Shown here: piece after piece, positions 1-64,000 of the stretch
Position numbering within the stretch: position 1 is the stretch's first letter
How the letters are laid out: the number at the start of each line of letters is the position of its first letter
DNA from: Patescibacteria group bacterium
GTDB taxonomy: Bacteria > Patescibacteriota > Saccharimonadia > UBA4664 > SCTI01
Direction of reading: 5' to 3'
DNA: 64,000 nt
Assembly: GCA_004297735.1 (NCBI GenBank)
Contig: SCTI01000001.1
Coordinates: forward strand, 115,467-179,466
Program-made: the position numbers and the translations under genes
The notes under the pieces: generated by a model
What the model saw: the letters and a program-made list of their open reading frames with translations, nothing else
Databases searched by the model: none
Told to the model about the DNA's origin: nothing

Positions 1-1
1 T

Positions 2-391
2 GTGAAGGTTTTTTACCTCAAAACCTGTAACGGCATGGGCGAAGTGGAGGTTCAACTGATCGCAATTGGCGCTGGCCGGTTTCGATACGTCTGGGACCCA
101 AGCGCCCAGGCGAATCGCTACGACGCCTGCCAGTTGCAGCAACTCTTTGACCGGGGCCGCCGCGCTGGCAGCCTAGACCCGGTTCAAGAAGACCGAGCGA
201 CACAGGGCTTCTACCGGTCTGGTCGTCGGCCAACACGCTGGATGATCGGGCAGCACGAGTTCACCGCGCAGGAGCTTACCAAGCTCCGCCTAAATCAGCC
301 CGGCTGGTTCGAGGTCCTGAGAGGCATCGGCAAGGATCTGCTCGCCGCGTTAATCGCGACGGTGAGTCCACGACGGCGGCACTGCAGCTGA
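2..391 (+). CDS. Hypothetical protein, 5'-partial (reading frame open to the window edge); GC-rich relative to the rest of the window
   Basis: ORF track 2..391, frame open from position 1. Diverse amino-acid composition, unlike the Arg/Gly/Pro-rich antisense frame. Local GC clearly higher than the neighbouring tig. Confidence 0.3.
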   Translation: MKVFYLKTCNGMGEVEVQLIAIGAGRFRYVWDPSAQANRYDACQLQQLFDRGRRAGSLDPVQEDRATQGFYRSGRRPTRWMIGQHEFTAQELTKLRLNQPGWFEVLRGIGKDLLAALIATVSPRRRHCS

Positions 392-402
392 CGTATCTAA
401 AA

Positions 403-430
403 CCCCGCTGCGACCAAGGTCGTGGCGGGG
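403..430 (+). terminator. Hairpin after the partial ORF (ccccgc ... gcgggg long stem); weak T-tract
   Basis: Inverted repeat ccccgctgcgac / gtcgtggcgggg seen directly. The trailing T-run is poor. Confidence 0.25.
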
Positions 431-486
431 ACTTTAGTTTATATAGCTCACAAATTGTCACGAATAGGTGGTTGGACGCAAATGGA

Positions 487-515
487 GTGACAAGCTCCCT
501 AATACCTGGTACAAT
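487..515 (+). promoter_or_regulatory. Sigma70-like promoter for tig (GTGACA -17- TACAAT); TSS about 8 nt before the ATG, so near-leaderless
   Basis: -35 gtgaca at 487-492, 17-nt spacer, -10 tacaat at 510-515. No RBS before the ATG at 524. Confidence 0.4.
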
Positions 516-523
516 CAGCACTT

Positions 524-1804
524 ATGAAAGCCGAAATTACCAATCAAACCGACAACCAAGTTACCTTAAAGATCGCTGCCACTGCCGATCAAATTAAACA
601 CGCGCTGGAGCACACTTATGACCACTACCGCCCCAAGGTAAAAGCCTCGGGTTTCCGGGCCGGTAAGGCACCAGATAATATTGTTGCTCGCGAGATTGGT
701 GATGAGGCGATTCAGGCCGAAACACTTGAGCACACCATGAGCCATGCTTATTCTGACGCGCTGGCAGAATACGACGTGGCGCCAATCGACCAGCCTAAGA
801 TCAACCTAATTAAATGGGTACCCTATGAGACTCTAGAGTTCGAGGCAACGGTTGAGGTGATGCCATCGGTTGATCTGCCAGATTACAAAAAGATTAAAAA
901 GGCAGTTAAGCCGGTTAAGATTGAATCGGCCAAGGTTGATGAAATGATTGAGGATTTGCGCCGCCGCGTGGCTAAGCGCATTCCGGCGCTTAATGCAGCC
1001 GCCATGGGTGATGAGGTTAAGATCGATTTTGAGGGCAAAAAAGAGGGTAAGATTATTGAGGGAGCGGTCAGTAAGAATTACACCCTCAAGCTCGGCTCAA
1101 ACACCTTCATCCCCGGCTTCGAAGAAGAGCTAGTTGGCGTTAAGGTTGGTGAGGGGAAAAGCTTTGAGGTAACCTTCCCTAAGGATTATCACGAAAAAAG
1201 TCTAGCCGGTCAGCCGGTCACCTTTAAGGTTAACGTACATGAGGTGACGCGATTAAAATTGCCCGAAGTAAATGACGAGTTCGCCGGTGAGGTTGGACCG
1301 TTCAAGACGGTAGCCGAACTAAAAGCCGATATTAAGGATCAGTTAAAAGCTGAGGCAGAAGAGTCGGCCAAGCGCGAATACGAAAATGAGCTGCTCGATG
1401 AAATTGCTGGCAAGGTTAAGTTTAAGGTGCCAGAAAAAATGGCCACCCAGCAGCTAGAGCGAATGAAGTCTGAGATTAGTCAGCGTTTAATGTCGAGCGG
1501 CATGACTATGGAACAATACCTAGAGATGCAGGGCAAAACTCAGGACGAACTTGAAAAAGAGCTACGCCCGGATGCCGAAAAGCGAGTTATTTTGTCCCTA
1601 GTATTGCAGGAAGTGGCCAAGGCCGAAAAGCTGACCGCGACCGAAGACGAGATTGAGGCTGAGCTGGATGCACTACGAATGCGTTATACCGACCCCAAAA
1701 TGCAAGAGCAGCTAAACAGCCATGATGTCCGGAACGACATCTTTAATCATATTCTCACCACCAAGACCATCGCTAAGTTGGTCGAGTACGCCCAAAAGAA
1801 GTAG
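524..1804 (+). CDS. tig: Trigger factor (ribosome-associated chaperone / PPIase)
   Basis: 426 aa with N-terminal ribosome-binding region, central FKBP-like segment and C-terminal arm. The classic tig-clpP neighbourhood is present. Confidence 0.9.
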   Translation: MKAEITNQTDNQVTLKIAATADQIKHALEHTYDHYRPKVKASGFRAGKAPDNIVAREIGDEAIQAETLEHTMSHAYSDALAEYDVAPIDQPKINLIKWVPYETLEFEATVEVMPSVDLPDYKKIKKAVKPVKIESAKVDEMIEDLRRRVAKRIPALNAAAMGDEVKIDFEGKKEGKIIEGAVSKNYTLKLGSNTFIPGFEEELVGVKVGEGKSFEVTFPKDYHEKSLAGQPVTFKVNVHEVTRLKLPEVNDEFAGEVGPFKTVAELKADIKDQLKAEAEESAKREYENELLDEIAGKVKFKVPEKMATQQLERMKSEISQRLMSSGMTMEQYLEMQGKTQDELEKELRPDAEKRVILSLVLQEVAKAEKLTATEDEIEAELDALRMRYTDPKMQEQLNSHDVRNDIFNHILTTKTIAKLVEYAQKK

Positions 1805-1810
1805 CTAAAA

Positions 1811-1969
1811 CTACTTCTTAGAGCCTTTTTTCTCAGCTTGAGACTGTTGCAGTTCAGACATGCGCTGATTTATTAATTGAAGGTTTTGCTTCGAAATCTC
1901 TAAACGCTGCAACTCGTCGTAGGCAAGCGCTTTTAACTTATCTATATCAGAAATTTGACTGAGATCCAT
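1811..1969 (-). CDS. Small hypothetical coiled-coil protein (52 aa), below the ORF-track length cutoff
   Basis: Minus-strand ATG at 1969 preceded by GAGGAG with 5-nt spacing. Translation MDLSQISDIDKLKALAYDELQRLEISKQNLQLINQRMSELQQSQAEKKGSKK, stop at 1811-1813. Convergent with tig. Confidence 0.4.
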   Translation of the reverse strand: MDLSQISDIDKLKALAYDELQRLEISKQNLQLINQRMSELQQSQAEKKGSKK

Positions 1970-2001
1970 AGTACTCCTCGAAGTAATCTGTTTAGTATGT
2001 C

Positions 2002-3870
2002 TTATAGTATATCAAACCAGGCGCCGTTGGCCGGAGCGGTAAATATCCAGCCAGTGTTGCCAGATACATTAGTGGAGTTGGCTCCGGCATACCAAGCTGC
2101 TCCTCCGGTGGCAGTTGAGTCTTGAATCGAAAGATAGTCGCAGCTTACCGTTCCACTTGATTTTGAGAGGGTAGCGGCTGAGCCCCCAGTAGAGCTGTTG
2201 ATTGTCATGAGCTTACCGGATGTTCCATTAACGTTAAACGCGCCCGTTATTGTGGTGGTAGTGCCACTAGTAAATTGAAGCGTCCTGGCGTTACTCGAGT
2301 CAGAGAAGTTGATGGTTCCAAAAGTGTTTGATCCGGTAATAATTAGGTTTCCAGTTGATCCGGCTAAAGTGTAGGTGAGAGTACCATATGTTTTATCTGC
2401 GCCGTTAAAAGTTCTGCTACTTGAGGTGGTCGTTGTGATGACAATAGTAGCACTACTTGAATTAACCACCGCGCCTGTACTAGTTACATTCCATACCGCA
2501 CTAGGAGATACCAGTGTCCCGGTTAGGGTCCAGGTGCCAGTTCCCATGTTAACGGTTGCTCCATTGTTAATCTGGTAGTTACCAATCGTGACATTATAGC
2601 TATTTGTTTCAAAGACCAAGCCAGATCCAACCGTTACTAAATTGTTCATCTGTAGCGCATCCTGCAAAGAGTATGTTGCGCCAGGTGCAGCTACCTGTCC
2701 AAACAAAGCCATGGACTTCCCGGCCGAGGTTATTGTATGTGAGCTCCGACCTGCAAGCGTAAAGGTAGTACCTCCATTTACTGTGCCGACATTTGTCAGG
2801 TTGAGGGAGCCATACATGAATGCTGTTGCAGTAACCGACCAGGTTGGGCTGCCGGAGCTTCCTGTCCAGTTTATGTCCTTACCGAGTCTTGGCATGTCTC
2901 CCGTAACTGTCTGACTCGCTGAGAATGCACTACTTATTACTACATTGTCTTGCGGTAGCGGCACACGGCTGGTCCATTTTGATACATCAGACCAGTTGCC
3001 TCCACTAGTGCCCTGCCAGGTTTGGGTAACCGAAGTGTCGAAAGTTATATTGCTGTTGCCTAGGCAGTTGCCTAGCGAAGTGCCAGTAAAAGGTATGGCT
3101 GCACCGCTTGCGTTAATGTCTCTAAAGTCAACATTGGTTAAGGATACCGATGCCGCGCTTACGGTGGCTGCAGAGCCTAGTGACAAAGATGTAGCGAGCA
3201 CCCTATTGGTAACACTATTGCCGGTAATAGTTAAAGTTCCAGTTACGATAGAGGATCCGCCGTTGAACTGGATGGTGTCTGTTTTCGCCGCCGTGCCAGT
3301 ACGGGTAAGGTTTTTGCACGTAAAGGTGTTTGCGACAATTGCCACACCAGAACCAGCCATAACAATAGATCCGCCATTAGTGTTAAAGCCAGAGCCACCA
3401 AACCAAGTCGAGGTAGCGCCATTTAGAGTAACGGTTGATGTGTTGGTGGTTACGGTAAGGTTGGTAAATGTACTTGTGTCCCAAGCAGTCCCAGTAGAGG
3501 TTAGCGTGATGGCGGAACTGCCCATTGTCAACGTACGAGCGCTGCTATTAGAAGATATTAGCTTGCCCCAGTTACAGGTTTGGCCATTTGCATTTAGGGT
3601 TCCAGTGGTAAGTGTGACTGCGCCCACCACGGTTGAACCAGCGTTGTGCAGTAAAGTTAGGTCAGACTTATTTATCGTAATGGTGTTGGCGTTGGCGGTT
3701 GCGCCAGTAATAGTTACGGTGGCGGCTGTGCCGGAGTTGCTGTCAAAGGTAACGTCGTCAGAAGATGTGGGTACTGACGCTCCACTCGAGCCCCCAGTGG
3801 TGGCGGACCAATGAGAGGTGTCCGACCCATCCCAGTTACCGCTACCTCCAACCCAAAAACGACTGGCCAT
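2002..3870 (-). CDS. Large Thr/Gly/Asn/Ser-rich repetitive protein (622 aa), beta-helix or adhesin-like passenger-type repeats; no signal peptide
   Basis: ORF track. Low-complexity repeats of the form TxTLTxTG...NGG. Its stop abuts the upstream gene at 3870/3871, so the two are co-transcribed. Confidence 0.6.
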   Translation of the reverse strand: MASRFWVGGSGNWDGSDTSHWSATTGGSSGASVPTSSDDVTFDSNSGTAATVTITGATANANTITINKSDLTLLHNAGSTVVGAVTLTTGTLNANGQTCNWGKLISSNSSARTLTMGSSAITLTSTGTAWDTSTFTNLTVTTNTSTVTLNGATSTWFGGSGFNTNGGSIVMAGSGVAIVANTFTCKNLTRTGTAAKTDTIQFNGGSSIVTGTLTITGNSVTNRVLATSLSLGSAATVSAASVSLTNVDFRDINASGAAIPFTGTSLGNCLGNSNITFDTSVTQTWQGTSGGNWSDVSKWTSRVPLPQDNVVISSAFSASQTVTGDMPRLGKDINWTGSSGSPTWSVTATAFMYGSLNLTNVGTVNGGTTFTLAGRSSHTITSAGKSMALFGQVAAPGATYSLQDALQMNNLVTVGSGLVFETNSYNVTIGNYQINNGATVNMGTGTWTLTGTLVSPSAVWNVTSTGAVVNSSSATIVITTTTSSSRTFNGADKTYGTLTYTLAGSTGNLIITGSNTFGTINFSDSSNARTLQFTSGTTTTITGAFNVNGTSGKLMTINSSTGGSAATLSKSSGTVSCDYLSIQDSTATGGAAWYAGANSTNVSGNTGWIFTAPANGAWFDIL

Positions 3871-6837
3871 TTAAGCTTCCTGCGAGACCGCCAAGCAGTC
3901 CCATTTACTATCGGCGCTGTTATATATGAACCCTAGGTAGTGCGTCTTACTAATAACGGTAGTTGTTGGCAAAGAGGTCCCAACCGCTCGGTAAATCGCA
4001 TTCCAGGCCAGAGATCTGGCAGTCCCATTATCTTTAATGCGGATAATTAGCGACTGGCCATCGGTTGGTGTCCCGGTTGGCGCGCCGAAGGTGGCGCCAA
4101 CCGCCAGGGCGGTCAGAAGGTAGACATCGGTAGTGTCGGCATTTGGCGTGGGAGTGGAGCTTGAGGTGTTGCTGGATATTCGCTTAGTGATACGCTTGTT
4201 GGTCAGGGTTTGGGTGGCATCGATGTTGGCTACCGAGTTAGCCGCCGTACCGGCCGCAGCAACAATTAGGTTGTCATCGGTCTTGAGGGTGTCGGCAGCT
4301 GAGCGATAAAGGTTGGTGTCAGCTGATGCTCCTTGGCCAAACAATATGCCAGCTCCGGGTGTAGCAGAAGCGGTTGCGCCAATGTAGACTTGGTTTGCGG
4401 TTCCGTTATTGGCGCTTAAATAAGATGCTGATAAAAACTGATCATCGGTTTTTAGGGTGTCAGCGGCGCTTCTATATAAGTTGGTGTCGGTTCCAAATGT
4501 AATACCACTAGCTGCCGTACCAGCGGTGCTACTTAACTGTAGTGTATATGTCGAAGCACCCGCGATACGTACCCCAATATTAGATGAACTACCAGCTGTT
4601 TGAGCTGCGACATCTACGCCATATAGATTGACGGGTACTATTGATCCCAAGCTTGGGGCAGATATATACATCGCTACTGCATTGGTTAGAACCCCGGAGT
4701 CAGTACCAGTGTCAATGCGATTAAACCCTGCGTAGGCAGTACCAATAGTCACTCCTGTAGGGGGAGTGCTTTTAGCAATATTAATAAACCCATACACCAC
4801 CGTTGGGTCGGTAGATGGCTTAAATTCGGGCTGTACCGCTAGGCCACCAGGACCAGCGGCGCTACCTGAAAAAATTGGGCTAACCTGCTGGCCTCTTGCG
4901 TTTGCTGTTGAGGTCGTAGTGGTGCCGGTAACAAGCATAAGTGTACTTGGGTTGGATGTAGGCTCAACACGGAGCATGTCATCTGTCTTTAAGACATCGG
5001 CCGCTGAACGGTAAAGGTTAGTGTCGGTTGCGCTGGCTCCACCGGCTCCCCACTCGTGCTTGCCATCGCCAAAAATTCGAAAGGCGGCGTTTGTATCACC
5101 GTTGATTAAATAGTTTGCTATAAATGCGGTTACAGCTGTTTGTGAACCTTGGAGCGCAACCGTTGTAGCTGTATCGGCAAAAAAACCAACAGCTGCGCGT
5201 AACCTGTCGTCGGTTTTTAAACTATCTGCTGCCGAGCGATACAGGTTGGTATCGGCACCGAACAAAATACCACCGGCAGCGGTTGTGGCACTATCAAACG
5301 TAAGGGCCGAACTAATCGTGGCGCTTGATCCGATTCGGACCTTACCGGAGTTATCGATTCGCATACGCTCGGTTACGGTCGTTGTGCCAGCGGGGGTGGT
5401 GTAGAAAGCCAGGCGTCCTGGCATGTCGGCAGCGGCCGGAGTGCCGTCAACCTCCGCCCGGATTAAGGCCGCAAAGGTGTTTGAGTTTGAGCCGTTAGCT
5501 CCAATAAAACTGATCTGACCAAGGTTATCGCCTGACTGCACAATTGTCGTGGAGCCATTGGCTGTTCCGCGCGATTTTACAAAATATATACCGGGCGGGT
5601 TGGCGTCGGCCGAGTTTCTGGTGGCGGATATGGTGGATCCAGCCGCATCGGTACCTTCTAATTGAAGTTGAGGAATTAGGCCGTTGATTGTTCTGAGAGT
5701 TGTATTGTTGTTGCTAATTAAGGTTGCGCCACTAGGATTGACCGTGATCAGCGATGTACCAGAGTACTGTAAACGATAAGCGGTTGTGGCGGCAGAGGTG
5801 ACATTAAGGCGAATACCAGAGGTATTATTGGTTGAAGTAAACTCCAGGATTGGTGCCGCTGCCGTAAAACGCAGAGTCCCGGTATTGGTCCGGGCAAAGG
5901 TGGAGTCGCCACCAAAAGAAAGACCCCCGCTGGTGCTTGCGTTATCGGGGAACAGTATTTGGGTGCTAGCCCCTGACATATTGAGGCTGCCATTCATGGT
6001 GTCGCCGGTATCATCCACCTTGCCAGCAATTGCACTGGTATTTGCCTTTAGGTCGAGTGCGGCCTGGGTGGCAGTTGAGATTGGTTTACTTAAGTCGGAG
6101 GTATTGTCGACATTGCCCAGGCCTACCGCCGACTTATCTAGCGTTTGCCAGCTTTTGTCGCCCCGCCAGTATTGAAGAGTAGTACCAGCGGTGATAGTTG
6201 GCTCTTTGCCGGCTAAGTCGCTGGTTAGATTGGCGACTTTTGCCTGGGCGATATTGGCGCCAACCGCTACCTCGGTGTCGGTTATGGCTAGCGCAATCTT
6301 GTTTTGAGAGATATTGGCCGAGTTTGATATATCAATATCGAGGATGGTGCTTGGGGCGATTTTGCCGGTAGTAACGGCATCGTCAGCCAGCTTAACCTCG
6401 GTGACCGATCCGTCAATAGGGGTTCGCGCGTTGGTCAAGCGTGAGTCGTCGCCTTTAACAACCTGGGTGGCCGTTGCATCACCGCTAGCGGCAACGTCTT
6501 TAGTGGCGGCGGTTCCCAGGCCCGAGACGTCATTGGTATCGAGTGTGACTGCCCCGGTCTTACCGGCGACACTGGTTACCGGTGCGCCTGGCGGGGCAGA
6601 CCATATACCATCGCCGCGCAAGTAGGTACCAGAGTTGGCAGCGCCGCCGCCAAGTTGACCGGCAACAACTAGCCCCCCGCCATCCAACTCAGCCACACCA
6701 CCAGGTTGGCCTTTTTGGGCAGCAGGAATAGGCTGAATCTTAAGTGAGCCATCATCATTATGCTCAACTTTTAAGAAATCATTAAGTAACTCACCCCATT
6801 GACCATTATCTGATCCTGGAATAGGTAAACGAGTCAT
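3871..6837 (-). CDS. Phage tail-fibre-like giant protein (988 aa): tail-fibre repeat motifs (GLGNVDNTSDLSKPIS, GDTMNGSLNMSG), 4x TNLYRSAADxLKTDD repeats, conserved N-terminal module shared with CDS 24159..26432
   Basis: Motifs read directly from the translation. Repeat copies at about nt 5250, 5022, 4485 and 4317. No N-terminal hydrophobic signal. Confidence 0.65.
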   Translation of the reverse strand: MTRLPIPGSDNGQWGELLNDFLKVEHNDDGSLKIQPIPAAQKGQPGGVAELDGGGLVVAGQLGGGAANSGTYLRGDGIWSAPPGAPVTSVAGKTGAVTLDTNDVSGLGTAATKDVAASGDATATQVVKGDDSRLTNARTPIDGSVTEVKLADDAVTTGKIAPSTILDIDISNSANISQNKIALAITDTEVAVGANIAQAKVANLTSDLAGKEPTITAGTTLQYWRGDKSWQTLDKSAVGLGNVDNTSDLSKPISTATQAALDLKANTSAIAGKVDDTGDTMNGSLNMSGASTQILFPDNASTSGGLSFGGDSTFARTNTGTLRFTAAAPILEFTSTNNTSGIRLNVTSAATTAYRLQYSGTSLITVNPSGATLISNNNTTLRTINGLIPQLQLEGTDAAGSTISATRNSADANPPGIYFVKSRGTANGSTTIVQSGDNLGQISFIGANGSNSNTFAALIRAEVDGTPAAADMPGRLAFYTTPAGTTTVTERMRIDNSGKVRIGSSATISSALTFDSATTAAGGILFGADTNLYRSAADSLKTDDRLRAAVGFFADTATTVALQGSQTAVTAFIANYLINGDTNAAFRIFGDGKHEWGAGGASATDTNLYRSAADVLKTDDMLRVEPTSNPSTLMLVTGTTTTSTANARGQQVSPIFSGSAAGPGGLAVQPEFKPSTDPTVVYGFINIAKSTPPTGVTIGTAYAGFNRIDTGTDSGVLTNAVAMYISAPSLGSIVPVNLYGVDVAAQTAGSSSNIGVRIAGASTYTLQLSSTAGTAASGITFGTDTNLYRSAADTLKTDDQFLSASYLSANNGTANQVYIGATASATPGAGILFGQGASADTNLYRSAADTLKTDDNLIVAAAGTAANSVANIDATQTLTNKRITKRISSNTSSSTPTPNADTTDVYLLTALAVGATFGAPTGTPTDGQSLIIRIKDNGTARSLAWNAIYRAVGTSLPTTTVISKTHYLGFIYNSADSKWDCLAVSQEA

Positions 6838-7024
6838 GTTTTAGTTCAAAACCCTACACACAAACATTTAGACATACTTCTTATGATTACATTATATTCT
6901 GACAGAGCAATTAAACCAAGTAATTTTGCTTATATATTAGAGTTAGTATAGCTAAATTAGCAGTCTAGACAGGGGAGTGCTAAAAAGCTATACTAAAAAC
7001 CAAGAGATTTGGCAGGAGTAACTC

Positions 7025-7630
7025 ATGAATCAGACCCCAAAAAATTCAATCTTAGTCCCAACCGTTTTAGAAAAAACTCATCAAGGTGAGCGCGCCTACG
7101 ATATTTACTCGCGCCTGCTTAAGGACCGAATTATTTTTGTTGGTACTGCTATTGATGATACGGTGGCGAATCTAATAATTGCACAGTTGCTTCATCTCGA
7201 GAATGAAGATCCTAAGGCTGATATCCAGATGTACATTAACTCGCCGGGTGGATCGGTTTATGCTGGCCTAGCTATGATTGATACGATGAACTACATTAAG
7301 CCAGAGGTTTCGACTATTTGTGTTGGGATGGCGTTTAGTATGGGGTCGCAGTTGCTGGCTGCGGGCGCAAAAGGCAAACGCTTTGCACTCCCAAATTCTA
7401 AGGTCATGATTCACCAGGGGTCGGCGGGATTCCAGGGGAGCCCATCGGATATCGAGATTACTGCTAAAGAGGTCCTGTCGCTTCGTGAGGTGTTGGATCG
7501 GCAGCTAGCTGAGGCTACCGGAAAGTCATATGAGCAGGTTCGTAAAGACTCTGATCGTGACTACTACATGACCGCAAAAGAGGCTAAAGAGTATGGCATT
7601 ATTGACGAGGTAATTAGCCGTAGCTCGTAA
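7025..7630 (+). CDS. clpP: ATP-dependent Clp protease proteolytic subunit
   Basis: 201 aa with catalytic Ser (GMAFSMGS), His (MIHQ) and Asp triad context. Preceded by a GGAG RBS. Confidence 0.95.
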
Positions 7631-7667
7631 GGTTCATGGCGGGATTGTAAAAACTGTATAAAAAGCG

Positions 7668-7696
7668 TTGACAATCCTGTCATAAATCGGCACAAT
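7668..7696 (+). promoter_or_regulatory. Sigma70-like promoter upstream of rpoBC (TTGACA -17- CACAAT)
   Basis: ttgaca at 7668-7673, 17-nt spacer, cacaat at 7691-7696. Confidence 0.4.
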
Positions 7697-7723
7697 AGAG
7701 TCTAAGAGGAAGCTTAAATCAAA

Positions 7724-7750
7724 GGTAGGGCGCACCTACTTGGTTTTTTG
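7724..7750 (+). promoter_or_regulatory. Leader hairpin plus T-tract (possible attenuator) in the rpoB 5' leader
   Basis: ggtagg-gcgca-cctac followed by ttggttttttg. Confidence 0.35.
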
Positions 7751-7910
7751 CGTGTAGGACTTCTGTACTTGCGAGCTGGTACAAGTGCAAAAGTTCTAGA
7801 AGCATCACACACGTACGCGTCACTGCCGATTTAGAAACACCTCTTGATTATTGCTAGGACGAATGTCCCCCTGGCGCCCCACATTACCAATAATCAAGAA
7901 GGAGGATGTC

Positions 7911-10900
7911 TTGGCACAGGCCACCGAGCGTCGATTCTTTAACAAAAACCGCGAAGTTATCGCACTACCAAATTTAATTCAAAATCAAATTGCCTCGTTT
8001 GAGTGGTTCACCACCGAAGGCCTTAAGGAGCTGTTTGCTTCGGTTAGTCCAATTGAGGACTTTACCGGTAAGAGCCTAGCGCTCTACTTTAAGGACTTTT
8101 ACTTTGAAGAGCCCAAGATCGATGAGGCTACCGCTAAAGGTAAGAACATAACCTACGAAGTGCCGCTTAAGGCAGTGGTTGAGCTGGTTAATAAAGAGAC
8201 CGGCGAGAAGAAGAGCCAGGAAATCTTTTTGGGTGACTACCCCTGGATGACCAGTAAGGGCACCTTCATCATTAATGGTGTTGAGCGAGTAGTGATTAGC
8301 CAGTTGGTTCGTTCACCTGGCGTATTCTTTGCTTCCGACATGGTTGGCGACGAGCACCTATTTGGCGCCAAGGTTATTCCAAGCCGTGGAGCTTGGTTGG
8401 AGTTCGATACCGCTCCAAACGGCGTGATTTCGGTCAAGATTGATCGTAAGCGCAAGCTGCCGGTTACCACTCTGTTGCGCGCCTTTGGATTTGCCGATGA
8501 TTCCGAAATTAAAAGTCTGTTTAAAGACGTTGATACCGGTGAGGTTAAGTACATCAATGAGACCCTCGATAAGGACGCTACCAGCAACATGAGCGAGGCC
8601 TTGATGGAGGTTTATCGCCGGATTCGTCCGGGTGATTTGGCTACCGTTGATAACTCAAAGCAGTTGATTGAAGGCATGTTCTTTGACCCTAAGCGTTACG
8701 ACTTTTCGAAGGTCGGTCGCTACAAGATTAACCGCCGATTTGGTACCAAGGTGCCAAACACGGTTGAAAACCGCATCTTCCGCCGTGAGGATTTGGTAGA
8801 CATCTTGCGCGAGATCATCCGTCTTAACAACGACCCTCAGGCTAAGCCAGAGGATATTGATGATCTGTCAAACCGTCGCTTGCGAATGGTTGGTGAGCTG
8901 ATTCAGGATCGTTTCCGAATTGGTCTTTTGCGCATGGAGCGCAACGTTAAGGATAAGATGAGCTTGTACGACCGCGAGACAGTTACCCCAGGTCAGCTGG
9001 TTAACGTTCGACCGGTAGTGGCTAGCGTTAAGGAGTTCTTTGCTAGCTCGCAGTTGAGCCAGTTTATGAACCAAACCAACCCACTAGCCGAGATTGCGCA
9101 CAAGCGACGCTTAACCGCGACCGGCGCCGGTGGTTTAAGCCGCGAACGAGCCGGTTTTGAGGTGCGCGATGTACACCGTAGTCACTATGGTCGTATCTGC
9201 CCAATTGAAACTCCCGAAGGTCCAAACGTTGGTTTGGTGTCCAACCTGGCTACTTATACTCAAGTTAATGAGTACGGCTTTTTGGAAACTCCTTATCGCA
9301 AGGTACTAAATGAGGTTCCGGCGGCTGAGGCGGCGGGGCATATTGCTCGAACCAACATCAAAGACTCTAGTGGCAGTGTGATCGTAAAGACGGGTGAGGT
9401 TATCACCGCAGCAGCAGCTAAAAAGCTAGCTAAGCTAGACAGCGAAATGGTGCCGGTTAAGGCTAAGGTTACCAGCGACGTGGTCTACTTGGATTCTGCC
9501 GACGAAGCCCAGGCTGCTATCACCGAAGCTTCAACCCCACTAAACGATGACAACTACTTTGCTGAAAGTCGCGTACCGGTTCGTCGTGGTGGCGAGACGG
9601 TTGAGGCCGACTCAAACTTGGTCAACTACATGGATGTATCAAGTAAGCAAATCATCTCGGTTTCAACCGCTTTGATTCCATTTATTGAAAACGATGACCC
9701 GAAGCGAGCGCTGATGGGCGCGAACATGCAGAAGCAGGCCGTTTCGCTAGTTAAGCCAGAGGCGCCAGTGGTTGGTACCGGTATGGAGGCGATTGTGGCT
9801 CGCGATTCAGGTCAGGTGATTGTGGCCGAAGAGGATGGCGAGGTGATTACCGCTACCGCCAGCAAGATCGTGGTTAAGTACAAGAAAAAGGGCGAGCAAA
9901 CCTACGAGCTGATTAAGTTTTCGCGCAGCAACGAAGGCACCAGTGTTAACCAAAAGGTAGTGGTAACCAGCGGTCAGAAGCTCAAGCAGGGTGACGTGTT
10001 GGCCGATGGTATGTCGACCGATAATGGTGAGCTGGCGCTGGGCCAGAACGTGCTGGTGGCATTCATGTCATGGGGTGGTTACAACTTTGAGGACGCCATC
10101 ATTATCAGCCAGCGGTTGGTACAGGATGATCGTTACAGCTCAATTCACATTGAGACCTACGAGGTCGACGTGCGTGACACCAAGCTGGGGCCGGAGATTG
10201 TTACTCGAGACATTCCAAACGTTAGCGAAGACAGCCTTAAAGACTTGGACGAAAACGGTGTGGTCCGCATTGGTGCGGAGGTTAGCGCCGGAGACATTCT
10301 AGTCGGCAAGATTACTCCTAAGGGTGAGCAAGAGCTGTCGAGCGAAGAGCGTTTGCTGCGAGCCATCTTTGGCGAAAAGGCCCGCGACGTTAAAGATACC
10401 AGCCTGCGGATGCCAAACGGCGAACGTGGTAAGGTGGTTGGCGTTAAGGTCTTTAGCCGCGAAAACGGTGACGAGCTACAGGCCGGAGTAATCGAGCAGT
10501 ATCACGTATCGGTAGCTCAGCTACGTAAAATGAGCGCCGGCGACAAGATGGCCGGACGCCACGGTAACAAGGGTGTGGTTGCTAAGGTTGTGCCAATCGA
10601 GGATATGCCATATCTCGATGATGGTACTCCAGTCGACATGATTTTGAACCCGCTTGGCGTAAGTTCACGTATGAACATCGGACAGGTGTTTGAGACTCAC
10701 CTGGGTCTTGCCGCTCGAGCGCTGGGTTACAACGTGGCTACACCAGCCTTTGACGGTGTTAACGTCGAAAAGATTAAAGAAGAGCTCAAGCGAGCCGGCC
10801 TCCCCGATGATGGTAAGTCGCAGCTGTTTGACGGTAAGACCGGCGAGCCGTTCCAGGAGCGAACTACGGTTGGTTACAAGTACATGCTTAAGCTCGACCA

Positions 10901-11441
10901 CATGGTTGACGACAAGCTGCATGCTCGCTCAACCGGCCCATACGCTATGGTGACTCAGCAGCCACTTGGCGGTAAGGCACAACGTGGTGGTCAGCGCTTT
11001 GGTGAGATGGAGGTGTGGGCACTCGAAGCTTACGGTGCCGCTAACACCCTGCAGGAAATCCTGACTATTAAATCAGACGACGTGGTTGGTCGCTCAAAGG
11101 CCTACGAGGCCATCATTAAGGGCGAAGAGATCCGCGGACCACGTATCCCCGAGTCATTCAACGTGTTGGTTAAGGAGTTGCAGAGCTTAGGTATGGCAAT
11201 CGACTTAATCCGCGAAGATGGCGGCGAGGAAAAAGAGCTGGATGCCGAAGAGGTACTAAGCGACCAAATTACGGCTGAAGCCAATGAACTAGGAAACGAT
11301 AAGTTAATGAAGGGTGATGAGGTAGCTGATATGCCGCTGGTTGATTTAGCTGGTGGGCAAGAAGATCCATTAGAGGTTGAGGCAGAGGTCGCTGCCGAAG
11401 CCGCTACTACAGACGCCGTAACTACGGAGCAAGAGGCCTAA
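7911..11441 (+). CDS. rpoB: DNA-directed RNA polymerase beta subunit
   Basis: Highly conserved RpoB motifs throughout. Start assigned to TTG 7911 (AAGGAGG at 7897-7903, 7-nt spacer) rather than the track ATG at 7851. Confidence 0.95.
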   Translation: MAQATERRFFNKNREVIALPNLIQNQIASFEWFTTEGLKELFASVSPIEDFTGKSLALYFKDFYFEEPKIDEATAKGKNITYEVPLKAVVELVNKETGEKKSQEIFLGDYPWMTSKGTFIINGVERVVISQLVRSPGVFFASDMVGDEHLFGAKVIPSRGAWLEFDTAPNGVISVKIDRKRKLPVTTLLRAFGFADDSEIKSLFKDVDTGEVKYINETLDKDATSNMSEALMEVYRRIRPGDLATVDNSKQLIEGMFFDPKRYDFSKVGRYKINRRFGTKVPNTVENRIFRREDLVDILREIIRLNNDPQAKPEDIDDLSNRRLRMVGELIQDRFRIGLLRMERNVKDKMSLYDRETVTPGQLVNVRPVVASVKEFFASSQLSQFMNQTNPLAEIAHKRRLTATGAGGLSRERAGFEVRDVHRSHYGRICPIETPEGPNVGLVSNLATYTQVNEYGFLETPYRKVLNEVPAAEAAGHIARTNIKDSSGSVIVKTGEVITAAAAKKLAKLDSEMVPVKAKVTSDVVYLDSADEAQAAITEASTPLNDDNYFAESRVPVRRGGETVEADSNLVNYMDVSSKQIISVSTALIPFIENDDPKRALMGANMQKQAVSLVKPEAPVVGTGMEAIVARDSGQVIVAEEDGEVITATASKIVVKYKKKGEQTYELIKFSRSNEGTSVNQKVVVTSGQKLKQGDVLADGMSTDNGELALGQNVLVAFMSWGGYNFEDAIIISQRLVQDDRYSSIHIETYEVDVRDTKLGPEIVTRDIPNVSEDSLKDLDENGVVRIGAEVSAGDILVGKITPKGEQELSSEERLLRAIFGEKARDVKDTSLRMPNGERGKVVGVKVFSRENGDELQAGVIEQYHVSVAQLRKMSAGDKMAGRHGNKGVVAKVVPIEDMPYLDDGTPVDMILNPLGVSSRMNIGQVFETHLGLAARALGYNVATPAFDGVNVEKIKEELKRAGLPDDGKSQLFDGKTGEPFQERTTVGYKYMLKLDHMVDDKLHARSTGPYAMVTQQPLGGKAQRGGQRFGEMEVWALEAYGAANTLQEILTIKSDDVVGRSKAYEAIIKGEEIRGPRIPESFNVLVKELQSLGMAIDLIREDGGEEKELDAEEVLSDQITAEANELGNDKLMKGDEVADMPLVDLAGGQEDPLEVEAEVAAEAATTDAVTTEQEA

Positions 11442-11442
11442 G

Positions 11443-15339
<3,897 letters not shown>

Positions 15340-15387
15340 CGGATGAGCCAATTTCTGTTTAACTATCTAGGTCTATAAGGAACACAC

Positions 15388-15801
15388 ATGCCAACAATTA
15401 ATCAATTAATTCGTAAGCCACGCCAGTCTAAGGGACAGAAGTCAAACACTCCTGCCCTAGGCCGGACGTTGAACGCGCTTAAGGGTAAGACCTATGCCAA
15501 GGGTGCGCCCTTAAAGCGCGGTGTGTGTACCAAGGTGTCTACCACCACCCCAAAGAAGCCAAACTCGGCTTTGCGTAAGATTGCACGTGTACGCCTCTCT
15601 AACGGAATGGAAGTCACCGCTTACATTCCGGGTGAGGGCCACAACCTGCAGGAGCACAGCGTGGTACTGATCCGCGGTGGTCGTGTAAAGGACCTTCCGG
15701 GTGTGCGTTACCACATCGTGCGCGGTGCGCTTGATACCGCTGGTGTCAGCAACCGCAAGCAGGGTCGTAGCAAGTATGGCGCTAAAAAAGATAAGAGCTA
15801 A
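15388..15801 (+). CDS. rpsL: 30S ribosomal protein S12
   Basis: [10 protein letters not shown]... canonical S12. Confidence 0.97.
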
Positions 15802-15863
15802 CAATTTAATCACACCCGCCGTCTAATACGGAGCTCGGGTAGTAACTCATAAAGGAGTGAAGC

Positions 15864-16340
15864 ATGCCACGAAAAAAGACCAAGTCATTTAAACGCCAAA
15901 TCAACCCGGATCTTCAGTATCAGAGCGTATTGGTATCCAAGATGATCAACAAGATCATGCGCCATGGTAAAAAGCGTCTGGCTGAAAGCCTAATGTATGG
16001 CGCAATGAGCGAGATCAAAGAAAAGCTGAAGCAGGATCCGCTAGAAGTGTTTGAGACCGCGATTAAGAACGTCTCACCTCAGCTACAGGTACGAGCTAAG
16101 CGAATCGGCGGCGCCACCTACCAGGTACCAATGGAGGTCAAGGGCGATCGTAAGACTCACTTGGCCATGACTTGGATTCTTGATTCGGTGCGCAACAAGT
16201 CGGGTAAGCCGTTCGATAAGCTACTAGCCCAGGAGCTAATGGACGCTTACAATAACACCGGTGACGCAATTAAGAAAAAAGAAGACACCCACCGCATGGC
16301 CGAGGCCAACAAAGCCTTTGCTCACTTTGCGCGGTATTAA
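15864..16340 (+). CDS. rpsG: 30S ribosomal protein S7
   Basis: 158 aa with the S7 signature. Confidence 0.97.
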   Translation: MPRKKTKSFKRQINPDLQYQSVLVSKMINKIMRHGKKRLAESLMYGAMSEIKEKLKQDPLEVFETAIKNVSPQLQVRAKRIGGATYQVPMEVKGDRKTHLAMTWILDSVRNKSGKPFDKLLAQELMDAYNNTGDAIKKKEDTHRMAEANKAFAHFARY

Positions 16341-16360
16341 ATTAGAGGGAATGCACGATA

Positions 16361-18442
16361 ATGGCACGCGAATATAGTTTAGATAAAACTCGTAACATTG
16401 GCATCATTGCCCACATTGACGCTGGTAAAACCACCACTACCGAAGGTATTTTGTACCGTACCGGTAAGACTCACAAGATTGGTGAGGTTCATGAAGGCGA
16501 AGCCACCATGGACTGGATGGAGCAAGAGCAAGAGCGCGGTATTACCATTACCTCGGCTGCGACCACCTGTTTCTGGAACGATACTCGTATCAACATCATT
16601 GATACGCCGGGCCACATCGACTTTACCGTAGAGGTTGAGCGGTCTTTGCGCGTGCTCGACGGCGCGGTGACGGTGTTTGACGGCAAGATGGGTGTGGAGC
16701 CACAGTCGGAGACGGTTTGGCGTCAGGCCGACAAGTACGGCGTGCCTCGCATTTGTTTTATTAACAAGATTAACCAGACCGGCGGAGACTTTTACAAGAG
16801 TCTCGAGTCGATTCATGAGCGTTTGAGCAAGCGCGTCTACGCCATTCACCTGCCAATTGGTTTTGAGCAGAGCATCAACGGAATCGTTGATTTGGTTGAA
16901 ATGAAGGCCTTTACCTACGGCGACTACACCGACAAGGAGCTGAAAGAGGTTGAGATCCCAGCCGACATGAAGGAAAAGGTTGAACGCTACCGCAACCATT
17001 TGATTGAGGCGGCGGTTGAGGCCGATGACGACATGATGGAGAAGTATCTGGAAGGTAACGAGCTAACCGTTGAGGAGCTCAAGGGCTTGATCCGTAAGAG
17101 CGTGCTTTCGGGTGAGTTCTACGCCGTTAGTGGTGGCGATGGTCGCGGCGTGATTGTTGAAAAACTGCTTGATGCGGTGGTTGACTACCTACCAAGCCCG
17201 CTCGACGTTCCTCCAGTTACCGGTACCGATCCAAAGACCGGCGAGACCTTGCTGCGTAAAAGTAGCGACGAGGAGCCATTTTCGGCCCTCGCCTTTAAGA
17301 TTGCCGCCGACCCATTTGTTGGTAAGCTCGCCTTCTTCCGCGTTTACTCAGGTACGCTTAAGTCCGGTTCATACATTCTTAACTCAAGCACCGGCCAAAA
17401 GGAGCGCATCGGTCGAATCCTACGTATGCATGCCAACAGCCGCGAAGAAGTGCAAGAAGTGTACGCCGGTGAGATTGCCGCTGCCGTGGGTCTTAAGGGC
17501 ACCATGACCGGCCACACCATGAGCGATCAAGCTAACCCAATTATTCTTGAAAGCATCGAGTTCCCGGATCCAGTTATCCAGATCGCGATTGAGCCAAAGA
17601 CCAAGGCCGACCAAGAAAAGATGAGTTTAGCTCTCCAGCGCTTGGCCGAAGAGGATCCAACCTTCCGGGTTTCGACCAACCATGAGACCGGTCAGACCTT
17701 GATTGCCGGTATGGGTGAGCTTCACCTGGACATTTTGGTAGACCGCATGAAGCGTGAATTTAAGGTTGAGGCTAACATCGGTACACCACAGGTAGCGTAC
17801 CGTGAGACTATCCGCAAGCCGAATCAGGTTCAGGGCAAGTTTGTCCGTCAGTCGGGTGGACGCGGTCAGTATGGTGACGTCTGGCTAGAACTAACCCCAC
17901 AGGAGCCTGGTGCCGGCTTTGAGTTTGAAAACGCCATCGTTGGTGGTGTGATCCCACGCGAGTACATCAAGCCGGTCGAAGAGGGCGTTAAAGAGGCCAT
18001 GCAAAACGGCGTGTTGGCTGGCTACCCGGTAGTCGACATCAAGGCCAAGTTATACGACGGCTCGTACCACGATGTTGACTCCAGTGAAATGGCCTTTAAG
18101 ATTGCCGGTTCAATGGCGCTGCAAGAGGGTGTACGCAAGGGCGATCCAGTTATGTTGGAGCCGGTAATGAAGGTCGAGGTAACCGTACCAGAAGAGTTTA
18201 TGGGCGACGTAATTGGTGACATCAACTCCAAGCGTGGTCGTATCCAAGAAATGACCGATCGTGGTCAGGCCAAGGTGGTTCAGGCCTTTGTGCCACTGGC
18301 TGAGATGTTTGGTTATACCACTACCTTACGTTCGATGACCCAGGGCCGTGCCTCAAACTCAATGGAGTTTGATCACTACGCCGAGGTCCCACCTAACGTA
18401 GCCGAGGATATTATCGGCAAGCACGCCGCTTCTAAAGCCTAA
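16361..18442 (+). CDS. fusA: Elongation factor G
   Basis: G-domain [17 protein letters not shown]; 693 aa. Confidence 0.97.
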
Positions 18443-18637
18443 GCGGCGGCTTCCGATTTACCTCTTTACAGAGGCGGAAATTCCTCCTATACTATGAGGG
18501 TCCGTTTTGGGCAGTTACTCTATTGCCTAAAATATTTAACAACTAATAAATGTTTCATTGCAGATCGCTGACTCTAGTCGCGACACCCTCGATTGGCAGG
18601 GTTAACAATCTGAAATGAAACAATAAAAGGAGAACCA

Positions 18638-19813
18638 ATGGCAGAATTTCAGCGAACCAAGCCCCACGTCAACGTTGGTACTATGGGTCACGTCGATCAC
18701 GGTAAAACTACCCTGACCGCTGCGATCACCACCGTATTGGCTAAGCGCTTGCCAGATGATATTAACAAGCCGGTTAATTACGACCAGATTGATAACGCTC
18801 CCGAAGAGAAGCAGCGCGGTATTACCATCGCCACCTCTCACCAGGAGTACAACAGCGAAAAGCGACACTACGCTCACGTTGATATGCCAGGTCACGCCGA
18901 CTACGTAAAGAACATGATTACCGGCGCTGCCCAGATTGATGGTGCTATCCTGGTAGTTAGTGCGGCTGACGGCCCAATGCCTCAGACCCGCGAGCACATC
19001 TTGCTGGCAAAGCAGGTTGGTGTTCCTTACATCCTCGTGTTCATGAACAAGATGGATATGGCCGATCCAGAGCTAGCCGAGCTAGTTGAGATGGAAATCC
19101 GCGAACTGTTGGCAGCTCAGGGCTTTGACGAGAATGCCCCAGTGATTAAGGGCTCGGCTCTAAAGGCGCTGGAAGGCGACAAAGAGTACGAGGATAAGAT
19201 CATGGAGCTGGTTGAAGCAATGGATGCTTCGATCCCAGAGCCAAAGCGTGAAGTTGATAAGCCGTTCATGATGGCCATTGAGGATGTGTTCTCAATTAAG
19301 GGCCGTGGTACGGTTGCTACCGGTCGCATCGATCAGGGCAAGTTGGCAGTAAACGACGAGGTTGAAATCGTTGGTATTCGCCCAACCAAAAAGACCACCG
19401 TTACCGGCGTAGAGATGTTCAAGAAGTTGCTACCTGATGCTCAGGCTGGTGACAACATTGGCGCCTTGCTCCGCGGTATTGAGCGAACCGATATTGAGCG
19501 CGGTCAGGTATTGGCCAAGCCAGGTTCAATCACTCCCCACACCGAGTTTGATGCTGAGGTTTACGTACTAAAGAAGGAAGAGGGCGGACGCCACACCCCA
19601 TTCTTTAAGGGCTACAAGCCACAGTTTTACATCCGAACCACCGATGTTACCGGCGAGATTCAGTTTGAAGGCGAAATGGTGATGCCGGGCGACAACGTTC
19701 AGATGAAGGTTAAGCTGATCGCTCCGATCGCCATGGAAGATGGCCTCCGCTTCGCTATTCGCGAGGGTGGACGCACCGTTGGAGCCGGAGTCGTAACTAA
19801 GATTACCAAGTAA
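18638..19813 (+). CDS. tuf: Elongation factor Tu
   Basis: [17 protein letters not shown]; 391 aa. Confidence 0.97.
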
Positions 19814-19822
19814 CACAGAACC

Positions 19823-20146
19823 ATGACCAAAGAAGACGCACCTAAACAACGAATTCGCATCCGCTTAAAGGCCTACGATAACAAGGTTATCGACCAGTCG
19901 GCCAAGCAGATTCTTGATACCGCTATTCGCACCGGCGCTAAGGTTGCGGGGCCAATTCCGCTCCCAACCGACCGCAAGGTGACCACGGTCATCAAGAGCC
20001 CGCACGTCTTTAAAAAGGGACGAGAGCAGTTTGAGATGCGAACTCACAAGCGGCTATTAGACATCACCGAGCCAACCCCACGAACCGTTGACTCGCTGAT
20101 GAACCTCAATTTGCCAGCTGGCGTCGATATTGAAATCAAGATGTAG
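19823..20146 (+). CDS. rpsJ: 30S ribosomal protein S10
   Basis: 107 aa with the S10 signature RIRLKAYD. Confidence 0.95.
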
Positions 20147-20167
20147 CCATTAAGGCTGATCGCAAAG

Positions 20168-20196
20168 AAGTCCCGAAAGGGGCTTTTTTGTTTTTA
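20168..20196 (+). terminator. Rho-independent terminator after rpsJ
   Basis: aagtccc-gaaa-ggggctt stem-loop followed by tttttgttttt. Confidence 0.6.
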
Positions 20197-20329
20197 ACAT
20201 TCCAGATGTATTAGTTTAATACTACAAGCGCAGATATGAAATTAAGGCAATATTTGTAATTATTCACCAATGACAATATGATAAAGATAAGAGCATTGTA
20301 GAAATAGCTTAACAAAGGAGTTTTTAGTA

Positions 20330-20878
20330 ATGAAAGAGTATCTCCAAACAATGTGGTGGCTTTTGCTACTACGCGGCATATTTCTAATCCTACTAGGATT
20401 TTTTGCGGTGGTGTGGCCTGGTCTCACCCTGTACAGTTTTGCCCTCGGCTTTGCGTTGTACCTGGTGCTAGCAGGCATCGTCAATGCAATTAGCAGCCTG
20501 ATGGGTATTGGTAAGTTGCCACTGTGGTTTTTGTGGCTAGTGGTTGCCATTCTTGAGATTGGCGTAGGTGTATATGCACTTAAGCACCTGACTCTAACGG
20601 TGGCCACCATGATCTTGTTGGTAGGCCTGGTCTTTGTGGTCCGCGGCCTAATGGAGCTGATCTCCGCCTTTGGCGATGGCTTTGACGGCAAGCAGCGCAC
20701 CCTGTACGCCCTGTTGGGTGTATTGAGCTTGATTGCTGGTGTGGCGGTTTGGCTGTACCCGGTTGCGGGCGGCCTAGCCTTTACCTGGATCATTGGTTTG
20801 TACGGTATTGCGGCCGGCGCGTTCTTAATTGCGATGGCAATCGAGGCCAAGGGAGAGCTGAACAAGCTTGCGGCCTAA
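20330..20878 (+). CDS. HdeD/DUF308-like small multi-pass membrane protein
   Basis: 182 aa, about 6 TM helices, repeated W/G-rich helices typical of the HdeD family. Assignment is from general family appearance only. Confidence 0.5.
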   Translation: MKEYLQTMWWLLLLRGIFLILLGFFAVVWPGLTLYSFALGFALYLVLAGIVNAISSLMGIGKLPLWFLWLVVAILEIGVGVYALKHLTLTVATMILLVGLVFVVRGLMELISAFGDGFDGKQRTLYALLGVLSLIAGVAVWLYPVAGGLAFTWIIGLYGIAAGAFLIAMAIEAKGELNKLAA

Positions 20879-20991
20879 CTAGAGCGTCCATAACAGCCAC
20901 CCTTGATGCTCTGGGTGGCTGTTTGGATCTGCTTATGGTTGCGTTTAGATAAATCACAGGCCACAATGGGTGGCATACGGTAAGGAGAAGT

Positions 20992-21486
20992 ATGGATTTT
21001 CAGCAGGCAATTGAGTTTATGGCGGCGGTGTTAGTGGTAGCCGGTTCCGGAATTGTCTTGGGAGTGGCGATTAGAGGTAGAGGGCAGGTTAAGGCTCAAG
21101 CTCAAGCGAACCAAGCCCAGAGTAAGTTGGCTGATCTGTATGCAGAAATTATTGGTGAGTTGGACGAAGTTACAAAGGCCGATGAGCGGCGGAAGCAGTG
21201 GTTTATACATCGCTACTATCAAGCCTTGGTGACTGCTCCAGATTCGGTGATTCGGGCGCTCAACCGTTATCTCGACGCGGTTGGTACGGTCGAAGATGTT
21301 GATACCAAACAGATTATGGAGCTGCGTGGAGCCTTGATTAAGGCGATGAGACAGGATATTCAGCAGTCGGTAGGGACAAAAACCAAGCTGCACCCGCAGG
21401 AGCTTTACAAGATTGAGATCCGCTCTGGCGTAATTGATGAGGCGTCCGCCAAAGATACCCGCCGCGAAAGACAAACCTCACGCTAG
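20992..21486 (+). CDS. Hypothetical protein with an N-terminal TM helix and a coiled-coil region
   Basis: ORF track, 164 aa. Confidence 0.5.
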   Translation: MDFQQAIEFMAAVLVVAGSGIVLGVAIRGRGQVKAQAQANQAQSKLADLYAEIIGELDEVTKADERRKQWFIHRYYQALVTAPDSVIRALNRYLDAVGTVEDVDTKQIMELRGALIKAMRQDIQQSVGTKTKLHPQELYKIEIRSGVIDEASAKDTRRERQTSR

Positions 21487-21551
21487 TAGTAGTAAATTCC
21501 TAGCATAAGCAGTATTATCAAAAAGTAAAACTATCAAACGGAAGCAGTTAA

Positions 21552-22019
21552 ATGGCTAGACCAACACAGCGGCGAGTGTATCGCCAAGCTAGTGGCAATC
21601 AAAACCTCGCTAGTCGCTATAATAGCCGTCGCTGGTATGAAATTCCCGACTGGGCAAAGGTTTGGGTGGTGGATAATGCCGGATGGGTTACCGCTATCAT
21701 TGCGCTGGTTTTATTCCCACCGACTTTGCTAGCGCTGGTATTGGGGGTGTACCGACTGCCCTTCCTCGATTTTTTGGGTGTACCGACCAGCGCCAATGGG
21801 CTTGGTTTGGCCGCCGCGGTCTTAATTATTAAATTTATTTTTGTGGTGGCAGCGATCCGGCCGCTATTTAAACGAGAAATAAAGGGCTGGTATTTCCTGG
21901 TTGCCGCCGCCACTGTCCACTTGGCGCATAGTGTGATCCTCCAGCACGCTATTACTGGTACGGCAGTGCTATTGGGTACGGTGTATCTCTACGTTATGGT
22001 GCGCCGTCGATATCACTAA
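21552..22019 (+). CDS. Small membrane protein, paralog A of a tandem pair
   Basis: 155 aa. Shares the motifs W.V...W......LVLF.P..LLAL..G....PF and LF.R..I.GW with the next gene. Confidence 0.55.
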   Translation: MARPTQRRVYRQASGNQNLASRYNSRRWYEIPDWAKVWVVDNAGWVTAIIALVLFPPTLLALVLGVYRLPFLDFLGVPTSANGLGLAAAVLIIKFIFVVAAIRPLFKREIKGWYFLVAAATVHLAHSVILQHAITGTAVLLGTVYLYVMVRRRYH

Positions 22020-22082
22020 AGGTGTGTTTGCTTTAGTATAAGCATTAGTAGTATGATCACCTTGTAATAAAAGGAAATTATC

Positions 22083-22532
22083 ATGGCAACCTCCCAACCA
22101 CCAAAAGAGCTAATGGGATGGCTTGAATATTATTTAGTGACCAAGGCTCCGTTTCAGATCCCGCCCAACGCGCGTGAGTGGATTGTAAAATATAGCCCCT
22201 GGATTAACATCGTACTGTTAGTATTGTTCGCACCGGCAATTTTGCTTGCACTAGGAGTTGGAGCGGCGTTGGTGCCATTTAGTGCGGTCGGGGGAGCGAG
22301 TGCAGCCACCGGACTATCTTTTGCGCTGGTAGCCCTGGTGCTTCAAGTTGGCTTGATGATCGCTGCCCTACCTGGTTTGTTTGCGCGCAAAAAGATTGGT
22401 TGGCAACTGGTATTTTATAGTGTGGTGCTGAACCTGATCTTTAGCCTCCTTAACTTTAATATTGTTGGCGGTTTACTCAGCGCGGTATTAGGGTCATACG
22501 TTCTGTTCCAGATCAAGTCCTACTACAAATAG
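22083..22532 (+). CDS. Small membrane protein, paralog B of a tandem pair
   Basis: 149 aa. See the paralog at 21552..22019. Confidence 0.55.
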   Translation: MATSQPPKELMGWLEYYLVTKAPFQIPPNAREWIVKYSPWINIVLLVLFAPAILLALGVGAALVPFSAVGGASAATGLSFALVALVLQVGLMIAALPGLFARKKIGWQLVFYSVVLNLIFSLLNFNIVGGLLSAVLGSYVLFQIKSYYK

Positions 22533-22598
22533 GCCGAAGCCGCCTCGGGCCAAACATTAACCGTTGTCAGCTAACGATCTGAAGCGGATAATGACGAC

Positions 22599-23807
22599 AT
22601 GAGTTTGTTTGCCAAAAATACGTCGCCACTTGCCGATCGGATGCGCCCCTCGAGCCTTGACGAGGTGGTGGGGCAGGACCATGTGGTCGGCCCCGATGGG
22701 TTGTTGCGACAGATGCTTGAGTCCGGCAAAATTGGCTCGCTTATCTTGTGGGGGCCTCCAGGAACCGGCAAAACAACCTTGGCCCGCATTATGGCGGCTC
22801 ACGAGGGGTACGCTTTTGAGGAGCTTTCGGCGGTAACCTCCGGCCTGCCCGAGGTCCGCAAGGTCATGGAGCGGGCTCGCCAGCGGCAGGCGATGGGGCA
22901 GTCAACCATTCTGTTCGTGGATGAGATCCACCGTTTCAATAAGGCCCAGCAAGATGCTTTTTTGCCGCACATTGAAGACGGCACAATTATTTTAATTGGG
23001 GCCACCACCGAAAACCCATCGTTTGAGGTTATTTCACCACTGCTTTCACGCGCGCGAGTGGTGGTATTAAAGTCGCTAACTAAAGATCAGCTTGAGTTGC
23101 TACTCGACCGCGCCGCCGATAACCTTGAGGGCGCAACCGTCACGCCGGAAGCAGTTGAGTTATTGGCTGAACTGGCGGCGGGAGATGCTAGGGTCGCATT
23201 AGGTGGGCTGGAGGCGGCTGCCACCCTAGAGCCAAAGGTAACGCCTGCTACCGTGCGCAACGCCATGCAAAAAACTAGCTTGCGCTACGACAAGGGTGGG
23301 GAGTTCCATTACAATTTAATATCGGCCTATATTAAATCGATGCGCGGAGGCGCGATTGATGCGGCCTTATTTTACCTAGCTCGCATGTTGGAGGCGGGCG
23401 AGGATCCAAAGTTTATTGCGCGCCGAATTGTCATATTTGCCTCCGAAGACATTGGTCTGGCCGACAACAACATGCTCTTACTGGCAACATCGACTTTTCA
23501 GGCAATTGAGCGAATTGGCATGCCGGAAGGTCGTATTATCTTGAGTCAGGCCACCATCGCTATGTGCCAAGCGCCTAAAAATCGTGACGCTTATAACGCT
23601 ATTGGTGCGGCTAGCCAGGCGGTTCGTCAACATCCTGCCGCCGAGCCACCAGCGCACTTACGCAACGCCCCAACCAAGCTAATGAAGGAGTTGGGGTATG
23701 GCAAAGAAACAAAATGGGAGCCTGGATTTAAGCACCCCAAGGGTTTTATGCCCGAAGGCTTAGATGACCTTACGCTATATTCGCCGGATAACACTAGTAA
23801 GCATTAG
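22599..23807 (+). CDS. rarA: Replication-associated recombination protein A (AAA+ ATPase RarA/MgsA)
   Basis: Walker A LWGPPGTGKTT, FVDEIHRFNK, and the C-terminal MgsA domain. Confidence 0.9.
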   Translation: MSLFAKNTSPLADRMRPSSLDEVVGQDHVVGPDGLLRQMLESGKIGSLILWGPPGTGKTTLARIMAAHEGYAFEELSAVTSGLPEVRKVMERARQRQAMGQSTILFVDEIHRFNKAQQDAFLPHIEDGTIILIGATTENPSFEVISPLLSRARVVVLKSLTKDQLELLLDRAADNLEGATVTPEAVELLAELAAGDARVALGGLEAAATLEPKVTPATVRNAMQKTSLRYDKGGEFHYNLISAYIKSMRGGAIDAALFYLARMLEAGEDPKFIARRIVIFASEDIGLADNNMLLLATSTFQAIERIGMPEGRIILSQATIAMCQAPKNRDAYNAIGAASQAVRQHPAAEPPAHLRNAPTKLMKELGYGKETKWEPGFKHPKGFMPEGLDDLTLYSPDNTSKH

Positions 23808-23830
23808 AGTTTTGAGGTATATTCTGAGGC

Positions 23831-24082
23831 ATGGCTCGAACTATTAAGTCGACAAACACAGAGTACGACAGCGTTTATTTTTTGAAGGTGTTGTTGTATC
23901 TAGTTTTGGCAACAACCTGGCTAGCCCCTTCTGGCCATCGCTATGTACCGGTTGGCCTTATTATTGGTGTGATTATAGTTCAGCACGAACGCTTCCAGAT
24001 TGATCGAAAGATAGAATATGCGGTGATGTTGGTTGGAGCGGTGCTTGGTTTGGTGGGTATTGGTATTACTATTTCGATTTAG
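23831..24082 (+). CDS. Small 2-TM membrane protein, hypothetical
   Basis: ORF track, 83 aa, hydrophobic. Confidence 0.4.
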   Translation: MARTIKSTNTEYDSVYFLKVLLYLVLATTWLAPSGHRYVPVGLIIGVIIVQHERFQIDRKIEYAVMLVGAVLGLVGIGITISI

Positions 24083-24158
24083 CCCCACCTCCTTATTGCC
24101 CTTACGCTTACATCCAGCTACAATAAGTAACAAGTTAAGTGTGAGTTAATTAGCATTC

Positions 24159-26432
24159 ATGGCCCGTCTCCCAACAATAGGAAGCGATAACGGTAATTGG
24201 GGAGCTATCCTCAATGACTACTTGTCTCAAGAACTAAACTCAGATGGCTCCCTTAAGATCCGTACCGATGGCACACTATCCTCAGCTGTAGCTGACGGTT
24301 CCATTACAGCCTCTAAACTCTCACCCACCGTTAACAACTATCTAGCTTCCGCCCAAACTGCTGTACAGAGTGTTAACGGTAAGGCTGGTACCGCTGTAAC
24401 TCTAGCTGCCGCAGATATCTCGGGCGTGGTACCCTCCACTCAGTTAGGAGCAGCCTCCGGCGTAGCCACCTTAGACGGCTCAAGCAAGCTTACTAGTAGT
24501 CAAATACCAGCAACGGTGTCGACAGCGAGTGGTGGCAGTGACGGCCAGATTTCGGTAGTTTCAGGTGGTTTGTTCACGCTCAAGGACCCTTCGGTAATAG
24601 ATATAACAATGCCGCCATACAACGCCGACCCAACCGGCACTACTGATGCTTCAGCAGAGTTTCAGGCTGCAATAAATGCACTTTATTCAGCCGGCGGCGG
24701 CACTATATACGCCCCAACCGGCACGTACTTATTTTCTAATACGCAAATGTCATGGCGGACCAAAGTATCTTTAAGGGGTGATGGACCTGGGCAAACTATT
24801 TTTAAAATGGTTGGCTGGGGAGGGTCATTAATTGAAAAGGGCAATAGCTATGCTTCGCCAATGAAGGATTGTACGTTCTCCGACTTTGAGGTTGATGGCT
24901 CACTTATTGATGGTCGAGTTTGTTCTGCGACAAATGGTTCAGCGACGATTACGAGCGCTGGGCATGGATTGAGCAACGGTGACGCTGTTCGCTGGGCAAG
25001 CGGTCTTGCTCCTACCAACTTCACCGCACTTACAACAGCGTATTATGTTGTCAACAAGACAACCGATACATTCCAGCTGTCGGCGACACTTAACGGTGCG
25101 GCAATTAACGCTGGGTCAACTGGCGGTGCATATAAAACCTTTACGACAGCAAAGGCAATCTATACCACATATAACGTCCGTAACCGTTACGTTAACCTGT
25201 ATGTTCACGACACCACTGCAACCGGCCTGGGAGTCGATTTTCTTGTCGATTGCGCTTTTGACCGGTGCGTTGTCGAAAATGCCGGGCGCGACTCAGGCGG
25301 GAGCCTATTGGGCTCTTCGGGGATTGGCATTGGCACCGGAGCTTGGGATGTCGAAAGCACCACTATTACCGACTGCATAATTCGTAGCAGCGCACGTAAT
25401 GGAATATTTTTCGAAAGGCAGGCCACATTGCCTAACGGTGGAGGGTCGGGCGGAACCCCATATTATAGCCGCGGAGCCATAGTCCATGGTAATACAATCA
25501 TTGCTTGCAAGTATGGTATTGCGGATAACGGAATAGAAGGGGCCCAAATTTGGGGTAATAGGATCGAAGACAGCACCTCCTACGGTTTTTATGTTGGTGC
25601 CGGGAACGCGGGCACAGCAGGGCGCAAGGGTAAGTTTTTTAAGAACATTGTTAAAAACTCTACCAGTTATGGTATTTACCTTGATGCCAGTACGACAACA
25701 TTGTCTGGCTATGAGATCAGTTCGAATGACGTTTATGAAAACGATATTGGAATTAAGGTCGCGTCGTCTGCGGCTGTACCGGAGCTAATTATTACCGATA
25801 ATGATGTTCGCAGTAACGAACGGCAGGGTATGCACGGTGGTGGTTCCGGAGCACTTACCGACGCTACCGTTATTGGCAACAGGTTTTTTAATAACGGCAC
25901 CGTTACCACCAATGCCGGTCTGGAACTAACAATGGACCTAACCCGATGTCGTATAAATCGCAATCGTGCGTTTGACAACCAGGGCGTAAAGACGCAGAGT
26001 ACGGGGGTTATTTTATCGGGCACCAATATTGCTGGGGGTGAGATCATGGATAATGATGTTATAGGTAACTCGGGGACAGGTTTAAGCATCACCAATGATA
26101 CTCAGAGCGGGTGTCTGGTTCGTCGAAATCGAGGCGCAACAACGTATCGCCAGGCTACCGCTACATCAGCGACGATGCGCCTAAACGCCGAAGTGCTTGC
26201 CGTAACCGACACATCGGCATTGCGTACCATTACTCTTCCTGGTGCTTCGGGTTTGCCGGTTGGTTCGCGAATTACGGTAAAGGACGAAAGTAATGCAGCT
26301 GGAACCAACAATATTACAATTCAGCGTGCTGGTTCGGATACGATTGATGGATCGACATCGACTACCATATCGACCAACAGTGGTTCGAAGTCATTTTATA
26401 CCGATGGATCCACTAAGTGGTTTAGCGTCTAA
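24159..26432 (+). CDS. Tailspike/depolymerase-like protein (757 aa): N-terminal module shared with CDS 3871..6837, tail-fibre-like repeat (VNGKAGTAVTLAAADISGV), then a pectate-lyase-3-type right-handed beta-helix
   Basis: PPYNADPTGTTDASAEFQAAINALYSAGGGTIYAPTGTYLF resembles the start of the Pectate_lyase_3 domain. Downstream are multiple parallel beta-helix repeats (IHGNTIIACKYGIADNG, IEDSTSYGFYV, IVKNSTSYGIYLD, ITDNDVRSNE...). Confidence 0.65.
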   Translation: MARLPTIGSDNGNWGAILNDYLSQELNSDGSLKIRTDGTLSSAVADGSITASKLSPTVNNYLASAQTAVQSVNGKAGTAVTLAAADISGVVPSTQLGAASGVATLDGSSKLTSSQIPATVSTASGGSDGQISVVSGGLFTLKDPSVIDITMPPYNADPTGTTDASAEFQAAINALYSAGGGTIYAPTGTYLFSNTQMSWRTKVSLRGDGPGQTIFKMVGWGGSLIEKGNSYASPMKDCTFSDFEVDGSLIDGRVCSATNGSATITSAGHGLSNGDAVRWASGLAPTNFTALTTAYYVVNKTTDTFQLSATLNGAAINAGSTGGAYKTFTTAKAIYTTYNVRNRYVNLYVHDTTATGLGVDFLVDCAFDRCVVENAGRDSGGSLLGSSGIGIGTGAWDVESTTITDCIIRSSARNGIFFERQATLPNGGGSGGTPYYSRGAIVHGNTIIACKYGIADNGIEGAQIWGNRIEDSTSYGFYVGAGNAGTAGRKGKFFKNIVKNSTSYGIYLDASTTTLSGYEISSNDVYENDIGIKVASSAAVPELIITDNDVRSNERQGMHGGGSGALTDATVIGNRFFNNGTVTTNAGLELTMDLTRCRINRNRAFDNQGVKTQSTGVILSGTNIAGGEIMDNDVIGNSGTGLSITNDTQSGCLVRRNRGATTYRQATATSATMRLNAEVLAVTDTSALRTITLPGASGLPVGSRITVKDESNAAGTNNITIQRAGSDTIDGSTSTTISTNSGSKSFYTDGSTKWFSV

Positions 26433-26450
26433 CAATACAAACGTTACCTG

Positions 26451-26480
26451 TTGACACCTGATGGTTTTTACTGATATAGT
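26451..26480 (+). promoter_or_regulatory. Sigma70-like promoter re-initiating the S10/spc block (TTGACA -18- TATAGT)
   Basis: ttgaca at 26451-26456 and tatagt at 26475-26480. A roughly 110-nt leader follows before rplC. Confidence 0.45.
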
Positions 26481-26592
26481 TGTCGGGTAACTTTAGCTCA
26501 ATGTATTGGGAGCTATCCGCTAGGAGATGAGCAGGTCTGCACTTAGCAGAAACCGTTCAGATCCTAGAATTATTTTTTGTTTAAGGAACGTA

Positions 26593-27240
26593 ATGAAAGC
26601 ACTGCTTGGCCGAAAACTTGGTATGACTCAACTGTTTGATGAAAACGGTACGGTTTCGCGTGTCACCATCGTGGAGACTGGCCCTTGCGTGATTACTCAA
26701 GTAAAAACCGGTGCTCGTGATGGCTACAGCGCAGTACAGCTTGGCTTTGGTAGTGACAAGCATCCATCCAAGCCGTTAGCCGGCCACGCTAGCGTTGACG
26801 GTATTACTCCTAAGCACTTTAGAGAGGTTCGCATGGACCAAGACGTAGCCGACATCGAGGCGGTGGAAGGTGACGAAGCCAAGACTCAGGTTAAGGTTGG
26901 TGCCAAGTTGGACGTGACTACCTTTGAGGTCGGAGATGCGGTAGAGGTAACCGGCACCAGCAAGGGCAAGGGATTTGCCGGCACCATTAAGCGTCACAAC
27001 TTTCACCGCGGGCCAATGAGTCACGGTTCGCACAACCACCGCGCACCGGGTTCGATTGGGGCGATGTACCCACAGCACGTATTTAAGGGCATTAAGATGG
27101 CCGGCCAGATGGGTGGCGACAAGGTGACAACCAAGGGTCTTAAGATCGTCCAGGTTGACGCCGAAAACAACCTGCTGGCAATTAGCGGCGCAATCCCCGG
27201 TCCGCGCAAGGGCATCGTAATGATTCGAGGAGCCAAGTAA
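26593..27240 (+). CDS. rplC: 50S ribosomal protein L3
   Basis: MKALLGRKLGMTQLFDENG...; start moved to ATG 26593 (AAGGA RBS) from the track start 26527. Confidence 0.95.
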   Translation: MKALLGRKLGMTQLFDENGTVSRVTIVETGPCVITQVKTGARDGYSAVQLGFGSDKHPSKPLAGHASVDGITPKHFREVRMDQDVADIEAVEGDEAKTQVKVGAKLDVTTFEVGDAVEVTGTSKGKGFAGTIKRHNFHRGPMSHGSHNHRAPGSIGAMYPQHVFKGIKMAGQMGGDKVTTKGLKIVQVDAENNLLAISGAIPGPRKGIVMIRGAK

Positions 27241-27878
27241 TGGCACAAGCGGTATTATATTCAAAAACCGGCTCCAAAAAGGAGACCCCAGTTAAGCTGA
27301 GCGCAAAGGTGTTTGGCGCCGAAGTTAACCACGACTTGGTTGATCTGGCTTATCGCGCCTACCTGGCTAACGGCCGCACCGGCTCCGCTCAAACCCTGAG
27401 CCGCGGCATGGTTCGTGGTGGTGGCCGCAAGCCTTGGCGCCAGAAGGGAACCGGGCGAGCTCGCGCCGGCTCAACCCGCCTGCCGCATTGGACCGGCGGT
27501 GGAGTGGCTTTTGGTCCAACCGGTAACGAAAACTACCGCATTGATCTGCCAGTTAAGGCTAAGCGTTCGGCGATTCGTCAGGCACTAAGTTTGGCGGCTA
27601 AGGCTAAAAAGGTGTCGGTAATTGAGGCGTTTGACGGTGGCGATGGTAAGGCTAAGCCGACCGCTGCACTGCTTGATAAGCTTGGTCTAGAAGGAAGAGT
27701 GGTCCTGGTTGTCGCCAATAAGACCGAAGTTATTGATCGAGCTACTCGCAACCTGCCGGGTCTTACAGTAGTAACCGCAACCTACTTAAACGTGTTTACC
27801 ATTGTTAACGCCGACCACGTACTAATGACCAGCGAGGCCGAGCAGGCGGTAACCAAATGGCTGGAGGGCGCAGCATGA
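27240..27878 (+). CDS. rplD: 50S ribosomal protein L4
   Basis: 212 aa with the L4 signature. Confidence 0.95.
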
Positions 27879-28165
27879 GTCAGGTAGTTCTTATCCCTCA
27901 TATCAGCGAAAAGGCAATTGCCCTGGCCGATACCGGCACCTATGTGTTCCAGGTACCGACCAGCTCAAACAAGATTGAGATTGCTAAAACGGTGGAGCAG
28001 ACCTTTAAGGTTAAGGTGGTCAAAGTAACCACCATGATTACTAAGGGCAAGCAAGTTTCTCGTCGCTATGGCAAGCATGCTGGTAGTCGCAAGGAGGTTA
28101 AGAAGGCTTTAGTTACCCTTAAAAAGGGCGACAGCATTAAGCTGTTCGAAGAGGGGGCTAAGTAA
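27875..28165 (+). CDS. rplW: 50S ribosomal protein L23
   Basis: Start set at ATG 27875 (GGAGGG RBS), overlapping the rplD stop (ATGA). Confidence 0.9.
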   Translation: MSQVVLIPHISEKAIALADTGTYVFQVPTSSNKIEIAKTVEQTFKVKVVKVTTMITKGKQVSRRYGKHAGSRKEVKKALVTLKKGDSIKLFEEGAK

Positions 28166-29007
28166 TGGCAGTTCGTTTATATAAGCCAACCACTCCAGCT
28201 CGCCGTGGCATGACCACCGCCGATACCGCTGCTTTAACCAAAAAGAAGCCAGAAAAATACCTGCTGGTTGCTCGCACCGCTCGGGCCGGGCGCAACAACC
28301 AAGGTAAGATCACCATTCGCCACCGAGGTGGAGCGGTTAAGCGCCACTACCGACTGGTTGATTTTGCGATCGAGCCTGGTTTTAAGGGTAAGATTGTTGC
28401 TCTCGAATATGATCCAAACCGTACCGCTCACCTGGCGCTGGTTGAGCTCGAAAAGGGCGGCAAGGCTTACATTTTAGCTGGTAGCGGCATGAAGGTTGGC
28501 CAAATTGTAGAAAGCGGCGCCGAATCGGAGATTCGTCGTGGCAACCGGTTGCCTTTGGCTAAAATTCCTCTAGGTACTCAGATTTATAACGTCGAGTTGG
28601 TACTCGGTAAGGGTGGTCAGTTAGCCCGCAGCGCTGGCACCAAGGCCTATTTGGTGGCTAAAGAGGGTGAGTTCTGTCAGGTCCGTTTGCCGAGCGGCGA
28701 GGTTCGCCTGGTTCACCAAAATTGCATGGCCACCATTGGAGTGGTCGGCAATGAAGCTCACCAAAACATTAAATATGGTAGCGCTGGCCGCCGCCGCCGC
28801 TTAGGGTGGCGACCTCAGGTTCGTGGTAAGGCTATGAACCCAGTGGATCACCCACACGGTGGTGGTGAGGGTGGTACCTCAACCGCTATTCATAAGTACG
28901 GTCAAAAGACTCCATGGGGCAAGCCAGCTCTAGGTCTTAAGACGCGCCGTCGTAAGCTAACCGATGCCATGATTGTGCGCGGTCGCAAGAAGGGAAGGAG
29001 ACGCTAA
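28165..29007 (+). CDS. rplB: 50S ribosomal protein L2
   Basis: 280 aa with the L2 signature. Confidence 0.97.
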   Translation: MAVRLYKPTTPARRGMTTADTAALTKKKPEKYLLVARTARAGRNNQGKITIRHRGGAVKRHYRLVDFAIEPGFKGKIVALEYDPNRTAHLALVELEKGGKAYILAGSGMKVGQIVESGAESEIRRGNRLPLAKIPLGTQIYNVELVLGKGGQLARSAGTKAYLVAKEGEFCQVRLPSGEVRLVHQNCMATIGVVGNEAHQNIKYGSAGRRRRLGWRPQVRGKAMNPVDHPHGGGEGGTSTAIHKYGQKTPWGKPALGLKTRRRKLTDAMIVRGRKKGRRR

Positions 29008-29283
29008 ATGAGTCGTTCACTTAAAAAAGGTCCATTTGTGGACGAAAAGTTGATGAGCAAGGTGGCCAAGCTCGGTCCCAACGATAAGACTGTGATTAAG
29101 ACCTGGGCACGCTCAAGCACTATTACCCCAGAAATGGTAGGCTTTACCTTTGCTGTGCACAATGGCAAGCAGCACACCCCAGTGTTTGTAAGTGAAAACA
29201 TGGTAGGCCACAAGCTGGGAGAGTTTTCTCCTACCCGTAAGTTCCGTGGTCACGGCGGTAAGCTAGCTAAAGGTGGCAAATAA
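29008..29283 (+). CDS. rpsS: 30S ribosomal protein S19
   Basis: 91 aa. Confidence 0.97.
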
Positions 29284-29666
29284 TGAACGTTAAAGCTACA
29301 GCTAAGTACGTTCGTACCTCGCCCCGCAAGGTTGGACTGGTTGCGGCTCTGATTCGTGGCCGAAAAGCTCAGGAGGCAATGACTGTTTTGGCTAACACTC
29401 AAAAGGGTGCTGCCGATCCAGTTGGCAAGGTACTAAAGAGCGCAATTGCTAACGCCGAGAACAACCACAAGTTGTCATCTAGCGATCTGTTGATTGAATC
29501 GGTATTGGTGGGTCCAGCCGCTACGCTTAAGCGATTCCGCCCGCGAGCTCGTGGTCGGGCAGCGGCTATCCGCAAGCGCAGCAGCCACATTACCGTGGTG
29601 CTAACCGATGCCAAGGCTGCAGCTAAGCCAGCCGCCAAAACAACCGCCAAGAAGGAGGCCAAGTAA
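29283..29666 (+). CDS. rplV: 50S ribosomal protein L22
   Basis: 127 aa. Confidence 0.95.
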   Translation: MNVKATAKYVRTSPRKVGLVAALIRGRKAQEAMTVLANTQKGAADPVGKVLKSAIANAENNHKLSSSDLLIESVLVGPAATLKRFRPRARGRAAAIRKRSSHITVVLTDAKAAAKPAAKTTAKKEAK

Positions 29667-30292
29667 TGGGTCAGAAAGTAAATCCGCGCAGTCTGCGCCT
29701 ACAGCTAGATAAGGATTGGTCTTCAAAGTGGTTTGCCTCTAAGGATTACGCCGATCGCCTGATCGAAGATGTCAACTTGCGCCGAGCTGTTGCCAAAAAG
29801 CTATCGCGTCGCGCCGGTGTGGCCCGAGTTGATATTGAGCGTTCAGCCAACCAAGTAACGGTGACCATCTACACCGCTAAGCCGGGTGTGGTGATCGGTC
29901 GCGGAGGTAGCGGTGCCGAAGAGCTTAAGAAAGAGCTCAACAAGCTAATTGGCGCACCGGTTAAGGTCAGCATTGAAGAAATTAAGCGACCAGAGACCAA
30001 TGCTAAGTTGGTAGCCGAAAACATTGCCGGTCAGCTAGAGCGCCGTATTTCGTTCCGTCGCGCCATGAAGATGGCGGTTGAAAACGCCATGAAATCGGGC
30101 GCTAAGGGCGCCAAGGTGATGGTAGCCGGTCGACTGAACGGGGCCGAGATGGGTCGCCGCGAAAAGGTAGCTCAGGGATCGATCCCGTTGCACACTTTGC
30201 GTGCCGATATTGATTACGCTCACGCTGAAGCCCGCACCACCTACGGTGTTATCGGGGTAAAGGTTTGGGTCCATAAAGGGACGAAGTTTTAG
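29666..30292 (+). CDS. rpsC: 30S ribosomal protein S3
   Basis: 208 aa with a KH domain. Confidence 0.97.
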   Translation: MGQKVNPRSLRLQLDKDWSSKWFASKDYADRLIEDVNLRRAVAKKLSRRAGVARVDIERSANQVTVTIYTAKPGVVIGRGGSGAEELKKELNKLIGAPVKVSIEEIKRPETNAKLVAENIAGQLERRISFRRAMKMAVENAMKSGAKGAKVMVAGRLNGAEMGRREKVAQGSIPLHTLRADIDYAHAEARTTYGVIGVKVWVHKGTKF

Positions 30293-30301
30293 AGGTTTAT
30301 T

Positions 30302-30733
30302 ATGTTGATGCCACGTAAGACAAAATATCGAAAGCAGTTCAAGGGTCGCATCCCCAAGGGTGTGGCTACCCGCGGTACCGAATTGAGCTTTGGCCAGTTT
30401 GGCCTCAAGGCCGAAGCAACCGAGCGGATTACCTCGCGCCAGATTGAGGCTGCTCGACGCGCAATGACTCGCCACATTAAGCGTGGTGGTAAGGTTTGGA
30501 TCCGGATTTTCCCTGATCTACCGGTTACCCGCAAGCCGGCTGAGGTTAGCATGGGTAGCGGTAAGGGAGCCATTGACCACTACGTTGCTAGGGTTCGTCC
30601 TGGCCGAGTGTTGTTTGAGATGGATGGCGTTAGCGAGGAGCTGGCTCGAGAGGCGATGCGCCTAGCTGGTCGCAAGCTGCCAATTAAAACCAAGTTTATC
30701 AGTCGCCAAAGCGCGTCGGAGGCAGGTGAATAA
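30302..30733 (+). CDS. rplP: 50S ribosomal protein L16
   Basis: 143 aa. Confidence 0.97.
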
Positions 30734-30945
30734 TGAAGTATAAAGATTTAACCGCAAAAAGCGATAAAGAGTTGCAGAATTTGCTGCAAGATACCCGTAA
30801 GGAGTTAGCTCAGGCCGCTCAGGACCTGAGAGTTAAGCAGGTGTCTAACGTAAAGCAGATCCGAGCTCATAAAAAGACTGTGGCCAGAGTTTTGACTCTG
30901 CAACAGCAGCGCTTATTGCAGCACAAGGAGGAAGCACATGGCTAG
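30733..30945 (+). CDS. rpmC: 50S ribosomal protein L29
   Basis: 70 aa. Confidence 0.9.
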
Positions 30946-31189
30946 AACACTGCGAGGAACGGTTTCCTCTAATGCAATGGATAAAACGGTAGTCGTAACC
31001 GTTGAGCGGGTTAAGGAGCATCCTATTTACCGCAAGAAGTACACCGTAACCACTAAATTTAAGGCTCATGATGAAAAAAATGAGTGCCAGGTTGGTGATG
31101 TGGTCGAGATTGTTGAAACCAAGCCAATCAGCCGTGACAAGCGCTGGCAGGTTAACAGCCGGCTCGAAAAGGCTGGAGGTGCCGCATGA
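30938..31189 (+). CDS. rpsQ: 30S ribosomal protein S17
   Basis: 83 aa. Confidence 0.95.
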
Positions 31190-31554
31190 TTCAAGCTGAA
31201 ACTCGCATGAAGGTAGCCGACAACAGCGGCGCCCGCGAGGTGTTGTGCATCAAGGTGCTGGGCGGTTCTCGCCGTCGGTACGCTGGTGTCGGTGATGTGG
31301 TTACCTGTAGCGTCAAAAGCGCCACGCCTAATGGCGGCGTCAAGAAAAAAGAGGTGGTACAGGCGGTAGTGGTTCGCACCACCAAACCAACTCGTCGACC
31401 AGACGGCTCGCAGATTCGCTTTGATGATAACGCTGTAGTGATTATCAACAAGGACAAGCAGCCACGGGCCACTCGCGTTTTTGGACCAATCGCTCGCGAG
31501 CTGCGCGAAGCCGGCTTTATGAAGATCATTTCGCTGGCTCCGGAGGTGCTCTAA
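31186..31554 (+). CDS. rplN: 50S ribosomal protein L14
   Basis: 122 aa. Confidence 0.97.
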
Positions 31555-31874
31555 TGAAGATCCAGAAGAACGATCAGATTATGGTGCTAGCCGGTAAGGA
31601 TAAGGGTAAAACGGGTAAGGTGACTGCGGTTTATCCGGCCAAGGACAGTGTTTTGGTCGAAGGCATTAATGTGGTTAAGCGCCACACCAAGCCATCCAGC
31701 AAGAACCCGCAAGGCGGTATTCTGGAGATTGCTAAGCCAATCGCCGCTTCAAAAGTGATGGTGATTGATCCAACTAGCGGTATTCCAAGTCGAGTAAGTT
31801 ACACCAAGACAAAAGACGGCAAAAAGGAGCGGGCATTCAAACCCTCTCGTTACGCCAAGGTTAAGAAGGCATAG
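31554..31874 (+). CDS. rplX: 50S ribosomal protein L24
   Basis: 106 aa with a KOW motif. Confidence 0.95.
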   Translation: MKIQKNDQIMVLAGKDKGKTGKVTAVYPAKDSVLVEGINVVKRHTKPSSKNPQGGILEIAKPIAASKVMVIDPTSGIPSRVSYTKTKDGKKERAFKPSRYAKVKKA

Positions 31875-31876
31875 TC

Positions 31877-32422
31877 ATGAGTAGACTAAGAGATAAGTAT
31901 TACAATCAGGTACGCCCAGAGCTGGCTAAGCAGGCTGAGTACACCAATCCCCACCAGATTCCGAAAATTGAAAAGGTGGTGGTTAACGCTGGTGTCGGTC
32001 GAGCGGTTAGTGACAGTAAGCAGTTGGAGCTGGTTGGCAGCACCTTGATCAAGGTTACCGGCCAGGCCCCGGTTCAAACTGTAGCCAAAAACTCAATCGC
32101 TGGCTTTAAGCTTCGCGATGGCAACAAGATTGGCACCATGGTGACTTTGCGCGGCGAACGAATGTATGAGTTTTTGGACCGAGTGGTCGCAATCGTGCTG
32201 CCACGAATTCGAGATTTTCGAGGTATTTCTGACACCGCTTTTGACGGTCAGGGTAACTACAGTATTGGTTTGCGCGAGCAGTCGGTATTCCCAGAGCTGA
32301 CCTTCGAAGAGACCCAGGCGACTCATGGTTTACAGATTAACATTATTACTTCTGCCCAAACCCCGGCAGAAAGTAAGCAACTGCTAACATTAATGGGGTT
32401 CCCATTTAGGAGGAAGAACTAA
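31877..32422 (+). CDS. rplE: 50S ribosomal protein L5
   Basis: 181 aa. Confidence 0.97.
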
Positions 32423-32607
32423 TGGCGCGAAAAGCACTGGTAGTAAAGGCTCAGCGAAAGCCAAAGTACTCAACTCGCCAGGTAAATCGCTGCAAGTTAT
32501 GTGGTCGACCTCGTGGGTATATTCGCCAGTTTGGCATGTGTCGTATTTGTTTCCGCGAACATGCTAGCCGCGGGCAAATCCCTGGCATAACCAAGGCCAG
32601 TTGGTAA
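32422..32607 (+). CDS. rpsZ: 30S ribosomal protein S14 type Z (zinc-binding, 61 aa)
   Basis: [23 protein letters not shown] zinc ribbon. Confidence 0.95.
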
Positions 32608-32615
32608 GGAGAGAG

Positions 32616-33008
32616 ATGATGACAGATCCAATAGCAGACATGTTAACCCGAATTCGCAACGCCGTAGCTGCTTCACGCAGCCACGTGGTGTTGCCGCATT
32701 CCAAAATCAAGGAGGGTATTGCCCAGATCTTGAAGGACAACAACTTTGTGGCCGACTACAAGGTTGAGGACAGCAAGGGCTTTAAGACCATCTCAATTAC
32801 GCTTGCCAAGGACAACCAGTCGGTTGCAATTAGCAACCTGCAGCGAGTGTCTAAGCCAGGACGACGCGTTTACACTAGCAGCCAGGACATTCCCTTGGTG
32901 CTTGGTGGACGCGGAATGGTTATCCTGTCGACCCCTGGTGGGCTGATGACCGGCCGAGAGGCTCGCAAGCAAGGCCTTGGTGGTGAATTAATCTGTAAGG
33001 TGTGGTAA
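32616..33008 (+). CDS. rpsH: 30S ribosomal protein S8
   Basis: MMTDPIADMLTRIRNA...; start at ATG 32616 after an AAGGAGAG RBS. The track start 32601 is a TTG inside the RBS. Confidence 0.93.
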   Translation: MMTDPIADMLTRIRNAVAASRSHVVLPHSKIKEGIAQILKDNNFVADYKVEDSKGFKTISITLAKDNQSVAISNLQRVSKPGRRVYTSSQDIPLVLGGRGMVILSTPGGLMTGREARKQGLGGELICKVW

Positions 33009-33009
33009 G

Positions 33010-33546
33010 ATGAGTCGAATTGGACGCAGCCCAATTGAAGTTCCAGCTGGTGTTACGGTTGAAATTACCGATAGCCAAGTTACTGCTCGCGGCCCTAAGG
33101 GCGAGCTATCGGTAGCTTTGATGCCTGGACTAGAAGTTAAGCAACAGGATAGCGTGCTACAGGTTAGTCGCCCGGTTGAAAACGCCGAAACCCAGCGTAC
33201 CTTTGGCTTGCAGCGTACTCTAATCAACAACATTGTGGTTGGAGTTAGCAAGGGCTATGAGCGACGCCTCGAGATTAACGGCGTTGGCTACCGCGCTAAC
33301 GTAGCCGGACAGACCGTCAACCTTACACTAGGTTACTCGCACCCAATTGCCTTCAATCTGCCGCAGGGCATTGAAGCAAAGGTTGAAAAGAACATAATTG
33401 TAATCAGTGGCGCCGATAAGCAACAGGTTGGCCAGGTTGCGGCTAACATTCGCGCCCTGCGCAAGCCGGAGCCTTATAAGGGCAAAGGAATTAAGTACGT
33501 CGAAGAGCACATTCGACGCAAGGCCGGAAAGGCGGCAGCAAAGTAA
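33010..33546 (+). CDS. rplF: 50S ribosomal protein L6
   Basis: 178 aa. Confidence 0.97.
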
Positions 33547-33547
33547 G

Positions 33548-33889
33548 ATGAGTAAGATGATGATTTCACCAGCACAACAGCGACGACGTCGCGTTCGAGC
33601 CAAGGTCCAGGGCACTACCCAGCGACCCCGATTAAGTGTGTTTGTAAGCAATCGCCAGGTATCGGCTCAGCTTATTGATGACAGCCAGGGAGTCACGCTA
33701 GCTAGCGTTACTTCTCTAGGTACTACCGGCACAATGACCGAAAAGGCCACCAAGGTTGGTGAGCAAATTGCGGCAGCTGCCAGCAAAAAGAAAATTAGCG
33801 CCGTGGTGTTTGATCGCGGTTCTCGACTGTATCATGGGCGGCTTGACGCTCTAGCTACCGCCGCGCGCAACAAAGGACTGGAGTTTTAA
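33548..33889 (+). CDS. rplR: 50S ribosomal protein L18
   Basis: The track ORF 33407.. is trimmed to ATG 33548 ([19 protein letters not shown]...), immediately after the rplF stop. Confidence 0.92.
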
Positions 33890-34414
33890 ATGGCAATTCA
33901 AGCTCAACCAAAAGAGTTCGAAGAGAAAGTAATTGCAATCGACCGAGTCGCTCGAGTGGTTAAAGGCGGTCGACGTTTCCGCTTCCGTGCCATCGTAGTG
34001 ATTGGTGATGGCAAGGGCCGAGTTGGTCTTGGTATTGGTAAGGGCGGTGAGGTTATTACCGCGATTGCTAAGGCGGTTTCCCGAGCACGCCGCAACTTGA
34101 TTACCGTGCCAATTCATAACGGGACCATCCCTCATGAGGTAAAGGTACGTTTTTCTGGCGCCCATGTACTGCTTAAGCCCGCCTCAGAAGGTACCGGTGT
34201 GATTGCCGGAGGGGCGGTACGTAACGTGGTGGAGGTAGCCGGTATTCACAACCTGCTAACCAAGTCACTTGGTTCGACCAACAAGGTTAACAATGCGTAT
34301 GCCACCATTATGGCGTTGTCGCAGCTGCAAGAAGTGCCTGCAAGTAGCAAGCCAAAGGCCGATTCTAAGCCAAAGGCGACTGCCAGTAAGACCAAAGAAG
34401 CTGCGGTAGCCTAG
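33890..34414 (+). CDS. rpsE: 30S ribosomal protein S5
   Basis: 174 aa. Confidence 0.97.
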
Positions 34415-34422
34415 GAGATTTT

Positions 34423-34908
34423 ATGAAGATTCACGAACTTACAGTCACCAAAAAGGCAAACTCAAAGCGAGTTGGTCGCGGTATTGGTTCCGGCACCGGT
34501 AAGACCGCCGGTCGCGGTACTAAAGGTCAGAACTCACGTAGCGGCGGTGGCGTACGACCCGGTTTTGAGGGTGGTCAAAACCCCCTCGCCAAGCGTCTGC
34601 CTAAAAAGCGCGGTTTCCGTTCGCTCAATCCAACCAATTACGCCGCTATTAATTTGGCACGTCTTGATGAGCTCAAGGCTGGATCAACCGTGACCAACCA
34701 ATCGTTGGCGCAGGACGGCTGGGTTGACGATGTCCATACTCCAGTTAAAATTCTGGGTAAGGGTACGCTTACCAAAAAGCTGACAGTTCAGCTCCAAGCC
34801 GCTTCGGCAACTGCCCAGCAGGCAATCGAAAAGGCTGGTGGCAGCTTTGTAGCCACCGCGCTGGCTAAGCGCCCCAAACAGCCATCGGCACGTAATCGAA
34901 AGTCGTAA
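34423..34908 (+). CDS. rplO: 50S ribosomal protein L15
   Basis: 161 aa. It directly follows rpsE, so there is no rpmD (L30) gene. Confidence 0.95.
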   Translation: MKIHELTVTKKANSKRVGRGIGSGTGKTAGRGTKGQNSRSGGGVRPGFEGGQNPLAKRLPKKRGFRSLNPTNYAAINLARLDELKAGSTVTNQSLAQDGWVDDVHTPVKILGKGTLTKKLTVQLQAASATAQQAIEKAGGSFVATALAKRPKQPSARNRKS

Positions 34909-34911
34909 AAT

Positions 34912-36234
34912 ATGACACTGAGGGTTTTTAGAGAAGCGTTTCGTTCGCCAGACCTACGGCGACGAATCTTGTTTGTGCTTGGCATAGTGGTGATTTACCG
35001 CTTCCTGTCTTATGTTCCGGTTCCAGTGCCCGACAATGCTGCTCTGGCCCAGTTTCTAGAGAGGCTATTTAATAGCAGCCAGCTGCTTGGCTTTGCTAAC
35101 CTGTTTACCGGGGGTAGCTTGGGTAACTTCTCGATTGTAATGATGAGCCTGGGGCCGTATATTAACGCTTCAATCGTGATGCAGCTGTTTACTAAAATTA
35201 TTCCCTCGCTAGAGGCGCTAAGCAAAGAGGGTGAGAGCGGCCAACGCAAAATTATTCAGTACACCAGGCTGCTCACGCTACCGTTTGCCATCTTGCAGGC
35301 GATTGGAATGGTCATATTGATCCGCCAAAGCTCAATCCAGATCGCGCAAACCGATTTAATTGGCAACCCGGACTTGGCGCAGTGGTTCCTGATGATTACG
35401 GTGATGACGGCTGGTAGCATGCTGCTGATGTGGCTGGGGGAGTTGATTACCGAAAAAGGCGTCGGCAACGGAATTTCAATTATCATTTTAGCCAGCATCG
35501 TCTCAACCCTACCGGGCACCTTTGGGCAGTCGTTGGATCTAGCGGCTAACGATAGCACCAAGATAATTCAGATTATACTGTTTGCGGCCGGTGCGCTGGC
35601 GGTAATTATGGCGATGGTGTATCTAAATGAGGGTCAGCGATCGATACCGGTGTCGTATGCGCGTCGAGCCCGCGATAATCGTATTTACTCGGGGGTAGAT
35701 ACTCATCTGCCAATTCGCTTGATTACAGCCGGGGTTATTCCAATCATCTTTGCGCTGGCATTTTTGGCGGTACCACCGTTCTTGGGGCAGCTGCTTAGTG
35801 GTGCCAGTACTCCATGGGTAGCAGGCTTCGCTCAGTGGCTGACCACCACCTTTGCCACCACCAATCCCTGGTATGCTGCCGCTTACTTTGGACTGGTAGT
35901 GGTCTTTACCTTCTTTTACACCTCTATTGTGTTTAACGCTAAGGACATTGCTGAGCGGATTCAAAAGCAGGGAGGGTTTATTCCCGGTATCAGGCCGGGT
36001 AACGAGACCGCCAAGTACCTGGCAAACGTGGTCAACCGCCTGACGTTAACCGGAGCGGTAGCGCTTGGTTTAATCGCGATTCTGCCCTTTGTGGTTGAGC
36101 GCTTAACCAATACCCAGTCTTTGACCATTGGGGGTACCAGTTTGCTGATTATTGTGAGTGTAGCGCTTGAGACGATGAAGCAGATTGAGTCGCGGCTGAT
36201 CCAGACTAGTTATGACGGCTATAATGTTCGTTAA
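34912..36234 (+). CDS. secY: Preprotein translocase subunit SecY
   Basis: 440 aa, 10 TM, SecY signature. Confidence 0.97.
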   Translation: MTLRVFREAFRSPDLRRRILFVLGIVVIYRFLSYVPVPVPDNAALAQFLERLFNSSQLLGFANLFTGGSLGNFSIVMMSLGPYINASIVMQLFTKIIPSLEALSKEGESGQRKIIQYTRLLTLPFAILQAIGMVILIRQSSIQIAQTDLIGNPDLAQWFLMITVMTAGSMLLMWLGELITEKGVGNGISIIILASIVSTLPGTFGQSLDLAANDSTKIIQIILFAAGALAVIMAMVYLNEGQRSIPVSYARRARDNRIYSGVDTHLPIRLITAGVIPIIFALAFLAVPPFLGQLLSGASTPWVAGFAQWLTTTFATTNPWYAAAYFGLVVVFTFFYTSIVFNAKDIAERIQKQGGFIPGIRPGNETAKYLANVVNRLTLTGAVALGLIAILPFVVERLTNTQSLTIGGTSLLIIVSVALETMKQIESRLIQTSYDGYNVR

Positions 36235-36286
36235 AACTCTTTACAGATCAGGTAAAAAAACATATAATACCCAATTGTAGCTCACT

Positions 36287-36511
36287 ATGGCAGGAACAAA
36301 GGAAGTAATCGAATTCACCGGGACCGTTCTGGAGACCCTACCAAACGCAATGTTTAAGGTAGAGCTTGAGAACGGCCACGTTATTTTAGCCCACATCTCG
36401 GGCAAAATGCGCATGCATTATATTCGGATACTTCCCGGTGACAAAGTGACGGTGCAGATGACCCCATACGACCTATCTAAGGGCCGTATAACCTATCGTC
36501 ATAGGAATTAA
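36287..36511 (+). CDS. infA: Translation initiation factor IF-1
   Basis: 74 aa S1-like OB fold. It follows secY directly, so adk and map are absent. Confidence 0.95.
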
Positions 36512-36528
36512 AGGATTAAGGGAAACAG

Positions 36529-36642
36529 ATGAAGGTACGCGCTAGCGCCAAAAAAATGTGCTCAAAGTGTAAGATCGTTCGACGACAAGGAACGGTGTAT
36601 GTTATCTGTGATGACCCAAAGCATAAGCAGAGGCAGGGCTAA
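36529..36642 (+). CDS. rpmJ: 50S ribosomal protein L36 (37 aa; below the ORF-track length threshold)
   Basis: Manually translated as [37 protein letters not shown], with the stop immediately before the rpsM ATG. Confidence 0.9.
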
Positions 36643-37029
36643 ATGGCACGTATCGCTGGCGTAAACATTCCAACCGGTAAAAGAGTAGAGATAGCACTTA
36701 CCTCTATCTACGGCGTTGGTTTGAGCACTAGTCAAAAGATTCTAGCTGAGACCGGCATTGATCCTAGCACTCGAGTTAAGGATTTAACCGAGTCGGAGAT
36801 TTCTAAGCTGCGAGAAGCGATTGATAAGCAGCTAACCGTTGAAGGTGACTTGCAGCGTTTGGTATCGCTATCAATTGGTCGTCTCAAGGAAATCAACTCC
36901 TATCGCGGCCTGCGCCACAAGAACAGCTTGCCGGCTCGGGGTCAGCGCACCAAGACCAACGCTCGAACCAAGCGTGGCAAAAAGGTAACCATGGGTAGTG
37001 GCCGTAAGAAGGCTGCGGCAAAGACCTAA
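36643..37029 (+). CDS. rpsM: 30S ribosomal protein S13
   Basis: 128 aa. Confidence 0.97.
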
Positions 37030-37053
37030 AATTTACGAGGAATATAAGAGATA

Positions 37054-37452
37054 ATGGCAACCAAAACCGCATCTAAATCAAATCGTCGTCGCAAGGCTAA
37101 GCGCACACTGTCAACCGGACAGATGCACGTCCATGCGACCTTCAACAACACCATCATCAGCATGACCGATGAGCAGGGTGGAGTGGTTGGCTGGGCTAGC
37201 GCCGGCGGTAGTGGTTTCCGCGGTTCACGCAAGTCTACCCCTTATGCTGCTCAGGTAGCAGCAGAGCGAGTCGCCAACCTCGCCAAAGACATGGGCTTGC
37301 AGCGAGTAGCGGTACAGGTTCGAGGTATTGGCAGCGGTCGCGAATCCGCGATTCGAGCGCTGTCAGCGGTTGGCATTCAAGTAACCAGCATTAAAGATGT
37401 GACCGGCATTCCGCACAACGGTTGTCGTCCACGTAAGCCGAGGAGAGTGTAG
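37054..37452 (+). CDS. rpsK: 30S ribosomal protein S11
   Basis: 132 aa. Confidence 0.97.
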
Positions 37453-37453
37453 T

Positions 37454-38071
37454 ATGGCTCGCGATTTAGCCCCAATTGTTAAGCGCTCTCGCCGCGAAAA
37501 GGTAGCTTTGCACCCTAAGGCGGTTAAGGGACTGACCCTGCGTAATTACGCACCGGGTGAGCACGGTCAAACCACCATGCGCGCCAAGCAGAGCGAGTAC
37601 GCCCTGCAGCTGCGTGAAAAGCAAAAGGTAAAGCGCATGTACGGCTTGCTCGAAAAGCAGTTTCGTCGCGTGGTAGCTGAGGCCGATCGTCGTCCTGGCG
37701 TAACCGGTGAGAACCTATTGCAAATCCTGGAGCAGCGACTAGATAACGCCATCTACCGACTCAACTGGGCGATTAGTCGTCAGGCCGCTCGTCAGGTTGT
37801 GACCCACGGTCACGTTATGCTAAACGGTCGTCGTGTGGATATCCCTTCGATTCAGCTAAAGCCAGGTGATGAACTTGAGATTCGTCCTAAAAGTGCTTCT
37901 AACGCCTACTTTACTACTCGTAAGCAGGAGCTAGAGAATGATCAAACCGCCATCAGTTGGTTGAGCGGAGATCATAAGAAGCTGAAGGCTAAGGTAACCG
38001 GTACCCCGTCACGTGAAGACGTGATTGAGGAGATAACAGAGCAATTAATCGTTGAGTTCTACTCAAGGTAA
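37454..38071 (+). CDS. rpsD: 30S ribosomal protein S4
   Basis: 205 aa. Confidence 0.97.
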   Translation: MARDLAPIVKRSRREKVALHPKAVKGLTLRNYAPGEHGQTTMRAKQSEYALQLREKQKVKRMYGLLEKQFRRVVAEADRRPGVTGENLLQILEQRLDNAIYRLNWAISRQAARQVVTHGHVMLNGRRVDIPSIQLKPGDELEIRPKSASNAYFTTRKQELENDQTAISWLSGDHKKLKAKVTGTPSREDVIEEITEQLIVEFYSR

Positions 38072-38093
38072 GTAATAAGGAAGGAATAAGAAG

Positions 38094-39047
38094 GTGTTGT
38101 ACGACATTCAACTACCCAATCTAACCACCACTAAAGAGGATGGCAACCGCGCAACCTTTGCGATTGAGCCACTCCACCCTGGCTATGGTATGACTTTGGG
38201 AAACTCGCTTCGCCGTGTGATTCTTTCAAGCTTAGGCGGTGCAGCTGTTACCGCGGTTAAGATTGACGGCGTGTCACATGAGTTTTCGACAATTGACGGC
38301 GTAAAAGAGGATGTGGTCGAAATCATTCTCAACCTTAAGCGATTGCGCTTTAAGGTATACAGTGACGAGCCGCAGTATCTGATGCTGACCAAAAAAGGTA
38401 AGGGCGAGGTTACCGCAGGTGACATCAAGACCAATGCCGATGTTGAGATCGTAAATGCAGATCAGGTTATTGCAACCATCGACAACGATAAAACACAGGT
38501 TGGCATGGAAATTAAGATCGAAAAAGGCCGAGGTTACGTGCCGGTAGAAGCCCGCGAGAACGAGAAGCTTGAGGTTGGCATGATTGCGGTTGACGCTCTC
38601 TACAGCCCGGTTAAGCGCGTTCGTTACAACGTTGAAAATACCCGCGTGGGTCAGGCTACCGACCTAGACCGCTTGGTGCTTGAGATTGAGACCGATGGCT
38701 CAATCACCCCTCATGATGCCGTACAGCAAGCCGCTCAGGTTTTAGTTGGTCACTTTGGCGTGGTATCCGGCCAGCCGGCCGCTGCTGCTAGCGCTTCGGC
38801 CGCTACTCCTAAATCTAGCGACGAGGCTGGAGACAGCAAAGCCGCTAGCATCATGATTGAGGAGGTTAACTTTACCCCTCGTACCACCAACGCTTTACTG
38901 AACAACGAAATTCGTACCGTTGCCGATCTGTTGATGCTAAGCGATACCGAACTCAAGGAGCTTAAGGGCTTTGGCGCTAAGGCTTACGATGAGGTTCGCG
39001 ACAAGATCGTTGAGCTTGGCTTTAACCGCGAGGCAGAGGTAGACTAA
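38094..39047 (+). CDS. rpoA: DNA-directed RNA polymerase alpha subunit
   Basis: 317 aa with NTD and CTD; GTG start. Confidence 0.95.
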   Translation: MLYDIQLPNLTTTKEDGNRATFAIEPLHPGYGMTLGNSLRRVILSSLGGAAVTAVKIDGVSHEFSTIDGVKEDVVEIILNLKRLRFKVYSDEPQYLMLTKKGKGEVTAGDIKTNADVEIVNADQVIATIDNDKTQVGMEIKIEKGRGYVPVEARENEKLEVGMIAVDALYSPVKRVRYNVENTRVGQATDLDRLVLEIETDGSITPHDAVQQAAQVLVGHFGVVSGQPAAAASASAATPKSSDEAGDSKAASIMIEEVNFTPRTTNALLNNEIRTVADLLMLSDTELKELKGFGAKAYDEVRDKIVELGFNREAEVD

Positions 39048-39541
39048 TGCATCGCCACGGTTACAAAGGTCGTAAGTTACAGCGAGCCGCCGGTCCACGT
39101 CGGGCATTGGTGCGAGGTCAGATTACCTCGCTGGTGCTACACGAGCAAATTACGACTACCGTAGCCAAGGCCAAGGAGATCGCTCCTCAGTTCGAAAAAC
39201 TGGTTACCAAGGCTAAAAAGGGTGATTTGCACAATCGTCGTCTGATTCGGGCGGTGTTGCTGACCGATAAGGCTACCACTAAGTTGGTTGAGGAGATCGC
39301 ACCGGCGTTTAAGAATCGAGAAGGTGGTTACACCCGGATTGTTAAGTTGGGGAACCGACTAGGTGATAATGCACCTATGGCTGCGGTTATGTTAACCGAC
39401 AAGCCACAGCGCGTTGCCGAAAAGCCCAAGGCTAAGCCGGCTACCAAAAAGCCAGCAGCCAAGAAGGCGGAAGCCGACTCGGCTAAGGCTAAGAAGCCAG
39501 CCGCCAAAAAGGCACCAGCCAAGAAGGAGGCAGCTAAGTGA
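39047..39541 (+). CDS. rplQ: 50S ribosomal protein L17 with a Lys/Ala/Pro-rich C-terminal extension
   Basis: L17 core followed by a low-complexity KPAAKKA tail of about 45 aa. Confidence 0.93.
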
Positions 39542-39975
39542 AAACCTTTTCCGTAAAACCAAGTGAAACCACTCACGATTGGTACGTGATTGATGCTAGC
39601 AACCAAACTTTGGGTCGTCTGGCTACCGAGGTCGCCCGCCACTTGATTGGTAAGCACAAGCCGACCTACACGCCGCACATTGATGGTGGTGATAATGTGG
39701 TGGTCATTAATGCCGCCCAAGTAAAGGTTACCGGCAACAAGATGGCCGATAAAAAGTATTACCGACATTCCGGTTACCCAGGCGGATTGACCGAGCTCAC
39801 GCTCGAAGAGATGATGCAAAAACACCCAACTCGTGCCGTTGAGTATGCGGTTAAGGGCATGTTGCCAAAAAACCGTTTGCAAGACGTACGTCTCAAGCGT
39901 CTACGTGTGTACGCCACCGCTGAGCACCCGCATGACCCACAGCAACCCAAGACCTTAGGAGAGATTAATGGCTGA
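39538..39975 (+). CDS. rplM: 50S ribosomal protein L13
   Basis: 145 aa. Confidence 0.95.
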
Positions 39976-40372
39976 AGCAGCTAAAGAAAAGTATTTTTAC
40001 GGAGTTGGTCGTCGCAAAGAGGCGATTGCTACCGCCCGACTTTACCAGGGTGGAGGTGAGATTATGATTGGCGAGGAGACTGCCGGAGCCTACTTCAATA
40101 ATGAGGCTTTTGTGCAGCTATTGGAGCAGCCAATTGAGCTAACCGGTCACGCTAAGAAGCTTAAAGTCACCCTTAAGGTTAGCGGTGGGGGTAAGCGCGG
40201 CCAGGCCGAAGCTGCCCGTCTGGCAATTGCTCGCGCCCTTGAAGTTAAAGACGAAGGTTTGCGCACCACCCTTAAAAAGGCTGGCTATCTAACTCGCGAT
40301 CCACGTGAGAAAGAACGTAAAAAGCCTGGTCTCAAGCGCGCCCGTAAGGCACCTCAGTTTAGTAAGCGTTAA
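39968..40372 (+). CDS. rpsI: 30S ribosomal protein S9
   Basis: 134 aa ending in KR. Confidence 0.95.
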
Positions 40373-40420
40373 GCTTATTGTCGTATAGCCAGGCAAGCGT
40401 AACCATTATATAATGATGGG

Positions 40421-41410
40421 GTGAGCGCATATCATACACCCTGGAAAATACTAGGTTTTACCGTCCTGGCAGTTGTCGTTGGGACCGTTGGGTTTATGCA
40501 TTTTGAAGGTTTATCGCTGGGTGATGCTAGTTACCAGTCGATGTTGATTATGCTGCGACACTATGGACACGTTGAGCTGCATGATCCAGCGGCCCGAGTA
40601 TTAAACATTCTATTAATTATTTCTAGTTTGGCTATCATCGGCTATTTGATTAAGTGGATGGCTGAATATATGATGGGTGTAAGCGATAATGTACGGAAAA
40701 GACGATTGGCGGCAAAAGTTAAAAAAATGAGACAGCACTATATTATTTGTGGATTAGGCCGCGTTGGCAGCCAGGTTGCGCGCGAGATGGCGATTGAAGA
40801 AATTGAGTTTATTGGGATGGATCGCGACCAGGCCAAGGTAGGTGACGCGGTTGGTTTGGGTTACACCGCTTTTCAGGCCGACAGCACTTCAGAACAAGCT
40901 TTGCGCGAAGCCGGCATCGATCACGCAGCCGGAGTGGTAGCGAGTTTGGGTGATGATTCAGCCAACCTGCTGGTAACCCTGGCGGCGCGGGCCATCAACC
41001 CCGATATCTACATTGTGGCGCGAGCCAACCGGGCGGAAAATGAGGTTAAGTTAAAGCGTGCTGGGGCCGATCGCGTTGCCTTGCCATACCAAATTGGAGG
41101 CTACCACATGGCCTCCATGGCGTTGCGACCGAGTGTGGTCGACTATATGGACATTGTGAGTAGCTCGGGTGCAAGTACCGACCTACAGGTTGAGGAAATG
41201 GTGGTTGGCGACGGTTCGCGCCTGGCCGGGCATCATCTGGGCAAGGCTTTGACAGAAGGAGCAATTGGCGCAACTGTGATTGCAATTAACGGCTCTGATG
41301 GCACCAGCAAGGTTAGGCCAACCGGCAATGAGGTGATTTACCCGGGTGATCGCTTAATAATTCTTGGAGCCAAAGCCGACCTCAACAAGGCCTCCGCCTT
41401 AATCCGATGA
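40421..41410 (+). CDS. 2-TM ion-channel-like protein fused to RCK (TrkA-N Rossmann IICGLGRVGSQVA + TrkA-C) domains; no canonical TVGYGD selectivity filter seen
   Basis: Two N-terminal TM helices, a GxGxxG NAD-binding motif and a C-terminal TrkA-C-like segment. Confidence 0.7.
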   Translation: MSAYHTPWKILGFTVLAVVVGTVGFMHFEGLSLGDASYQSMLIMLRHYGHVELHDPAARVLNILLIISSLAIIGYLIKWMAEYMMGVSDNVRKRRLAAKVKKMRQHYIICGLGRVGSQVAREMAIEEIEFIGMDRDQAKVGDAVGLGYTAFQADSTSEQALREAGIDHAAGVVASLGDDSANLLVTLAARAINPDIYIVARANRAENEVKLKRAGADRVALPYQIGGYHMASMALRPSVVDYMDIVSSSGASTDLQVEEMVVGDGSRLAGHHLGKALTEGAIGATVIAINGSDGTSKVRPTGNEVIYPGDRLIILGAKADLNKASALIR

Positions 41411-42291
41411 GTCAGGCCCAGCGTATTCCGGAATCGGCGGCGGGTCAGCGGCTGGATGTCGCCTTGAGCCAGCTGCTTGGTCAAACTCGCAGCCAGGTCC
41501 AGCGGATGCTCAAGGAACAGAGGGTGAAGGTAGATTCAGAGCTACGCCCAGCTAAGTGGCAGGTTGAAGGGGGAGAGCAGATAACTGTGACCCAACCCGA
41601 ACCGCAAGTTGGTTTTGAGGCACCCGATTTAACGATTTTATACGAAGATGATGACGTCATGGCAATTGATAAGCCTGCCGGCCTGGTGGTGCATGATACC
41701 GAAACCGGTCGCATGCAGCCAACGGTGGCGGCCTTTGCTGCGGCTCAAGGCGTAGAGGACGATGACGATGACCGCCAAGGTATTGTTCACCGCCTCGACA
41801 AGGACACCTCCGGGGTGATGTTGCTGGCCAAAAACCCCAAGGCTAAAGCTTACTTGCAGCAACAGTTTCGTGAACGTAAGGTAGACAAGCGCTATATTGC
41901 GCTAGTACGGGGGCGCTTAAACGAAGATGAAGCGACTATTAAACTGCCAATTGGCCGCAATCGAACCACTCCCATTAAGAGGGCGGTGCTGCCGCATGGT
42001 CGCCAAGCGGTCACTCACTACCAGGTGCTTGAGCGATTAGCCGGTGCCTGTTTGGTCTCAATTGGTCTAGAAACCGGCCGAACACACCAGATTAGAGTTC
42101 ATTTTGCTCATTTAGGGCATCCGGTGGTGGGAGACACTCTTTATGGCGAACCAACTCCTGGTTTGAACCGCCAGTTTTTGCACGCCGAGCAGATTGAGTT
42201 TGTAGCACCGTCAGGTAAGACGGTTAAGGTGAGTAGCCCCCTGCCACAAGAGCTTAGCGACTACCTTGATGCCTTGCGTAACAAGGTATAA
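41407..42291 (+). CDS. rluD: RluA-family 23S rRNA pseudouridine synthase (RluD-like; S4 domain plus catalytic HRLDKDTSG)
   Basis: N-terminal S4 RNA-binding domain and a catalytic Asp motif. Confidence 0.85.
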   Translation: MSQAQRIPESAAGQRLDVALSQLLGQTRSQVQRMLKEQRVKVDSELRPAKWQVEGGEQITVTQPEPQVGFEAPDLTILYEDDDVMAIDKPAGLVVHDTETGRMQPTVAAFAAAQGVEDDDDDRQGIVHRLDKDTSGVMLLAKNPKAKAYLQQQFRERKVDKRYIALVRGRLNEDEATIKLPIGRNRTTPIKRAVLPHGRQAVTHYQVLERLAGACLVSIGLETGRTHQIRVHFAHLGHPVVGDTLYGEPTPGLNRQFLHAEQIEFVAPSGKTVKVSSPLPQELSDYLDALRNKV

Positions 42292-42298
42292 TGGGTTC

Positions 42299-43189
42299 AT
42301 GAAGCTGTTTGTCCACCCTCAGACTGACTCACAAATAAACGCGCTCATAAAACACCCGAAGCGTACGGTATTGCTGTTTGGCCCGGAAGGCGTGGGCAAG
42401 TTTACGGTTGCTCGCGAGATAGCTCGGCGTTTAACCTGTGCTGGTTGCGAAAATGGCAGCTGTAGCGCCTGCGTACTGGCCGCCGTCGGTTCTAGCCCAA
42501 ACATTATCTTGGTTGAACCAGATGCTAAGAACACAATTGGCGTACAAGCGGTTCACCAGCTTCATCACACCCTTAATTATCGACCATATGGCGACAACCA
42601 GCGTCGGATAGCGATTATTCATAATGCCGACAGTTTAAGCCTGCCGGCTCAAAATGCGTTGCTCAAGCTGCTCGAAGAACCTCCGGTGGACACCTTGCTG
42701 ATTTTGACTGCCATTGACCGAACCGCCCTACTGGATACGGTGGTGTCGCGCTGTCGTTTGCTGTACGTGCCGCCACTTTCGGTTAAGGCGATTGAGGGTT
42801 TCTTGTTAGAGCAGTACGGTATTGACCAGCAGGCCGCTCGTCACGCCGCTACTCTTAGTCATGGCGCGGTTGGCAAGGCCATTAGGTTGGTTCGGGACGT
42901 CGACCAGCTTCAACACGCTCAGCAGATTCAACAAACCGCTCAAGGGTTGGTTGAGGGCCAACTGTTTGACCGGCTGCAGGTAGCCGCCACGCTAGCCACG
43001 GCACCACAGCAGATCCCAGAATGCCTAAGCGCGCTTGCCGATTTAGCGCACTTTCAAGCTCGTCATGCCGACCGATTGCTACCGGAGCCGCTTGAGGCGA
43101 TCCAAAAGCTTCAGCAGCGGCTAAAAGCCCATATCGCTCCGCGCGTTGCGCTTGAGGCCTATGTGCTGGAGGCGGGAGTAAGTACGTGA
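42299..43189 (+). CDS. holB: DNA polymerase III delta' subunit (clamp-loader AAA+)
   Basis: GPEGVGK Walker A, a zinc CxxC cluster and a SRC motif (VSRCRLL). Start at ATG 42299 (MKLFVH). Confidence 0.8.
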   Translation: MKLFVHPQTDSQINALIKHPKRTVLLFGPEGVGKFTVAREIARRLTCAGCENGSCSACVLAAVGSSPNIILVEPDAKNTIGVQAVHQLHHTLNYRPYGDNQRRIAIIHNADSLSLPAQNALLKLLEEPPVDTLLILTAIDRTALLDTVVSRCRLLYVPPLSVKAIEGFLLEQYGIDQQAARHAATLSHGAVGKAIRLVRDVDQLQHAQQIQQTAQGLVEGQLFDRLQVAATLATAPQQIPECLSALADLAHFQARHADRLLPEPLEAIQKLQQRLKAHIAPRVALEAYVLEAGVST

Positions 43190-43836
43190 TTGGCTTACTG
43201 ATTATCGCCGCGGCCGCCTTCTTTTTATTCCGGCTGCTTGGTGGCGCGCCAAAGCTTCGGTTAAACCCCAAGGCACCCGCTGTCGCCAACCAAAACAAGA
43301 TTGAGGAGCTCACCGATTACGCTCGACGTTTACGGGCGGCCGGCAAATATACCGCCGCCGAAAAGGTTTATATGCAAATCCTTAAAATAGATCATCGCCA
43401 TGTTCAAACTTACAGCCGGATGGGGACTCTTTACTCGGCCCAGCGGAACTATCCTGATGCGATTGAGGCATTCGAGATGTCGACCAAGCTCAAGCCGTCT
43501 GGCACGACTTACTATAATTTAGGGTTGGCTTTCTTTGAAAATCGTAACTACATGAAGGCCGCGGCGGCTTTCGAAAAGGCGGTGATGTTTGAGCCAACGC
43601 TGCAGCGCTATATTGGGCTAGCCAAAACCTTTAAAAAGCTTGATAACAACCCCCGGATGATACAAGCTTTAGAGCAGGCGGTACAGCTTGAGGCGAGTCC
43701 AAGGGTTTTGTGGCTACTGGCTGATGCTTACGAAGCCAGTCGTCAGCCAGCTAAGGCCGAAGCCGTGCGCAAGCAAATAGCCACTCTTGACCCGAGTGAC
43801 GAGCGCTTACGCCGCCAAAAGCCGACTCGCATCTAG
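43186..43836 (+). CDS. TPR-repeat protein with an N-terminal TM anchor
   Basis: 216 aa with several TPR-like helical repeats (YNLGLAFFENRNYMKAAAAFEKA). Confidence 0.7.
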   Translation: MIGLLIIAAAAFFLFRLLGGAPKLRLNPKAPAVANQNKIEELTDYARRLRAAGKYTAAEKVYMQILKIDHRHVQTYSRMGTLYSAQRNYPDAIEAFEMSTKLKPSGTTYYNLGLAFFENRNYMKAAAAFEKAVMFEPTLQRYIGLAKTFKKLDNNPRMIQALEQAVQLEASPRVLWLLADAYEASRQPAKAEAVRKQIATLDPSDERLRRQKPTRI

Positions 43837-43919
43837 CCTAAAAGCTGGTTGAATGTTCCAGGTTAAAATGCTATGCTAATTCGGTTGAAAGACAGCTGGC
43901 CGACCGAGGTATGCGTCCT

Positions 43920-43994
43920 GCCGACGTAGCTCAATGGTAGAGCAACAGTTTTGTAAACTGTAGGTTGCGGGTTCAATTCCTGTCGTCGGCTCCA
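43920..43994 (+). tRNA. tRNA-Thr (anticodon TGT)
   Basis: Manually folded cloverleaf: acceptor gccgacg/cgtcggc, D arm gctc...gagc, anticodon stem acagt/actgt with loop tttgtaa, T-loop ttcaatt, encoded CCA. Confidence 0.8.
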
Positions 43995-44004
43995 GAAAAT
44001 CTAT

Positions 44005-44090
44005 GCCGGGTTACCCAAGCGGTCAACGGGGGCAGACTGTAAATCTGCTGGCGTACGCCTTCGGGAGTTCGAATCTCTCACCCGGCACCA
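44005..44090 (+). tRNA. tRNA-Tyr (anticodon GTA), type II with a long variable arm
   Basis: Acceptor gccgggt/acccggc, anticodon loop ctgtaaa, long variable arm, TTCGAAT T-loop, encoded CCA. Confidence 0.85.
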
Positions 44091-44104
44091 AATTGCATCA
44101 TCTC

Positions 44105-44179
<75 letters not shown>

Positions 44180-44223
44180 TGTAATTTTTATGGTATAATT
44201 ATAGTAAATAACCGAGAAAAACA

Positions 44224-44430
44224 GTGGCAACTAAGACTAAAAAGTTAACCTTAAGTAAAGACAAGAAGCTATCCGGCGTTTGCGGCGGGATTGCTGAATA
44301 CTTTGAGTTTGACCCTACCATCGTTCGACTAGGCATGGCATTCTTCATCCTAGTGACCGGTGTGTTCCCGGGGCTGATTTTTTATGTTGTTGCCGCCATT
44401 GTGATGCCGGAAGCAGAAGGAGCCAAGTAA
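44224..44430 (+). CDS. PspC-domain small membrane protein (68 aa)
   Basis: The GVCGGIAEYFEFDPTIVRLGMAFF motif is typical of the PspC domain, followed by one TM helix. Confidence 0.7.
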   Translation: MATKTKKLTLSKDKKLSGVCGGIAEYFEFDPTIVRLGMAFFILVTGVFPGLIFYVVAAIVMPEAEGAK

Positions 44431-44592
44431 ATGGCTAAAAAGAACCGCCCAATCATCACTTTGCGTTCAAACGAGGATCCGGAGACGGTGTACACCACCA
44501 CCAAGAATCCTAAAAACACCCCTGATCGTTTAGTGATGAAAAAGTATTCTAAGCGCCTTAACAAGGTTGTTGAATTTAAAGAGAGCAAGTAG
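44431..44592 (+). CDS. rpmG: 50S ribosomal protein L33 (53 aa; below the ORF-track threshold)
   Basis: Manual translation MAKKNRPIITLRSNEDPETVYTTTKNPKNTPDRLVMKKYSKRLNKVVEFKESK; the ATG directly follows the PspC stop. Confidence 0.85.
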   Translation: MAKKNRPIITLRSNEDPETVYTTTKNPKNTPDRLVMKKYSKRLNKVVEFKESK

Positions 44593-44671
44593 CTCACCTG
44601 CTCATAGCCTTGCGTTGTGAGCGCACTTATCGCATAATCTAGCCATTCTGCACCTTCACTAGGAGTTGATC

Positions 44672-45241
44672 GTGGCTATCTTGCTTGAAAAGCGCAATAA
44701 CCTCGAAGACCCGTGGAAGTTTTTTACGCTGCAAGGCTTTAGCAGGGCAAGCATTGAGCTAAAATCCCCTGGTTTTTCTAGCATGACCTTTGCCGCCCAT
44801 CTGTTTCAGAACAATCCAAAGACAGACGCGGTTGAGGTATATGGCCTCAGAACAAGGACTAAGGTTAGGCTAAAAAGCCTTGCTCCGGGGGAATCTTGGA
44901 ATGGCACAGTTTGGAGCGAAAACACCAGCAGCGGCTACATCTGGGGTCGCATAACCAACTTTGACGTCAGCTGGCTGCCCCATATCTACTGCCCGGCTTG
45001 CAGCCAAGCCTTTACTCCGTTTGAGCTTGAATATCACCTCAACCGGCACACCATATATGAGGCCGTCAGGTACGGAGTTGGCTACGGGGAGATTTGGCGT
45101 GACGTTGTACTAGACATTGAGGAGTACATCAACAGCGGAATTGCTTCTGGTATTGCACAGCTTGGACTGACTCGCCTACTTAGAAGGCTTCTTGAAAGAG
45201 CTGTGACCGCCCAGCTTAGCGAAGCCAGTATGCAGAACTAA
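44672..45241 (+). CDS. Hypothetical protein (189 aa) with a possible CxxC...HxxxH metal-binding motif
   Basis: ORF track 44666..; the GTG at 44672 with an AGGAG 6 nt upstream is the preferred start. Confidence 0.5.
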   Translation: MAILLEKRNNLEDPWKFFTLQGFSRASIELKSPGFSSMTFAAHLFQNNPKTDAVEVYGLRTRTKVRLKSLAPGESWNGTVWSENTSSGYIWGRITNFDVSWLPHIYCPACSQAFTPFELEYHLNRHTIYEAVRYGVGYGEIWRDVVLDIEEYINSGIASGIAQLGLTRLLRRLLERAVTAQLSEASMQN

Positions 45242-45251
45242 AAATGCCAGC

Positions 45252-45290
45252 GGGCTCATGGATATAGGACGCCATGAGCCCAGTTTTACT
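45252..45290 (+). terminator. Rho-independent terminator
   Basis: 10-bp stem gggctcatgg/ccatgagccc followed by agttttact. Confidence 0.6.
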
Positions 45291-45338
45291 CAACAAATAG
45301 GCATTAATAAGATACAATTATGTGGTCCTATCTGATAT

Positions 45339-45414
45339 AGGGGTGTAGCTCAGCTGGTAGAGCATCGGTCTCCAAAACCGAGTGTCGTGGGTTCGAGTCC
45401 TGCCACCCCTGCCA
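45339..45414 (+). tRNA. tRNA-Trp (anticodon CCA)
   Basis: Acceptor aggggtg/cacccct, anticodon loop ctccaaa, T-loop ttcgagt, encoded CCA. Confidence 0.85.
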
Positions 45415-45439
45415 TGGAATAATTGTATATAATATAAGT

Positions 45440-45841
45440 ATGATCAAAGATGCGGCAGACAAGTCAGATCAATTTTGGCAGCAAAAACTGACGCCCGAAC
45501 AGTACCGGATTGTTAGAGAGCATGGTACAGAGGCGCCGTTTAGTGGAGCCTACCTAGACAATAAAGAGAGTGGCATGTATCGGTGTGTCGCATGTGGGCA
45601 GGAGCTCTTTAGTTCGGACACCAAGTTTGAGAGCGGCACCGGTTGGCCAAGCTTTTATGATGCAGTGAGTAAATCAAACGTAAAGTTTAAAGACGACTAC
45701 AGTCTGGGTCATCATCGGGTAGAGGTGAGCTGTTCAAACTGCGGAGCTCATTTAGGGCATGTGTTCCCTGATGGACCAAACCCTACCGGGCAGCGATATT
45801 GCATTAATTCGGTGGCCCTCGATTTCAAGCCAAAACAATAG
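45440..45841 (+). CDS. msrB: Peptide-methionine (R)-S-oxide reductase MsrB
   Basis: Two CxxC zinc motifs and the catalytic [13 protein letters not shown] region. Confidence 0.9.
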
Positions 45842-45856
45842 ATTTAATTTGATATA

Positions 45857-45885
45857 TTGACAAAACATAAGTAGTATGGTATTAT
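45857..45885 (+). promoter_or_regulatory. Near-consensus sigma70 promoter (TTGACA -17- TATTAT) driving the GC-rich island genes
   Basis: ttgaca at 45857-45862 and tattat at 45880-45885. A roughly 60-nt leader follows, containing ctctcg...cgagag. Confidence 0.55.
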
Positions 45886-45945
45886 GGCAATTATCACTCT
45901 CGATAAGAGACGTGAAACCTGCACCTACTACCCGAGAGGGAATCA

Positions 45946-46224
45946 ATGCGTAAGTTTCTGAAGAACTCAGTCGACTGGCTGGACACCTTCCCCGGCGTCG
46001 GCATCTCCCTTGTGGTGGTGGCGGTTGCCGGTGCGGTGGTCGGCTACACCACGGGCTTCGGCTCCACCCTTGCCGGGTGGATCGTGGAAGACGGAGTGGT
46101 CGGATCCGACTGGGAGGCCGCGATCTTGGTCTCGACCTGCGCTGCGACCGGCTGGTTCTTACTCCTGATCCTGGTCATCGGCGTCCAGGGGGTCATCAAG
46201 GACTTCCGGCAGGACGCCCGCTAG
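45946..46224 (+). CDS. Small 2-TM membrane protein encoded in a high-GC island (foreign-looking codon usage)
   Basis: ORF track, 92 aa. Strong GC3 bias, unlike the flanking genes. Confidence 0.5.
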   Translation: MRKFLKNSVDWLDTFPGVGISLVVVAVAGAVVGYTTGFGSTLAGWIVEDGVVGSDWEAAILVSTCAATGWFLLLILVIGVQGVIKDFRQDAR

Positions 46225-46436
46225 CAGCGGTTACGCGAGGTATCACCTCAACGCCCAGTGCGTTAATCTGGGCTCACCCCCGAGTCTGTCAGCTCGACTG
46301 ATCGGCTCAGGGGAGAAATCCTCAGCTCTTTACAGTAGTACATGGCGCCTGGGCTGCTTTGCCGCAGTAGTGGCAACCGAGCTTCCAATGCTCAGCCCTT
46401 GGCATCCTCCTTTGTACCCACAATAGGAGGAAAAGC

Positions 46437-46677
46437 CGTGCTTTACATCATCACGCAAGAAGAGTTCGTTCACACCCTGGAGGGCTACCTCCAAGAAGAG
46501 TTCCCCGCGCTCCGTAGTGAGTGGTACTGGGACGATAGCGACTGCGACATGCCGACCGAGTATGGCGTCAAGGTGGCGATCGATACCGATCACCCGTTGT
46601 GGGACAAGGTGGTCCTCAAAGTGGCGCGTTACTGCCTCTGCCGAGGTGGCAACGTTACCCTTGAGGTACCTGAGTAG
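46437..46677 (+). CDS. Small acidic cytoplasmic protein in the high-GC island (about 80 aa)
   Basis: GTG start after an AGGAGG RBS; this reading trims the 46342..46677 track ORF. High GC3. Confidence 0.45.
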
Positions 46678-46693
46678 TGTAGTAAAGAGTTTT

Positions 46694-46733
46694 GGCGGAC
46701 GGGTTTACCTCGTCCGCCTTTACTTTTGGTTTT
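46694..46733 (+). terminator. Rho-independent terminator closing the GC-rich island
   Basis: ggcggacg-ggtttacct-cgtccgcc followed by tttacttttggtttt. Confidence 0.65.
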
Positions 46734-46827
46734 GAAGTTATTCTTATTAAGAATAAAAAGCTTGCCATGTTAGTTTTGTCTGTATAGAATAATAGTTAAC
46801 TAGACAACTATTACACAAGAAGGGTAG

Positions 46828-48402
<1,575 letters not shown>

Positions 48403-48488
48403 GATTAGGTTGAGCAGGCTTTAGGCTTCAACCTAATAGCATAAGCGTTTTATTGACTTTGGCTTAGAGCCGGCCGATACTTAACAGT

Positions 48489-49067
48489 ATGAATCCGTTT
48501 CGTATTTTAACCATGCCGCTTGGTCCTTTGCGCCGAGCCTGGACCGGCGATTACCAGCAGAGTGGGGAGTTGAGCCAGGCCGACTGTGTGATTGGGTTTT
48601 CTTTTGGCTATAGGGGTAAGGGTAAACGGATTGAGCCGGGCTTAAGTAATGAGGACTTGGCGGCAGTAGCGGCCAGGCACTACGACCATCTACCAAAAAT
48701 CTTGCAGTGGGAAATTGCAGATGCGTATCTTAAGCAGGTTAAAAAACCGACTCAGCCAATCATTAAAATTACCAAACACCGCCGCAAAGGCAAATATTTA
48801 GACACCCAAGAGGTGGCGATGCAGGCTAAGGAGGCCATGCGCCAGCGAGGTTATAAAACCGCTGTGTTACTGGCCAACGCTTACCATCTGCCGCGAGTCC
48901 AGGCTGTTTGTACTCAGTTAGGGATTAGCTGGGTCACTACCGATGACTTGCGCGGCGCGGTTGAGTTTGACCTGCGCTCAAGCCAAAAATGGACGCGTAG
49001 TCGGGACGCATGGCGAGGCTACGAACCGCTAGCAATGATGTTTTACCGCATGAGGGGATGGCTATGA
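48489..49067 (+). CDS. Hypothetical protein, possibly DUF218 (YdcF/SanA-like)
   Basis: 192 aa. The family assignment is a weak impression only. Confidence 0.4.
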   Translation: MNPFRILTMPLGPLRRAWTGDYQQSGELSQADCVIGFSFGYRGKGKRIEPGLSNEDLAAVAARHYDHLPKILQWEIADAYLKQVKKPTQPIIKITKHRRKGKYLDTQEVAMQAKEAMRQRGYKTAVLLANAYHLPRVQAVCTQLGISWVTTDDLRGAVEFDLRSSQKWTRSRDAWRGYEPLAMMFYRMRGWL

Positions 49068-50242
49068 AGCACGTTTTAATTGTCGGAGCAGGGTTTGCTG
49101 GTATTAAATTGGCCCGCGAGCTAGACCGGGATCATCGCTTTCATATCACCCTGATTAGCGATCGGCGCAGCTTTGAGTATCATGCGGCGCTGTATCGATC
49201 GGTTACCGGCCGCTCGCACTTGGAGGTTGAGGTGCCGCTGGTTGATATTTTCGCCGGCAGTCGGGTAGAGGTGGTTTACGATCAAGTCAAGAAAATTGAT
49301 GCCAAAAATCAAACGGTTACCTGCCAAAGCAAAGAACGCTATCATTATGACGAGCTGGTTTTGGCTTTGGGTAGCGTAACCGCTTACTTTGGCATCGCTG
49401 GCTTGCCAGAATTTTCTTATGGCATGAAATCGATAGCCGAGGCGGCTGAGCTTAAGCAGCATCTACACGCGGAGTTAACAGCTGGCCACAAGCCGGATGG
49501 TCATTACGTTGTGGTTGGTGGCGGCCCAACCGGGGTAGAGCTCGCAGGTGAGCTGGTCAGCTACCTTAAGCAACTGCGGCAGAATCACAACATCCGCAAG
49601 CCCTTTACGGTTGATTTGGTCGAGGCTGCCCCGCGAATACTGCCAGCTCTACCAGAGCGTTTTGGGCAGATGATTCATTATCGGTTGGAGAAACTAGGGG
49701 TAAGAGTTTACACCGGCGTGGCGGTTAAGGGTGAGACCGCAAGCGAACTTAAGCTGCCTGACGGCAATATCGATACTCACACCGTTATTTGGACCGCCGG
49801 AATGACCAACAACCCGTTGTTTGCCGATCACCCAAAGCTGTTTAAGTTGGCCAAGGGCCAAAAGGTAGAGGTTGATGAGCACCTGTCGGCCGCTCCTCAC
49901 GTGTGGGTGGCGGGGGATAGCGCCTCAACCCAACATGCTGGCTGGGCCCAGACCGCCTTATATGATGGCCGGTACCTGGCAGAGGTTATGCGCTCGCTTG
50001 AAGATGGTTTGCCACTGCCAACTTATGCTCCAAAAGCTCCGGTTGGTGCAATTCCGGTTGGGCCACACTGGTGCGCGGTTAATACCCCCAGGGGCACTCA
50101 ACTGTTTGGGAGAATTGGCTGGTGGGGTCGTCGCTGGGTTGATTTTAAGCTGTTTTGGGGCCTGCTACCGGCTCGACTGGCCTGGCGAGCCTGGATTATG
50201 GGCACTCGGCAAGAAGAAAGCTGCCCCCACTGCCGTCATTAG
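49064..50242 (+). CDS. ndh: Type II NADH dehydrogenase (NDH-2; FAD/NAD-binding pyridine nucleotide-disulfide oxidoreductase)
   Basis: Two Rossmann motifs, IVGAGFAG and VVGGGPTGVE. Start at ATG 49064, which overlaps the upstream stop. Confidence 0.85.
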   Translation: MKHVLIVGAGFAGIKLARELDRDHRFHITLISDRRSFEYHAALYRSVTGRSHLEVEVPLVDIFAGSRVEVVYDQVKKIDAKNQTVTCQSKERYHYDELVLALGSVTAYFGIAGLPEFSYGMKSIAEAAELKQHLHAELTAGHKPDGHYVVVGGGPTGVELAGELVSYLKQLRQNHNIRKPFTVDLVEAAPRILPALPERFGQMIHYRLEKLGVRVYTGVAVKGETASELKLPDGNIDTHTVIWTAGMTNNPLFADHPKLFKLAKGQKVEVDEHLSAAPHVWVAGDSASTQHAGWAQTALYDGRYLAEVMRSLEDGLPLPTYAPKAPVGAIPVGPHWCAVNTPRGTQLFGRIGWWGRRWVDFKLFWGLLPARLAWRAWIMGTRQEESCPHCRH

Positions 50243-50279
50243 GTGGCTTTTAAGCTAAAAAAACGGTATTGTAGTAGCT

Positions 50280-51692
50280 ATGAAATCTTCTACTCCAGCG
50301 GTTCAAGTCGCCGAAACTCTGCATCACATTGACTCAACCGTGGTGGTACAGGGCTGGGTCCACACCATACGCGATATGGGTAAAATTGCTTTTATTGAGG
50401 TGCGCGACCACACCGGCTTACTGCAAGTGGTGGTCGATGACCCTTCAACTCTACCTAAACTTGGGCCTGAGTACGTAGTATCGATACGTGGTGCTGTTCG
50501 CAAACGGGGAGAGCGCTACATCAACCCCAGACTAGTCACCGGCACCGTCGAGCTGGGGGCAGAGTCGGTCGAGGTGCTTAATGACAGCCAGGAGCTACCA
50601 TTTGAGGTTAAAAAGGACACCTTGGATGTTAATGAGGAGCTGCGCTTAAAGCACCGGTATCTGGACTTGCGCAGCGAACGGATGGTCGCAAACCTAAAGT
50701 TACGCCACCAAGTTAACAGCATTTTACGTAATCATCTCGACGAACAAAGCTTTACCGAAGTTGAGACGCCGCTTCTTACTAAGGGTACTCCTGAGGGTGC
50801 TCGTGAGTTCTTGGTTCCAGCCAGACTGCATCCGGATCAGTTTTATGTTTTACCGCAGTCGCCGCAGCAGTTTAAACAAATGCTAATGGTTGGCGGAATT
50901 GGGCGGTATTACCAGATTGTCCGCTGCTTACGAGACGAGGACCAGCGAGGCGATCGCCAGCCCGAGTTTACTCAGCTGGATGTAGAAATGTCCTTTGTTG
51001 ACCAAGAAGACATTCTACGACTCAACGAGAAGCTTTTAATCAAAGTGGTGCAGCAGACGGTGCCAGATGCTCAGATTACCACCGTTCCGTTTCCGCGCTT
51101 AACCTACGCGGAAGCGATGGAGCAGCACGGTACCGACAAGCCAGATTTGCGCAAAGATAAGAATAACCCCAAGGAGTTCGCCTTTTGCTGGGTGACCGAT
51201 TTCCCGTTGTTTGAGATTGCTACCGAAGGCAGTAAGCTCGACGCGGTTCACCATCCGTTTACCGCGCCTAATCCAGAAGACATGCCATTACTTGATTCTG
51301 AGCCCGACAAGGTCCGCGCTCTAGCCTACGACATAGCCCTAAACGGCTTTGAGGTTGGCGGTGGCTCAATTCGAATCCACGATGCTAAGTTGCAGGCTAA
51401 GGTGTTTGAACTGCTCGGGCTGGGTCGTCAAGAGGCTGAGCAGCGATTTGGCCATATACTGGAGGCCTTTAAATATGGCACGCCGCCGCATGGAGGTATC
51501 GCCTGGGGCTTAGACCGTTTATTGATGCTGCTAGCTGGTGAGCCAAATATTCGCGAAGTTATTGCTTTTCCTAAGACCGGCGATGCTCGCGATCCTTTAA
51601 CGGGCGCTCCAACCACAATGCCAACCGAAAGATTGGACGAAGTAGGAATTGCTCTCAAGCCTAAAAAGCCTAATAAGCGGGCTGGTTCTTAG
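50280..51692 (+). CDS. aspS: Aspartyl-tRNA synthetase, short archaeal/AsnRS-like form without the GAD insertion (class IIb)
   Basis: N-terminal OB fold, QSPQ flipping loop, and class II motifs 2/3 (FRDEDQRGDRQPEFTQLD, GGGSIRIHD). Confidence 0.85.
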   Translation: MKSSTPAVQVAETLHHIDSTVVVQGWVHTIRDMGKIAFIEVRDHTGLLQVVVDDPSTLPKLGPEYVVSIRGAVRKRGERYINPRLVTGTVELGAESVEVLNDSQELPFEVKKDTLDVNEELRLKHRYLDLRSERMVANLKLRHQVNSILRNHLDEQSFTEVETPLLTKGTPEGAREFLVPARLHPDQFYVLPQSPQQFKQMLMVGGIGRYYQIVRCLRDEDQRGDRQPEFTQLDVEMSFVDQEDILRLNEKLLIKVVQQTVPDAQITTVPFPRLTYAEAMEQHGTDKPDLRKDKNNPKEFAFCWVTDFPLFEIATEGSKLDAVHHPFTAPNPEDMPLLDSEPDKVRALAYDIALNGFEVGGGSIRIHDAKLQAKVFELLGLGRQEAEQRFGHILEAFKYGTPPHGGIAWGLDRLLMLLAGEPNIREVIAFPKTGDARDPLTGAPTTMPTERLDEVGIALKPKKPNKRAGS

Positions 51693-51697
51693 GCTAT

Positions 51698-52015
51698 ATG
51701 CAGGGGTCAGAGTCGACAGTTAACCCTCAGCAGGGAGTATCGGGGCTACAGTCAACGCCAGAACAGCAGTTGCAGCCCACCGGAGAGGGCTCTGGTCAGG
51801 CAAGTACGTCGGCTAGTGCCGTGTTGCAGTCGCCAGCAACCAGCCAACAAACGCAGCTATTTTTACGGGGTGAAACCGCTGGTCAAAAAGTGTCTGGAGA
51901 TGGAGAATGGATGCCTCCTGCCGTTAGTGCGGTTTTGATTGTGTTATTGGGTGTAATACTGGTTTTGCTGATCGGGTTGTTGGTGCAGCGCTTTTCCAGA
52001 CGGCATACCCATTAA
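51698..52015 (+). CDS. Small Gln/Ser-rich protein with a C-terminal TM anchor
   Basis: ORF track, 105 aa. Confidence 0.45.
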   Translation: MQGSESTVNPQQGVSGLQSTPEQQLQPTGEGSGQASTSASAVLQSPATSQQTQLFLRGETAGQKVSGDGEWMPPAVSAVLIVLLGVILVLLIGLLVQRFSRRHTH

Positions 52016-52098
52016 TTTGTAATATTGCACAAAGTACCTGGGGAAGCCGGGGAAATCAATGATTGTGCTTACGCTTGGAAATAGCTTATAATAGATGT

Positions 52099-53412
52099 AT
52101 GTCTGAACGCTGCCAAAATTGTGATTCAACAGATATAGTTGAAATCCAAGGACAGAAATTTTGTATCAACTGTGGTGAACCCTATACGGCACCGGCAGGG
52201 GGTTCGGTTTCGGTTAAGCCGGCGGTTAAAAAACAGCCTGATCCGGTGGCGGTAGCAACACCCGTGGCAATAAAGTCGGCTACTGGTGCTGGTAAACCAA
52301 AAGCGGTTAAAAAACCTGTTGCTGCCAAGCCAAAAGCACCCATCGAACCAAAGCTTAAGGAAGTTAAGGTGACAAAAAGAGCTGAGGCTGAGGTGAAGGC
52401 TGTACCGGTTAAGTCGGCCGCTGCTACCGACTCGGCTTTAGATCTACGCTACAGTACAACCGCCCAGCCAGCGGCTGCTCGAGCAACCCATCAGCCTGTT
52501 GCCCCAATAGCGCCACCGGCTCAAAAACAGGCTGAAACCAAGCTTGATGAGCCCAATCAGTCAACCAAGGAGCATAAGCTGCAGCCACCTACCGACACCA
52601 AGCCGCACCCATTTGGCTTTAGCTTCAAGGTGGCAACCTTGGTGGCAGTGCCTCTGGCGGCGATATTTGGAGCGATGGTCTGGTTTTTGATTGGCGTGGA
52701 TATTGTGCTTTACGCCGTAGTCGCTGCGGCTTTGTTAATTTTTGCGGTTTTGACCTTAGCGCAATCGGCAATCTTGTACGGCATGTCACGGGCCTCCGAT
52801 CATCGTCCGGTAGAGCGGAGGCAGTGGTGGTCGGCCGCTCGAAGCGGGTTTATGGATGTTGTTAACATCAACTTAATGACAGTAATTGTGGTCATAATAA
52901 CGGTATCGCTGGCAGCCGCTGGCTGGCAGGGGGTTGGCAGGCTTGGTTTGCCAGATTGGGCCGAAACCGGCTTGTTACTTGCGCTGAACGCGGTTGCGGC
53001 TTGGCTGCTACTAGGGGCCCTGGTGTCTCGCCACATTGCCATACCGGCAGCCATAATTGGCGGAATGAGCTCCACTCAAACCTATAAGTTGGGCTGGCGA
53101 ACCTTTGCCAAGGCTGGAGGCAGTCTATCGCTGGCTCTGATCAGGGCTTGGATAACCGGCATTTTGGTGGTGGTTGGGGCGGCAATTGCGGTGATTTACC
53201 TCAATCAGCATTTTTCGGAGTACAATCATCTGACCGTAACCCTGCTGGTAGCAGCAGCTACTTGGCTGTTCATCACCCTGCTGTTTGTGACTTCGTTGCA
53301 ACTCGAGTCGCGGATGTGGCTGCGGCAGTATCGCTACTGGGTGGCACGGTGCTTCCCGAGCCGTCAACTTCGCCTGCTGGCCGGCCGGGTCCAGACGCTG
53401 CGGCACCGTTGA
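52099..53412 (+). CDS. Membrane protein with an N-terminal zinc ribbon (CxxC...CxxC), a Lys/Ala/Pro-rich linker and about 6 TM helices
   Basis: Start at MSERCQNCDS... (ATG 52099), inside the track ORF 52063... Confidence 0.6.
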   Translation: MSERCQNCDSTDIVEIQGQKFCINCGEPYTAPAGGSVSVKPAVKKQPDPVAVATPVAIKSATGAGKPKAVKKPVAAKPKAPIEPKLKEVKVTKRAEAEVKAVPVKSAAATDSALDLRYSTTAQPAAARATHQPVAPIAPPAQKQAETKLDEPNQSTKEHKLQPPTDTKPHPFGFSFKVATLVAVPLAAIFGAMVWFLIGVDIVLYAVVAAALLIFAVLTLAQSAILYGMSRASDHRPVERRQWWSAARSGFMDVVNINLMTVIVVIITVSLAAAGWQGVGRLGLPDWAETGLLLALNAVAAWLLLGALVSRHIAIPAAIIGGMSSTQTYKLGWRTFAKAGGSLSLALIRAWITGILVVVGAAIAVIYLNQHFSEYNHLTVTLLVAAATWLFITLLFVTSLQLESRMWLRQYRYWVARCFPSRQLRLLAGRVQTLRHR

Positions 53413-53442
53413 CTTTTTCGATGGCTCATCTTATAATTGAGC

Positions 53443-53461
53443 AAAAGCCGCCGGGCTTTTT
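53443..53461 (+). terminator. Weak hairpin with a T-run before secE
   Basis: aaaagcc-gccg-ggctttt. Confidence 0.3.
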
Positions 53462-53517
53462 AAAATTGCCAAAAATATGAGCAAGAGCGCAACGCTGGCT
53501 TTGTCAAAAGGAGATCG

Positions 53518-53706
53518 ATGAATCGTTTGGTCACATATGTACAGCAGTCGTGGACCGAGCTACGCAAGGTGGTTTGGCCGTCGCGGCCATCAGCGGTTCG
53601 ATTAACCATTATCGTAGTGGTGTTCGCTCTAACCTTAGCCGTCTTTATTGGGGTGGTTGACTACATTTTTGGTCAGATTTTAAAGCAAATAATTCTTAAG
53701 GGATAA
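53518..53706 (+). CDS. secE: Preprotein translocase subunit SecE
   Basis: 62 aa single-TM protein, immediately upstream of nusG. Confidence 0.9.
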   Translation: MNRLVTYVQQSWTELRKVVWPSRPSAVRLTIIVVVFALTLAVFIGVVDYIFGQILKQIILKG

Positions 53707-53709
53707 GTT

Positions 53710-54249
53710 ATGACCGAGTCGACCGCAAACAAGCACTGGTACGTGATTCATACCTACTCAGGATATGAAGATCGAGTCGCCGAAAACATCAAGCAGCGTA
53801 TTGTCACCATGAACATGCACGACAAGATTTTTGATGTGATTGTGCCAAAAGAAAATCAGATTGAGATTAAGAACGGTCGTCGTCGCATTGTTGAGCGCCG
53901 CATCTTCCCAGGTTACGTACTGGTGCAGATGGATGTTACCGAAGACTCGTGGTTTGTAGTTCGCAACACCCCAAACGTCACCGGCTTTGTTGGCAGCGGA
54001 GTTACTCCAACCCCAATCGATCCGGATGAGGTGCGCCACATTCAGAAGCGCATGGGTGTTGAGGAGCCTAAGTACAAGATCGACTTCCACATTAATGAGA
54101 CGGTTAATATCGTTGATGGTCCATTTAAGGGCTTTGACGGCTCGGTCAATGAGATCGACGAGAGCAAGGGCAAGATTAAGGTACTAGTAAGTATGTTTGG
54201 CCGCGAGACACCGGTTGAACTCGATAGCTTGCAGGTTAAAAAGATTTAA
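53710..54249 (+). CDS. nusG: Transcription termination/antitermination factor NusG
   Basis: NGN domain plus a KOW motif. Confidence 0.95.
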   Translation: MTESTANKHWYVIHTYSGYEDRVAENIKQRIVTMNMHDKIFDVIVPKENQIEIKNGRRRIVERRIFPGYVLVQMDVTEDSWFVVRNTPNVTGFVGSGVTPTPIDPDEVRHIQKRMGVEEPKYKIDFHINETVNIVDGPFKGFDGSVNEIDESKGKIKVLVSMFGRETPVELDSLQVKKI

Positions 54250-54255
54250 GTTTAA

Positions 54256-54286
54256 GGTGGGAGGCTGATTAAGCCGTTTGCACCAC
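54256..54286 (+). promoter_or_regulatory. L1-binding-site-like mRNA leader motif upstream of rplK (GGTGGGAGGC-n5-AAGCCG-TTTG-CACCAC)
   Basis: A nearly identical motif recurs upstream of rplA at 54739..54767. Confidence 0.45.
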
Positions 54287-54298
54287 GAAAGGATTAAT

Positions 54299-54730
54299 AT
54301 GGCAGAGCAAAAGAAAGTTAAGGCAAACGTAAAGTTCCGTTTAGGAGCCGGTAAGGCTAGCCCAGCGCCTCCTGTGGGCTCAATTCTGGGTGCCCAGGGC
54401 GTAAACATGATGGAGTTTGTTAACGCCTTTAACGACCAAACCAAGGAGCTAGGGGATGTTCAGCTGGCGGTTAAGGTCACCATTTATGAAGATCGCAGCT
54501 TCACTTTTACCACCAAGGGTGAGCCAACCGCCGACATCATTCGTCGCACCGCTGGCATCCAAAAGGGCGCTGGCAACTCATTAAAAGAAGAAGCCGGCAC
54601 TTTAACTAAGTCGCAGGTGATGGAAATCGCCGAAAAGAAGATGCCCGATTTAAGCGCTAACGATCCGGAGGCTGCCTTTAAGGTGATCGCTGGTACCGCT
54701 CGCAGCATGGGCGTAAAAGTACAAGATTAA
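54299..54730 (+). CDS. rplK: 50S ribosomal protein L11
   Basis: Start at MAEQKKVKANVKF... (ATG 54299). Confidence 0.95.
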   Translation: MAEQKKVKANVKFRLGAGKASPAPPVGSILGAQGVNMMEFVNAFNDQTKELGDVQLAVKVTIYEDRSFTFTTKGEPTADIIRRTAGIQKGAGNSLKEEAGTLTKSQVMEIAEKKMPDLSANDPEAAFKVIAGTARSMGVKVQD

Positions 54731-54738
54731 TCAACAAC

Positions 54739-54767
54739 GGTGGGAGGCCGAAAGCCGCTTGAACCAC
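54739..54767 (+). promoter_or_regulatory. Second copy of the L1-binding-site-like motif, upstream of rplA (GGTGGGAGGC-n3-AAGCCG-CTTG-AACCAC)
   Basis: Aligned by eye with the motif at 54256..54286. Confidence 0.45.
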
Positions 54768-54775
54768 AGGAGAAT

Positions 54776-55783
54776 ATGATGGCAAAGAAGAAAGAAGAGA
54801 TCCAGAACGAAGAAATCGTTACTGACGAGCAGGTTGAAGCTCAGGCCGAGGCTGTAACTGACGAAGCTCCAGCCGATAACGCTGCCAAAGAAAACACCGA
54901 CGAAACCCCAGATGACACGGTTGATGAGGATAGCAAGCCTCGCACCACCAAGGCTGGTAAGCGCAGCGCTAAGGCTCAGCGAGAGGCCGACGAAGAAGAA
55001 GCCCGCAAAGAGGCCGCCAAAGAGGATAAAGAGGCTCCAGTAAAGCCTAAAATCGTTCACACGCCTAACCCAAAGAACCGTCACGGCAAAAACTACTTGA
55101 GCTCCCGTGAGCTGATTGAAGAGGGTAAGTTTTACGAGCTACCTGAGGCAATTGAGCTGGCAAAGAAGACCAGCAAGGTCAAGTTTGATGCTTCGGTTGA
55201 GCTGCATATGAACCTAGGAGTTGATCCTAAGCAGGCCGACCAGATGGTGCGTTCAACCGTGGTGCTTCCAGCTGGTACCGGTAAGACCATTCGCGTGGCC
55301 GTAATTGCTCCAACCGATAAGCATGCCGATGCCAAGAAGGCAGGTGCCGATATCGTCAGCGACGAAGCCCTGGTTGAGACCATTAGCAAGGGCAAGATTG
55401 AGTTTGATACCCTAATTGCCACCCCAGACATGATGGCCAAGCTCAGCAAGGCTGCTAAGGTGCTTGGGCCGCGTGGCTTAATGCCAAACCCTAAGAGTGG
55501 TACTGTGACTGCCAACGTAGCGCAGGCGGTTGAGCAGGCTAAGGCCGGTAAGGTTGAGTTCCGCATCGACAAGCAGGCCATTGTTCACCTGCCGGTCGGC
55601 AAGGTTAGCTTTGCGGATGACAAGCTGCTCGAAAACCTGACTACCGCTATTCAGGCGATCATGAAGGCCAAGCCGGCCGCCGCTAAGGGTACTTACGTCG
55701 AGGCGATCTCGTTGACCACCTCCATGGGCCCTGGCATCAAGATTGATGTCACCAAGGCAATTGCCGCCAGCAACAAACGCTAA
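54776..55783 (+). CDS. rplA: 50S ribosomal protein L1 with a roughly 100-aa acidic/Lys-rich N-terminal extension
   Basis: Start at the ATG ATG 54776 after an AGGAG RBS. The L1 core runs from about KPKIVHTPNPKNRHGKNYL onward; the preceding 100 aa are low-complexity E/D/K/A-rich. Confidence 0.9.
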   Translation: MMAKKKEEIQNEEIVTDEQVEAQAEAVTDEAPADNAAKENTDETPDDTVDEDSKPRTTKAGKRSAKAQREADEEEARKEAAKEDKEAPVKPKIVHTPNPKNRHGKNYLSSRELIEEGKFYELPEAIELAKKTSKVKFDASVELHMNLGVDPKQADQMVRSTVVLPAGTGKTIRVAVIAPTDKHADAKKAGADIVSDEALVETISKGKIEFDTLIATPDMMAKLSKAAKVLGPRGLMPNPKSGTVTANVAQAVEQAKAGKVEFRIDKQAIVHLPVGKVSFADDKLLENLTTAIQAIMKAKPAAAKGTYVEAISLTTSMGPGIKIDVTKAIAASNKR

Positions 55784-55804
55784 AACTACTTTTTAGATCA
55801 TCAA

Positions 55805-55827
55805 GCCGCCCGGTTGGGCGGTTTTTG
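55805..55827 (+). terminator. Rho-independent terminator after rplA
   Basis: gccgccc-ggtt-gggcggt followed by ttttt. Confidence 0.7.
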
Positions 55828-55899
55828 ATCGGGTAACTGTATTTGACTCGGATCTTTTTGAGTAAAACTATTTAGACTTTTTGACTCAAATTGGCTGTG

Positions 55900-56214
55900 T
55901 AAAACTACGTGTGCGCCCAGAGCGCACCCACACGTCGCAGCTGCTTCAAAGGTAATTAGCCCTGCTTCGTGCAGTCGGGGGCTGTAGTACCGGAATGTTC
56001 CGCCGACGTTCGGTGTAAAACGTCGGCCTGTAGGTTGAAGGTTTAACCCTGCTACCGATCCTTGCCGATGGCGAGGCGTTGTGTGCCAGTAGTGGCCTCA
56101 ACACCCATGTGCTTAGACTCTTGTTCTCTTCTGACGAGCGGTCGCAGCACCCAGTATTCTTACTCCTCCGGTAGCCCCCGGCTGATTACTGGCTTCTACG
56201 ATCTAGGAGCAAAC
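55900..56214 (+). ncRNA. Candidate structured non-coding RNA immediately upstream of the RT gene (retron msr-msd-like or DRT-type ncRNA candidate)
   Basis: GC-rich, about 315 nt, no credible ORF. Perfect hairpins gtgcgc-ccaga-gcgcac (55911-55927) and gccgacg-ttcggtgtaaaa-cgtcggc (about 55996-56026). Long-range inverted repeat cagtcgggggctg (55972-55984) / agcccccggctg (56173-56184), 11/13 complementary. Confidence 0.4.
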
Positions 56215-57258
56215 ATGCCCCTTCACAACACCGGCCAGCTTGAGCTTGAGCTGGAAGCGTTGATGGAGGAGCCGCTGTTTCACTCCTTCATCCATAAAGA
56301 TGTAAATCGACTCTCTGGAAACGTTAAGTTTCGGCGGGTTTCAGCGCCCAATAAAGCGATGCGCAAGATTCACTTGCAGATTCGAGCGGCGTTGAGCCGG
56401 CTTGATGTTGAAATGCCATACGTCACCGCTGGGCTTCGCAAATCCAAAGTGGTCAACCACGTCAAGGCACATCGTGGCAATCAGTACCTGTGTTGCTATG
56501 ATCTGAAGGCCGCGTATGATCACGTCCGGCCAGAAGCGATGGCTGACATCTTGCGCCAACATGGGTTGCCGGAGTCAGACATTGAACTTGTAGCTCGATA
56601 CTGCTTCGGTAATGAAAGCGGTGGATTGGTGACGGGTGGGCTGGTTTCAGTTCAGCTGTTCAACCTGTACGCCAATGAGGTAATCGACCAGCCGCTCGCA
56701 ACGTTGTTTGCCGAGCGAGGCGGCATCACCTATACCCGTTACATTGATGACCTGATTATCTCCTCGGGTGCTCCGATCGGGAGACGGTTCCGTAGGTCGA
56801 TCCTGCAAATCATTCGGGCGGCTGGGTTCGAGATCAAGCCGGCTAAAACACAGCTAATTGATCTGGCGGCCGAGCATAGTCAGATGGCGGTACTCAACGG
56901 GATTGGGCTCGACCTGAACGGCGAGCTGCACGTAAGGCCGCATTATCGCGAACTGCTCTACAGGCTTATCAAGAGAGCTCAGGCAGGAGAGATTGACCCG
57001 AGTGTCGTCCACGGGTGCATGGGGGCGTTTTACGTCATCAAGCCGCGTGGGCAGCAAATGACTCCAGGCGAGCGCAAGCTGGATCGAGCCTATCGCTGGT
57101 ATGTTAATCAGCAGCGGCGAGCAGATCCTGGCCGACCCGAGCGCCGGAGGCGCAAGCAGCAGCAGTATCGCGCCCGGCGACGACTCAAGCCAAGCTATAA
57201 GCGGCATGGTCGCCGTAGCGGACCGGTTGGCACGTACCGACCAAGACCGACTTTTTAA
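56215..57258 (+). CDS. Compact reverse transcriptase (347 aa; RT domains 1-7, YIDD active site, no maturase/endonuclease domain, Arg-rich C-terminal tail)
   Basis: Motifs: KFRRVSAPNKAMRKIH (1), CCYDLKAAYDHV (2), GGLVTGGLVSVQLFNLYANEV (3/4), YTRYIDDLII (5), GFEIKPAKTQLI (6). Start placed at ATG 56215 with an upstream TAGGAGC RBS. The track ORF begins at 56062, but that N-terminal stretch is Cys/Ser-rich low-quality sequence overlapping the structured RNA. Confidence 0.75.
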   Translation: MPLHNTGQLELELEALMEEPLFHSFIHKDVNRLSGNVKFRRVSAPNKAMRKIHLQIRAALSRLDVEMPYVTAGLRKSKVVNHVKAHRGNQYLCCYDLKAAYDHVRPEAMADILRQHGLPESDIELVARYCFGNESGGLVTGGLVSVQLFNLYANEVIDQPLATLFAERGGITYTRYIDDLIISSGAPIGRRFRRSILQIIRAAGFEIKPAKTQLIDLAAEHSQMAVLNGIGLDLNGELHVRPHYRELLYRLIKRAQAGEIDPSVVHGCMGAFYVIKPRGQQMTPGERKLDRAYRWYVNQQRRADPGRPERRRRKQQQYRARRRLKPSYKRHGRRSGPVGTYRPRPTF

Positions 57259-57259
57259 C

Positions 57260-57287
57260 CCCGCGCGTGGTAGCCACTACGCGCGGG
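57260..57287 (+). terminator. Hairpin immediately after the RT stop (cccgcgcgt-loop-acgcgcggg); weak T-tract
   Basis: 9-bp GC-rich stem seen directly. Confidence 0.4.
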
Positions 57288-57421
57288 AGTTTCGTTTAAT
57301 GAATAAATTATGTGTCTGCTACTTGGCTTTAATAACTGGTATTATTCCGCCCTCAAACCTGGTTTAATCAATATTTAATTATGTTTTGGCAGACTGTATT
57401 GTATTAAATAAGGACGCAGAA

Positions 57422-57625
57422 ATGGGGGCAGAAAAAGTATCGTTTGAGGGGGTTCTAGAGCGGTTGCGAGATGTTGAGGTTAAGTTTGAAAACCTTAGGG
57501 CTAACACTGAGGGCATTACAAAAGACATCCTGGCAGATACCAATAATATGCCAACGTACGAAAGAAGACTCAAGAAGCTGGAGTCAGCAGTTGCGGTGCT
57601 GCAGCGGCTTAAACAAAGGAGGTAA
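57422..57625 (+). CDS. Small coiled-coil protein (67 aa), first gene of a translationally coupled pair downstream of the RT
   Basis: ATG 57422 with an AAGGA RBS. Its stop TAA lies inside the AAGGAGG RBS of the next gene. Lower GC than the RT. Confidence 0.45.
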   Translation: MGAEKVSFEGVLERLRDVEVKFENLRANTEGITKDILADTNNMPTYERRLKKLESAVAVLQRLKQRR

Positions 57626-57628
57626 TAT

Positions 57629-57955
57629 ATGAGCCAGAAAGTTTTCACCTACAAAGGGATTACTATTGATATTGATAGCCCGAGAGATAGTTCCATTTTT
57701 CGTTTGATACCAGTAGAAAAAGTTGATAGTGAGTGGCGCAGTCTGCATTGGGGGTACCAGTGGTACCGCAGTCGCTTGGCGATTGCGTTGAGATTGTGGG
57801 GGATGAATGACGAAGCTAAGGAGACTTTCGAGAAGCTTATTGAGATTGAAAATAACGTTAAAGATGGCTATGTCCCTCCATATGACCGTGCAGCTGAAGA
57901 AAGGAAGGAGCACGAAGAGTACATAAAAGCCGTCTTTGGTTCGGTCCAGAGTTGA
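57629..57955 (+). CDS. Small hypothetical protein (108 aa), second gene of the coupled pair
   Basis: AAGGAGG RBS 7 nt upstream. Confidence 0.5.
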   Translation: MSQKVFTYKGITIDIDSPRDSSIFRLIPVEKVDSEWRSLHWGYQWYRSRLAIALRLWGMNDEAKETFEKLIEIENNVKDGYVPPYDRAAEERKEHEEYIKAVFGSVQS

Positions 57956-57980
57956 CAAACATCGGTTCAACAGATACAAT
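57952..57980 (+). promoter_or_regulatory. Consensus sigma70 promoter for rplJL (TTGACA -17- TACAAT)
   Basis: ttgaca at 57952-57957 and tacaat at 57975-57980. Confidence 0.6.
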
Positions 57981-57984
57981 CATT

Positions 57985-58117
57985 GAGATTACTGAAGACC
58001 GGAGCGGCCGCAAAGCTTAATCAGCTCCCGAGGTACATTAGATTTCATGCTGCGTTCATGAATATTTAATGAGACGTCTTCGGCTAATCGCCGAATTTTT
58101 TGTTTTTGGAGACCAAG
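57985..58117 (+). promoter_or_regulatory. L10 (rplJ) leader with an attenuator hairpin (ttcggc-taatc-gccgaa + ttttttgttttt at 58079..58107)
   Basis: Structured 5' UTR of about 130 nt in the position of the L10(L12)4 autoregulatory leader. Confidence 0.5.
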
Positions 58118-58648
58118 ATGGCAATTACTCGACAGCGAAAAGAAGAGACCGTAGCTCAGCTCCAGGATACCCTGGGACAGCTAAAGTTAATGGTAATGAC
58201 CGACTACCGTGGTTTAACGGTGCCGGAAATTACTGAGTTGCGTGGTAAGCTTCGCGATTCGGGTGTGAACTACTCGGTTACCAAAAACACCCTGTTACGG
58301 ATTGCGGCGAAGAACACGCCCAACCTAGCAGACATCGACCCAGCAACCTTTACCGGCCCGATGGCTTTGGCCATTTCGACCGAGGACGAGGTTGAGCCAG
58401 CTCGCGTGGTATTCCAGTACGCCAAAGAGCACAAGGCGCTCGAAATCGTTGGTGCTATCACCGGCGACGGACAGCTACTGAGCCCAGCCGAGGTTAAGGC
58501 GCTGGCAACTCTACCGACTCGCGAGCAGCTTATTGCTCAGGTGGTTGGCACGATTGCCGCACCTTTGAGTGGTTTGGTTGGTGTAATGGGTGCCAATGTT
58601 CGCGGTATTGTTACCGTACTCAACGCAATTAAAGAAGCAAAAGAATAA
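58118..58648 (+). CDS. rplJ: 50S ribosomal protein L10
   Basis: Start at [10 protein letters not shown] (ATG 58118). Confidence 0.93.
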
Positions 58649-58658
58649 GGAGGCCATC

Positions 58659-59099
58659 ATGGCAGAGGAAGTAAAAGAGACCCCAGCAGTAGAAGCTGCA
58701 GAAGAGAAAAAAGAAGTTCCAGCTAAGTTTAAGGACTTGGTTGAGCAGATCGACAAGCTGAGCGTACTTGAGCTGAGCGAGTTGGTTAAGGTACTTGAGG
58801 ATCACTACGGCGTGTCCGCAGCTGCACCAGCAGTTGCTGTAGCCGCAGCTCCAGGTGCAGGTGGCGACGAAGCCGCCGCCGAGGAGAAGAGCGCTTACAC
58901 CGTGGTTCTGGCTGCTGCAGGCGACCAGAAGATTAACGTCATCAAGGCGGTTCGCGAGATTACCGGCCAGGGCCTGGCTGAAAGCAAGGCATTGGTTGAT
59001 GGTGCTCCTAAGCCAATTAAGGAAAACGTTCCTAAGGCTGAGGCCGAAGAAGCTAAGGCTGCCCTTGAGGCCGCTGGTGCAACTGTAGAGCTTCAGTAA
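58659..59099 (+). CDS. rplL: 50S ribosomal protein L7/L12 with an N-terminal extension of about 20 aa
   Basis: ATG 58659 after an AAGGAGG RBS. The C-terminal domain is canonical ([28 protein letters not shown]). Confidence 0.93.
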
Positions 59100-59194
59100 A
59101 CAAGCTCCTGCTAGCGTCAAAGTAAAGCTTCTTACCAGAAGCTCAGGCGGCAAACTTTGACGTTAGCCTGTCTTCATGATTCAATAAGTATAAT

Positions 59195-59737
59195 TTGGTA
59201 TACCAAAACAAAAGGGTACAACCTGTGACCGACATTGCCGATAAACAACTCAAAACTCTCAAAAAGCTAATAGAACAGGCTGAGACCAACCTGGCCGGGG
59301 CCAAAGAGCTGCTTGCCAGCTTGGTCGGCGACGACGAGACGGTGGCGCCAAGCCGTACCGTAGCCGAGGTTACCGGAAAGGTAATGGAGGGTCGTTTTGA
59401 CGGCGAGCGAATGATTGGTCCAGATGGCAAGCCATATTCGGTGCCGGCCAACTACGCCTCAAAATCAAAGCTAGTTCAAGGCGATGGCCTTAAGCTGACC
59501 ATTGGTGATGATGGTTCTTTCTTGTATAAGCAGATTTCTCCAATTGCCCGTCGCAAGGTGATTGGTACGCTCAACCTTAAAGATGGCCAGTATTATGTTG
59601 AATATCAGGGTCACGACTATCGAGTTTTGTTTGCCAGCGTTACCTACTATAAGGCGCAACCTGGTGATCAGGTAACCATTGTGATCCCCGAAGAGGGTGA
59701 GGCCGACTGGGCCGCAATCGAGGCCGTCCTCGTCTAG
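59195..59737 (+). CDS. Hypothetical protein (180 aa) between rplL and dnaX
   Basis: ORF track; TTG start; no recognisable motifs. Confidence 0.45.
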   Translation: MVYQNKRVQPVTDIADKQLKTLKKLIEQAETNLAGAKELLASLVGDDETVAPSRTVAEVTGKVMEGRFDGERMIGPDGKPYSVPANYASKSKLVQGDGLKLTIGDDGSFLYKQISPIARRKVIGTLNLKDGQYYVEYQGHDYRVLFASVTYYKAQPGDQVTIVIPEEGEADWAAIEAVLV

Positions 59738-59825
59738 TAGTTATCCCCAGATTGTGTACAACTGCCATCTGGAAAATATAGGTTAGCGGCGCTATACTGG
59801 TGTTAGTAGTAAGTAGGGGTTTAAC

Positions 59826-61334
59826 GTGTCTCAGGTGGCCTGGTATCGCAAATACCGCAGCCAAAATTTTGATACCGTGTTGGGGCAGCAGCAGGTGGTA
59901 GAAACCTTACGCTCGGCAATCGCTAGCGATCATCTTAGCCATGCCTACCTGTTTACTGGCCCCAGAGGGGTTGGTAAGACGAGCGTGGCAAGGTTGCTAG
60001 CCCGGGCGGCTAACTGTACCGCCACAGATCCGGCTCAGCGCCCCTGTGGCACTTGCGACAACTGCAAGGTTGAGATTGGTAGCCACCTGGACTTGATCGA
60101 GATAGATGCCGCCAGCAATCGCGGTATTGATGATGCCAGGGCGCTACGCGAAAAAATTACCAGTGCGCCTTCGATGGGTCGCTATAAGGTGTATATTATC
60201 GACGAGGTGCACATGTTGACCACCGAAGCTTTTAATGCCCTGCTCAAGACGCTAGAGGAGCCACCAGCACATGCTATTTTTATTCTGGCCACAACCGAGG
60301 CTCACAAGCTACCCGAAACCATCGTATCGCGAACTCAAAACTTTCGTTTTAGGGCGATCGGCACCAAAGATATGCTGGCCCACCTGCGCTACATCGCCGA
60401 TCAGGAAAAGGTGGCGATAGATGATGGCGCTTTAGAGCTAATTGCAACCACCAGCCAGGGCAGCTTTCGTGATGCAATCGGCATGTTGGATCAAGCAGCA
60501 AACAGCGGTTTAGCGCAGCTCGATGCGGTGGCTTTGCGGCAGCTACTAGGCCATTCTGACCCTGAGCTGGTGCAGTCAATTGTTGGGGCTATAGACGAAA
60601 GTAATGCTAAAGGCTTGCTAGCAGCCATAGATGAGGCTCAAGCTGAAGCCGCTCAACCAGCCCAGTTGGCCCAACAGCTGGTTGGAGTGTACCGGGCGCG
60701 AGTTCGTAGCGCCGCGGCGGCTAACCAAGATGACGCCGGTTTAGGCGAAGCAATTTGGGCGATTGAGCTACTGCTCCCGGTTTTAAAGTCACCTTGGCCT
60801 CAGCTGGCGCTCGAAGCGGCTTTGCTGCGGTTGATTAAAGGTCAGCCCGAGCTAGCTAGTAAGCCACGATTAACGTCGACTCGCAGTTCAAAAGCGCAGT
60901 CAATCAGCCCGACTCAAACTGAATCTAATGCTTCACCGGCGAGCTCAGAGGCCAAAAAAGATGACGCTCAACCGGCGCCATCAACCGGTTCGGCTCAATA
61001 TAGCGATGAGCTATGGATGAAGGCGTTAACCCACATTAAGCAGCGCAACAACTCGCTATACGCCTTACTGCGCTCATCTTGCGCGGTGGAGTTCAGGGAA
61101 AACAACGAAGTGGTGTTGGCCTGTCGTTTTGGGTTTCACCGCGATCGGTTGAAAGAAACCAAGAATAAGCAGGTTATTGAGCAGGCTTTAGCCAAGGTGT
61201 ATGGGACAAAGTTTACGGTTCTGCCTCAGCTTGAGACCCGACAGGCATCAGCGGCTCCAGCGCCAACACCGGCACCGGAAGCTGAACTGGTGGCCTCGGC
61301 TCTTGAAATTCTTGGTGGCGAGGTGGTTTCATGA
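59826..61334 (+). CDS. dnaX: DNA polymerase III subunit gamma/tau
   Basis: GPRGVGKTS Walker A, a zinc module (CGTCDNC) and a SRT motif. GTG start. Confidence 0.9.
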   Translation: MSQVAWYRKYRSQNFDTVLGQQQVVETLRSAIASDHLSHAYLFTGPRGVGKTSVARLLARAANCTATDPAQRPCGTCDNCKVEIGSHLDLIEIDAASNRGIDDARALREKITSAPSMGRYKVYIIDEVHMLTTEAFNALLKTLEEPPAHAIFILATTEAHKLPETIVSRTQNFRFRAIGTKDMLAHLRYIADQEKVAIDDGALELIATTSQGSFRDAIGMLDQAANSGLAQLDAVALRQLLGHSDPELVQSIVGAIDESNAKGLLAAIDEAQAEAAQPAQLAQQLVGVYRARVRSAAAANQDDAGLGEAIWAIELLLPVLKSPWPQLALEAALLRLIKGQPELASKPRLTSTRSSKAQSISPTQTESNASPASSEAKKDDAQPAPSTGSAQYSDELWMKALTHIKQRNNSLYALLRSSCAVEFRENNEVVLACRFGFHRDRLKETKNKQVIEQALAKVYGTKFTVLPQLETRQASAAPAPTPAPEAELVASALEILGGEVVS

Positions 61335-62731
61335 GCCGCGCTACCGACACTAAAAAAGCAATTAAGGGGAATATTGGCAGAATGGTTGCCCCCGGTACGG
61401 TTCCGCCCCATAACCTGGAGGCCGAGGCAGGTCTGTTGGGAGGTATTTTAGTTGATAAAGAGGCCTTGATTAAGGTCGCCGATGTCGTAAAGGCTGAAGA
61501 CTTTTATGTCGATCGCAATGGCATTATCTTTACGGCCATGATTGAGCTGTATGAGGCTCGTCAGCCAATTGATCTACTGACCCTGTCGAACCGTCTTGGC
61601 GAGCTAGAGGAGTTAGAGCGTATTGGTGGCGCAGTTTACCTTACCGAGCTAGCTGAGGGCGTCCCAACCGCTTCGCACGTCGTCCATTATGCGAACATTG
61701 TGTCGCACAAAGCCACCCTTCGCCGCTTAATCAGCGCAGCTGGCACCATTGCCGGTTTGGGTCACGACGAAACCACACCGCTGGACGACCTGCTGGATGA
61801 GGCCGAACAAACCCTGTTTACGGTTTCACAGAAGCACCTTAAGCAGAACTTTATCCCAATTAGCTCGGTATTGGCCGACTCTTTTGATCGTCTAGACGAG
61901 CTGCACAAGGATAAAAACAGCCTTAGAGGTGTGCCGACCGGCTTTAAAGCAATGGATAATCTACTGGCCGGTCTGCAAAAATCAGACTTGGTAATTTTGG
62001 CGGCCCGGCCGAGTATGGGTAAGACCACCCTAGCTTTAAACATTGCTCACCATGTAGCGACCAAAGAGGGTATACCGGTTGGTGTGTTTTCGCTGGAAAT
62101 GGGCAAAGAGCAGCTGATCGATCGTTTGCTGGCGGCCGAGTCGGGGATTGATTCCTGGAAGCTGCGTAACGGGCGGCTAGAAGATAGCGATTTTCCTAAA
62201 ATTAACGACGCGATGGCGGTTTTGAGTGAGGCGCCAATCTATATTGATGACTCCGCTACCACCAATATTTTGGAGATGCGTACCAAGGCGCGCCGGCTTC
62301 AGACCGAGCACGATTTAGGCCTGATTGTGATTGACTACTTGCAGCTGATTAGCGGCCGCAAGATTGGTTCGGGCGACAACCGTACGCAAGAGGTATCGGA
62401 AATTTCGCGTGGTCTCAAGGCCCTGGCACGCGAGCTCAACGTTCCGGTACTAGCATTGAGCCAGCTATCGCGTAGCGTGGAATCGCGAACTCCGCCGGTA
62501 CCACAGCTGTCAGACCTACGCGAATCCGGTTCGATTGAGCAGGATGCGGACGTGGTGATGTTTATTTACCGTGAGGAATACTACAAGCGCGAAGAGTCGG
62601 AGCAGCCCGGCATGGCTCAAATCTTGATCCAGAAGCATCGTAACGGACCAACCGGCGTGGCCGATCTGTACTTCCATCCCGAACGGACCCTGTTCCGCGA
62701 TCTCGATCAAGCTCACCAGTATACACCTTAG
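61331..62731 (+). CDS. dnaB: Replicative DNA helicase DnaB
   Basis: N-terminal domain followed by a RecA-like domain with Walker A ARPSMGKTT and Walker B. Confidence 0.93.
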   Translation: MSRATDTKKAIKGNIGRMVAPGTVPPHNLEAEAGLLGGILVDKEALIKVADVVKAEDFYVDRNGIIFTAMIELYEARQPIDLLTLSNRLGELEELERIGGAVYLTELAEGVPTASHVVHYANIVSHKATLRRLISAAGTIAGLGHDETTPLDDLLDEAEQTLFTVSQKHLKQNFIPISSVLADSFDRLDELHKDKNSLRGVPTGFKAMDNLLAGLQKSDLVILAARPSMGKTTLALNIAHHVATKEGIPVGVFSLEMGKEQLIDRLLAAESGIDSWKLRNGRLEDSDFPKINDAMAVLSEAPIYIDDSATTNILEMRTKARRLQTEHDLGLIVIDYLQLISGRKIGSGDNRTQEVSEISRGLKALARELNVPVLALSQLSRSVESRTPPVPQLSDLRESGSIEQDADVVMFIYREEYYKREESEQPGMAQILIQKHRNGPTGVADLYFHPERTLFRDLDQAHQYTP

Positions 62732-62755
62732 TTTACAATCTAGCCGATTACGGCT

Positions 62756-63286
62756 ATGCTTATATTAGAAACGATCAGGATACAAACAACAGTGGCAAAA
62801 GCACGTCGGGGTTCAACCACCGGTCAGGTAGCAAGGTTCGGCATGGTGGGGATAATGAATACCATTATCGATTACGTTATTTACATTGGCTTAACCAAGA
62901 TGTTTTCGATCCCGTTGGATCGAGTATGGACGGCTAAGCTGGTGTCCGGTAGTGTAGCCATCGCCAATAGCTTTTACTTTAATCGAACTTGGGTGTTCCA
63001 AAGAGGCTCCTCCAAGCACGCCAAGCAGGAGTTTGTGCGCTTTATGATTGCTACTTTTGTGGCGGTATATGTGATTCAGCTTAGCTTGGTGCAGTTCTTT
63101 AGCAGCGAGTTCCAGTGGTTTGGCACAACCGTCTATGATATTTTGCAAACTCTTGGTTTGGTTGAGCTGCTTCCACACATCTTAACCGAAAGTTTTGTGA
63201 TTAAAACGGTGGCTTTTGCGCTGGCAACCTTAGCTAGCATGAGCTGGAACTTCGTACTGTACAAGGTTTGGGCGTTTAAGGACTAG
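62756..63286 (+). CDS. GtrA-family membrane protein (polysaccharide-synthesis-associated)
   Basis: RFGMVG..NT..DY motif with 4 TM helices. The true start may be internal. Confidence 0.65.
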   Translation: MLILETIRIQTTVAKARRGSTTGQVARFGMVGIMNTIIDYVIYIGLTKMFSIPLDRVWTAKLVSGSVAIANSFYFNRTWVFQRGSSKHAKQEFVRFMIATFVAVYVIQLSLVQFFSSEFQWFGTTVYDILQTLGLVELLPHILTESFVIKTVAFALATLASMSWNFVLYKVWAFKD

Positions 63287-63296
63287 GAGACTTTAA

Positions 63297-64000
63297 ATGA
63301 AGCTATGGATTCGACAACATAGAGTAGCGCTGGCGCTAACCACCATAATGCTGATAGCAGCATTTATGCGACTGTGGCAATTGGATAACACTCCTCCAGG
63401 TCTTCATCCTGACGAAGCCGCCAACGGGCTGGACGTTTTTGATATCTTACAGGGTCATCTGCAGGTCTTTTTTGAGCGTAATGGTGGCCGTGAGGGACTC
63501 TTCTTTTACTTGCAGGCGGTAGGGGTCTCGATATTCGGTAATACCATTTTAGGCTTGCGTATAGCTCCAGCTTTGTTAGGAACTGCGGCGGTAGCGGCGG
63601 TTTACCTGTGGGCGGCCAGCTGGTTTAACCGTCGAACTGCACTGATAGCGGCTCTATTTATGGCGGTAACGCCTTGGGCGGTAATTATTTCGCGTGATGG
63701 CTTTAGAGCCAGCATGCTCATGCTGATGATACCGCTCACCCTGTGGCTGATCACTAAAGCCATACGCAGTAATCGCTGGTACTGGTTCGCGGGTGCAGGT
63801 GTTAGCTTTGGGCTAGGCTTCTACACCTATATTGCCTACCGAATGTTTCCGCTGGCACTGGTGGCAGCAGCAGCGTTTGTGCTGATCTGGCGTAGAAACT
63901 GGATTCAGCAATACTGGCGCGGGCTGGCAGTTTTTGGCTTGGCAGCGGCAATTGTTTTGATACCGCTAGGTCTTTACGCTATTGGCAACCCGAGCGCTAT
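63297..64000 (+). CDS. Glycosyltransferase family 39 / ArnT-PMT-like membrane glycosyltransferase (3'-partial; runs off the window)
   Basis: ATG 63297 (MKLWIRQH...). Multi-TM with a DEA..G loop motif typical of the PMT_2/ArnT family. Confidence 0.6.
   Translation, partial: MKLWIRQHRVALALTTIMLIAAFMRLWQLDNTPPGLHPDEAANGLDVFDILQGHLQVFFERNGGREGLFFYLQAVGVSIFGNTILGLRIAPALLGTAAVAAVYLWAASWFNRRTALIAALFMAVTPWAVIISRDGFRASMLMLMIPLTLWLITKAIRSNRWYWFAGAGVSFGLGFYTYIAYRMFPLALVAAAAFVLIWRRNWIQQYWRGLAVFGLAAAIVLIPLGLYAIGNPSA

What the first reader, a model, noticed from the sequence alone, without database searches (positions are those of the whole stretch)
2002..6837. Two-gene operon of giant repetitive, signal-less proteins (tail-fibre-like 988 aa + Thr-rich 622 aa) inserted between tig and clpP
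Seen: the 988-aa protein carries GLGNVDNTSDLSKPISTATQAALDLKA and GDTMNGSLNMSG, which I recognise as phage tail-fibre repeat signatures, plus four dispersed copies of DTNLYRSAAD[STV]LKTDD (nt about 5250, 5022, 4485, 4317). The downstream 622-aa protein is a T/G/N/S-rich beta-strand repeat protein. The two are translationally abutted (3870/3871). Established: tig-clpP(-clpX) are normally adjacent, and clpX is absent here altogether. Inference: an acquired fibre/adhesin cassette. Codon usage looks native, so it is probably old.
Basis: partly seen in the sequence, partly recalled or inferred. Interest (0 to 1): 0.6.

Follow-up and report, generated by a model that had tools for sequence, protein, structure and literature searches.

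The report
Phage-fibre cassette in a Saccharibacteria chromosome
A tiny parasitic (CPR/Saccharibacteria) bacterium carries, wedged between two housekeeping genes, an intact pair of genes of virus tail-fibre type with no other virus genes nearby; it may use them to recognise the cells it lives on, but that use is not shown.

Summary
Two abutting minus-strand genes (988 aa at 3871-6837, 622 aa at 2002-3870) lie between tig and clpP. Neither has a signal peptide or a membrane segment. The organism is a Saccharimonadia (Patescibacteria) MAG. The 988-aa protein is a mosaic phage tail-fibre protein. The 622-aa protein is a confidently modelled beta-solenoid from a large, unannotated family that is common in uncultured phages. 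In those phages it follows a fibre gene ending in the same C-terminal domain as the 988-aa protein. Relatives show that tig|clpP is a cassette hotspot: one genome has it empty, others hold different fibre cassettes. ClpX is missing beside clpP in all of them, so its absence is unrelated to the insertion. No other phage gene was recognised in the window among the ORFs scanned or read, or in the Pfam-annotated flanks of six related chromosomal loci. The fibre starts with a 38-aa N-terminal "head". A second tailspike-like gene in the window (24159-26432) shares it, as do about 6,000 protein clusters, many on long chromosomal contigs; it is nearly absent from viral contigs. Codon usage of the 622-aa gene is not native. 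My best reading is a chromosomal, exchangeable, phage-derived receptor-binding module, possibly a host-recognition adhesin like Bdellovibrio MAT fibres. Export and function are unproven.

The parts
3871..6837 (-). Gene A: 988-aa mosaic fibre protein with no signal peptide
   Evidence: ORF. PHROG hits: tail fibre phrog_18345 and 9942, minor tail 2952 and 2012, phrog_3030. No Pfam or NCBIfam hit. tblastn to phage tail-fibre and minor-tail genes. The AF2 model is poor overall (pLDDT 46.6), but Foldseek top hits are Bdellovibrio MAT fibres, the T5 L-shaped tail fibre and CBA120 TSP4.
6724..6837 (-). N-terminal 'head' of A (aa 1-38, MTRLPIPGSDNGQWGELLNDFLKVEHNDDGSLK...)
   Evidence: Invariant R3, P5, D10, W14, G15, L18, N19 and G30 across 19 proteins from chromosomal loci. 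5,981 clusters at 50% identity match it, in nearly all of the 150 best at residue 1. Only 2 IMG/VR contigs carry it. It is shared with the gene at 24159-26432.
5971..6123 (-). DUF5907-like tail-fibre motif plus GDTMNGSL motif (aa 239-289)
   Evidence: Sequence. Homologues carry PF19264 and PF12789. A itself scores no Pfam hit.
5308..5934 (-). Fibre-shaft domain (aa 302-510), including ...DMPGRLAFYTT...ERMRID...
   Evidence: phrog_18345 tail fibre over aa 302-510. 39-53% identity to cyanophage tail-fibre genes. Best-conserved block in alignment A2. AF2 pLDDT is 64-79 for aa 410-500.
4273..5253 (-). Region with the four dispersed DTNLYRSAAD[STV]LKTDD motifs (5206-5253, 4978-5025, 4441-4488, 4273-4320)
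   Evidence: The same motif occurs twice in the 440-aa cassette protein of relative L054.
3874..4230 (-). C-terminal domain of A (aa 870-988), the module that is genomically coupled to B
   Evidence: phrog_3030, E 5e-29. 49-52% identical to the C-terminus of gp114 of Bxz1-like mycobacteriophages. In 33 of 80 B-bearing viral loci it ends a fibre gene one or two genes upstream of B. AF2 pLDDT 70-87.
2002..3870 (-). Gene B: 622-aa all-beta solenoid protein with no signal peptide
   Evidence: More than 1,300 homologues at 45-70% identity over the full length, none annotated. AF2 pLDDT 93.5, pTM 0.87. BFVD hits to uncultured Caudovirales proteins, E 3e-30 to 5e-19, one named 'Parallel beta-helix repeat' with TM 0.69. 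No PDB relative by fold or by profile. At least 510 loci in IMG/VR.
2881..2967 (-). Most conserved block of B (aa 302-330, RVPLPQDNV...DMPRLG); W-x-G-G-x-G-x-W motifs lie at aa 6-21 (3808-3855) and aa 285-299 (2974-3018)
   Evidence: Invariant P304, D308 and M326; nearly invariant R302, V303, L305, Q307, D325, P327, R328 and G330 in 53 sequences. Motifs found.
1811..1969 (-). Possible third gene: 52-aa predicted coiled-coil ORF with GAGGAG 6 nt upstream
   Evidence: Sequence. Called as a gene in the source contig. Not conserved in L002, L003 or L004.
6873..6919 (-). Promoter-like element for A: TTGGTT, 17 nt, TATAAT, plus a conserved 27-nt block
   Evidence: GAATATAATGTAATCATAAGAAGTATG is identical in the window and L003 and partly kept in L054. 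The consensus scan did not flag it because the -35 matches only 3 of 6.
6957..6983 (.). CIRCE-type inverted repeat (TTAGCAGTC-N9-GAGTGCTAA) upstream of clpP; it marks the clpP-side edge of the insertion
   Evidence: Conserved in the window, L003, L054 and the empty-site relative L055. The CIRCE consensus is from my own knowledge.
24159..26432 (+). Second member of the N-head family in the window: 757-aa tailspike-like protein between rpsJ and rplC
   Evidence: 39.7% identity to A over aa 1-140. PHROG tail spike 2234 and 7458, baseplate 20556. No Pfam hit. No hydrophobic segment.

Best explanation
The locus is an accessory cassette of about 5.1 kb (about 1805-6956) sitting in the tig|clpP intergenic hotspot of a Saccharimonadia (Patescibacteria/CPR) chromosome. 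It encodes a phage-derived receptor-binding module.

Shown:
- The two genes are intact, abutting and preceded by a conserved promoter-like element.
- A is a mosaic of tail-fibre modules.
- B is a beta-solenoid of a family abundant in uncultured phages.
- In phages, B follows a fibre gene that ends in the same roughly 115-aa C-terminal domain as A, usually with a small 55-85-aa gene in between.
- No phage capsid, tail or integrase gene was recognised near the cassette here, or in the Pfam-annotated flanks of six related chromosomal loci.
- Related genomes have the same site empty or filled with other fibre cassettes.
- A begins with a 38-aa head that is shared by a second tailspike-like gene in the window and by thousands of RBP-like proteins, 11 of 65 sampled on contigs of 100 kb or more, yet is almost absent from viral contigs.

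Inferred:
- A forms a trimeric fibre whose C-terminal domain holds B as the distal glycan-binding, or possibly glycan-cleaving, unit.
- The N-head is a common handle that docks these fibres to one cellular partner, either an anchor or an export route.
- The cell makes the complex for its own use, most likely to recognise and hold the surface of its host bacterium, in the manner of the Bdellovibrio MAT fibre adhesins.
- Cassettes are swapped between strains by homologous recombination through the conserved flanks. Saccharibacteria are naturally competent.

Confidence is split. About 0.85 that this is a chromosomal, non-prophage, phage-derived RBP cassette in a hotspot. About 0.35-0.4 that its job is host recognition by the epibiont.
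For: Anatomy.

Organism: the nearest named Tig homologues are Ca. Saccharimonadales/Saccharimonadia. B-family genomic loci are mostly Ca. Saccharibacteria and other CPR MAGs.

Fibre nature of A.

B fold and viral abundance.

Coupling of the A C-terminal domain to B:
- In 33 of 80 viral loci the domain ends a gene 1-2 positions upstream of B (28 at two genes upstream, 4 at one gene upstream, 1 at three).
- In chromosomal loci the A-like gene abuts B in L003, L004, L009, L011, L022, L031 and L041, and lies within 20 nt in L002 and one pair of L028.

Hotspot:
- L055 has tig and clpP 63 nt apart.
- L054 carries a 440-aa A-like gene plus a 228-aa LamG gene.
- L003 carries A723 + B626 + another A-like gene.
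- A further relative has a 146-aa ORF there.

No phage hallmarks: the rest of the window is core genes (ribosomal operons, rpoBC, tuf, dnaX, dnaB and others). The flanks in L002, L004, L009, L140 and L141 carry housekeeping Pfam families and no phage family; the ORFs flanking the pair in L011, L022 and L041 were listed but not scanned.

N-head family:
- 5,981 clusters, at residue 1 in nearly all of the 150 best.
- The proteins carry DUF5907, pectate-lyase-like, BppL_N, beta-helix, HylP, endosialidase-N, K1-lyase, GDSL and CBM5/12 modules.
- 0 of 80 B-bearing viral loci have it, and only 2 of 2.9 M IMG/VR contigs do.
- 11 of 65 metagenomic loci lie on contigs of 100 kb to 1.07 Mb.
- Several copies occur per genome: at least 5 on one 370-kb contig, and 3 in tandem in L196.
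- Another hotspot (rplL|dnaX) is filled with an N-head gene in L141.

The B domain is used outside CPR cells. In other CPR proteins the same domain starts right after a Sec signal-peptide cleavage site, or sits inside 1,600-4,300-aa proteins with signal peptides.

Selection: the ORFs are intact at 60-69% identity to L003 orthologues while RpoB/RpoC are 91-92% identical. The peptide motifs are conserved over diverged DNA.

Precedents: surface-displayed phage-fibre-like MAT adhesins with a shared N-domain and swapped tips in the predator Bdellovibrio (PMC10769870). Natural competence and essential adhesins in Saccharibacteria (PMC10633639).
Against: - Neither A, B nor the 757-aa paralogue has a signal peptide, membrane segment or wall-anchor motif. 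No export route is identified.
- A Tat-like small carrier protein lies beside A-like genes in only 3-4 loci and not here.
- The signal-less form of B is the phage-type form.
- B's codon usage is foreign, so the cassette may be too young for its intactness to prove function.
- In one viral contig (L136) an N-head tailspike follows the tape-measure gene directly. The head can therefore serve in a real phage tail.
- Only 64 kb of the genome could be seen, so a prophage or tailocin elsewhere is not excluded.
- There are no expression, localisation or binding data.
- The AF2 model of A is poor, so the fold matches rest on two moderately confident segments.
Confidence: 0.45

Rival explanations
1. 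The genes are receptor-binding proteins supplied in trans to a phage-tail-like particle: a resident prophage, a tailocin, or phages that infect this bacterium, encoded elsewhere in the genome. The N-head would then be the tail-attachment domain, and the scattered genes would be alternative fibres for that particle.
For: In viral contig L136 an N-head tailspike overlaps the stop of the tape-measure gene, which is the classical RBP position. A, B and the paralogue lack signal peptides, as virion proteins do. B and the A C-terminal domain form a standard phage module. B's codon usage is foreign.
Against: No tail, baseplate, capsid, terminase or integrase family was found in the ORFs of the 64-kb window that were scanned or read, or within 10 kb in the six related chromosomal loci whose flanking genes carry Pfam calls. 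The N-head is almost absent from 2.9 M viral contigs. In cultured Streptomyces phages it lies among tRNA genes, not in the tail module. Lone genes sit at several hotspots between core genes.
Confidence: 0.2
2. This is a recently acquired, functionless leftover of a phage (a prophage remnant or selfish cargo) that has not yet decayed.
For: B's codon usage is foreign and GC3 is low in A and B. Content at the site is variable or absent in relatives. No recognisable function or export signal was found.
Against: Two long ORFs (988 and 622 aa) are intact and translationally coupled. The orthologous pair sits at the same site in L003 at 60-69% identity with both ORFs intact. The promoter block is conserved. 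The pair recurs next to housekeeping genes in at least eight other Saccharibacteria/CPR loci. These genomes are about 1 Mb and streamlined (my knowledge), and there is no integrase or att-like flanking repeat.
Confidence: 0.15
3. The module has an anti-phage function. Cell-made fibre proteins would either mask or strip the cell's own phage receptor, or poison the assembly of incoming phage fibres. The site would be a defence hotspot.
For: The same genome holds a retron-type reverse transcriptase in another gap inside a core operon (rplA|rplJ). Hotspot turnover is typical of defence islands (my knowledge). Released tail fibres can protect a community by removing the receptor (cited in PMC11934309).
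Against: A, B and the paralogue have no match to 5,027 PADLOC models. The enzyme and lectin repertoire of the N-head family fits binding of foreign glycans as well as or better than a decoy role. No toxin or effector partner is present.
Confidence: 0.1

Closest known systems
Bdellovibrio bacteriovorus MAT (mosaic adhesive trimer) fibre superfamily (Caulton et al. 2024, PMC10769870)
   Same: Both are multi-copy families of phage-fibre-like proteins of about 1,000 aa in a bacterium that lives on other bacteria. Both combine a conserved N-terminal part with swapped tips or bodies. The best fold matches of A are Bd1334 and Bd2439 (E 4e-7 to 4e-5, 22-29% identity).
   Different: [quoted passage not shown] A has no signal peptide, a 38-aa head and no S74, and it comes with a separate beta-solenoid partner. 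The organism is a monoderm-like CPR bacterium. Phmmer finds no sequence relationship.
Phage two-part receptor-binding modules: fibre plus distal partner (e.g. T4 gp37/gp38, branched tailspikes of CBA120/G7C). The named examples are from my own knowledge.
   Same: A fibre gene is followed, tightly coupled, by a second RBP-type gene. The fibre's C-terminal domain co-occurs with the partner across many phage contigs. CBA120 TSP4 N-terminal domains are among the fold hits.
   Different: Here the module stands alone in a chromosome without a virion. The small gene that separates the two in 28 of the 33 viral loci that carry the C-terminal domain is absent. No homology to gp38, Tfa or S74 chaperones was detected.
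gp114 of Bxz1-like (cluster C) mycobacteriophages, phrog_3030
   Same: Its C-terminal 118 aa are 49-52% identical to the C-terminal domain of A.
   Different: gp114 is 272 aa, is unannotated, and lies beside a putative capsid-decoration gene upstream of the tail sheath. It has no B-type neighbour, and B is absent from cultured actinophages.
Signal-less ligand-binding DGR target proteins of CPR bacteria (Roux et al. 2021, PMC8144416)
   Same: Variable binding proteins of CPR without a recognisable membrane or secretion signal pose the same localisation puzzle.
   Different: No template/variable repeat pair is present, and the only reverse transcriptase in the window is retron-type. No C-type lectin domain was detected.
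Variable cassettes between conserved flanking genes, exchanged by transformation (e.g. the pneumococcal cps locus between dexB and aliA; from my own knowledge)
   Same: Alternative gene sets occupy one site bounded by conserved core genes, with no integrase or att repeats. The lineage is naturally competent (PMC10633639).
   Different: The cargo is phage-type fibre genes, not biosynthetic genes. Exchange by recombination is inferred, not shown.

Membership tests
Phage tail fibre / receptor-binding protein (gene A) | Sequence homology to established tail-fibre families | tested here: met
   PHROG tail fibre 18345 (7e-23), 9942 (3e-17), 24919; minor tail 2952 and 2012. tblastn hits to annotated tail-fibre and minor-tail genes in 360 phage records.
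Phage tail fibre / receptor-binding protein (gene A) | Encoded in a phage or prophage tail module (next to tape measure, baseplate, capsid genes) | tested here: not met
   Neighbours are tig, clpP and rpoBC. The ORFs of the rest of the 64-kb window that were scanned or read are core genes. The flanks of L002, L004 and L009 carry no phage Pfam family, and the orthologous pair in L003 has the same clpP-rpoBC neighbours.
Phage tail fibre / receptor-binding protein (gene A) | Trimeric elongated fibre structure | tested here: inconclusive
   The monomer AF2 model is poor (pLDDT 46.6). Local fold matches to trimeric fibres (MAT, T5 pb1) are significant. No multimer prediction was available.
Pfam DUF5907 (PF19264) | Pfam model match | tested here: not met
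   No Pfam family at E <= 1 for A, although the motif is visible at aa 239-265, many homologues carry PF19264, and 21 of 68 N-head proteins do so.
Bdellovibrio MAT superfamily | Sec signal peptide followed by the conserved beta-rich N-domain of about 130 aa | tested here: not met
   No hydrophobic N-terminus. The N-terminal conserved unit is a 38-aa head starting at Met1. The MAT definition comes from PMC10769870.
Bdellovibrio MAT superfamily | Fibre-body fold shared with solved MAT structures | tested here: met
   Foldseek: 8oml (Bd1334) E 3.8e-7; 8onf and 8ol4 (Bd2439) E 2.5e-5 to 3.9e-5; probability 1.00. This rests on moderately confident model segments only.
Bdellovibrio MAT superfamily | Surface display on the bacterium | not testable with these tools
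   Requires tagging or immunolabelling.
Right-handed beta-helix tailspike / depolymerase (gene B) | Beta-helix or solenoid fold | tested here: met
   AF2 pLDDT 93.5, all short beta-strands. BFVD match named 'Parallel beta-helix repeat', TM 0.69/0.57, E 5e-23. PDB hits are all beta-helix proteins but not significant (E > 0.2).
Right-handed beta-helix tailspike / depolymerase (gene B) | Match to Beta_helix, Pectate_lyase or related profiles, or a recognisable catalytic site | tested here: not met
   No Pfam, NCBIfam or PHROG family. No PDB sequence relative, even with a 53-sequence profile. The conserved Asp/Arg block at aa 302-330 was noted but not assigned.
Prophage / tailocin | Integrase, att repeats, and capsid or tail genes adjacent | tested here: not met
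   No flanking direct repeats. No such genes in the window ORFs that were scanned or read.
Diversity-generating retroelement target | Nearby DGR reverse transcriptase with a template/variable repeat pair | tested here: not met
   The only RT (56062-57258) matches retron models best. No TR/VR-like repeat exists in the 64 kb.
Known anti-phage defence systems (PADLOC) | Match to a defence-system protein model | tested here: not met
   No PADLOC hits for A, B, the 757-aa paralogue or the 52-aa ORF.

The most novel reading that the evidence does not exclude
Saccharibacteria and other CPR epibionts have taken phage receptor-binding modules into their chromosomes. Among cultured phages, the relatives of several modules of A are mostly actinophages, the viruses of their Actinobacteria hosts. 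The epibionts would have fitted these modules with a common 38-aa N-terminal head that hands signal-less, pre-folded fibres to a still unknown export or anchoring route. They would use them as exchangeable host-recognition determinants, swapped by transformation at hotspots between core genes. Host range of the epibiont would then be written in these cassettes.
Probability: 0.3. Interest if true: 0.85.

Novelty: new variant of a known kind. Interest (0 to 1): 0.6.

Why it matters
How ultrasmall CPR epibionts pick and hold their host cells is largely unknown. Type IV pili and a few lectin-like adhesins are the only leads (PMC10633639, PMC11623550).

A large chromosomal family of phage-type fibres and tailspikes would be a concrete and testable candidate for host-specificity determinants. 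The relevant properties are a shared N-terminal handle, several copies per genome, and placement in exchangeable cassettes. Saccharibacteria can now be transformed and mutagenised, so the test is feasible.

The family also poses a cell-biology question: how would signal-less fibres leave a cell? In addition, it gives two unannotated families, the B beta-solenoid and the N-head, a first context.

If the genes instead serve a phage or a tailocin, they would still mark CPR-phage biology that has barely been described.

Tried and rejected
- Pfam and NCBIfam on A and B gave nothing.
- PDB sequence searches, with single sequences and with profiles, gave nothing meaningful for A, B or the N-head.
- DGR-target idea: rejected. 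The RT in the window is retron-type and there is no TR/VR repeat.
- Known defence system: rejected by PADLOC.
- DNA tandem repeats or recent duplication as the source of the four motifs: rejected.
- att-like flanking repeats or an integrase: none found.
- Structured RNA in 1-7100: none found.
- Tat 'hitch-hiker' export was considered. Small proteins with an SRKEFLRY-type motif plus a membrane segment sit upstream of A-like genes, and tatC/tatA lie next to B genes. This was seen in only 3-5 related loci and not in the window or most other loci, so it stays an idea.
- Autotransporter-type repeat for B's W-x-G-G-x-G-x-W motifs: no Pfam support.
- Internal duplication of B: only suggestive.
- Taxonomy of N-head proteins by cluster names: the sources gave no organism names.
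- Literature searches found no description of this module. 'Saccharibacteria' + 'tail fiber' and CPR + tail fiber gave nothing relevant, and DUF5907 gave no papers at all.
Full report
**1. The observation**

The window holds tig (524-1804, +), two minus-strand ORFs of 622 aa (2002-3870) and 988 aa (3871-6837), then clpP (7025-7630, +), rpoB and rpoC. I call the 988-aa protein A and the 622-aa protein B.

- The stop codon of A directly abuts the start of B (GCT TAA ATG), with AGGAAG just upstream.
- All quoted peptides are present. The four DTNLYRSAAD[STV]LKTDD motifs lie within 3 nt of the stated positions.
- Their DNA is only 74-79% identical, so the peptide is selected and the copies are not recent duplicates.
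- There are no DNA tandem repeats.
- Neither protein has any hydrophobic segment. Maximum hydropathy is 1.40 and 1.43, against 2.5-2.6 for membrane proteins of the same window, and there is no LPxTG.
- A 52-aa ORF with a good ribosome-binding site follows B (1811-1969). It is not conserved in relatives.

**2. The organism and the site**

The exact proteins come from a 'Patescibacteria group bacterium' MAG with a 273-kb contig. The nearest named trigger-factor homologues are Ca. Saccharimonadales/Saccharimonadia.

Relatives settle the insertion question.

- In L055 (Tig 63% identical, 916-kb contig), tig and clpP are 63 nt apart.
- In L054 (70%), the gap holds a 440-aa A-like gene plus a 228-aa LamG gene on the minus strand.
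- Another relative has a single 146-aa ORF there.
- L003 has A (723 aa), B (626 aa) and the start of a further A-like gene.

ClpP is not followed by clpX in any of them. RpoB follows directly in L003, L054 and L055, and three other genes lie between clpP and rpoB in the fourth relative. The missing clpX is therefore a lineage trait, and none is found in the window.

A CIRCE-type inverted repeat (6957-6983) upstream of clpP is conserved in all four genomes, including the empty site. It marks the edge of the insert. Next to it, a promoter-like element for A (TTGGTT-17-TATAAT plus a 27-nt block) is identical in the window and L003. No flanking repeats or integrase are present.

**3. Protein A**

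A has no Pfam or NCBIfam hit. It does match PHROG tail-fibre and minor-tail families along aa 75-545, and phrog_3030 at aa 870-988.

In cultured phages it matches pieces of tail-fibre or minor-tail genes in 360 records. About 87% of these are actinophages (Mycobacterium, Arthrobacter, Gordonia, Streptomyces, Rhodococcus, Tsukamurella) and the rest are mostly cyanophages. That collection is rich in actinophages (my knowledge), so I did not quantify the enrichment.

- The C-terminal 118 aa are 49-52% identical to the C-terminus of gp114 of Bxz1-like mycobacteriophages.
- The first 33-46 aa match only six Streptomyces phages, where the gene lies among tRNA genes rather than in the tail module.
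- The monomer AF2 model is poor (pLDDT 46.6). Only aa 410-500 and 885-988 are moderately confident.
- Even so, its significant PDB matches are all fibres: Bdellovibrio MAT proteins Bd1334 and Bd2439 (E 4e-7 to 4e-5), the T5 L-shaped tail fibre, and CBA120 TSP4.

**4. Protein B**

B belongs to a family of more than 1,300 detected homologues at 45-70% identity over the full length, none of them annotated.

- With a 53-sequence alignment, AF2 gives pLDDT 93.5 and pTM 0.87, and an all-beta solenoid of short strands.
- No solved structure is significantly similar, by fold or by sequence profile.
- Predicted structures of uncultured Caudovirales proteins match strongly (E 3e-30; one named 'Parallel beta-helix repeat', TM 0.69).
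- Cultured phages almost lack the family: one weak hit.
- IMG/VR holds at least 510 loci.
- Some contigs show it among portal, MuF, protease and capsid genes, or next to a prophage.

In genomes the family is concentrated in Ca. Saccharibacteria and other CPR MAGs. It occurs there in two forms. One is signal-less proteins of 600-900 aa starting MAxR[FY]WVGGxGxW, like B. In the other, the same domain starts right after a signal-peptide cleavage site or lies inside 1,600-4,300-aa proteins.

**5. The A-B coupling**

In 33 of 80 B-bearing viral loci, a fibre gene of any length and any N-terminus ends in the A-type C-terminal domain. It lies two genes (28 loci), one gene (4) or three genes (1) upstream of B. 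A 55-85-aa gene usually sits between them.

In chromosomal CPR loci an A-like gene abuts B directly, or lies within 20 nt of it, in L002, L003, L004, L009, L011, L022, L031 and L041 and in one of the two pairs of L028.

The partner can differ. L054 and L002/L004 pair an A-like gene with a LamG protein. I infer that the C-terminal domain of A is where the distal partner docks. This was not tested.

**6. The N-terminal head**

The first 38 aa of A are shared with a second gene in the window, 24159-26432 (757 aa). That gene is tailspike-like by PHROG, has no signal peptide, and lies in a 6.4-kb insertion between rpsJ and rplC.

- A profile of the two heads finds 5,981 clusters at 50% identity, 1,941 of them at E <= 1e-10. 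In nearly all of the 150 best the match starts at residue 1, in proteins of 63-1,287 aa.
- Of 68 members scanned, 21 carry DUF5907, 19 pectate-lyase-like, 16 BppL_N and 11 beta-helix domains. Others carry HylP, endosialidase-N, K1-lyase, GDSL esterase or CBM5/12 domains.
- None of the 80 B-bearing viral loci has the head, and only two IMG/VR contigs do.
- In metagenomes, 11 of 65 loci lie on contigs of 100 kb to 1.07 Mb. GC is 0.30-0.55, and several copies occur per contig.
- The contexts inspected are housekeeping genes.
- L141 is syntenic with the window's rplJ-rplL-dnaX-dnaB region but has an N-head gene inserted there.

One caution applies. In viral contig L136 an N-head tailspike follows the tape-measure gene directly, so the head can work in a real phage tail.

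**7. Age and selection**

Total GC of A and B is like that of the genome. GC3 is lower: 0.49 and 0.47, against 0.57. The synonymous codon usage of B is uncorrelated with that of other window genes (r = -0.02; ordinary genes 0.5-0.85; A 0.60; the 757-aa gene 0.52).

Against L003, RpoB and RpoC are 91-92% identical, while A is 69% (with a block indel of about 265 aa) and B is 60%.

Together with the alternative cassettes, this points to fast evolution or allele replacement, not to an old, ameliorated insertion. The long ORFs are intact in both genomes and the promoter is conserved, which argues that the genes are kept in use.

**8. What it most likely is**

The firm part (confidence about 0.85) is that this is a chromosomal, non-prophage cassette of phage-derived receptor-binding genes in a hotspot between core genes.

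The functional part (about 0.35-0.4) is that the cell makes a fibre (A) that carries a beta-solenoid (B), and uses it to recognise its host's surface, like the surface-displayed MAT fibres of Bdellovibrio (PMC10769870).

In support:
- The B domain is clearly used with secretion signals by other CPR proteins.
- Adhesins are essential for a cultivated Saccharibacterium (PMC10633639).
- Among cultured phages, the relatives of several modules of A are mostly actinophages, and Actinobacteria are the known hosts of cultivated Saccharibacteria.
- A host prophage was recently shown to bind a Saccharibacterium (PMC13578794), which gives a route for gene flow.

The main gap is export. There is no signal and no known route. 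The same puzzle was noted for signal-less DGR targets of CPR (PMC8144416).

**9. Rivals**

- In-trans fibres for a phage-tail-like particle encoded elsewhere (0.2).
- A young, functionless phage leftover (0.15).
- An anti-phage role (0.1). A retron-type RT does occupy a similar gap between rplA and rplJ, but PADLOC gives nothing for A or B.

Only 64 kb of the genome was visible, so the first rival cannot be excluded here.

**10. Novelty**

I found no paper describing this module, the B family or the N-head.

The kind is known: phage-fibre-like adhesins in a bacterium that attacks other bacteria, and phage RBP modules. The variant appears undescribed. It consists of signal-less proteins with a 38-aa common head, a separate beta-solenoid partner, and cassette hotspots between core genes of CPR genomes.

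Noticed in passing
window 24159-26432 (+): A second signal-less phage-RBP-like gene (757 aa). It has the same 38-aa N-terminal head as the 988-aa protein and a tailspike-type beta-helix body (PHROG tail spike and baseplate families), with no Pfam hit.
   Followed up: partly
window 20147-26526: A stretch of about 6.4 kb lies between rpsJ (19823-20146) and rplC (26527-27240), which are adjacent in many bacteria (my knowledge). It holds a DUF308 membrane protein, three small ORFs without any Pfam hit (two look membrane-like by eye), a rarA/mgsA AAA+ gene and the 757-aa tailspike-like gene.
   Followed up: partly
window 56062-57258 (+): A 398-aa reverse transcriptase lies between rplA and rplJ. 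Its best PADLOC match is retron RT type VI (E 6e-25). It has an Arg-rich C-terminal tail, no TR/VR repeats occur in the window, and no msr/msd RNA was sought. Two small ORFs follow it (57386-57625 and 57629-57955).
   Followed up: partly
window 6957-6983: A CIRCE-type inverted repeat (TTAGCAGTC-N9-GAGTGCTAA) lies about 40 nt upstream of clpP and is conserved in three relatives. It suggests HrcA control of clpP in this lineage.
   Followed up: partly
window 1811-1969 (-): A 52-aa predicted coiled-coil ORF with GAGGAG upstream lies directly downstream of the 622-aa gene. It is not conserved in related cassettes and has no database match.
   Followed up: partly
window 1-500: GC is 58.6% here against about 50% nearby. 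The ORF at 2-391 runs off the window start, has no Pfam hit, and no Rfam match was found.
   Followed up: partly
window 54740-55783 (+): Ribosomal protein L1 is called as 347 aa, with the L1 domain only at aa 142-331. The N-terminal 140 aa are a Glu/Lys/Asp-rich extension (or the GTG start is miscalled). A Lys/Ala-rich 15-nt-period repeat also occurs at 39434-39534, at the end of the ORF 39047-39541.
   Followed up: no
L024 7387-7590, L038 4165-4356, L051 148-420; tatC in L013, L024, L031, L037, L051: In several Saccharibacteria loci, small 63-90-aa proteins with a Tat-like SRKEFLRY motif plus one membrane segment sit just upstream of A-like genes. In addition, tatC (and tatA in L037) lie next to B-family genes. 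This is a possible hitch-hiker export route, but it was not seen in the window.
   Followed up: partly
L013 1241-17267: Six B-family paralogues (703-1,134 aa) lie in tandem with overlapping stop/start codons in one Saccharibacteria MAG contig.
   Followed up: no
L005 (38.5-kb contig, the same protein seen in about 30 sample blocks): A phage-like contig carries a B homologue, but none of its eight proteins scanned matches any PHROG family. It includes a 1,679-aa protein and an AP2-domain protein. This may be an undescribed mobile element or phage lineage.
   Followed up: no
L054 10284-12292; L002 6372-9907: These loci hold alternative cassette types: an A-like fibre followed by a LamG (Laminin_G_3) protein of about 228 aa instead of B. 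In L054 this occupies the same tig|clpP site.
   Followed up: partly

Follow-up and report, generated by a model that had tools for sequence, protein, structure and literature searches.

Docking of receptor-binding proteins in Klebsiella, K1-5/SP6 and G7C phages is mediated by short conserved N-terminal peptides and anchor domains, and it is normally the N-terminal end of a phage fibre that is the attached one (PMC6872550). As described by Latka et al. 2019 for the Klebsiella KP32/KP34/Menlow groups, K1-5/K1E/SP6 and G7C, a short conserved N-terminus is carried by otherwise unrelated depolymerase spikes and fibres, the heads recombine behind this conserved part, which marks the proximal attached end, and each such peptide is restricted to one phage group and docks on a T4gp10-like domain (PMC6872550). 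A plan of N-terminal attachment, neck and head is also found in the TP901-1 BppL-type proteins (BppL_N, PF18338). Small conserved units are known as well from the end of trimeric fibres, such as the highly conserved foldon of T4 fibritin, which has about 30 residues with a hairpin and a short turn/helix, but is C-terminal and all-beta, while the trafficking domains of polymorphic toxins and effectors (LXG and WXG100-type) comprise about 100 or more residues folded as a helical hairpin and serve a known secretion system. In Patescibacteria, host recognition has been linked to type IV pili and, through Tn-seq, to a few adhesins (PMC10633639, PMC11665869), and Actinobacteria are the only known hosts of cultivated Saccharibacteria (PMC10633639).

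In the window, i.e., the whole 64-kb stretch of DNA analysed here, two ORFs on opposite strands encode proteins of 988 and 757 amino acids with a common start of 34 residues, hereafter the module. Both ORFs are present where an initial annotation had placed them, although the proteins, which it had called giant, are simply large. The features of these genes are the following:

3871..6837, minus strand: gene of the 988-aa phage-tail-fibre-like protein, an ORF with matches to PHROG tail fiber and minor tail families.
6736..6837, minus strand: N-terminal module of the 988-aa protein (aa 1-34, MTRLPIPGSDNGQWGELLNDFLKVEHNDDGSLKI), which fits the 40-column family profile and whose layout is predicted in relatives and in the paralogue.
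6418..6735, minus strand: stalk of the 988-aa protein (aa 35-140), with weak similarity to the 757-aa protein and to actinophage minor tail proteins.
3874..4230, minus strand: C-terminal domain of the 988-aa protein (aa 870-988), matching phrog_3030 (E 5e-29).
2002..3870, minus strand: 622-aa ORF, a candidate partner of the 988-aa protein, directly downstream of its gene without a gap.
24159..26432, plus strand: gene of the 757-aa tailspike-like protein, an ORF inserted between rpsJ and rplC.
24159..24260, plus strand: N-terminal module of the 757-aa protein (aa 1-34, MARLPTIGSDNGNWGAILNDYLSQELNSDGSLKI), from motif scan, alignment and AlphaFold2.
24261..24533, plus strand: stalk of the 757-aa protein (aa 35 to about 125), with 70-82% identity to relatives bearing other heads (P0256-P0268).
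24606..26138, plus strand: right-handed beta-helix head of the pectate-lyase/epimerase type in the 757-aa protein (aa ~150 to ~660), from PHROG, PDB and phage matches.

The common start can be written as MxRLPxxGSDNGxWGxxLNDxLxxExNxDGSLKI, with 23 of 34 residues identical in the two proteins (68%, slightly above the previously given figure of about 60%), and a six-frame motif scan of the 64-kb window revealed only these two copies. Complete divergence after residue 34 had been claimed in the initial annotation; however, weaker similarity continues to about residue 120-140, since BLASTP aligns residues 1-140 of the 988-aa protein with residues 1-117 of the 757-aa protein (40% identity over 141 aa, E 7e-13), including the motifs V(T/Q)SV.GK.G.AVTL and AASG.AT...S(R/K)LT, and significant similarity is lacking in BLASTP only beyond about residue 140. 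At the DNA level the two module copies are identical at 64 of 105 positions, and at 12 of the 23 identical residues the codons differ, which indicates conservation at the protein level by selection on the protein and not a recent gene conversion. The shared 34-residue start is confirmed as real and far beyond chance.

A search of 1.84e9 proteins with a 40-column N-terminal profile retrieved 6,682 cluster representatives at E<=1e-3, of which 5,241 also pass E<=1e-10, with the module located at residues 1-39 in nearly all of the best 150 of the 6,682 matches. A genome scan with an alignment of 10 module sequences as the query revealed >600 module sites, the best 80 of which were almost all in Saccharimonadia MAGs, often with several copies per genome. 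These profile and genome matches define a large family instead of the common low-complexity start that had been considered as the trivial outcome. Many members are very small (130-250 aa), consisting of the module, a linker and one domain; all members listed in a protein search with a 140-residue alignment had <=245 aa, and a word-indexed protein search with a 42-residue profile returned two fragments. Among 119 fetched N-termini, residues R3, L4, P5, G8, D10, W14, G15, L18, N19, L22 and G30 are near-invariant (117-118 of 119), followed by P7 and D29 (109) and L32 (104). Two outliers of the family each contain exactly three module copies in one chain, which are in tandem in P0121 and internal, behind a Sec-type signal peptide, in P0124, an arrangement that fits a three-fold unit working outside the cell. 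Residues 1-35 have no match in Pfam, NCBIfam, PHROGs or PDB sequences, and Pfam searches returned nothing with the whole window proteins down to E 0.1 or with the module down to E 10; DUF1654 (E 0.12) and ribosomal protein S3 (E 0.094), were dismissed as noise. No description of the module family was found in literature searches on tail fibres, tailspikes, receptor-binding proteins and depolymerases of Saccharibacteria/Patescibacteria. The module thus marks a very large, unannotated family of phage-tail-fibre-like proteins, which are encoded mostly in Saccharimonadia chromosomes and in a few cases in actinobacterial phages.

True homologues of the module are found at the N-terminus of proteins from the Streptomyces phages BRock (gp186, YP_009831901, annotated as 'collagen triple helix repeat-containing protein') and GiJojo (gp34, XBA13444, annotated as 'hypothetical protein'), as well as pSt2308, LuckySocke and Alone3, at 55-67% identity. 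GiJojo gp34 also resembles the 757-aa protein in its pectate-lyase-type head, whereas the BRock head differs, and both differ from the window proteins in being phage-encoded and without functional description, with genes that are embedded in the tRNA array of genomes of 112-116 kb, where the gene for a minor tail protein is about 6 kb away. The annotated start of BRock gp186, which overlaps a tRNA-Lys gene, is probably too far upstream. In other phage contigs, PHROG annotation and gene maps place the module gene within the tail module, either right after the tape-measure gene (major head, major tail, tape measure, module protein, 531-aa protein and tail-collar fibre in L005, L007 and L010) or right after Dit (tape measure, Dit, module protein in L003). 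As a phage needs no export, the module must do structural work in phages. What had been put forward as an analogy with tail fibres can hence be taken as true homology, given these tape-measure and Dit neighbours and the PHROG tail fibre, minor tail and tail spike families matching both window proteins. The heads are also shared: over 475 aa, GiJojo gp34 has 44% identity to a protein that was binned into a Saccharimonadales MAG, and other heads recur in Saccharimonadia proteins encoded on chromosomal contigs of 120-980 kb. Among the MAG contigs, the shortest might represent phage DNA binned wrongly, for example L085 (3.7 kb), the source of the best phage match. The module-bearing phages have no obvious common tail-tip protein. 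When phage loci were compared with 79 Saccharimonadia loci, no ORF had a homologue on the other side besides the module gene and one downstream gene family, c19.

Behind the module, the 988-aa protein comprises stalk repeats, four DTNLYRSAADxLKTDD repeats and the C-terminal domain, with internal repeats of the gene at 4274-5253. Pieces of this protein match 361 phage records, mainly from actinophages and cyanophages, and minor tail proteins of Gordonia phages have 50-53% identity to aa 81-140. The C-terminal domain, likely the distal tip, is 33-44% identical to the C-terminal domains of the small members P0195, P0120 and P0102, and in the P0102 model it forms a confident beta-sandwich with weak fold matches to phage spike/tailspike accessory domains. 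The stop codon of the 988-aa gene ends at 3871 and the 622-aa ORF begins at 3870; this ORF has neither module nor signal peptide and no matches in Pfam, PHROG, NCBIfam or PDB, and with L056_7, likewise a neighbour of module genes, it shares 40% identity over 364 aa.

The 757-aa protein, whose sequence is that of 'hypothetical protein EPO04_00800 [Patescibacteria group bacterium]' (100% identity), contains the N-terminal beta-helix motif D.TG..D...A.Q.AI as YNADPTGTTDASAEFQAAINALYSAGGGTIYAPTGTY, placing its head with the pectate-lyase type. This head matches the PHROG tail spike families 2234 (3e-10) and 7458 and, in the PDB, the mannuronan C5-epimerases AlgE6 (E 4e-6) and AlgE4 (E 7e-6) and iota-carrageenase, and aa 332-660 are 29-32% identical to Klebsiella and Escherichia phage proteins. 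PF12708 and PF13229 are found in relatives; Pfam has no match on the 757-aa protein itself at E<=0.1, and hence the beta-helix assignment is based on non-Pfam profiles. In close relatives, residues 1 to about 120 are retained at 70-82% identity and are then followed by GDSL esterases or unrelated heads, while P0255 has the beta-helix head of the 757-aa type without the module, and the sister phage contigs L005, L007 and L010 differ in the head behind a common module. These swaps bear out the proposal of a modular family in which one N-terminal unit carries different binding or enzymatic heads. The domains found among 56 large members are DUF5907, BppL_N, Beta_helix, PTR, Pect-lyase, GDSL, collagen, K1-lyase_C, GH26 and CBM5/12, with DUF5907, PTR and BppL_N representing stalk repeats. 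The heads are interchangeable, putatively sugar-binding or sugar-cutting units.

In the AlphaFold2 models, the module begins as an extended stretch (residues 1-12), continues as an amphipathic helix (13-25) and ends in a tight hairpin (26-33), in agreement between two independent runs. For aa 1-137 of the 757-aa protein (111 sequences) helix 13-25 and a bridge between residues 26 and 32 were obtained, with a block-mean pLDDT of 81-83 over residues 11-30; over residues 1-40 the block means are moderate, namely 57-75 in P0102 and 63-83 in the 757-aa protein. The pTM values were low in both runs, which were of single chains, as expected for a fibrous subunit that needs partners. A BFVD fold search with the N-terminal model returned only the BRock homologue (E 0.095), besides non-significant 'Mtd N-terminal domain' proteins that were not counted as fold relatives. 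No solved structure or named family matches the module in Pfam, PHROG, PDB sequences or the BFVD fold search, so that its analogy to known anchors is functional and not homologous.

As compared to the anchors of Latka et al., the module similarly precedes recombining heads and would likewise mark the proximal end; however, it has no sequence or profile similarity to them, and instead of one peptide per phage group a single sequence type extends over thousands of proteins, most of them chromosomal, with neither a T4gp10-like nor any other acceptor found. Homology of residues 1-35 to the T7 gp17 N-terminal, P22 head-binding or T4gp10-binding peptides was likewise not detected in Pfam, PHROG, NCBIfam or PDB sequences. 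The module shares with the T4 fibritin foldon the property of a small, highly conserved unit with a hairpin at the end of a presumably trimeric fibre, but lies at the opposite terminus with a helix, and homology was not detected. With the LXG and WXG100-type domains it has in common a conserved N-terminal unit ahead of highly variable C-terminal modules and many paralogues per genome; however, it has only 34 residues with one 13-residue helix in place of a helical hairpin of about 100 residues, lacks a Pfam match and also occurs in phage tail proteins. Its assignment to a WXG100/LXG domain, which would be such a hairpin with a WxG turn at its centre, was rejected. A BppL_N-type stalk motif (VVHxxGxETIxGxKTF) is present in 9 of the 56 large members, where it follows the module and does not cover it (e.g. 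aa 150-173 of P0045).

The reading that we favour, with a probability of roughly 55%, is that the 34 residues constitute the proximal assembly and attachment module of a phage-type fibre/tailspike family, which here is cell-encoded. The protein plan would begin with the module, followed by short phage-fibre repeats as a stalk, by a variable head, which may be a beta-helix glycan-cleaving enzyme, a GDSL esterase or a lectin-like or beta-sandwich tip, and sometimes by a C-terminal tip domain. Residues 1-12 (MxRLPxPGSDxG) would serve as an extended Gly/Pro-rich arm, residues 13-25 (xWGxILNDFLxVxH) as a short amphipathic helix and residues 26-33 (NxDGTLK) as a tight hairpin, and three module copies might pack round the fibre axis into a small cap closing the N-terminal end of the trimer. 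This cap would be the surface that plugs the fibre onto a carrier, which in phages would be the tail tip. In Saccharimonadia, where the genes are chromosomal, multi-copy and located among housekeeping genes, we infer that the fibres may be mounted on or released from the epibiont cell to bind or degrade envelope glycans of the bacterial host. Trimer formation, docking, the nature of the carrier, the location at the cell surface and the role in host recognition are all proposals of this reading, and the conserved N-terminal peptides and anchors of known phages provide a precedent for docking (PMC6872550). Counted against this docking cap are the awkwardness of a highly conserved docking peptide without a conserved acceptor and the lack of a signal peptide that would bring the proteins to the surface of a walled bacterium.

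A reading that we consider unlikely takes the module for a targeting tag, by which Saccharimonadia would recognise folded fibre subunits and export them or hold them at the membrane through a non-Sec route, possibly linked to Tat. In nearly all of the best 150 matches the module stands at residue 1, and nothing else is shared by thousands of proteins that are unrelated in their other parts, a pattern resembling that of polymorphic toxins with their N-terminal trafficking domains; carbohydrate-active heads must act outside the cell. Neither signal peptides nor membrane segments are present in the proteins, and the earlier statement that neither start is Sec- or Tat-like holds, as both a hydrophobic h-region and a twin arginine are absent: MxRLPxPGSDxGxWG... 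has no hydrophobic run as needed for the h-region of 7-15 residues in a Sec signal, and its single Arg at position 3 and missing h-region, which exclude a Tat signal of the type S/T-R-R-x-F-L-K plus h-region, also weaken a Tat-linked tag. A hydrophobic segment (mean Kyte-Doolittle >2.0 over 15 residues) was found in 7 of 253 members and is N-terminal only in P0124, ahead of the internal modules, hence a case in which an ordinary Sec signal peptide precedes the supposed tag. In favour of the tag, 14 of 79 loci have tatC no more than 6 kb away from a module gene, against about one expected by chance, in differing arrangements, with heads in 10 unrelated groups and a median pairwise TatC identity of 39%. 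In 11 loci, module genes adjoin the gene of a small Tat-signal-like protein, c1, whose 60-89 residues comprise [ST]R[KR]EFL, a hydrophobic stretch and, as the tail, GYGGSxYGG; c1 could be a carrier by a hitchhiker mechanism. However, loci of related genomes are not independent and the tatC linkage could reflect an old insertion hot spot, tatC, tatA and c1 are all absent from the 64-kb window, and phage tail proteins, which need no export, are headed by the module at the identities given above. A combined version, in which Saccharimonadia epibionts hold a large phage-derived fibre/depolymerase arsenal, lacking signal peptides, that sets the hosts to which they can attach, with the module as the tag handing folded fibres to a Tat-linked route or to c1 for export and surface mounting, is quite speculative.

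It also appears unlikely that the genes encode the fibres of a phage-derived particle (prophage, tailocin or gene-transfer-agent-like) and lie scattered away from its core cluster elsewhere in the genome, with the module docking on the particle tail tip and the fibres assembling in the cytoplasm to exit by lysis. Such a particle would account for both the missing signal peptides and the identity with phage tail proteins, fibre and spike genes of the Rhodobacter gene transfer agent are known to lie apart from its main cluster, and a cassette of module gene and c19 is common to phage contigs L009 and L011 and Saccharimonadia loci L029, L039 and L040. However, one window gene lies between trigger factor and clpP and the other between rpsJ and rplC, with trigger factor, ClpP, RpoB/RpoC, S10, MgsA and L3 as neighbours, and no capsid, tube, tape-measure, baseplate, terminase or integrase genes are beside them, nor do recurrent neighbours in the 79 loci have capsid-, tail-, terminase- or integrase-type PHROG matches. 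With these defining neighbours absent, a prophage remnant was rejected for the window genes, as was a mobile insertion marked by flanking repeats, because neither gene has convincing direct or inverted repeats around it. Many copies per roughly 1 Mb genome, with up to three within 12 kb, would furthermore be many fibres for one particle.

Less likely still is that the module is solely a self-assembly element, i.e., a trimerisation or folding nucleus without an acceptor, much like the fibritin foldon, and that the proteins are free enzymes or lectins. The lack of a conserved acceptor in the comparison of phage loci with the 79 Saccharimonadia loci, the predicted short helix plus hairpin, the three copies in one chain in the two outliers and the many very small members are compatible with it, but an oligomerisation element need not be at residue 1 and usually drifts, whereas R3, P5, G8 and D10 of the arm are near-invariant, and the phage copies are encoded inside the tail module. 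A chance or low-complexity start without biological meaning, for which no supporting point was found, has virtually no probability and is refuted by the BLASTP E-value, the in-register match of 5,241 proteins from residue 1 at E<=1e-10 and the synonymous differences at 12 of 23 identical residues.

With the fibre docking cap as the preferred reading, the pattern M-[ATS]-R-L-P-x-P-G-[SG]-D-x-G-x-W-G-x-[IV]-L-N-[DE]-[FY]-L retrieves thousands of candidate host-binding or glycan-degrading Saccharimonadia proteins, a family that annotation resources such as Pfam, NCBIfam and PHROGs miss. These candidates are built like phage receptor-binding proteins, with parts common to actinophage tail proteins, and the module provides a natural fusion point for fibre engineering. 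This makes testable the matching of heads to hosts, a competition of epibionts and phages for the same receptors and a route to the surface without a signal peptide. If the handover to Tat or c1 were true, the module would be a signal for export or anchoring of a new kind, and would tie host recognition by an epibiont directly, at the molecular level, to that by a phage.

The two open reading frames (ORFs) claimed in the initial annotation were confirmed, and with the genes around them they are arranged as follows.

524-1804: trigger factor gene, flanking the fibre gene pair
1805-7024, minus strand, opposite to the flanking genes: region of the 988-aa and 622-aa fibre gene pair, between trigger factor and clpP
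2002-3870, minus strand: ORF of a 622-aa Thr/Ser/Gly-rich protein, starting without a gap at the base next to the final stop-codon base (3871) of the 988-aa gene
3871..6837, minus strand: ORF of the 988-aa fibre-like protein
4274-5253, minus strand: 47-nt repeat occurring four times, at intervals, in the 988-aa gene and encoding DTNLYRSAAD(T/S/V)LKTDD
7025-7630: clpP, flanking the fibre gene pair, with rpoB and rpoC next
19823-20146: rpsJ, directly before the 6.4 kb insert
20147-26526: 6.4 kb insert splitting rpsJ from rplC and holding the 757-aa gene
24159..26432, plus strand: ORF of the 757-aa fibre-like protein
26527: start of rplC, directly after the insert

The proposed common N-terminal start is borne out, with 23 of the first 34 residues identical between the two proteins. 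The complete divergence said to follow this module applies only further downstream, as BLASTP aligned residues 1-140 of the 988-aa protein with residues 1-117 of the 757-aa protein (40% identity, E 7e-13) across the recognisable fibre motifs V.SV.GK.G.AVTL and AASG.AT...S.LT, and found no similarity past these points. A six-frame motif scan of the 64 kb revealed only these two copies. At the DNA level they are identical at 64 of 105 positions and use different codons for 12 of the 23 identical residues, and hence it is the protein sequence that is conserved, which rules out recent gene conversion as the cause. In accordance with the absence of a Sec/Tat-like start remarked on earlier, family proteins have neither a signal peptide nor a membrane segment.

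The profile search proposed in the initial annotation uncovered a large family. Using a profile of the N-terminal 140 residues, 450 small proteins were retrieved, almost all of which start with M-[ATS]-R-L-P-x-P-G-[SG]-D-x-G-x-W-G-x-[IV]-L-N-[DE]-[FY]-L-x-[VQ]-[SE]-[HL]-N-x-D-G-[TS]-L-K. When a 40-column profile built from 74 N-termini was run exhaustively with HMMER against 1.84e9 clusters (50% identity), 6,682 module representatives passed E<=1e-3, of which 5,241 reached E<=1e-10; the best 150 of the 6,682 are 49 to 1,202 aa long, and the match nearly always covers residues 1-39. Scanning one genome per species yielded at least 600 matching stretches, with 572 confirmed among the matches listed. 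The best 80 loci, which are the top-scoring ones rather than a random sample and were each read over +/-6 kb, come almost all from Saccharimonadia, Saccharibacteria or Patescibacteria MAGs, with some contigs as large as 0.6-1.2 Mb and one genome complete at 1.0 Mb; MAG binning errors may affect the short contigs. Among these, one MAG yields up to three loci, and 16 loci contain two or three module genes inside 12 kb. A few module contigs bear other labels, namely Nevskiaceae (L040), Anaerolineae (L048), Acidobacteriota (L067) and Peribacteria (L031). L040 (DATLCF010000002.1, a 557 kb contig with 51% G+C in the 12 kb around the module gene) carries a typical cassette of module gene, the downstream gene c19 and c2, and its label or binning looks doubtful.

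The inference of a modular family with varied heads is supported by domain content, by a subgroup of close relatives and by phages. Behind the module, 56 large members carry DUF5907 repeats (12/56), BppL_N (9/56), Beta_helix (6/56), PTR (6/56), Pect-lyase (5/56), GDSL esterases (5/56), Collagen (2/56) and K1-lyase_C, GH26, CBM5/12 and others (1/56 each). The subgroup is 70-82% identical to the 757-aa protein over residues 1 to ~120 and then continues into GDSL esterases or unrelated heads, and the protein P0255 has the head of the 757-aa protein, but another N-terminus. Together with the window pair, these exchanges place the break points either directly after the module (window pair) or after the stalk that follows it. 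Many small members, including P0011, P0034, P0079 and P0102, carry in precomputed annotation PF26209, a C-terminal beta-sandwich domain with which the 988-aa protein also ends.

When the whole 988-aa and 757-aa proteins were compared with Pfam and NCBIfam, essentially no match was obtained; PHROGs families of tail fiber, minor tail protein, tail spike and baseplate matched both, in every case downstream of residue 35. The 988-aa protein is pieced together from fibre segments that also occur in 361 phage records, among them those of Mycobacterium (240), Arthrobacter (34), Synechococcus (33), Gordonia (24), Streptomyces (7) and Rhodococcus (6) phages. Its last 119 residues match phrog_3030 (5e-29), and residues 334-568, around the 47-nt repeats (copies 74-79% identical to the reference copy), match cyanophage tail fibres and 'chaperone of endosialidase' proteins. 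A 100% identical record exists for the 757-aa protein, namely 'hypothetical protein EPO04_00800 [Patescibacteria group bacterium]'. The head of the 757-aa protein is a right-handed beta-helix with the motif YNADPTGTTDASAEFQAAI, which matches AlgE epimerases in the PDB (4e-6 to 7e-6) and also iota-carrageenase, and Klebsiella and Escherichia phage proteins show 29-32% identity to this protein. The 622-aa ORF lacks a signal peptide and did not match anything in Pfam, PHROG, NCBIfam or the PDB; a homologue with 40% identity (L056:7956-10049) also adjoins module genes, and in relatives the module gene is often trailed at 0-5 nt by another, non-module gene.

Both window genes lie in housekeeping surroundings. 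Trigger factor and clpP are commonly neighbouring genes, and rpsJ and rplC are normally neighbours in the S10 operon. In the insert between the latter, the 757-aa gene is accompanied by a DUF308 membrane protein, three unknown ORFs, an 83-aa membrane ORF and mgsA, whose product shares 57-60% identity with proteins from Saccharimonadia MAGs. This MgsA similarity and the module family point to Saccharimonadia as the origin of the window, which the identical record for the 757-aa protein assigns to a Patescibacteria MAG. A promoter-like site is present 35 nt 5' of the 757-aa gene, and a near-consensus promoter, TTGACA-18-TATAGT with TG, at 26451-26480 between this gene and rplC. Flanking repeats around the window fibre genes were not found, and neither gene sits within a prophage.

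The module is also carried by phages, and only 9 of 2.9 million IMG/VR contigs fit the strict module pattern. Among Streptomyces phages it is found at the N-terminus of proteins in BRock, GiJojo, pSt2308, LuckySocke and Alone3; in BRock and GiJojo its gene is located within a tRNA array, outside the main tail module, and the heads behind it differ. BRock gp186 (L001:7791-8738) is annotated as 'collagen triple helix repeat-containing protein', with a start overlapping tRNA-Lys (7845-7918); its translated sequence contains no visible collagen repeat, and the true start is probably the Met at 8001, where the module begins. In three other phage contigs the module gene lies directly after the tape measure:

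L005:10001-11365: module gene
L007:10001-11479: module gene
L010:2336-3751: module gene

In these three contigs the gene order is major head, major tail, tape-measure chaperone, tape measure, module protein, 531-aa protein and tail-collar fibre. They are otherwise syntenic, with the module and the first few following residues identical and the beta-helix heads differing, and constitute a clean natural case of head swapping. In the phage contig L003 the order is tape measure, Dit and module protein. The G+C content of several phage contigs is 61-69%, higher than the 42-58% of the 79 Saccharimonadia loci, and would be consistent with bacterial hosts of high G+C content. Heads are common, in whole or in part, to phages and Saccharimonadia. 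The BRock head has its counterpart in the C-terminus of a 719-aa protein (40% identity; contig of 120 kb) and the L007 head in part of a 1,238-aa protein (33% identity over 414 aa; contig of 980 kb), while GiJojo gp34 shows 44% identity over 475 aa to L085_3, from a contig of just 3.7 kb for which mis-binning is possible. The gene after the module gene is likewise homologous between phage contigs L009/L011 and Saccharimonadia loci L039/L040.

Export is not required of phage tail proteins, and phages and cells have the same module, so that the primary role of the module should be structural. The best-supported reading is that the module would form a proximal cap closing the fibre trimer and that this cap would serve as the attachment point of the fibre; trimerisation, docking, localisation and function are inferred. 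Other phage receptor-binding proteins have analogous conserved N-terminal anchors or docking peptides (PMC6872550). AlphaFold2 was applied to single chains of P0102, a 'minimal' member of 174 aa (21 sequences), and of residues 1-137 of the 757-aa protein (111 sequences). Both models contain an extended segment (1-12), a helix (13-25), a residue 26 to 32 bridge and, after it, a stalk with poor packing. For residues 1-40 the block-mean pLDDT was 57-75 in P0102 and 63-83 in the 757-aa protein, and pTM was 0.37 for the N-terminal fragment, as expected for a single chain of a fibre that would require partners. W14, I17, L18, F21, L22 and V24 form one hydrophobic helix face in both sequence and model. 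The C-terminal domain of P0102 was predicted as a confident beta-sandwich with weak fold matches to a phage capsid spike, CBA120 tailspike 4 N-terminal accessory domains and a Klebsiella phage baseplate protein. P0121 (523 aa) has three tandem variant module copies at its N-terminus, and P0124 (753 aa) three internal ones ~100 residues apart behind a Sec-type signal peptide; exactly three copies per chain fits a three-fold unit able to work outside the cell.

Three other explanations remain, none of which excludes the proposed cap. For the module as an export or anchoring tag, the strongest lead is recurrent linkage to tatC: ~1 locus would be expected by chance, whereas 14 of the 79 have tatC within 6 kb of the module (L022, L023, L025, L030, L031, L033, L037, L042, L049, L056, L058, L064, L081 and L088). 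Arrangements among these loci vary, the module proteins concerned have heads of 10 unrelated types and median TatC identity is only 39%. Frequent companions of tatC are tatA and c1, the latter present in 11/79 loci, usually between tatC and the module gene, and encoding 60-89 aa that resemble a Tat signal peptide on its own: [ST]R[KR]EFL, ~20 hydrophobic residues and a short tail GYGGSxYGG, or ending in GYG(G/S)xxYG.

L037:5785-5982, plus strand: c1
L049:5732-6001, plus strand: c1
L030:4217-4408, minus strand: c1
L064 near 4889, plus strand: c1

However, tatC, tatA and c1 are all absent from the 64 kb window, and c1 also from the phage loci; because of the former, and since the loci are not phylogenetically independent, the tatC linkage is retained as a lead and not as evidence. 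Module genes may alternatively be scattered fibre genes belonging to a phage-like particle that another part of the genome encodes, or the module may be a pure trimerisation element.

From phage receptor-binding proteins, the principle of joining a conserved N-terminal attachment part to exchangeable heads is already known. The module itself has no description in Pfam, NCBIfam, PHROGs, the PDB or the searched literature; precomputed Pfam annotations, including the recent PF26209 and PF26696, place nothing over it, and no solved structure matched it among PDB sequences. What is unusual is its overwhelming presence in the chromosomes of one bacterial class, as are the multi-copy state, the housekeeping surroundings and the lack of export signals. 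The module makes candidate proteins for host recognition and glycan degradation in the epibiotic Saccharimonadia directly searchable, and ties these candidates to the tail proteins of actinophages.

Follow-up and report, generated by a model that had tools for sequence, protein, structure and literature searches.

A tailspike-like gene between rpsJ and rplC of a probable Saccharibacterium, and the apparently undescribed family of phage-receptor-binding-protein look-alikes to which it belongs

The DNA that we analyzed (64,000 nucleotides; hereafter, the window) is part of a 273-kb contig from a Patescibacteria group bacterium, probably a member of the Saccharibacteria (TM7, Patescibacteria). 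The gene studied here spans 757 codons, starts with ATG and has no internal stop codon according to the ORF listing and its translation; the opposite strand is rich in stop codons. Its product is annotated as a hypothetical protein and is a singleton within a collection of 15 billion proteins; its nearest non-self match is only 37% identical, and we found no close ortholog. The G+C content near the gene (0.46-0.51) is similar to that of the whole window (0.51). A search of the window against Rfam returned only four tRNAs, the nearest of them 17 kb away from the gene, and no ribosomal leader close to it. The gene lies between rpsJ (19823-20146) and rplC (26527-27240), together with six others: a DUF308 gene, three ORFs without assignment, a gene for MgsA and a membrane ORF of 83 aa. 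The gene order recurs unchanged in an independent Logan assembly (run SRR8426595), so that an assembly artefact is ruled out as the source of the gene's position. The features of this region are:

24159..26432, + strand: the whole tailspike-like gene (757-aa ORF; exact match to NCBI TAK89633.1, EPO04_00800)
20157..20196, + strand: intrinsic-terminator-like hairpin with a U-run, directly after rpsJ (RNA folding)
23831..24082, + strand: 83-aa membrane ORF directly upstream of the tailspike-like gene (ORF listing)
24096..24124, + strand: weak promoter-like site, TTGCCC-17-TACAAT, within the spacer of 76 nt that precedes the tailspike-like gene (consensus match, 9/12)
26451..26480, + strand: strong promoter-like site TTGACA-18-TATAGT with a TG, between the stop codon of the tailspike-like gene and rplC (consensus match, 11/12)

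A first-pass annotation of this DNA had placed the gene inside the S10 ribosomal operon. The position between rpsJ and rplC holds, but membership in the operon does not agree with the predicted signals. The hairpin that follows rpsJ has a folding energy of -19.7 kcal/mol (z -4.17), and none of 200 shuffled sequences was as stable. The consensus scan missed this hairpin, probably since its U-run pairs into the stem. The site preceding rplC is the best promoter-like match in the 7 kb scanned by consensus. Co-transcription of the S10 operon would call for a stretch free of internal terminators and promoters, and both are predicted here. Moreover, the gap between rpsJ and rplC measures 6.4 kb, compared to 0-190 nt in most of about 60 other loci possessing both genes, and this junction is variable in the four closest relatives. 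Given the predicted terminator, the predicted rplC promoter and the variability of the gap, the tailspike-like gene is probably transcribed apart from the ribosomal genes. It would reside at this site only because the junction is a variable spot in the clade; in none of the 106 family loci (see below) is the rpsJ-rplC context repeated. The 83-aa membrane ORF has a homolog (51% identity) between rpsJ and rplC of one relative (L110). It matches no Pfam, PHROG or NCBIfam entry, and we rejected its identification as a holin since these databases give no support and no homolog is found beside other family members.

A Pfam scan of the full-length 757-aa protein yielded no match, even at E<=1, and it was therefore necessary to scan the protein in pieces. 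Five modules were recognized in total, one of which is inserted into the beta-helix:

24159..24263, + strand: conserved N-terminal module, residues 1-35, with the family signature MARLPTIGSDNGNWGAILNDYLSQELNSDGSLK (alignment of members)
24264..24590, + strand: tail-fibre-type shaft, residues ~36-144, with SVNGK.../GVATLDGSSKLTSSQIP repeats (tblastn against cultured phages, PHROGs)
24591..24905, + strand: beta-helix N-cap and first rungs, residues 145-249, ending at the conserved D246 (PF12708, phrog_2234)
24906..25145, + strand: inserted domain of ~80 aa, residues 250-329, with the motif HGLSNGD...YYV.N.TTDTFQLS, between the conserved D246 and K332 (alignment gap pattern)
25146..26138, + strand: main body of the right-handed parallel beta-helix, residues 330-660, about 12 rungs (structure prediction)
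26139..26429, + strand: C-terminal beta-sandwich-like module, residues 661-757 (profile search against the PDB, PHROG)

The shaft (residues ~45-135) gave tblastn matches in 30 cultured-phage records at 41-67% identity, 25 of them from Streptomyces phages, and the proteins matched are minor tail, tail fibre or tailspike proteins. It also matches tail fibre and minor tail families in PHROGs, so that the tail-fibre-type repeats proposed by the first-pass annotation are borne out (residues 45-133). The first ~35 residues matched no cultured phage record at E<=1e-3. Modelled as a monomer, as was the entire protein, the shaft reached low to moderate pLDDT values.

The Pectate_lyase_3-type N-cap proposed earlier was recovered as well, by the piecewise scan only. 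PF12708 (Pect-lyase_RHGA_epim, formerly Pectate_lyase_3) matched residues 154-232 with 39.6 bits (E 6e-10) when residues 140-260 were scanned alone and scored 35 bits when residues 140-665 were scanned, compared to a gathering threshold of 27 bits. Only profile positions 7-86 of 213 are matched, which correspond to the N-cap and the first rungs. The same region matches the tail spike family phrog_2234, is modelled with pLDDT values of 84-98 and is related by sequence to AlgE4 and AlgE6 (residues 150-240, E ~1e-6). Structure prediction, proposed as a check of the fold, indeed returned a right-handed parallel beta-helix of the pectin lyase-like type: a confidently predicted solenoid with three-stranded rungs that superposes on solved structures, the closest being AlgE4, AlgE6 and one alginate epimerase/lyase. 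The same fold is found in the non-enzymatic adhesin PfbA. Structural matches in BFVD were mostly from phages of other hosts, with Rhodococcus, Arthrobacter, Gordonia and Corynebacterium phages among them. A single-sequence AlphaFold2 model of the protein was discarded (pLDDT 35.5).

All polar residues conserved among the homologs (D246, K332, R341, H350, D351, D360, R377, E419, Q421 and D456) are present in the 757-aa protein, and D360 is aligned to residue 178 of AlgE4. The AlgE motif YG(F/I)DPH(D/E) is missing; neither DPH nor YG[FI]DP occurs anywhere in the protein. When placed by its offset from D360, the conserved K332 sits on the rung that bears the catalytic motif of AlgE4, which we take to be residues 149-155 (YG(F/I)DPH(D/E)).

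Nearly all of the top 150 HMMER homologs align as two blocks, 150-250 plus 330-660, and skip the insert, whose columns are occupied in only 2-6 of 138 aligned sequences. Elsewhere this module recurs as tandem repeats (e.g., 11 matched stretches in P0098). Its similarity to the endosialidase beta-barrel is weak (PF12195, E 1.4e-3, below the cut-off; PDB 4hiz, E 0.11), and the domain is modelled with low pLDDT. TAL effectors, the top PDB profile matches of the insert, were dismissed as spurious, since their scores add up from the short 'HGL..' repeat. The C-terminal module (pLDDT 70-85) matched residues 99-174 of the CBA120 tailspike structures 7rfv, 7rfo and 7rej (N-terminal domains; E 7e-5) and T4 gp10 (5hx2_G; E 4e-3) in PDB profile searches, as well as the baseplate protein family phrog_20556. 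Modules of the gp10-like type serve T4 and CBA120 in building branched fibre assemblies. At least 11 copies of the C-terminal module are present in P0104, and in P0200, a protein of 131 aa, it is joined straight to the N-terminal motif. Hence each module that we tested in the 757-aa protein fits the architecture of phage tailspike depolymerases that had been read from the sequence at first.

The N-terminal module follows the consensus MARLPxxGxDxGxWGxxLNDYL. Residues R3, L4, P5, G8, D10, W14, G15, L18, N19, L22 and G30 are invariant among 22 aligned members and also among 84. We define the MARLP family by the pattern M-x-R-L-P-x2-G-x-D-x3-W-G-x2-L-N-x2-L at the extreme N-terminus, ahead of a fibre and enzyme portion that varies; the 757-aa protein possesses all 11 invariant positions. 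Over its residues 1-125 it shares 70-82% identity with P0003-P0013, and the shaft is related at this level to the N-termini of SGNH-domain proteins of about 800 aa. The GTDB species genomes yielded 368 loci related to the N-terminal motif. The best 76 of these 368 loci stem mostly from Saccharibacteria/Saccharimonadales metagenome-assembled genomes, complete chromosomes included, with up to five loci per genome, an enrichment that is partly a sampling effect because the search pattern was built from Saccharibacteria sequences. When the N-terminal profile was used to look for homologs, all matches were fragments of 105 aa or shorter, and the search hence provides no unbiased taxonomic census. 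No relative of the N-terminal module was found in the PDB.

Among 84 members, Pfam domains were GDSL_2 (14), PF12708 (13), Collagen (12), Beta_helix (10), DUF5907 (8), BppL_N (5) and PTR (4). In the genomes of Saccharibacteria, the C-termini are interchangeable and comprise SGNH esterase, beta-helix, collagen, BppL_N and CBM5/12 domains; the better-sampled genomes possess several genes with the N-terminal module each, often in tandem. A second member is encoded in the window itself, 17 kb from the tailspike-like gene:

3871..6837, - strand: tail-fibre-like protein of 988 aa (MTRLPIPGSDNGQWGELLNDFL...), encoded between tig and clpP, TAK89618.1 (motif search and tblastn)

It is flanked by the genes for trigger factor and ClpP, and matches tail fibre PHROGs over its entire length. 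As judged from sequence comparisons, the N-terminal module thus defines a large modular multigene family that is present both on chromosomes and in viral contigs. The literature that we searched contains no paper on the MARLP family or on tail-fibre-like proteins in Saccharibacteria, and the supplements of PMC10633639 list no tail-fibre annotation; this family of phage-receptor-binding-protein look-alikes in Saccharibacteria chromosomes has apparently not been described so far.

A phage tailspike gene would be expected in a tail gene module; the flanks here are MgsA, the 83-aa membrane ORF and rplC. In agreement with the earlier reading, no capsid, terminase or integrase family, and no tape-measure family, matched the selected ORFs that we scanned in the window (which has ~78 ORFs); the scanned neighbors are housekeeping genes or unassigned membrane proteins. 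The family members inspected on chromosomes have a similar setting. They adjoin genes for tRNA synthetases, L32/NusB, FtsA/RuvX, tig/clpP and the like; P0004, for instance, is located between YceD/L32/NusB and LeuRS, and P0010 between AlaRS and FtsA. The 136 ORFs beside family genes match 120 Pfam families, the 25 most frequent of which are mostly housekeeping and include none from phages; the commonest neighbor is another family member (21 of 76 loci). Homologs are therefore not restricted to intact prophages; such a restriction, or a structure prediction without a beta-helix, would have refuted the earlier reading, and neither occurred. Viral contigs carry 26 loci in which tail-module proteins begin with the N-terminal module (identity of 36-61% across ~33 aa). 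On one of them (L005), genes for major head, major tail and tape measure proteins precede the family gene; on another (L017), it is flanked by a gene for a tail protein on one side and by a tail fibre gene on the other.

The absence of a signal peptide, asserted before, was upheld by hydropathy: the mean over 19 residues on the Kyte-Doolittle scale peaks at 1.16 overall and at -0.08 in the N-terminal windows. A sequence scan detected no signal peptide, transmembrane segment, LPXTG motif or Tat twin-arginine motif in the 757-aa protein, and no export or anchor gene is conserved in the neighborhoods of family genes. Linkage to type IV pilin genes was rejected (no enrichment: 0.18 prepilin-like ORFs per 10 kb up to a distance of 3 kb from family genes vs. 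0.12 further off; 7 vs. 6 ORFs), and so was linkage to Tat: TatA/TatC genes lie beside a few members at about chance level by a rough estimate, and the N-terminus lacks a twin-arginine.

We regard the gene as a derivative of a phage receptor-binding protein that is kept as a chromosomal gene and acts in glycan binding or cleavage, a reading to which we assign a probability of about one half. By analogy to its phage relatives, the protein would form a trimeric fibre or spike whose beta-helix groove would bind a bacterial surface polysaccharide and probably cleave or modify it. The conserved set of Lys/Arg/His and Asp/Glu residues and the AlgE4/PL6-like fold suggest an acidic glycan as the substrate and a reaction of the lyase or epimerase type rather than a GH28-type hydrolysis. 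The insert, located beside the putative active-site rungs, and the C-terminal module would add binding specificity; the conserved N-terminus would dock the fibre to a shared cell partner or steer a non-Sec export. The predominance of Streptomyces phages (25 of 30) among the shaft matches and the actinophages among the BFVD matches point to a link to Actinobacteria. The likely target would be the envelope of an actinobacterial host, and the family may serve an epibiont as an exchangeable set for host recognition and penetration; in other words, MARLP family proteins may help Saccharibacteria to recognize or cut host surface sugars. Its presence in many Saccharibacteria genomes, in varied housekeeping contexts and with an invariant N-terminus, argues for selection. 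The earlier description of a likely domesticated enzyme is supported in part; the gene does not stand alone but belongs to a modular family of large size. A wider version, which we put forward tentatively, is that receptor-binding proteins of phages became, in Saccharibacteria, a cellular toolkit of several fibres per genome, with one docking or export module and swappable glycan heads, partly exchanged with the phages of their hosts and setting host range, the N-terminus marking an undescribed display or secretion route that operates without a signal peptide.

The viral-contig relatives, which place the same N-terminal module in a tail module right after the tape measure gene, fit a different explanation: the protein might be supplied in trans to a phage, a satellite or a tail-like particle encoded elsewhere, its N-terminus being the adaptor to one baseplate and its release depending on lysis. 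The strict conservation of the N-terminus despite unrelated C-termini would imply one docking partner, the missing export signal would fit assembly in the cytoplasm, and the gp10-like C-terminal module is of a type used for branched fibre assemblies. We nevertheless consider this explanation unlikely, since neither the surroundings of the inspected family members nor the scanned ORFs of the window yielded genes for tail, baseplate, capsid or lysis proteins, the literature searched reports no tail-like particles for Saccharibacteria, and several such genes in a genome of ~1 Mb without particle genes nearby would be unusual. That the gene is a functionless leftover of a decayed prophage, a moron or a recent transfer appears rather improbable; it would agree with phage relatives for all modules, with a singleton lacking an ortholog and with a location at a variable junction, but not with an intact ORF of 757 codons that kept all family-conserved polar residues, a host-like G+C content, the lack of an integrase, repeat or tRNA boundary nearby and the recurrence of the family, with its invariant N-terminus, in varied housekeeping contexts.

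The closest solved structures (AlgE4, AlgE6 and the alginate epimerase/lyase) and the alignment of D360 to AlgE4 residue 178 could also point to an enzyme that, like the secreted AlgE epimerases, works on the extracellular polysaccharide or the cell wall of the bacterium itself, in order to remodel its own envelope; extracellular polysaccharides of Saccharibacteria are thought to be relevant to host interaction (PMC10633639). We hold this to be improbable as well, given that the AlgE catalytic motif is missing with a conserved Lys on that rung, that a tail-fibre N-terminus and a gp10-like C-terminus are parts of receptor-binding proteins foreign to AlgE-type enzymes, and that the family carries many other binding and esterase domains.

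If the chromosomal receptor-binding-protein derivative is what we take it to be, it bears on how ultrasmall epibiotic Patescibacteria choose and attach to their hosts, which is poorly understood. Saccharibacteria in culture grow on Actinobacteria, and it has been proposed that host glycans are the targets of essential envelope proteins with glycan-binding domains (PMC10633639); besides type IV pili, a few envelope proteins that bind glycans have been implicated to date in host choice and attachment (PMC10633639; PMC11623550). A chromosomal, multi-copy family of receptor-binding-protein type offers concrete host-range candidates that can be tested in genetically tractable Saccharibacteria. It might be a case in which a cell co-opted the host-recognition parts of a phage minus the rest of the tail, and it raises the question of the binding partner of the invariant N-terminal module and of the route by which the family proteins leave the cell. 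Should they turn out to be phage parts acting in trans or inert relics, the finding would still provide a better annotation for many 'hypothetical proteins'.

When compared to known systems, the 757-aa protein shares ~17% identity with the A-modules of AlgE4 and AlgE6 and with PL6-type alginate lyases but lacks YG(F/I)DPH(D/E) and R-modules. R-modules and a signal for type I secretion are features of AlgE-type enzymes. PfbA, a beta-helix surface adhesin of Streptococcus pneumoniae, possesses a signal peptide and an LPXTG anchor, whereas the 757-aa protein has neither. PblA and PblB of the Streptococcus mitis phage SM1 are tail-fibre proteins that lack export signals and serve as surface adhesins after lysis. 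They set a precedent, but an intact prophage and lysis genes are present there and none were found near the gene described here. Minor tail proteins of Streptomyces phages (Vash, Heather, Caelum, Diane and others) have the SVNGK.../GVATLDGSSKL..QLP repeat region in common with the 757-aa protein (41-67% identity), although the match spans only about 50-90 residues and their genes sit in virion tail modules. From the receptor-binding tailspikes and depolymerases of phages (P22, HK620, Sf6, Det7 and CBA120 tailspikes; Klebsiella and Acinetobacter phage depolymerases) the 757-aa protein differs by the extra domain inserted into its helix, and the present N-terminal module is neither of the P22-type nor of the T7 gp17-type anchors known from tailspikes. 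The tailspikes and depolymerases are encoded by phages, whereas the present gene resides among the housekeeping genes of a reduced cellular genome.

The open reading frame at window positions 24159-26432 (+) comprises 757 codons, starts with ATG and is uninterrupted, and the ORF listing shows the opposite strand to be rich in stop codons. Its product, the tailspike-like protein, is identical to NCBI entry TAK89633.1 ('hypothetical protein EPO04_00800 [Patescibacteria group bacterium]') from a 273-kb contig and remains a singleton when some 15 billion collected proteins are clustered at 90% identity. An independent Logan assembly of run SRR8426595 contains the gene in unchanged gene order, which rules out misassembly of the MAG as the source of the arrangement. 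The first-pass annotation had described a tailspike-like make-up for this intact ORF, and our alignments to homologs, family scans and structure model bear this out by resolving five modules:

Residues 1-35: N-terminal module, MARLPTIGSDNGNWGAILNDYLSQELNSDGSLK, conserved in alignments
Residues ~45-135: tail-fibre repeats (cultured-phage tblastn, PHROGs)
Residues 145-249 and 330-660: right-handed parallel beta-helix (alignment-based AlphaFold2 model, Foldseek, Pfam pieces)
Residues 250-329: insertion, HGLSNGD...YYV.N.TTDTFQLS (alignment gaps in homologs)
Residues 661-757: C-terminal module (profile against PDB, PHROGs)

Eleven positions of the N-terminal module (R3, L4, P5, G8, D10, W14, G15, L18, N19, L22, G30) do not vary, whether 22 or 84 proteins are aligned; its profile had no match in the PDB. 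When 50,697 cultured-phage records were searched by tblastn, the repeat region matched 30 of them, 25 being Streptomyces phages, in genes annotated as minor tail protein, tail fibre or tailspike (41-67% identity). PHROGs placed the region in tail fibre and minor tail families as well, and the tail-fibre-type repeats noted earlier near the N-terminus are thereby confirmed. A single-sequence AlphaFold2 model reached a pLDDT of only 35.5, while modelling with a 138-sequence alignment (mean pLDDT 80.8, pTM 0.74) yielded the anticipated beta-helix, nearly all of it above 90 pLDDT, with about 14-15 rungs. Foldseek comparisons with the PDB and with viral models, the latter including Rhodococcus, Arthrobacter, Gordonia and Corynebacterium phage proteins, both agree with this fold. 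The full-length protein gave no Pfam match even at E<=1; scanned in pieces, it matched NosD on the helix rungs (44.6 bits) and PF12708, the former Pectate_lyase_3, at residues 154-232 (39.6 bits against a cut-off of 27), so that the N-cap had been recognized correctly by eye.

The alignment columns of the insertion are occupied in only 2-6 of the 138 sequences, and of the top 150 among 6,894 HMMER hits, almost every one aligns in two pieces, 150-250 and 330-660. Modelled with low confidence, the insert weakly resembles a phage endosialidase beta-barrel (PF12195, E 1.4e-3, below cut-off; PDB 4hiz, E 0.11). The insert is itself mobile: the homolog P0098 (1,667 aa) carries 11 matched stretches in tandem, and several other proteins contain two or three copies. 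The profile of the C-terminal module matched the PDB 'Tailspike protein' entries 7rfv/7rfo/7rej (residues 99-174, E 7e-5), which we take to be fragments of a phage CBA120 tailspike, the T4 baseplate protein gp10 (E 4e-3) and, in PHROGs, phrog_20556 'baseplate protein'. At least 11 copies of this gp10-like module occur in P0104 (3,238 aa), and in P0200 (131 aa) it is joined directly to the N-terminal motif; across P0200, P0104 and P0098 the modules recombine freely.

All ten conserved polar residues of the helix family are kept in the tailspike-like protein, as judged from the 138-sequence alignment:

D246: 132/137 sequences
K332: 129/136
R341: 92/137
H350: 78/137
D351: 72/137, N in another 38
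D360: 128/133
R377: 112/133
E419: 130/138
Q421: 113/132
D456: 87/137

D246 and K332, among the most conserved of the family, flank the insertion. D360 aligns with residue 178 of AlgE4, which belongs to the catalytic site of that enzyme. The AlgE motif YG(F/I)DPH(D/E) was not found in the protein sequence; by offset from D360, a conserved Lys falls on the rung of this motif. With Lys/Arg/His and acidic side chains following one another from rung to rung, the protein would more likely act as a lyase or epimerase on an acidic polysaccharide than by GH28-type hydrolysis. By analogy with PfbA, a purely adhesive role is a possible alternative to an enzymatic one.

The gene is one of seven, all on the same strand, that separate rpsJ from rplC:

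Left flank: rpoB/rpoC-sized ORFs (by size), rpsL/rpsG-like ORFs (by homology to locus L108 of a close relative), EF-G, EF-Tu, rpsJ
19823-20146: rpsJ, 5' border of the gap
Then a DUF308 membrane protein, followed by a 164-aa ORF
21552-22019 (+): 155-aa membrane ORF
22083-22532 (+): 149-aa membrane ORF; it and the preceding one resemble multi-pass paralogs and have no family assignment
22599-23807 (+): MgsA/RarA replication-associated recombination protein (PF12002, E 8.5e-51)
Then an 83-aa membrane ORF
24159-26432 (+): tailspike-like gene
26527-27240: rplC, right flank, followed by rplD, rplW, rplB and further cluster ORFs

This gap is an odd site for MgsA/RarA, and a homolog of the 149-aa ORF (39% identity) adjoins a member of the N-terminal-module family at locus L087. 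Directly 3' of rpsJ we found a hairpin with a U-run (RNA fold, dG -19.7 kcal/mol, z -4.2). Of the sigma-70-like sites in the 7-kb stretch, the best (TTGACA-18-TATAGT with TG) is located 5' of rplC, in the spacer that follows the tailspike-like gene, and a second, weaker promoter-like site is positioned 35 nt 5' of the start codon of the tailspike-like gene. The rplC start is ambiguous (26527, first ATG, 237 aa, versus 26593, Logan call, 215 aa); its leader after the promoter-like site measures 47 or 113 nt accordingly and has no significant structure (z -1.0). In most of about 60 metagenome loci having both genes, the rpsJ-rplC spacer is 0-190 nt. Among the four closest relatives, whose S10 proteins are 78-87% identical to that of the window, rplC is absent within 9 kb of rpsJ in one and within 5.9 kb in another, while the remaining two have gaps of 859 nt, containing a homolog of the 83-aa ORF, and 1,772 nt. 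The cluster is interrupted at a junction (20147-26526) that varies in this clade. Because of the terminator-like hairpin, the promoter-like site and this variability, the placement inside the S10 operon proposed earlier holds as a position between rpsJ and rplC but not as operon membership; the gene is probably off the ribosomal transcript. The G+C content near it, 0.46-0.51, is similar to the window mean of 0.51, the closest tRNAs are 17 kb off, and Rfam detected nothing beyond tRNAs in the whole window. As stated before, capsid, terminase and integrase genes are missing nearby: the flanking ORFs scanned matched none of these families, nor tape-measure families.

We scanned three collections with the N-terminal module. 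With each GTDB species represented by a single genome, relatives are encoded in 368 stretches; the best 76 of these loci belong mostly to Saccharibacteria, Saccharimonadales, Nanosynbacter and Microsaccharimonas MAGs, closed chromosomes among them, with up to five loci per genome, an enrichment that is partly a sampling effect because the search pattern was built from Saccharibacteria-like sequences. A few other loci are labelled Actinobacteria (Microbacterium, Sinomonas, Labedella), Chloroflexi or 'Parcubacteria'. Members are 66-1,291 aa long, truncated ORFs and viral-contig members counted. Among 84 members, Pfam identified GDSL/SGNH esterase (14), PF12708 (13), collagen triple helix (12), Beta_helix (10), DUF5907 (8), lactococcal-phage BppL_N (5) and phage tail repeat (4) domains, besides DUF2961, CBM5/12, Phage_tail_C and an endosialidase N-terminal extension; this set is the repertoire of phage receptor-binding proteins. 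On viral contigs, 26 proteins begin with the module. One contig has the order major head, major tail, tape measure, family gene, and in another the family gene is flanked by a tail protein and a tail fibre. Since these contigs span 34 to 70% G+C, phages of many hosts use the module.

In cellular genomes the gene content around family members is not that of prophages, contrary to a confinement of homologs to intact prophages. P0004 is flanked by YceD/L32/NusB and LeuRS, and P0010 by AlaRS and FtsA/RuvX/YceG. The commonest neighbour is another family member (21/76 loci); the 136 directly adjacent ORFs matched 120 Pfam families, and the 25 listed include no phage family and are mostly housekeeping. 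The window itself encodes a second member, which, with the size of the family, overturns the idea of a lone domesticated enzyme while leaving the tailspike-like and cellular character of the protein standing:

3871-6837 (-): 988 aa, tail-fibre-like, tail-fibre PHROGs along its length, repeated 'TNLYRSAADxLKTDD' motif
2002-3870 (-): 622-aa Thr/Ser/Gly-rich ORF following it, no family match

These two ORFs separate tig and clpP, a gene pair commonly adjacent in bacteria. NCBI annotates only a 236-aa fragment of the 622-aa ORF. A 370-kb contig (L001) carries two paralogs 4 kb apart, at 10001-12388 (+) (795 aa, P0004) and 16784-19162 (-) (792 aa). P0011 (792 aa, from a related 20-kb contig; putatively the 792-aa ORF of L001) is nearly identical to P0004 over the first ~85 residues and differs in its C-terminal part, which suggests gene conversion or cassette exchange within a genome. 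L054 (7998-11361, Sinomonas cellulolyticus) and L078 (7974-13553, Actinomycetes MAG) each have a family gene and a prepilin-like ORF whose N-terminus, GFTIVELLIVIVVIAILAAI, is nearly identical to pilin-like ORFs of Saccharibacteria loci; L054 additionally has a GDSL-like ORF, and ORFs with AAA/OLD-type ATPase-like and UvrD-type helicase-like N-termini (read by eye) lie near both. Both loci are labelled actinobacterial; they may have arrived as an island by horizontal transfer, or the assembly may contain foreign DNA.

We consider a phage receptor-binding protein co-opted by the cell the best-supported reading, with a probability of about one half. On this reading the protein would assemble into a trimeric fibre, with a surface polysaccharide bound, and probably cut or altered, in the groove of the beta-helix; specificity would be tuned by the insert and the gp10-like module, and the invariant N-terminus would dock the fibre to a shared partner or route the protein to the outside. 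The most plausible target is the host envelope, since Actinobacteria are the hosts of cultivated Saccharibacteria (PMC10633639) and most cultured-phage relatives of the shaft are Streptomyces phages. While architecture, fold, conservation and the distribution and setting of the family are established, the trimer, catalysis, surface location and target are inferred. The signal peptide noted as missing at first pass is indeed absent: the N-terminus is not hydrophobic, and the protein has neither a TM segment nor an LPXTG motif. Export is the weakest point of the co-option reading: the protein has no Sec, Tat or sortase signal, the family loci inspected share no conserved neighbour, and pilin and Tat genes beside family genes are not more frequent than by chance.

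A fibre serving, in trans, a phage or tail-like particle whose genes lie elsewhere would account for the conserved adaptor as well as for the lack of a signal peptide, but we saw no genes for such a particle and regard this as unlikely. An inert phage relic is quite improbable: the ORF is intact and retains the conserved residues, its composition is like that of the host, and the family recurs. About equally improbable is an enzyme of the AlgE kind that remodels the polysaccharide of the cell itself; the fold fits, but the AlgE motif is missing and the receptor-binding-protein modules do not fit.

Full-text literature, whose coverage is incomplete so that an earlier description is possible, and Saccharibacteria Tn-seq supplements yielded no published description of such a family. 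Its main interest is as a source of testable candidates for host recognition by Patescibacteria. Compared with known systems, AlgE epimerases are defined by a catalytic motif that the window protein lacks, and phage tailspikes by a location in the tail module, whereas the window gene lies outside one. The protein adds a new member to the beta-helix tailspike/depolymerase kind, with an unusual in-helix insertion and an N-terminal module without solved relative, and probably works like a phage tailspike; it belongs to what appears to be a multi-copy chromosomal receptor-binding-protein family of a reduced epibiont genome, whose conserved N-terminus also occurs on phage tail proteins.

Follow-up and report, generated by a model that had tools for sequence, protein, structure and literature searches.

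What a reverse transcriptase (RT) is doing between two ribosomal-protein operons of a very small genome, and how it came to be there, are the questions raised by the locus described here. It lies in a stretch of 64 000 nucleotides (hereafter the window) from a tiny Saccharibacteria-like (CPR) genome, in which an RT cassette occupies the gap between rplA and rplJ. A preliminary description of this DNA had proposed an acquired retroelement-based system with a structured RNA and two small coupled ORFs, and each of the elements that it named was recovered in place or within a few bases. By definition, retrons are defence systems of three parts, and the 13 catalogued types come nearly all from cultivable phyla. 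A search of the literature found no description of retrons in Patescibacteria or at the rplA-rplJ junction.

An exchangeable island between rplA and rplJ

On the left, rplA ends at position 55783 and is followed by a GC hairpin and a T-run, the clean terminator of the preliminary description, which is kept in the related loci L001, L002 and L004. On the right, rplJ does have a consensus promoter of its own: the sequence TTGACA-17-TACAAT at 57952-57980 matches 11 of 12 consensus positions, is kept in four relatives and continues into an L10 leader (Rfam L10_leader, 57974-58110), which scores 43.6 bits in the window and is above the gathering score in L001-L004. When the window was compared by blastn with a relative that carries thyX (L094), homology was found to end at 55846 and to resume at 57951. 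The intervening island is composed of two modules, a self-contained RT cassette and an optional pair of coupled orphan ORFs. The cassette measures about 1.45 kb (approximately 55847-57290) and consists of a promoter-like region, a structured ncRNA of about 280 nt, the RT gene and its own terminator (Table 1).

Table 1. Features of the rplA-rplJ island (positions counted from the first letter of the window)
Feature	Position	Strand	Evidence or remark
rplA intrinsic terminator, left hotspot edge	55804..55827	+	hairpin GCCGCCC/GGGCGG, then T-run
AT-rich promoter-like region, TTGACT ... TAAAAC, duplicated in the window	55838..55906	+	inferred
Whole variable island, RT cassette and small-ORF module	55847..57950	+	blastn against L094
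Conserved structured ncRNA, retron msr-msd-like	55937..56214	+	covariance model R1, 279 bits
P1 5' arm, a1-like	55973..55983	+	pairs with 56173-56183; 11 bp
5-nt bulge G(U/A)AGU right after P1, candidate priming (branching) G	55984..55988	+	invariance
P2 5' arm	55989..55994	+	pairs with 56167-56172; 6 bp, 4/6 compensatory
Variable hairpin region	55995..56059	+	alignments; variable in both sequence and length, with about 50 nt more in L003
Near-invariant hairpins P4 (56060-56076) and P5 (56078-56102)	56060..56102	+	conservation
Hairpin P6, conserved CUUCUUC loop	56109..56150	+	followed by single-stranded CCAGUA (56151-56166)
P1 3' arm, a2-like	56173..56183	+	31 nt before RT ATG
Small hairpin sequestering the RT Shine-Dalgarno (GCUUC/GGAGC)	56192..56210	+	helix 9, 2 compensatory pairs
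Retron-like RT, 347 aa, with Arg-rich C-terminal tail of about 60 aa	56215..57258	+	profile, fold, PADLOC
Terminator hairpin, right edge of RT cassette	57260..57287	+	12-bp stem and T-rich tail
Non-coding stretch 5' of small ORFs, about 90% conserved, possibly regulatory	57330..57421	+	window against L001
orf67, predicted coiled-coil orphan, 67 aa	57422..57625	+	43% identical in L001; dN/dS 0.21
orf108, orphan, 108 aa, translationally coupled to orf67	57629..57955	+	61% identical in L001
rplJ promoter and L10 leader, right hotspot edge	57952..58110	+	consensus scan, Rfam

The rplA-rplJ block had been described as invariant, but in this genus the junction is a variable hotspot. In close relatives thyX, dcd or thyA-folA (the last together with a dCMP deaminase) is found in the gap, and some of these relatives have no cassette; within the 64-kb window, tblastn found no match for thyX, thyA, folA, dcd or dCMP deaminase. 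The cassette and thyX swap cleanly at a single site between genomes that are 93-95.5% identical in the flanks: the ncRNA and RT of L004 (L004:2723-4066) stand where L092 has thyX. The synonymous divergence of the RT is far above that of the flanks for some pairs. The flanks of L001 and L002 have dS values of 0.2-0.5, compared with 1.8 for their RTs, while the RT of L002, which is the closest relative of the window RT (84% identity, dN/dS 0.11), has a dS equal to that of its flanks. The presence, absence and swapping of the cassette among relatives mark it as an acquired and exchangeable element, as had been proposed.

In all five close loci the rplJ promoter with its L10 leader comes directly after the RT, also where the gene on the left is not rplA; in relatives the gap houses genes of thymidylate synthesis, and with one of these, thyX, the RT alternates precisely. 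A domesticated, non-defence role that follows from position, such as modulation of rplJL expression or a link to dTMP/dNTP metabolism, could be read from this arrangement. We consider such a role very unlikely: distant family members are found in unrelated contexts, adjoining sortase, ftsX, tRNA and ABC-transporter genes, the cassette's terminator and the promoter of rplJ insulate it, and close relatives manage without it. A recombination hotspot flanked by ultra-conserved genes is the simpler account of the pattern.

Upstream of the ncRNA, the AT-rich region carries direct repeats (D2, D6 and D11) as well as the promoter-like hexamers, which were missed by the consensus scan because their spacing is 14-16 nt. 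The TTGACT-type hexamer is kept in all four close loci, even in L003, where another gene lies upstream, and the region is a candidate promoter for the cassette. At the other end, the terminator hairpin is kept in L091 and in L002, where it is directly followed by the rplJ promoter; L001 and L003 have a variant form of it.

Downstream of this terminator, the two coupled small ORFs do exist. They are conserved in L001, are separated by 3 nt with a GGAGG before orf108, and the stop codon of orf108 falls within the -35 hexamer of rplJ. Neither could be assigned to a Pfam, PADLOC, NCBIfam or PHROGs family, no ORF of the island gave an HTH match, of Cro/C1 type or other, and the only match to orf108 among 5.8 billion proteins was orf108 itself; its single-sequence AF2 model is of low confidence (pLDDT 57). 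The conserved non-coding stretch 5' of the pair has no stable fold when compared with shuffles (z = +0.64).

We note that the pair could be the effector, or a toxin-antitoxin pair, of a classical tripartite retron, in which case the relatives that lack it would be degenerate. Both ORFs are real genes under purifying selection, with the strongly conserved stretch before them, and between the window and L001 they have diverged much as the RT has (43-61% compared with 64% identity, with saturated dS), whereas identity in the flanks is 83-97%; this suggests that the island moved as one unit. In L091, the RT of which is 71% identical, a possibly related ORF begins after the terminator, with 20 aa visible. 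This reading is nevertheless quite unlikely in our view, as the RT and orf67 are divided by the terminator, which is conserved, and by an AT-rich control region distinct from that of the RT, no homologue of either ORF adjoins any other RT found, and neither matches a known effector, toxin or HTH family. Furthermore, the ORFs occur in two, possibly three, of six close loci; they are absent from L003/L095 and L004 and from L002, where the RT is kept under the strong constraint noted above. The earlier view of the pair as an integral part of the cassette is not supported; in this genome it is an optional add-on that may represent a local effector or toxin module.

The reverse transcriptase and its family

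The compact RT of the preliminary description was confirmed. It contains a Pfam RVT_1 domain (E = 1.5e-19) with the YIDD box at residues 176-179, and searches with Pfam and NCBIfam profiles found neither a maturase (X) nor an endonuclease (En) domain. The catalytic residues Asp96, Asp178 and Asp179 are invariant across the family, in which the Arg-rich tail is also conserved and family-specific. When the family profile was compared with PDB sequences, the best matches were the retron RTs Ec83 (7.7e-33) and Ec86 (3e-28), followed by Ec78, Kva2 and Ec67 (1e-19 to 1e-24), with much weaker scores for group II RTs (3e-7), DRT9 (3e-7), DRT2 (1.3e-6), DRT3a (1e-4) and AbiK (6e-3). The predicted structure gave a similar result: the best 18 Foldseek matches of the AF2 model (pLDDT 83.8) in the PDB are all retron RTs, and DGR RTs are placed 44th or lower. 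The best PADLOC matches are likewise all retron RT models, with scores of only 70-110 bits on every retron type. By sequence profile and predicted fold the enzyme is thus retron-like, at the superfamily level only, and it is not a group II, DGR, DRT2/3/9 or Abi RT. Membership of DRT2 or DRT9, which had been suggested, finds no more support from the Drt2 model NF041746 (22.8 bits, compared with a cutoff of 390) than from the PDB comparison. The VTG signature of retron motif 7 is not kept: the window RT has LNG at this position, the family consensus reads INGIGL, and only the glycine is retained; together with the modest scores on the retron models, this means that retron-type 2'-OH priming cannot be assumed.

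Only the RVT_1 domain and the share of DGRs among CPR RTs, about 80% (PMC8632793), speak for a DGR or for the remnant of a group II intron, and this explanation is effectively refuted. The RT/maturase model TIGR04416 gives 29.6 bits (cutoff 300), and no group II intron domain, including the domains V and VI whose discovery would have spoken for an intron, was found by Rfam in 55000-58500 at E <= 10; with neither maturase nor intron RNA found, the intron was rejected. The DGR suggested earlier was rejected in turn, as no TR/VR-type repeat of the region is present anywhere in the 64-kb window and DGR RTs rank so low in the fold search.

The family is confined to Patescibacteria. A profile search at E <= 1e-30 recovered 384 clusters at 50% identity, the best 150 of which each score at least 196 bits, and dN/dS values of 0.11-0.34 show that the RT is under purifying selection. 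As the RT falls outside the modelled retron types by HMM score, the earlier statement that the family is not yet classified is a fair one. Taken jointly with our reading of the whole cassette, we think it somewhat probable that the RT represents a so far unclassified, Patescibacteria-specific branch of the retron RT superfamily. With type-level scores this low, the branch would be missed by surveys that apply high-score cutoffs; the SPIRE survey, for example, used a cutoff of 160 bits on its own general retron RT model (10.64898/2026.05.14.725207).

The structured RNA upstream of the reverse transcriptase

The sequence immediately 5' of the RT gene had been called GC-rich and structured. The first term does not apply, as the RNA region has a GC content of 52% compared with 51% for the whole window, but the second is well borne out. 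The region 55828-56214 folds with an energy of -148.9 kcal/mol (z = -4.86), and none of 100 shuffles is as good. Covariance model R1, built from five sequences, scores the ncRNAs of L001, L002, L003 and L004 at 189-277 bits. In the alignment of these five sequences 92% of cells are paired, and 18 pairs show compensatory changes, compared with 7.3 +/- 2.2 in 500 shuffles (none of which reaches 18) and 3-5 in slid controls. Helix P1, which closes the RNA in the manner of retron a1/a2, is paired in 100% of cells and has three pairs with compensatory changes. P6 (42 nt), the hairpin nearest to a2, has the weakest helix support, with 79-80% of cells paired. The check for an msr-msd by covariance models gave a negative answer: no Rfam family, of msr type or otherwise, matched the ncRNA in the window or in seven related loci.

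The G, A, G and U of the bulge next to P1 are invariant in the five sequences, although the RTs that accompany them are only 44-84% identical; in distant loci the bulge sequences differ from G(U/A)AGU. The bulged G is a candidate priming site. Hairpins P4 and P5 are identical or nearly so in the window, L001, L002 and L003 despite RT dS values of 0.9 to >1.8, and in L004 P4 is preserved through five compensatory pairs. The two hairpins are the likely recognition site of the RT. The variable region, with minimum free-energy hairpins at 56002-56027 and about 56030-56054, is located 5' of the conserved hairpins. Since this is so, and since P2 extends the closing helix past the bulge, a classical msr/msd assignment is not possible. 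A second GCUUC (55943-55947) is able to pair with the same RT Shine-Dalgarno sequence that is sequestered by the small hairpin before the start codon.

No ORF is conserved in frame across the relatives in the approximately 390 nt 5' of the RT (55828-56214). We considered a hidden small protein in the ncRNA, either an SP-like toxin or an N-terminal extension of the RT from a TTG at 56062, and rejected it as coding: ORFs of 31-81 codons are present on both strands in all relatives, indels shift their frames, they have no Shine-Dalgarno sequence, and outside the invariant core of the RNA the encoded peptides show no conservation. An exact scan with a 17-mer from the invariant hairpin gave 31 matches in JGI metagenome contigs and seven in IMG/VR, all by chance.

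R1 has no match in L005-L030, so that the homology of the more distant ncRNAs is a matter of architecture alone. A long-range helix of 11-15 Watson-Crick pairs, spanning 190-300 nt just 5' of the RT, was found in eight of the 22 loci tested, mostly from distant CPR (L009, L010, L011, L013, L017, L022 and L025, and the closer L004), and in each case is longer than in any of 40 shuffles. In this crude ungapped test, 12-14 of the 22 loci do not beat shuffles.

Proposed working and relation to known systems

In our view, the interpretation that on balance best fits the data described above is that of a self-contained, horizontally exchangeable retron-like cassette of a Patescibacteria-specific RT branch, residing in a recombination hotspot, and we hold it to be probable by a modest measure. 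The cassette would be transcribed as one RNA, the ncRNA of which would fold with its 5' and 3' ends paired through P1 and P2. The RT may bind P4/P5, with the thumb and the Arg-rich tail as the likely contacts, and would prime at the invariant bulged G to make an msDNA-like cDNA from a stretch of the ncRNA. The resulting complex of RNA, DNA and RT would then have an accessory function, most likely antiviral, to which no effector is fixed, making this an effector-less or effector-variable element.

No neighbouring gene is conserved across 25 RT loci, and the L002 cassette stands between essential genes as RT and ncRNA only, with no accessory ORF and no room for an effector, which is atypical of retron defence systems. 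This raises the alternative of a two-component system that works in the manner of DRT2 or DRT9, in which a cDNA of the ncRNA that is long, repetitive or bioactive in some other way, or a peptide encoded by this cDNA, would arrest the infected cell, or the Arg-rich tail would itself be the effector. In L003/L095, L004 and L091, too, the cassette ends at a terminator of its own, the tail is conserved, and the closure of the whole ncRNA into a loop by P1/P2 could in principle permit template jumping. The RT is, however, far nearer to retron RTs than to those of DRT2, DRT9 or DRT3, and no conserved stop-free frame runs through the ncRNA, where the ORFs of either strand differ between relatives in frame and in encoded protein. 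An effector gene or fused domain is found in about 75% of retrons, and since about a quarter of those catalogued have no recognised effector, its absence is not diagnostic (PMC8632793). We regard this alternative as rather unlikely. With similarly limited credence, we raise the idea of a new, Patescibacteria-wide type derived from retrons, in which RT and ncRNA would suffice through the cDNA or the Arg-rich tail; if true, such an effector-free module would, at its small size, lend itself to exchange by homologous recombination into 'safe-harbour' gaps in streamlined genomes. More speculatively still, its precise alternation with thyX and the proximity of dcd, thyA and folA might point to a functional connection with the thymidylate/dNTP pool.

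The retron-like cassette that we favour appears to belong to a sizeable CPR-restricted RT branch that has a conserved ncRNA of its own but no effector fixed to it, and its locus is a clean natural example of the swapping of an RT cassette and thyX inside the ribosomal-protein gene string of an ultra-small genome. Should it make cDNA, it would be among the most compact retron-like units known, and would be of interest both for genome editing with retrons and for the way in which an RT and ncRNA work when no effector is present.

Of the systems compared, DRT2 and DRT9 share with the cassette a structured ncRNA directly 5' of a single RT and, as in L002, no protein effector. They differ in RT family, with PDB profile values of 1e-6 and 3e-7 compared with 1e-28 to 1e-33 for retrons, and there is no sign of an endless ORF or of a homopolymer template.

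Type VI retrons (Retron-Vpa2 and Retron-Sen3) reportedly correspond to clade 3 of Mestre et al. 2020. Of the PADLOC models, RT_VI scores highest with the window RT and with six of ten relatives tested, and features of the ncRNA fold have also been described for type VI (10.64898/2026.04.27.721009, 10.1101/2025.10.22.683967). The window RT, however, scores 86 bits on RT_VI with almost no margin over RT_II-A and RT_III-A, whereas true type VI RTs of Bacteroidota reach 207-250 bits (1e-62 to 1e-75) and have a margin of 50-70 bits; for 66 family representatives the best RT_VI E value (1.2e-32) is weaker than that of RT_II-A (2.7e-36). In addition, the island has no Cro/C1 HTH gene and no SP toxin ORF between ncRNA and RT, and the ribosome-binding site that is sequestered is that of the RT itself. 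The type VI data set has one CPR entry, from Ca. Levybacteria, which gave no detectable ssDNA in E. coli (10.64898/2026.04.27.721009).

From the classical retrons (Ec86/Eco1, Ec83 and Ec78/Eco7) the cassette differs in the (L/I)NG that replaces VTG in motif 7, in the additional Arg-rich tail and the lack of a conserved effector gene, in the P2 helix that runs past the candidate branch G with a reversed order of conserved and variable hairpins, and in the lack of an Rfam msr-type match, and its msDNA is putative. These retrons nevertheless provide the closest solved structures and sequences. In common with them, the RT is compact, at about 300 aa, and has a thumb but no additional domain, an NAxxH-type motif is found in family members (NAQRH in P0007-P0009), and the ncRNA lies immediately 5' of the RT on the same strand, its ends pairing in an a1/a2-like helix beside which a G is conserved in the five aligned sequences.

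Layout of the island and limits of the cassette

The gene order in the window is secE-nusG-rplK-rplA, followed by the island and then by rplJ-rplL-dnaX. The preliminary description had proposed a terminator, an ORF-free RNA region, a reverse transcriptase (RT) gene, two coupled ORFs and an rplJ promoter; this layout is accurate and all of the signals were located, as listed in the table. The RNA region, claimed to be GC-rich, has a GC content of 52%, close to the genome average.

Features of the rplA-rplJ gap (window coordinates; island features on the + strand)
Feature	Position	Description
rplA stop	55783	
rplA terminator	55804-55827	GC hairpin and T-run, 3' of rplA
Stretch without conserved ORF		~390 nt between rplA terminator and RT
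ncRNA element 1		small stem-loop, 5'-most
ncRNA element 2, P1	55973-83 with 56173-83	11-bp closing helix
ncRNA element 3		5-nt bulge G(U/A)AGU; G, A, G, U invariant
ncRNA element 4, P2		6-bp helix
ncRNA element 5		variable hairpins
ncRNA element 6		conserved hairpins P4 and P5
ncRNA element 7		hairpin P6 and single-stranded CCAGUA
ncRNA element 8	3' of P1	hairpin sequestering the SD of RT
RT gene	56215-57258	347 aa
Terminator-like hairpin	57260-57287	3' of RT; then AT-rich stretch
orf67 and orf108		67 and 108 aa; coupled ORFs 3' of AT-rich stretch
rplJ promoter	57952-57980	near-consensus; leads into L10_leader
L10_leader	57974-58110	Rfam match
rplJ	58118-58648	

The L10_leader scores above the Rfam gathering score in four related loci. 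L1 (54779-55783) is a 334 aa protein with an acidic, lysine-rich N-terminal extension of ~100 aa. Relatives, at 320-374 aa, have the extension too, and no other portion of L1 is conserved so little. Elsewhere in the window (39434-39534), a 15-nt-periodic repeat codes for a Lys/Ala/Pro-rich low-complexity stretch (AAGCCAGC...AAGAAGG).

The hairpin 3' of RT is kept in L002 and L091, two loci with related cassettes, and has a variant form in L001 and L003. Because this hairpin is conserved and the rplJ promoter follows right behind it in L002 (within ~25 nt), the RT cassette comprises a promoter-like region, the ncRNA, RT and the terminator, roughly 55847-57290. We note that the promoter-like segment (55854-55910) is duplicated in the window only, with direct repeats CTTTTTGA(G/C)T(A/C)AAA and TG(A/T)GTAAAACTA, and is ~37 nt longer than in L001, L002 and L003.

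The two small ORFs are a second module, inserted between the RT terminator and the rplJ -35 hexamer. This module is found in the window and L001 and not in L002, L003/L095 or L004; it perhaps begins in L091, where 20 aa are visible. Both ORFs are under purifying selection and neither matches any family, and a search of 5.8 billion proteins with orf108 returned no homologue besides itself. Between the window and L001 the two ORFs have diverged about as much as RT and more than the flanks, so the module may travel with the cassette. The closest relative of the window RT, that of L002 (84% identity, dS equal to flanks), persists without the ORFs at a dN/dS of 0.11, and no gene is common to the neighbourhoods of 25 RT-family loci. 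As no effector is fixed to the cassette across the family, there are two rival, less probable readings: the RT product may itself be the effector, by analogy with DRT2/DRT9, or the cassette may form a local tripartite system with orf67/orf108.

The ~95 nt upstream of orf67 (57330-57421; L001:7150-7248) are ~90% identical between the window and L001, compared with 55-68% for adjacent coding regions; their folding does not surpass that of shuffles. Since a TTG extension in frame with orf67 (LADC[IT]VLNKD[AV]EM) is conserved too, the true start may be 57386.

Apparent exchange of cassettes in the rplA-rplJ gap

In this genus the gap is a hotspot: among close relatives, identified via rplA, its cargo differs between loci. 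The RT cassette is accompanied by small ORFs in the window and L001, stands alone in L002 and is joined by dcd in L004. Other gaps carry thyX alone (L094) or thyX and dcd (L092/L093). L095/L096 (joined with L003, 97.6% identity) have genes for a nucleotidyltransferase, dCMP deaminase and HIT, then folA and thyA, ahead of the cassette, and in L003 RT is still immediately upstream of the L10 leader; L097-L101 carry the same thyA island and end before rplJ. None of the gap's thymidylate genes is present in the window's 64 kb.

Comparison of L004 with L092, with flanks 93-95.5% identical across >5 kb, shows a clean replacement of the ncRNA and RT (L004:2723-4066, 1,344 nt) by thyX (L092:5050-6211, 1,162 nt). 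In genomes with flanks ~94% identical, the swap between thyX and the RT cassette is base-for-base. The segments compared between L094 and L002 are L094:5060-6198 (thyX) and L002:2318-3761 (RT cassette).

The history of RT, as judged from synonymous divergence, is incongruent with that of the host, since RT dS between L001 and L002 is 1.8 against 0.2-0.5 for the flanks; RT and flank dS are equal between the window and L002. The cassette is compact, with its own boundaries, and is accessory and exchangeable. The gap is insulated by a terminator and a promoter, and cassettes seem to be traded into it, the ultra-conserved ribosomal genes being the presumed sites of homologous recombination. The unrelated gene contexts of more distant family members speak against a function linked to the ribosomal genes.

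Class and distribution of the reverse transcriptase

The sole Pfam domain in RT is RVT_1 and the top NCBIfam match is the retron St85 RT (77 bits). The NCBIfam Drt2 (22.8 bits) and group II maturase (29.6 bits) models fall well below cutoff. A group II origin is excluded by this maturase score and by the lack of any Rfam intron match, and the DGR alternative, raised in the preliminary description, is excluded as far as the 64-kb window goes, which has no TR/VR repeat, and by the low rank of DGR RTs in the Foldseek search. Against solved structures the family profile matched retron RTs at 1e-19 to 8e-33, and group II, DRT9, DRT2, DRT3 and AbiK RTs at 3e-7 or worse. The 18 best Foldseek matches of the AF2 model (pLDDT 83.8) are all retron RTs. 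Neither D96 nor the DD of YIDD varies in the family, and the C-terminal ~60 residues form a conserved Arg-rich tail, part helical and part disordered. On sequence grounds, the RT gene is functional and its retron-lineage enzyme catalytically intact.

PADLOC retron RT models gave flat scores of 40-110 bits for the window RT and ten relatives, with RT_VI or RT_II-A ahead by a slim margin only. As calibration, Bacteroidota RTs from the same motif search scored 207-250 bits on RT_VI, with the next type 50-70 bits lower. For the wider family, sampled with 66 representatives, the best E-value to any retron type was 2.7e-36. Motif-7 VTG is a retron RT signature (PMC8632793), in place of which the family has LNG or ING. 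Given these flat scores, the best E-value and the missing VTG, the window RT, of the retron lineage, is outside every modelled retron type.

A word-indexed search recovered only 10 relatives. When 1.84 billion cluster representatives were scanned exhaustively with HMMER, 384 passed E<=1e-30, and none of the top 150 scores below 196 bits. Among GTDB species representatives, relatives of 31-37% identity occur in Saccharibacteria, Berkelbacteria, Harrisonbacteria, Paceibacterota and other Patescibacteria MAGs, and on one contig binned as Gammaproteobacteria. The NCBI entry for the window's orf108 names a 'Patescibacteria group bacterium'. Two Paceibacterota/Parcubacteria members (L024:4926-6197, L025:5004-6248) have a CHC2 (DnaG primase-type) zinc finger at the C-terminus, a fusion of RT and primase finger inside the same clade that PADLOC RTasDnaG-like matches at 2.8e-16. 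In two distant loci the cassette adjoins a tRNA gene: tRNA-Leu(CAA) upstream in L005 (5472-5558) and a tRNA 230 nt downstream in L006 (7148-7218). DGRs make up ~80% of CPR RTs, retron-type RTs being a minority (PMC8632793), and the type VI retron set already includes one CPR entry (10.64898/2026.04.27.721009). We found no description in the literature of this clade, its ncRNA or the rplA-rplJ position.

The upstream RNA and its comparison with retrons

The region upstream of RT folds far better than shuffles (z = -4.86) and can be aligned with those of L001, L002, L003, L004 and the L091 fragment. The hairpin pair at 56060-56102 (43 nt) shows little or no variation across four loci whose RTs are 62-84% identical, with synonymous divergence of 0.9 to >1.8; in L004 (RT 44% identical) P4 is preserved via five compensatory pairs. 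In the consensus fold of five sequences 92% of cells are paired, and 18 pairs show compensatory change compared with 7.3 +/- 2.2 in shuffles (0/500 reach 18) and 3-5 in a slid-partner control. The ncRNA is co-evolving, retron-like in architecture and constrained more strongly than the RT protein.

The ncRNA matches no Rfam family, and R1, the covariance model from the five sequences, found no match in distant RT-family loci. Directly upstream of RT, seven distant loci and L004 have a long-range helix, with 11-15 Watson-Crick pairs and a span of 190-300 nt; in these eight of 22 tested loci none of 40 shuffles gave a helix as long, and the other 14 are indistinguishable from shuffles in this crude ungapped test. 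Upstream of a 37%-identical RT, L006 has two tandem ncRNA-like units (5300-5566 and 5738-5970, identical in L007), each with a closing helix GGUCU(A/G)GGGGG / CCCCCUAGACC and an inner hairpin GCUAC-NCAC-GUAGC, the latter also found in L017.

In our view, the RT would synthesize self-templated cDNA, priming at the bulged G, and the cassette may have an antiviral role. Retron msr and msd parts cannot be matched to the ncRNA elements. The overall plan is that of retrons: the ends pair, the junction has a G, and RT starts ~30 nt downstream. Recently described type VI ncRNAs are similar as well, with RBS sequestration and a stem-loop directly ahead of the 5' repeat (10.64898/2026.04.27.721009; 10.1101/2025.10.22.683967).
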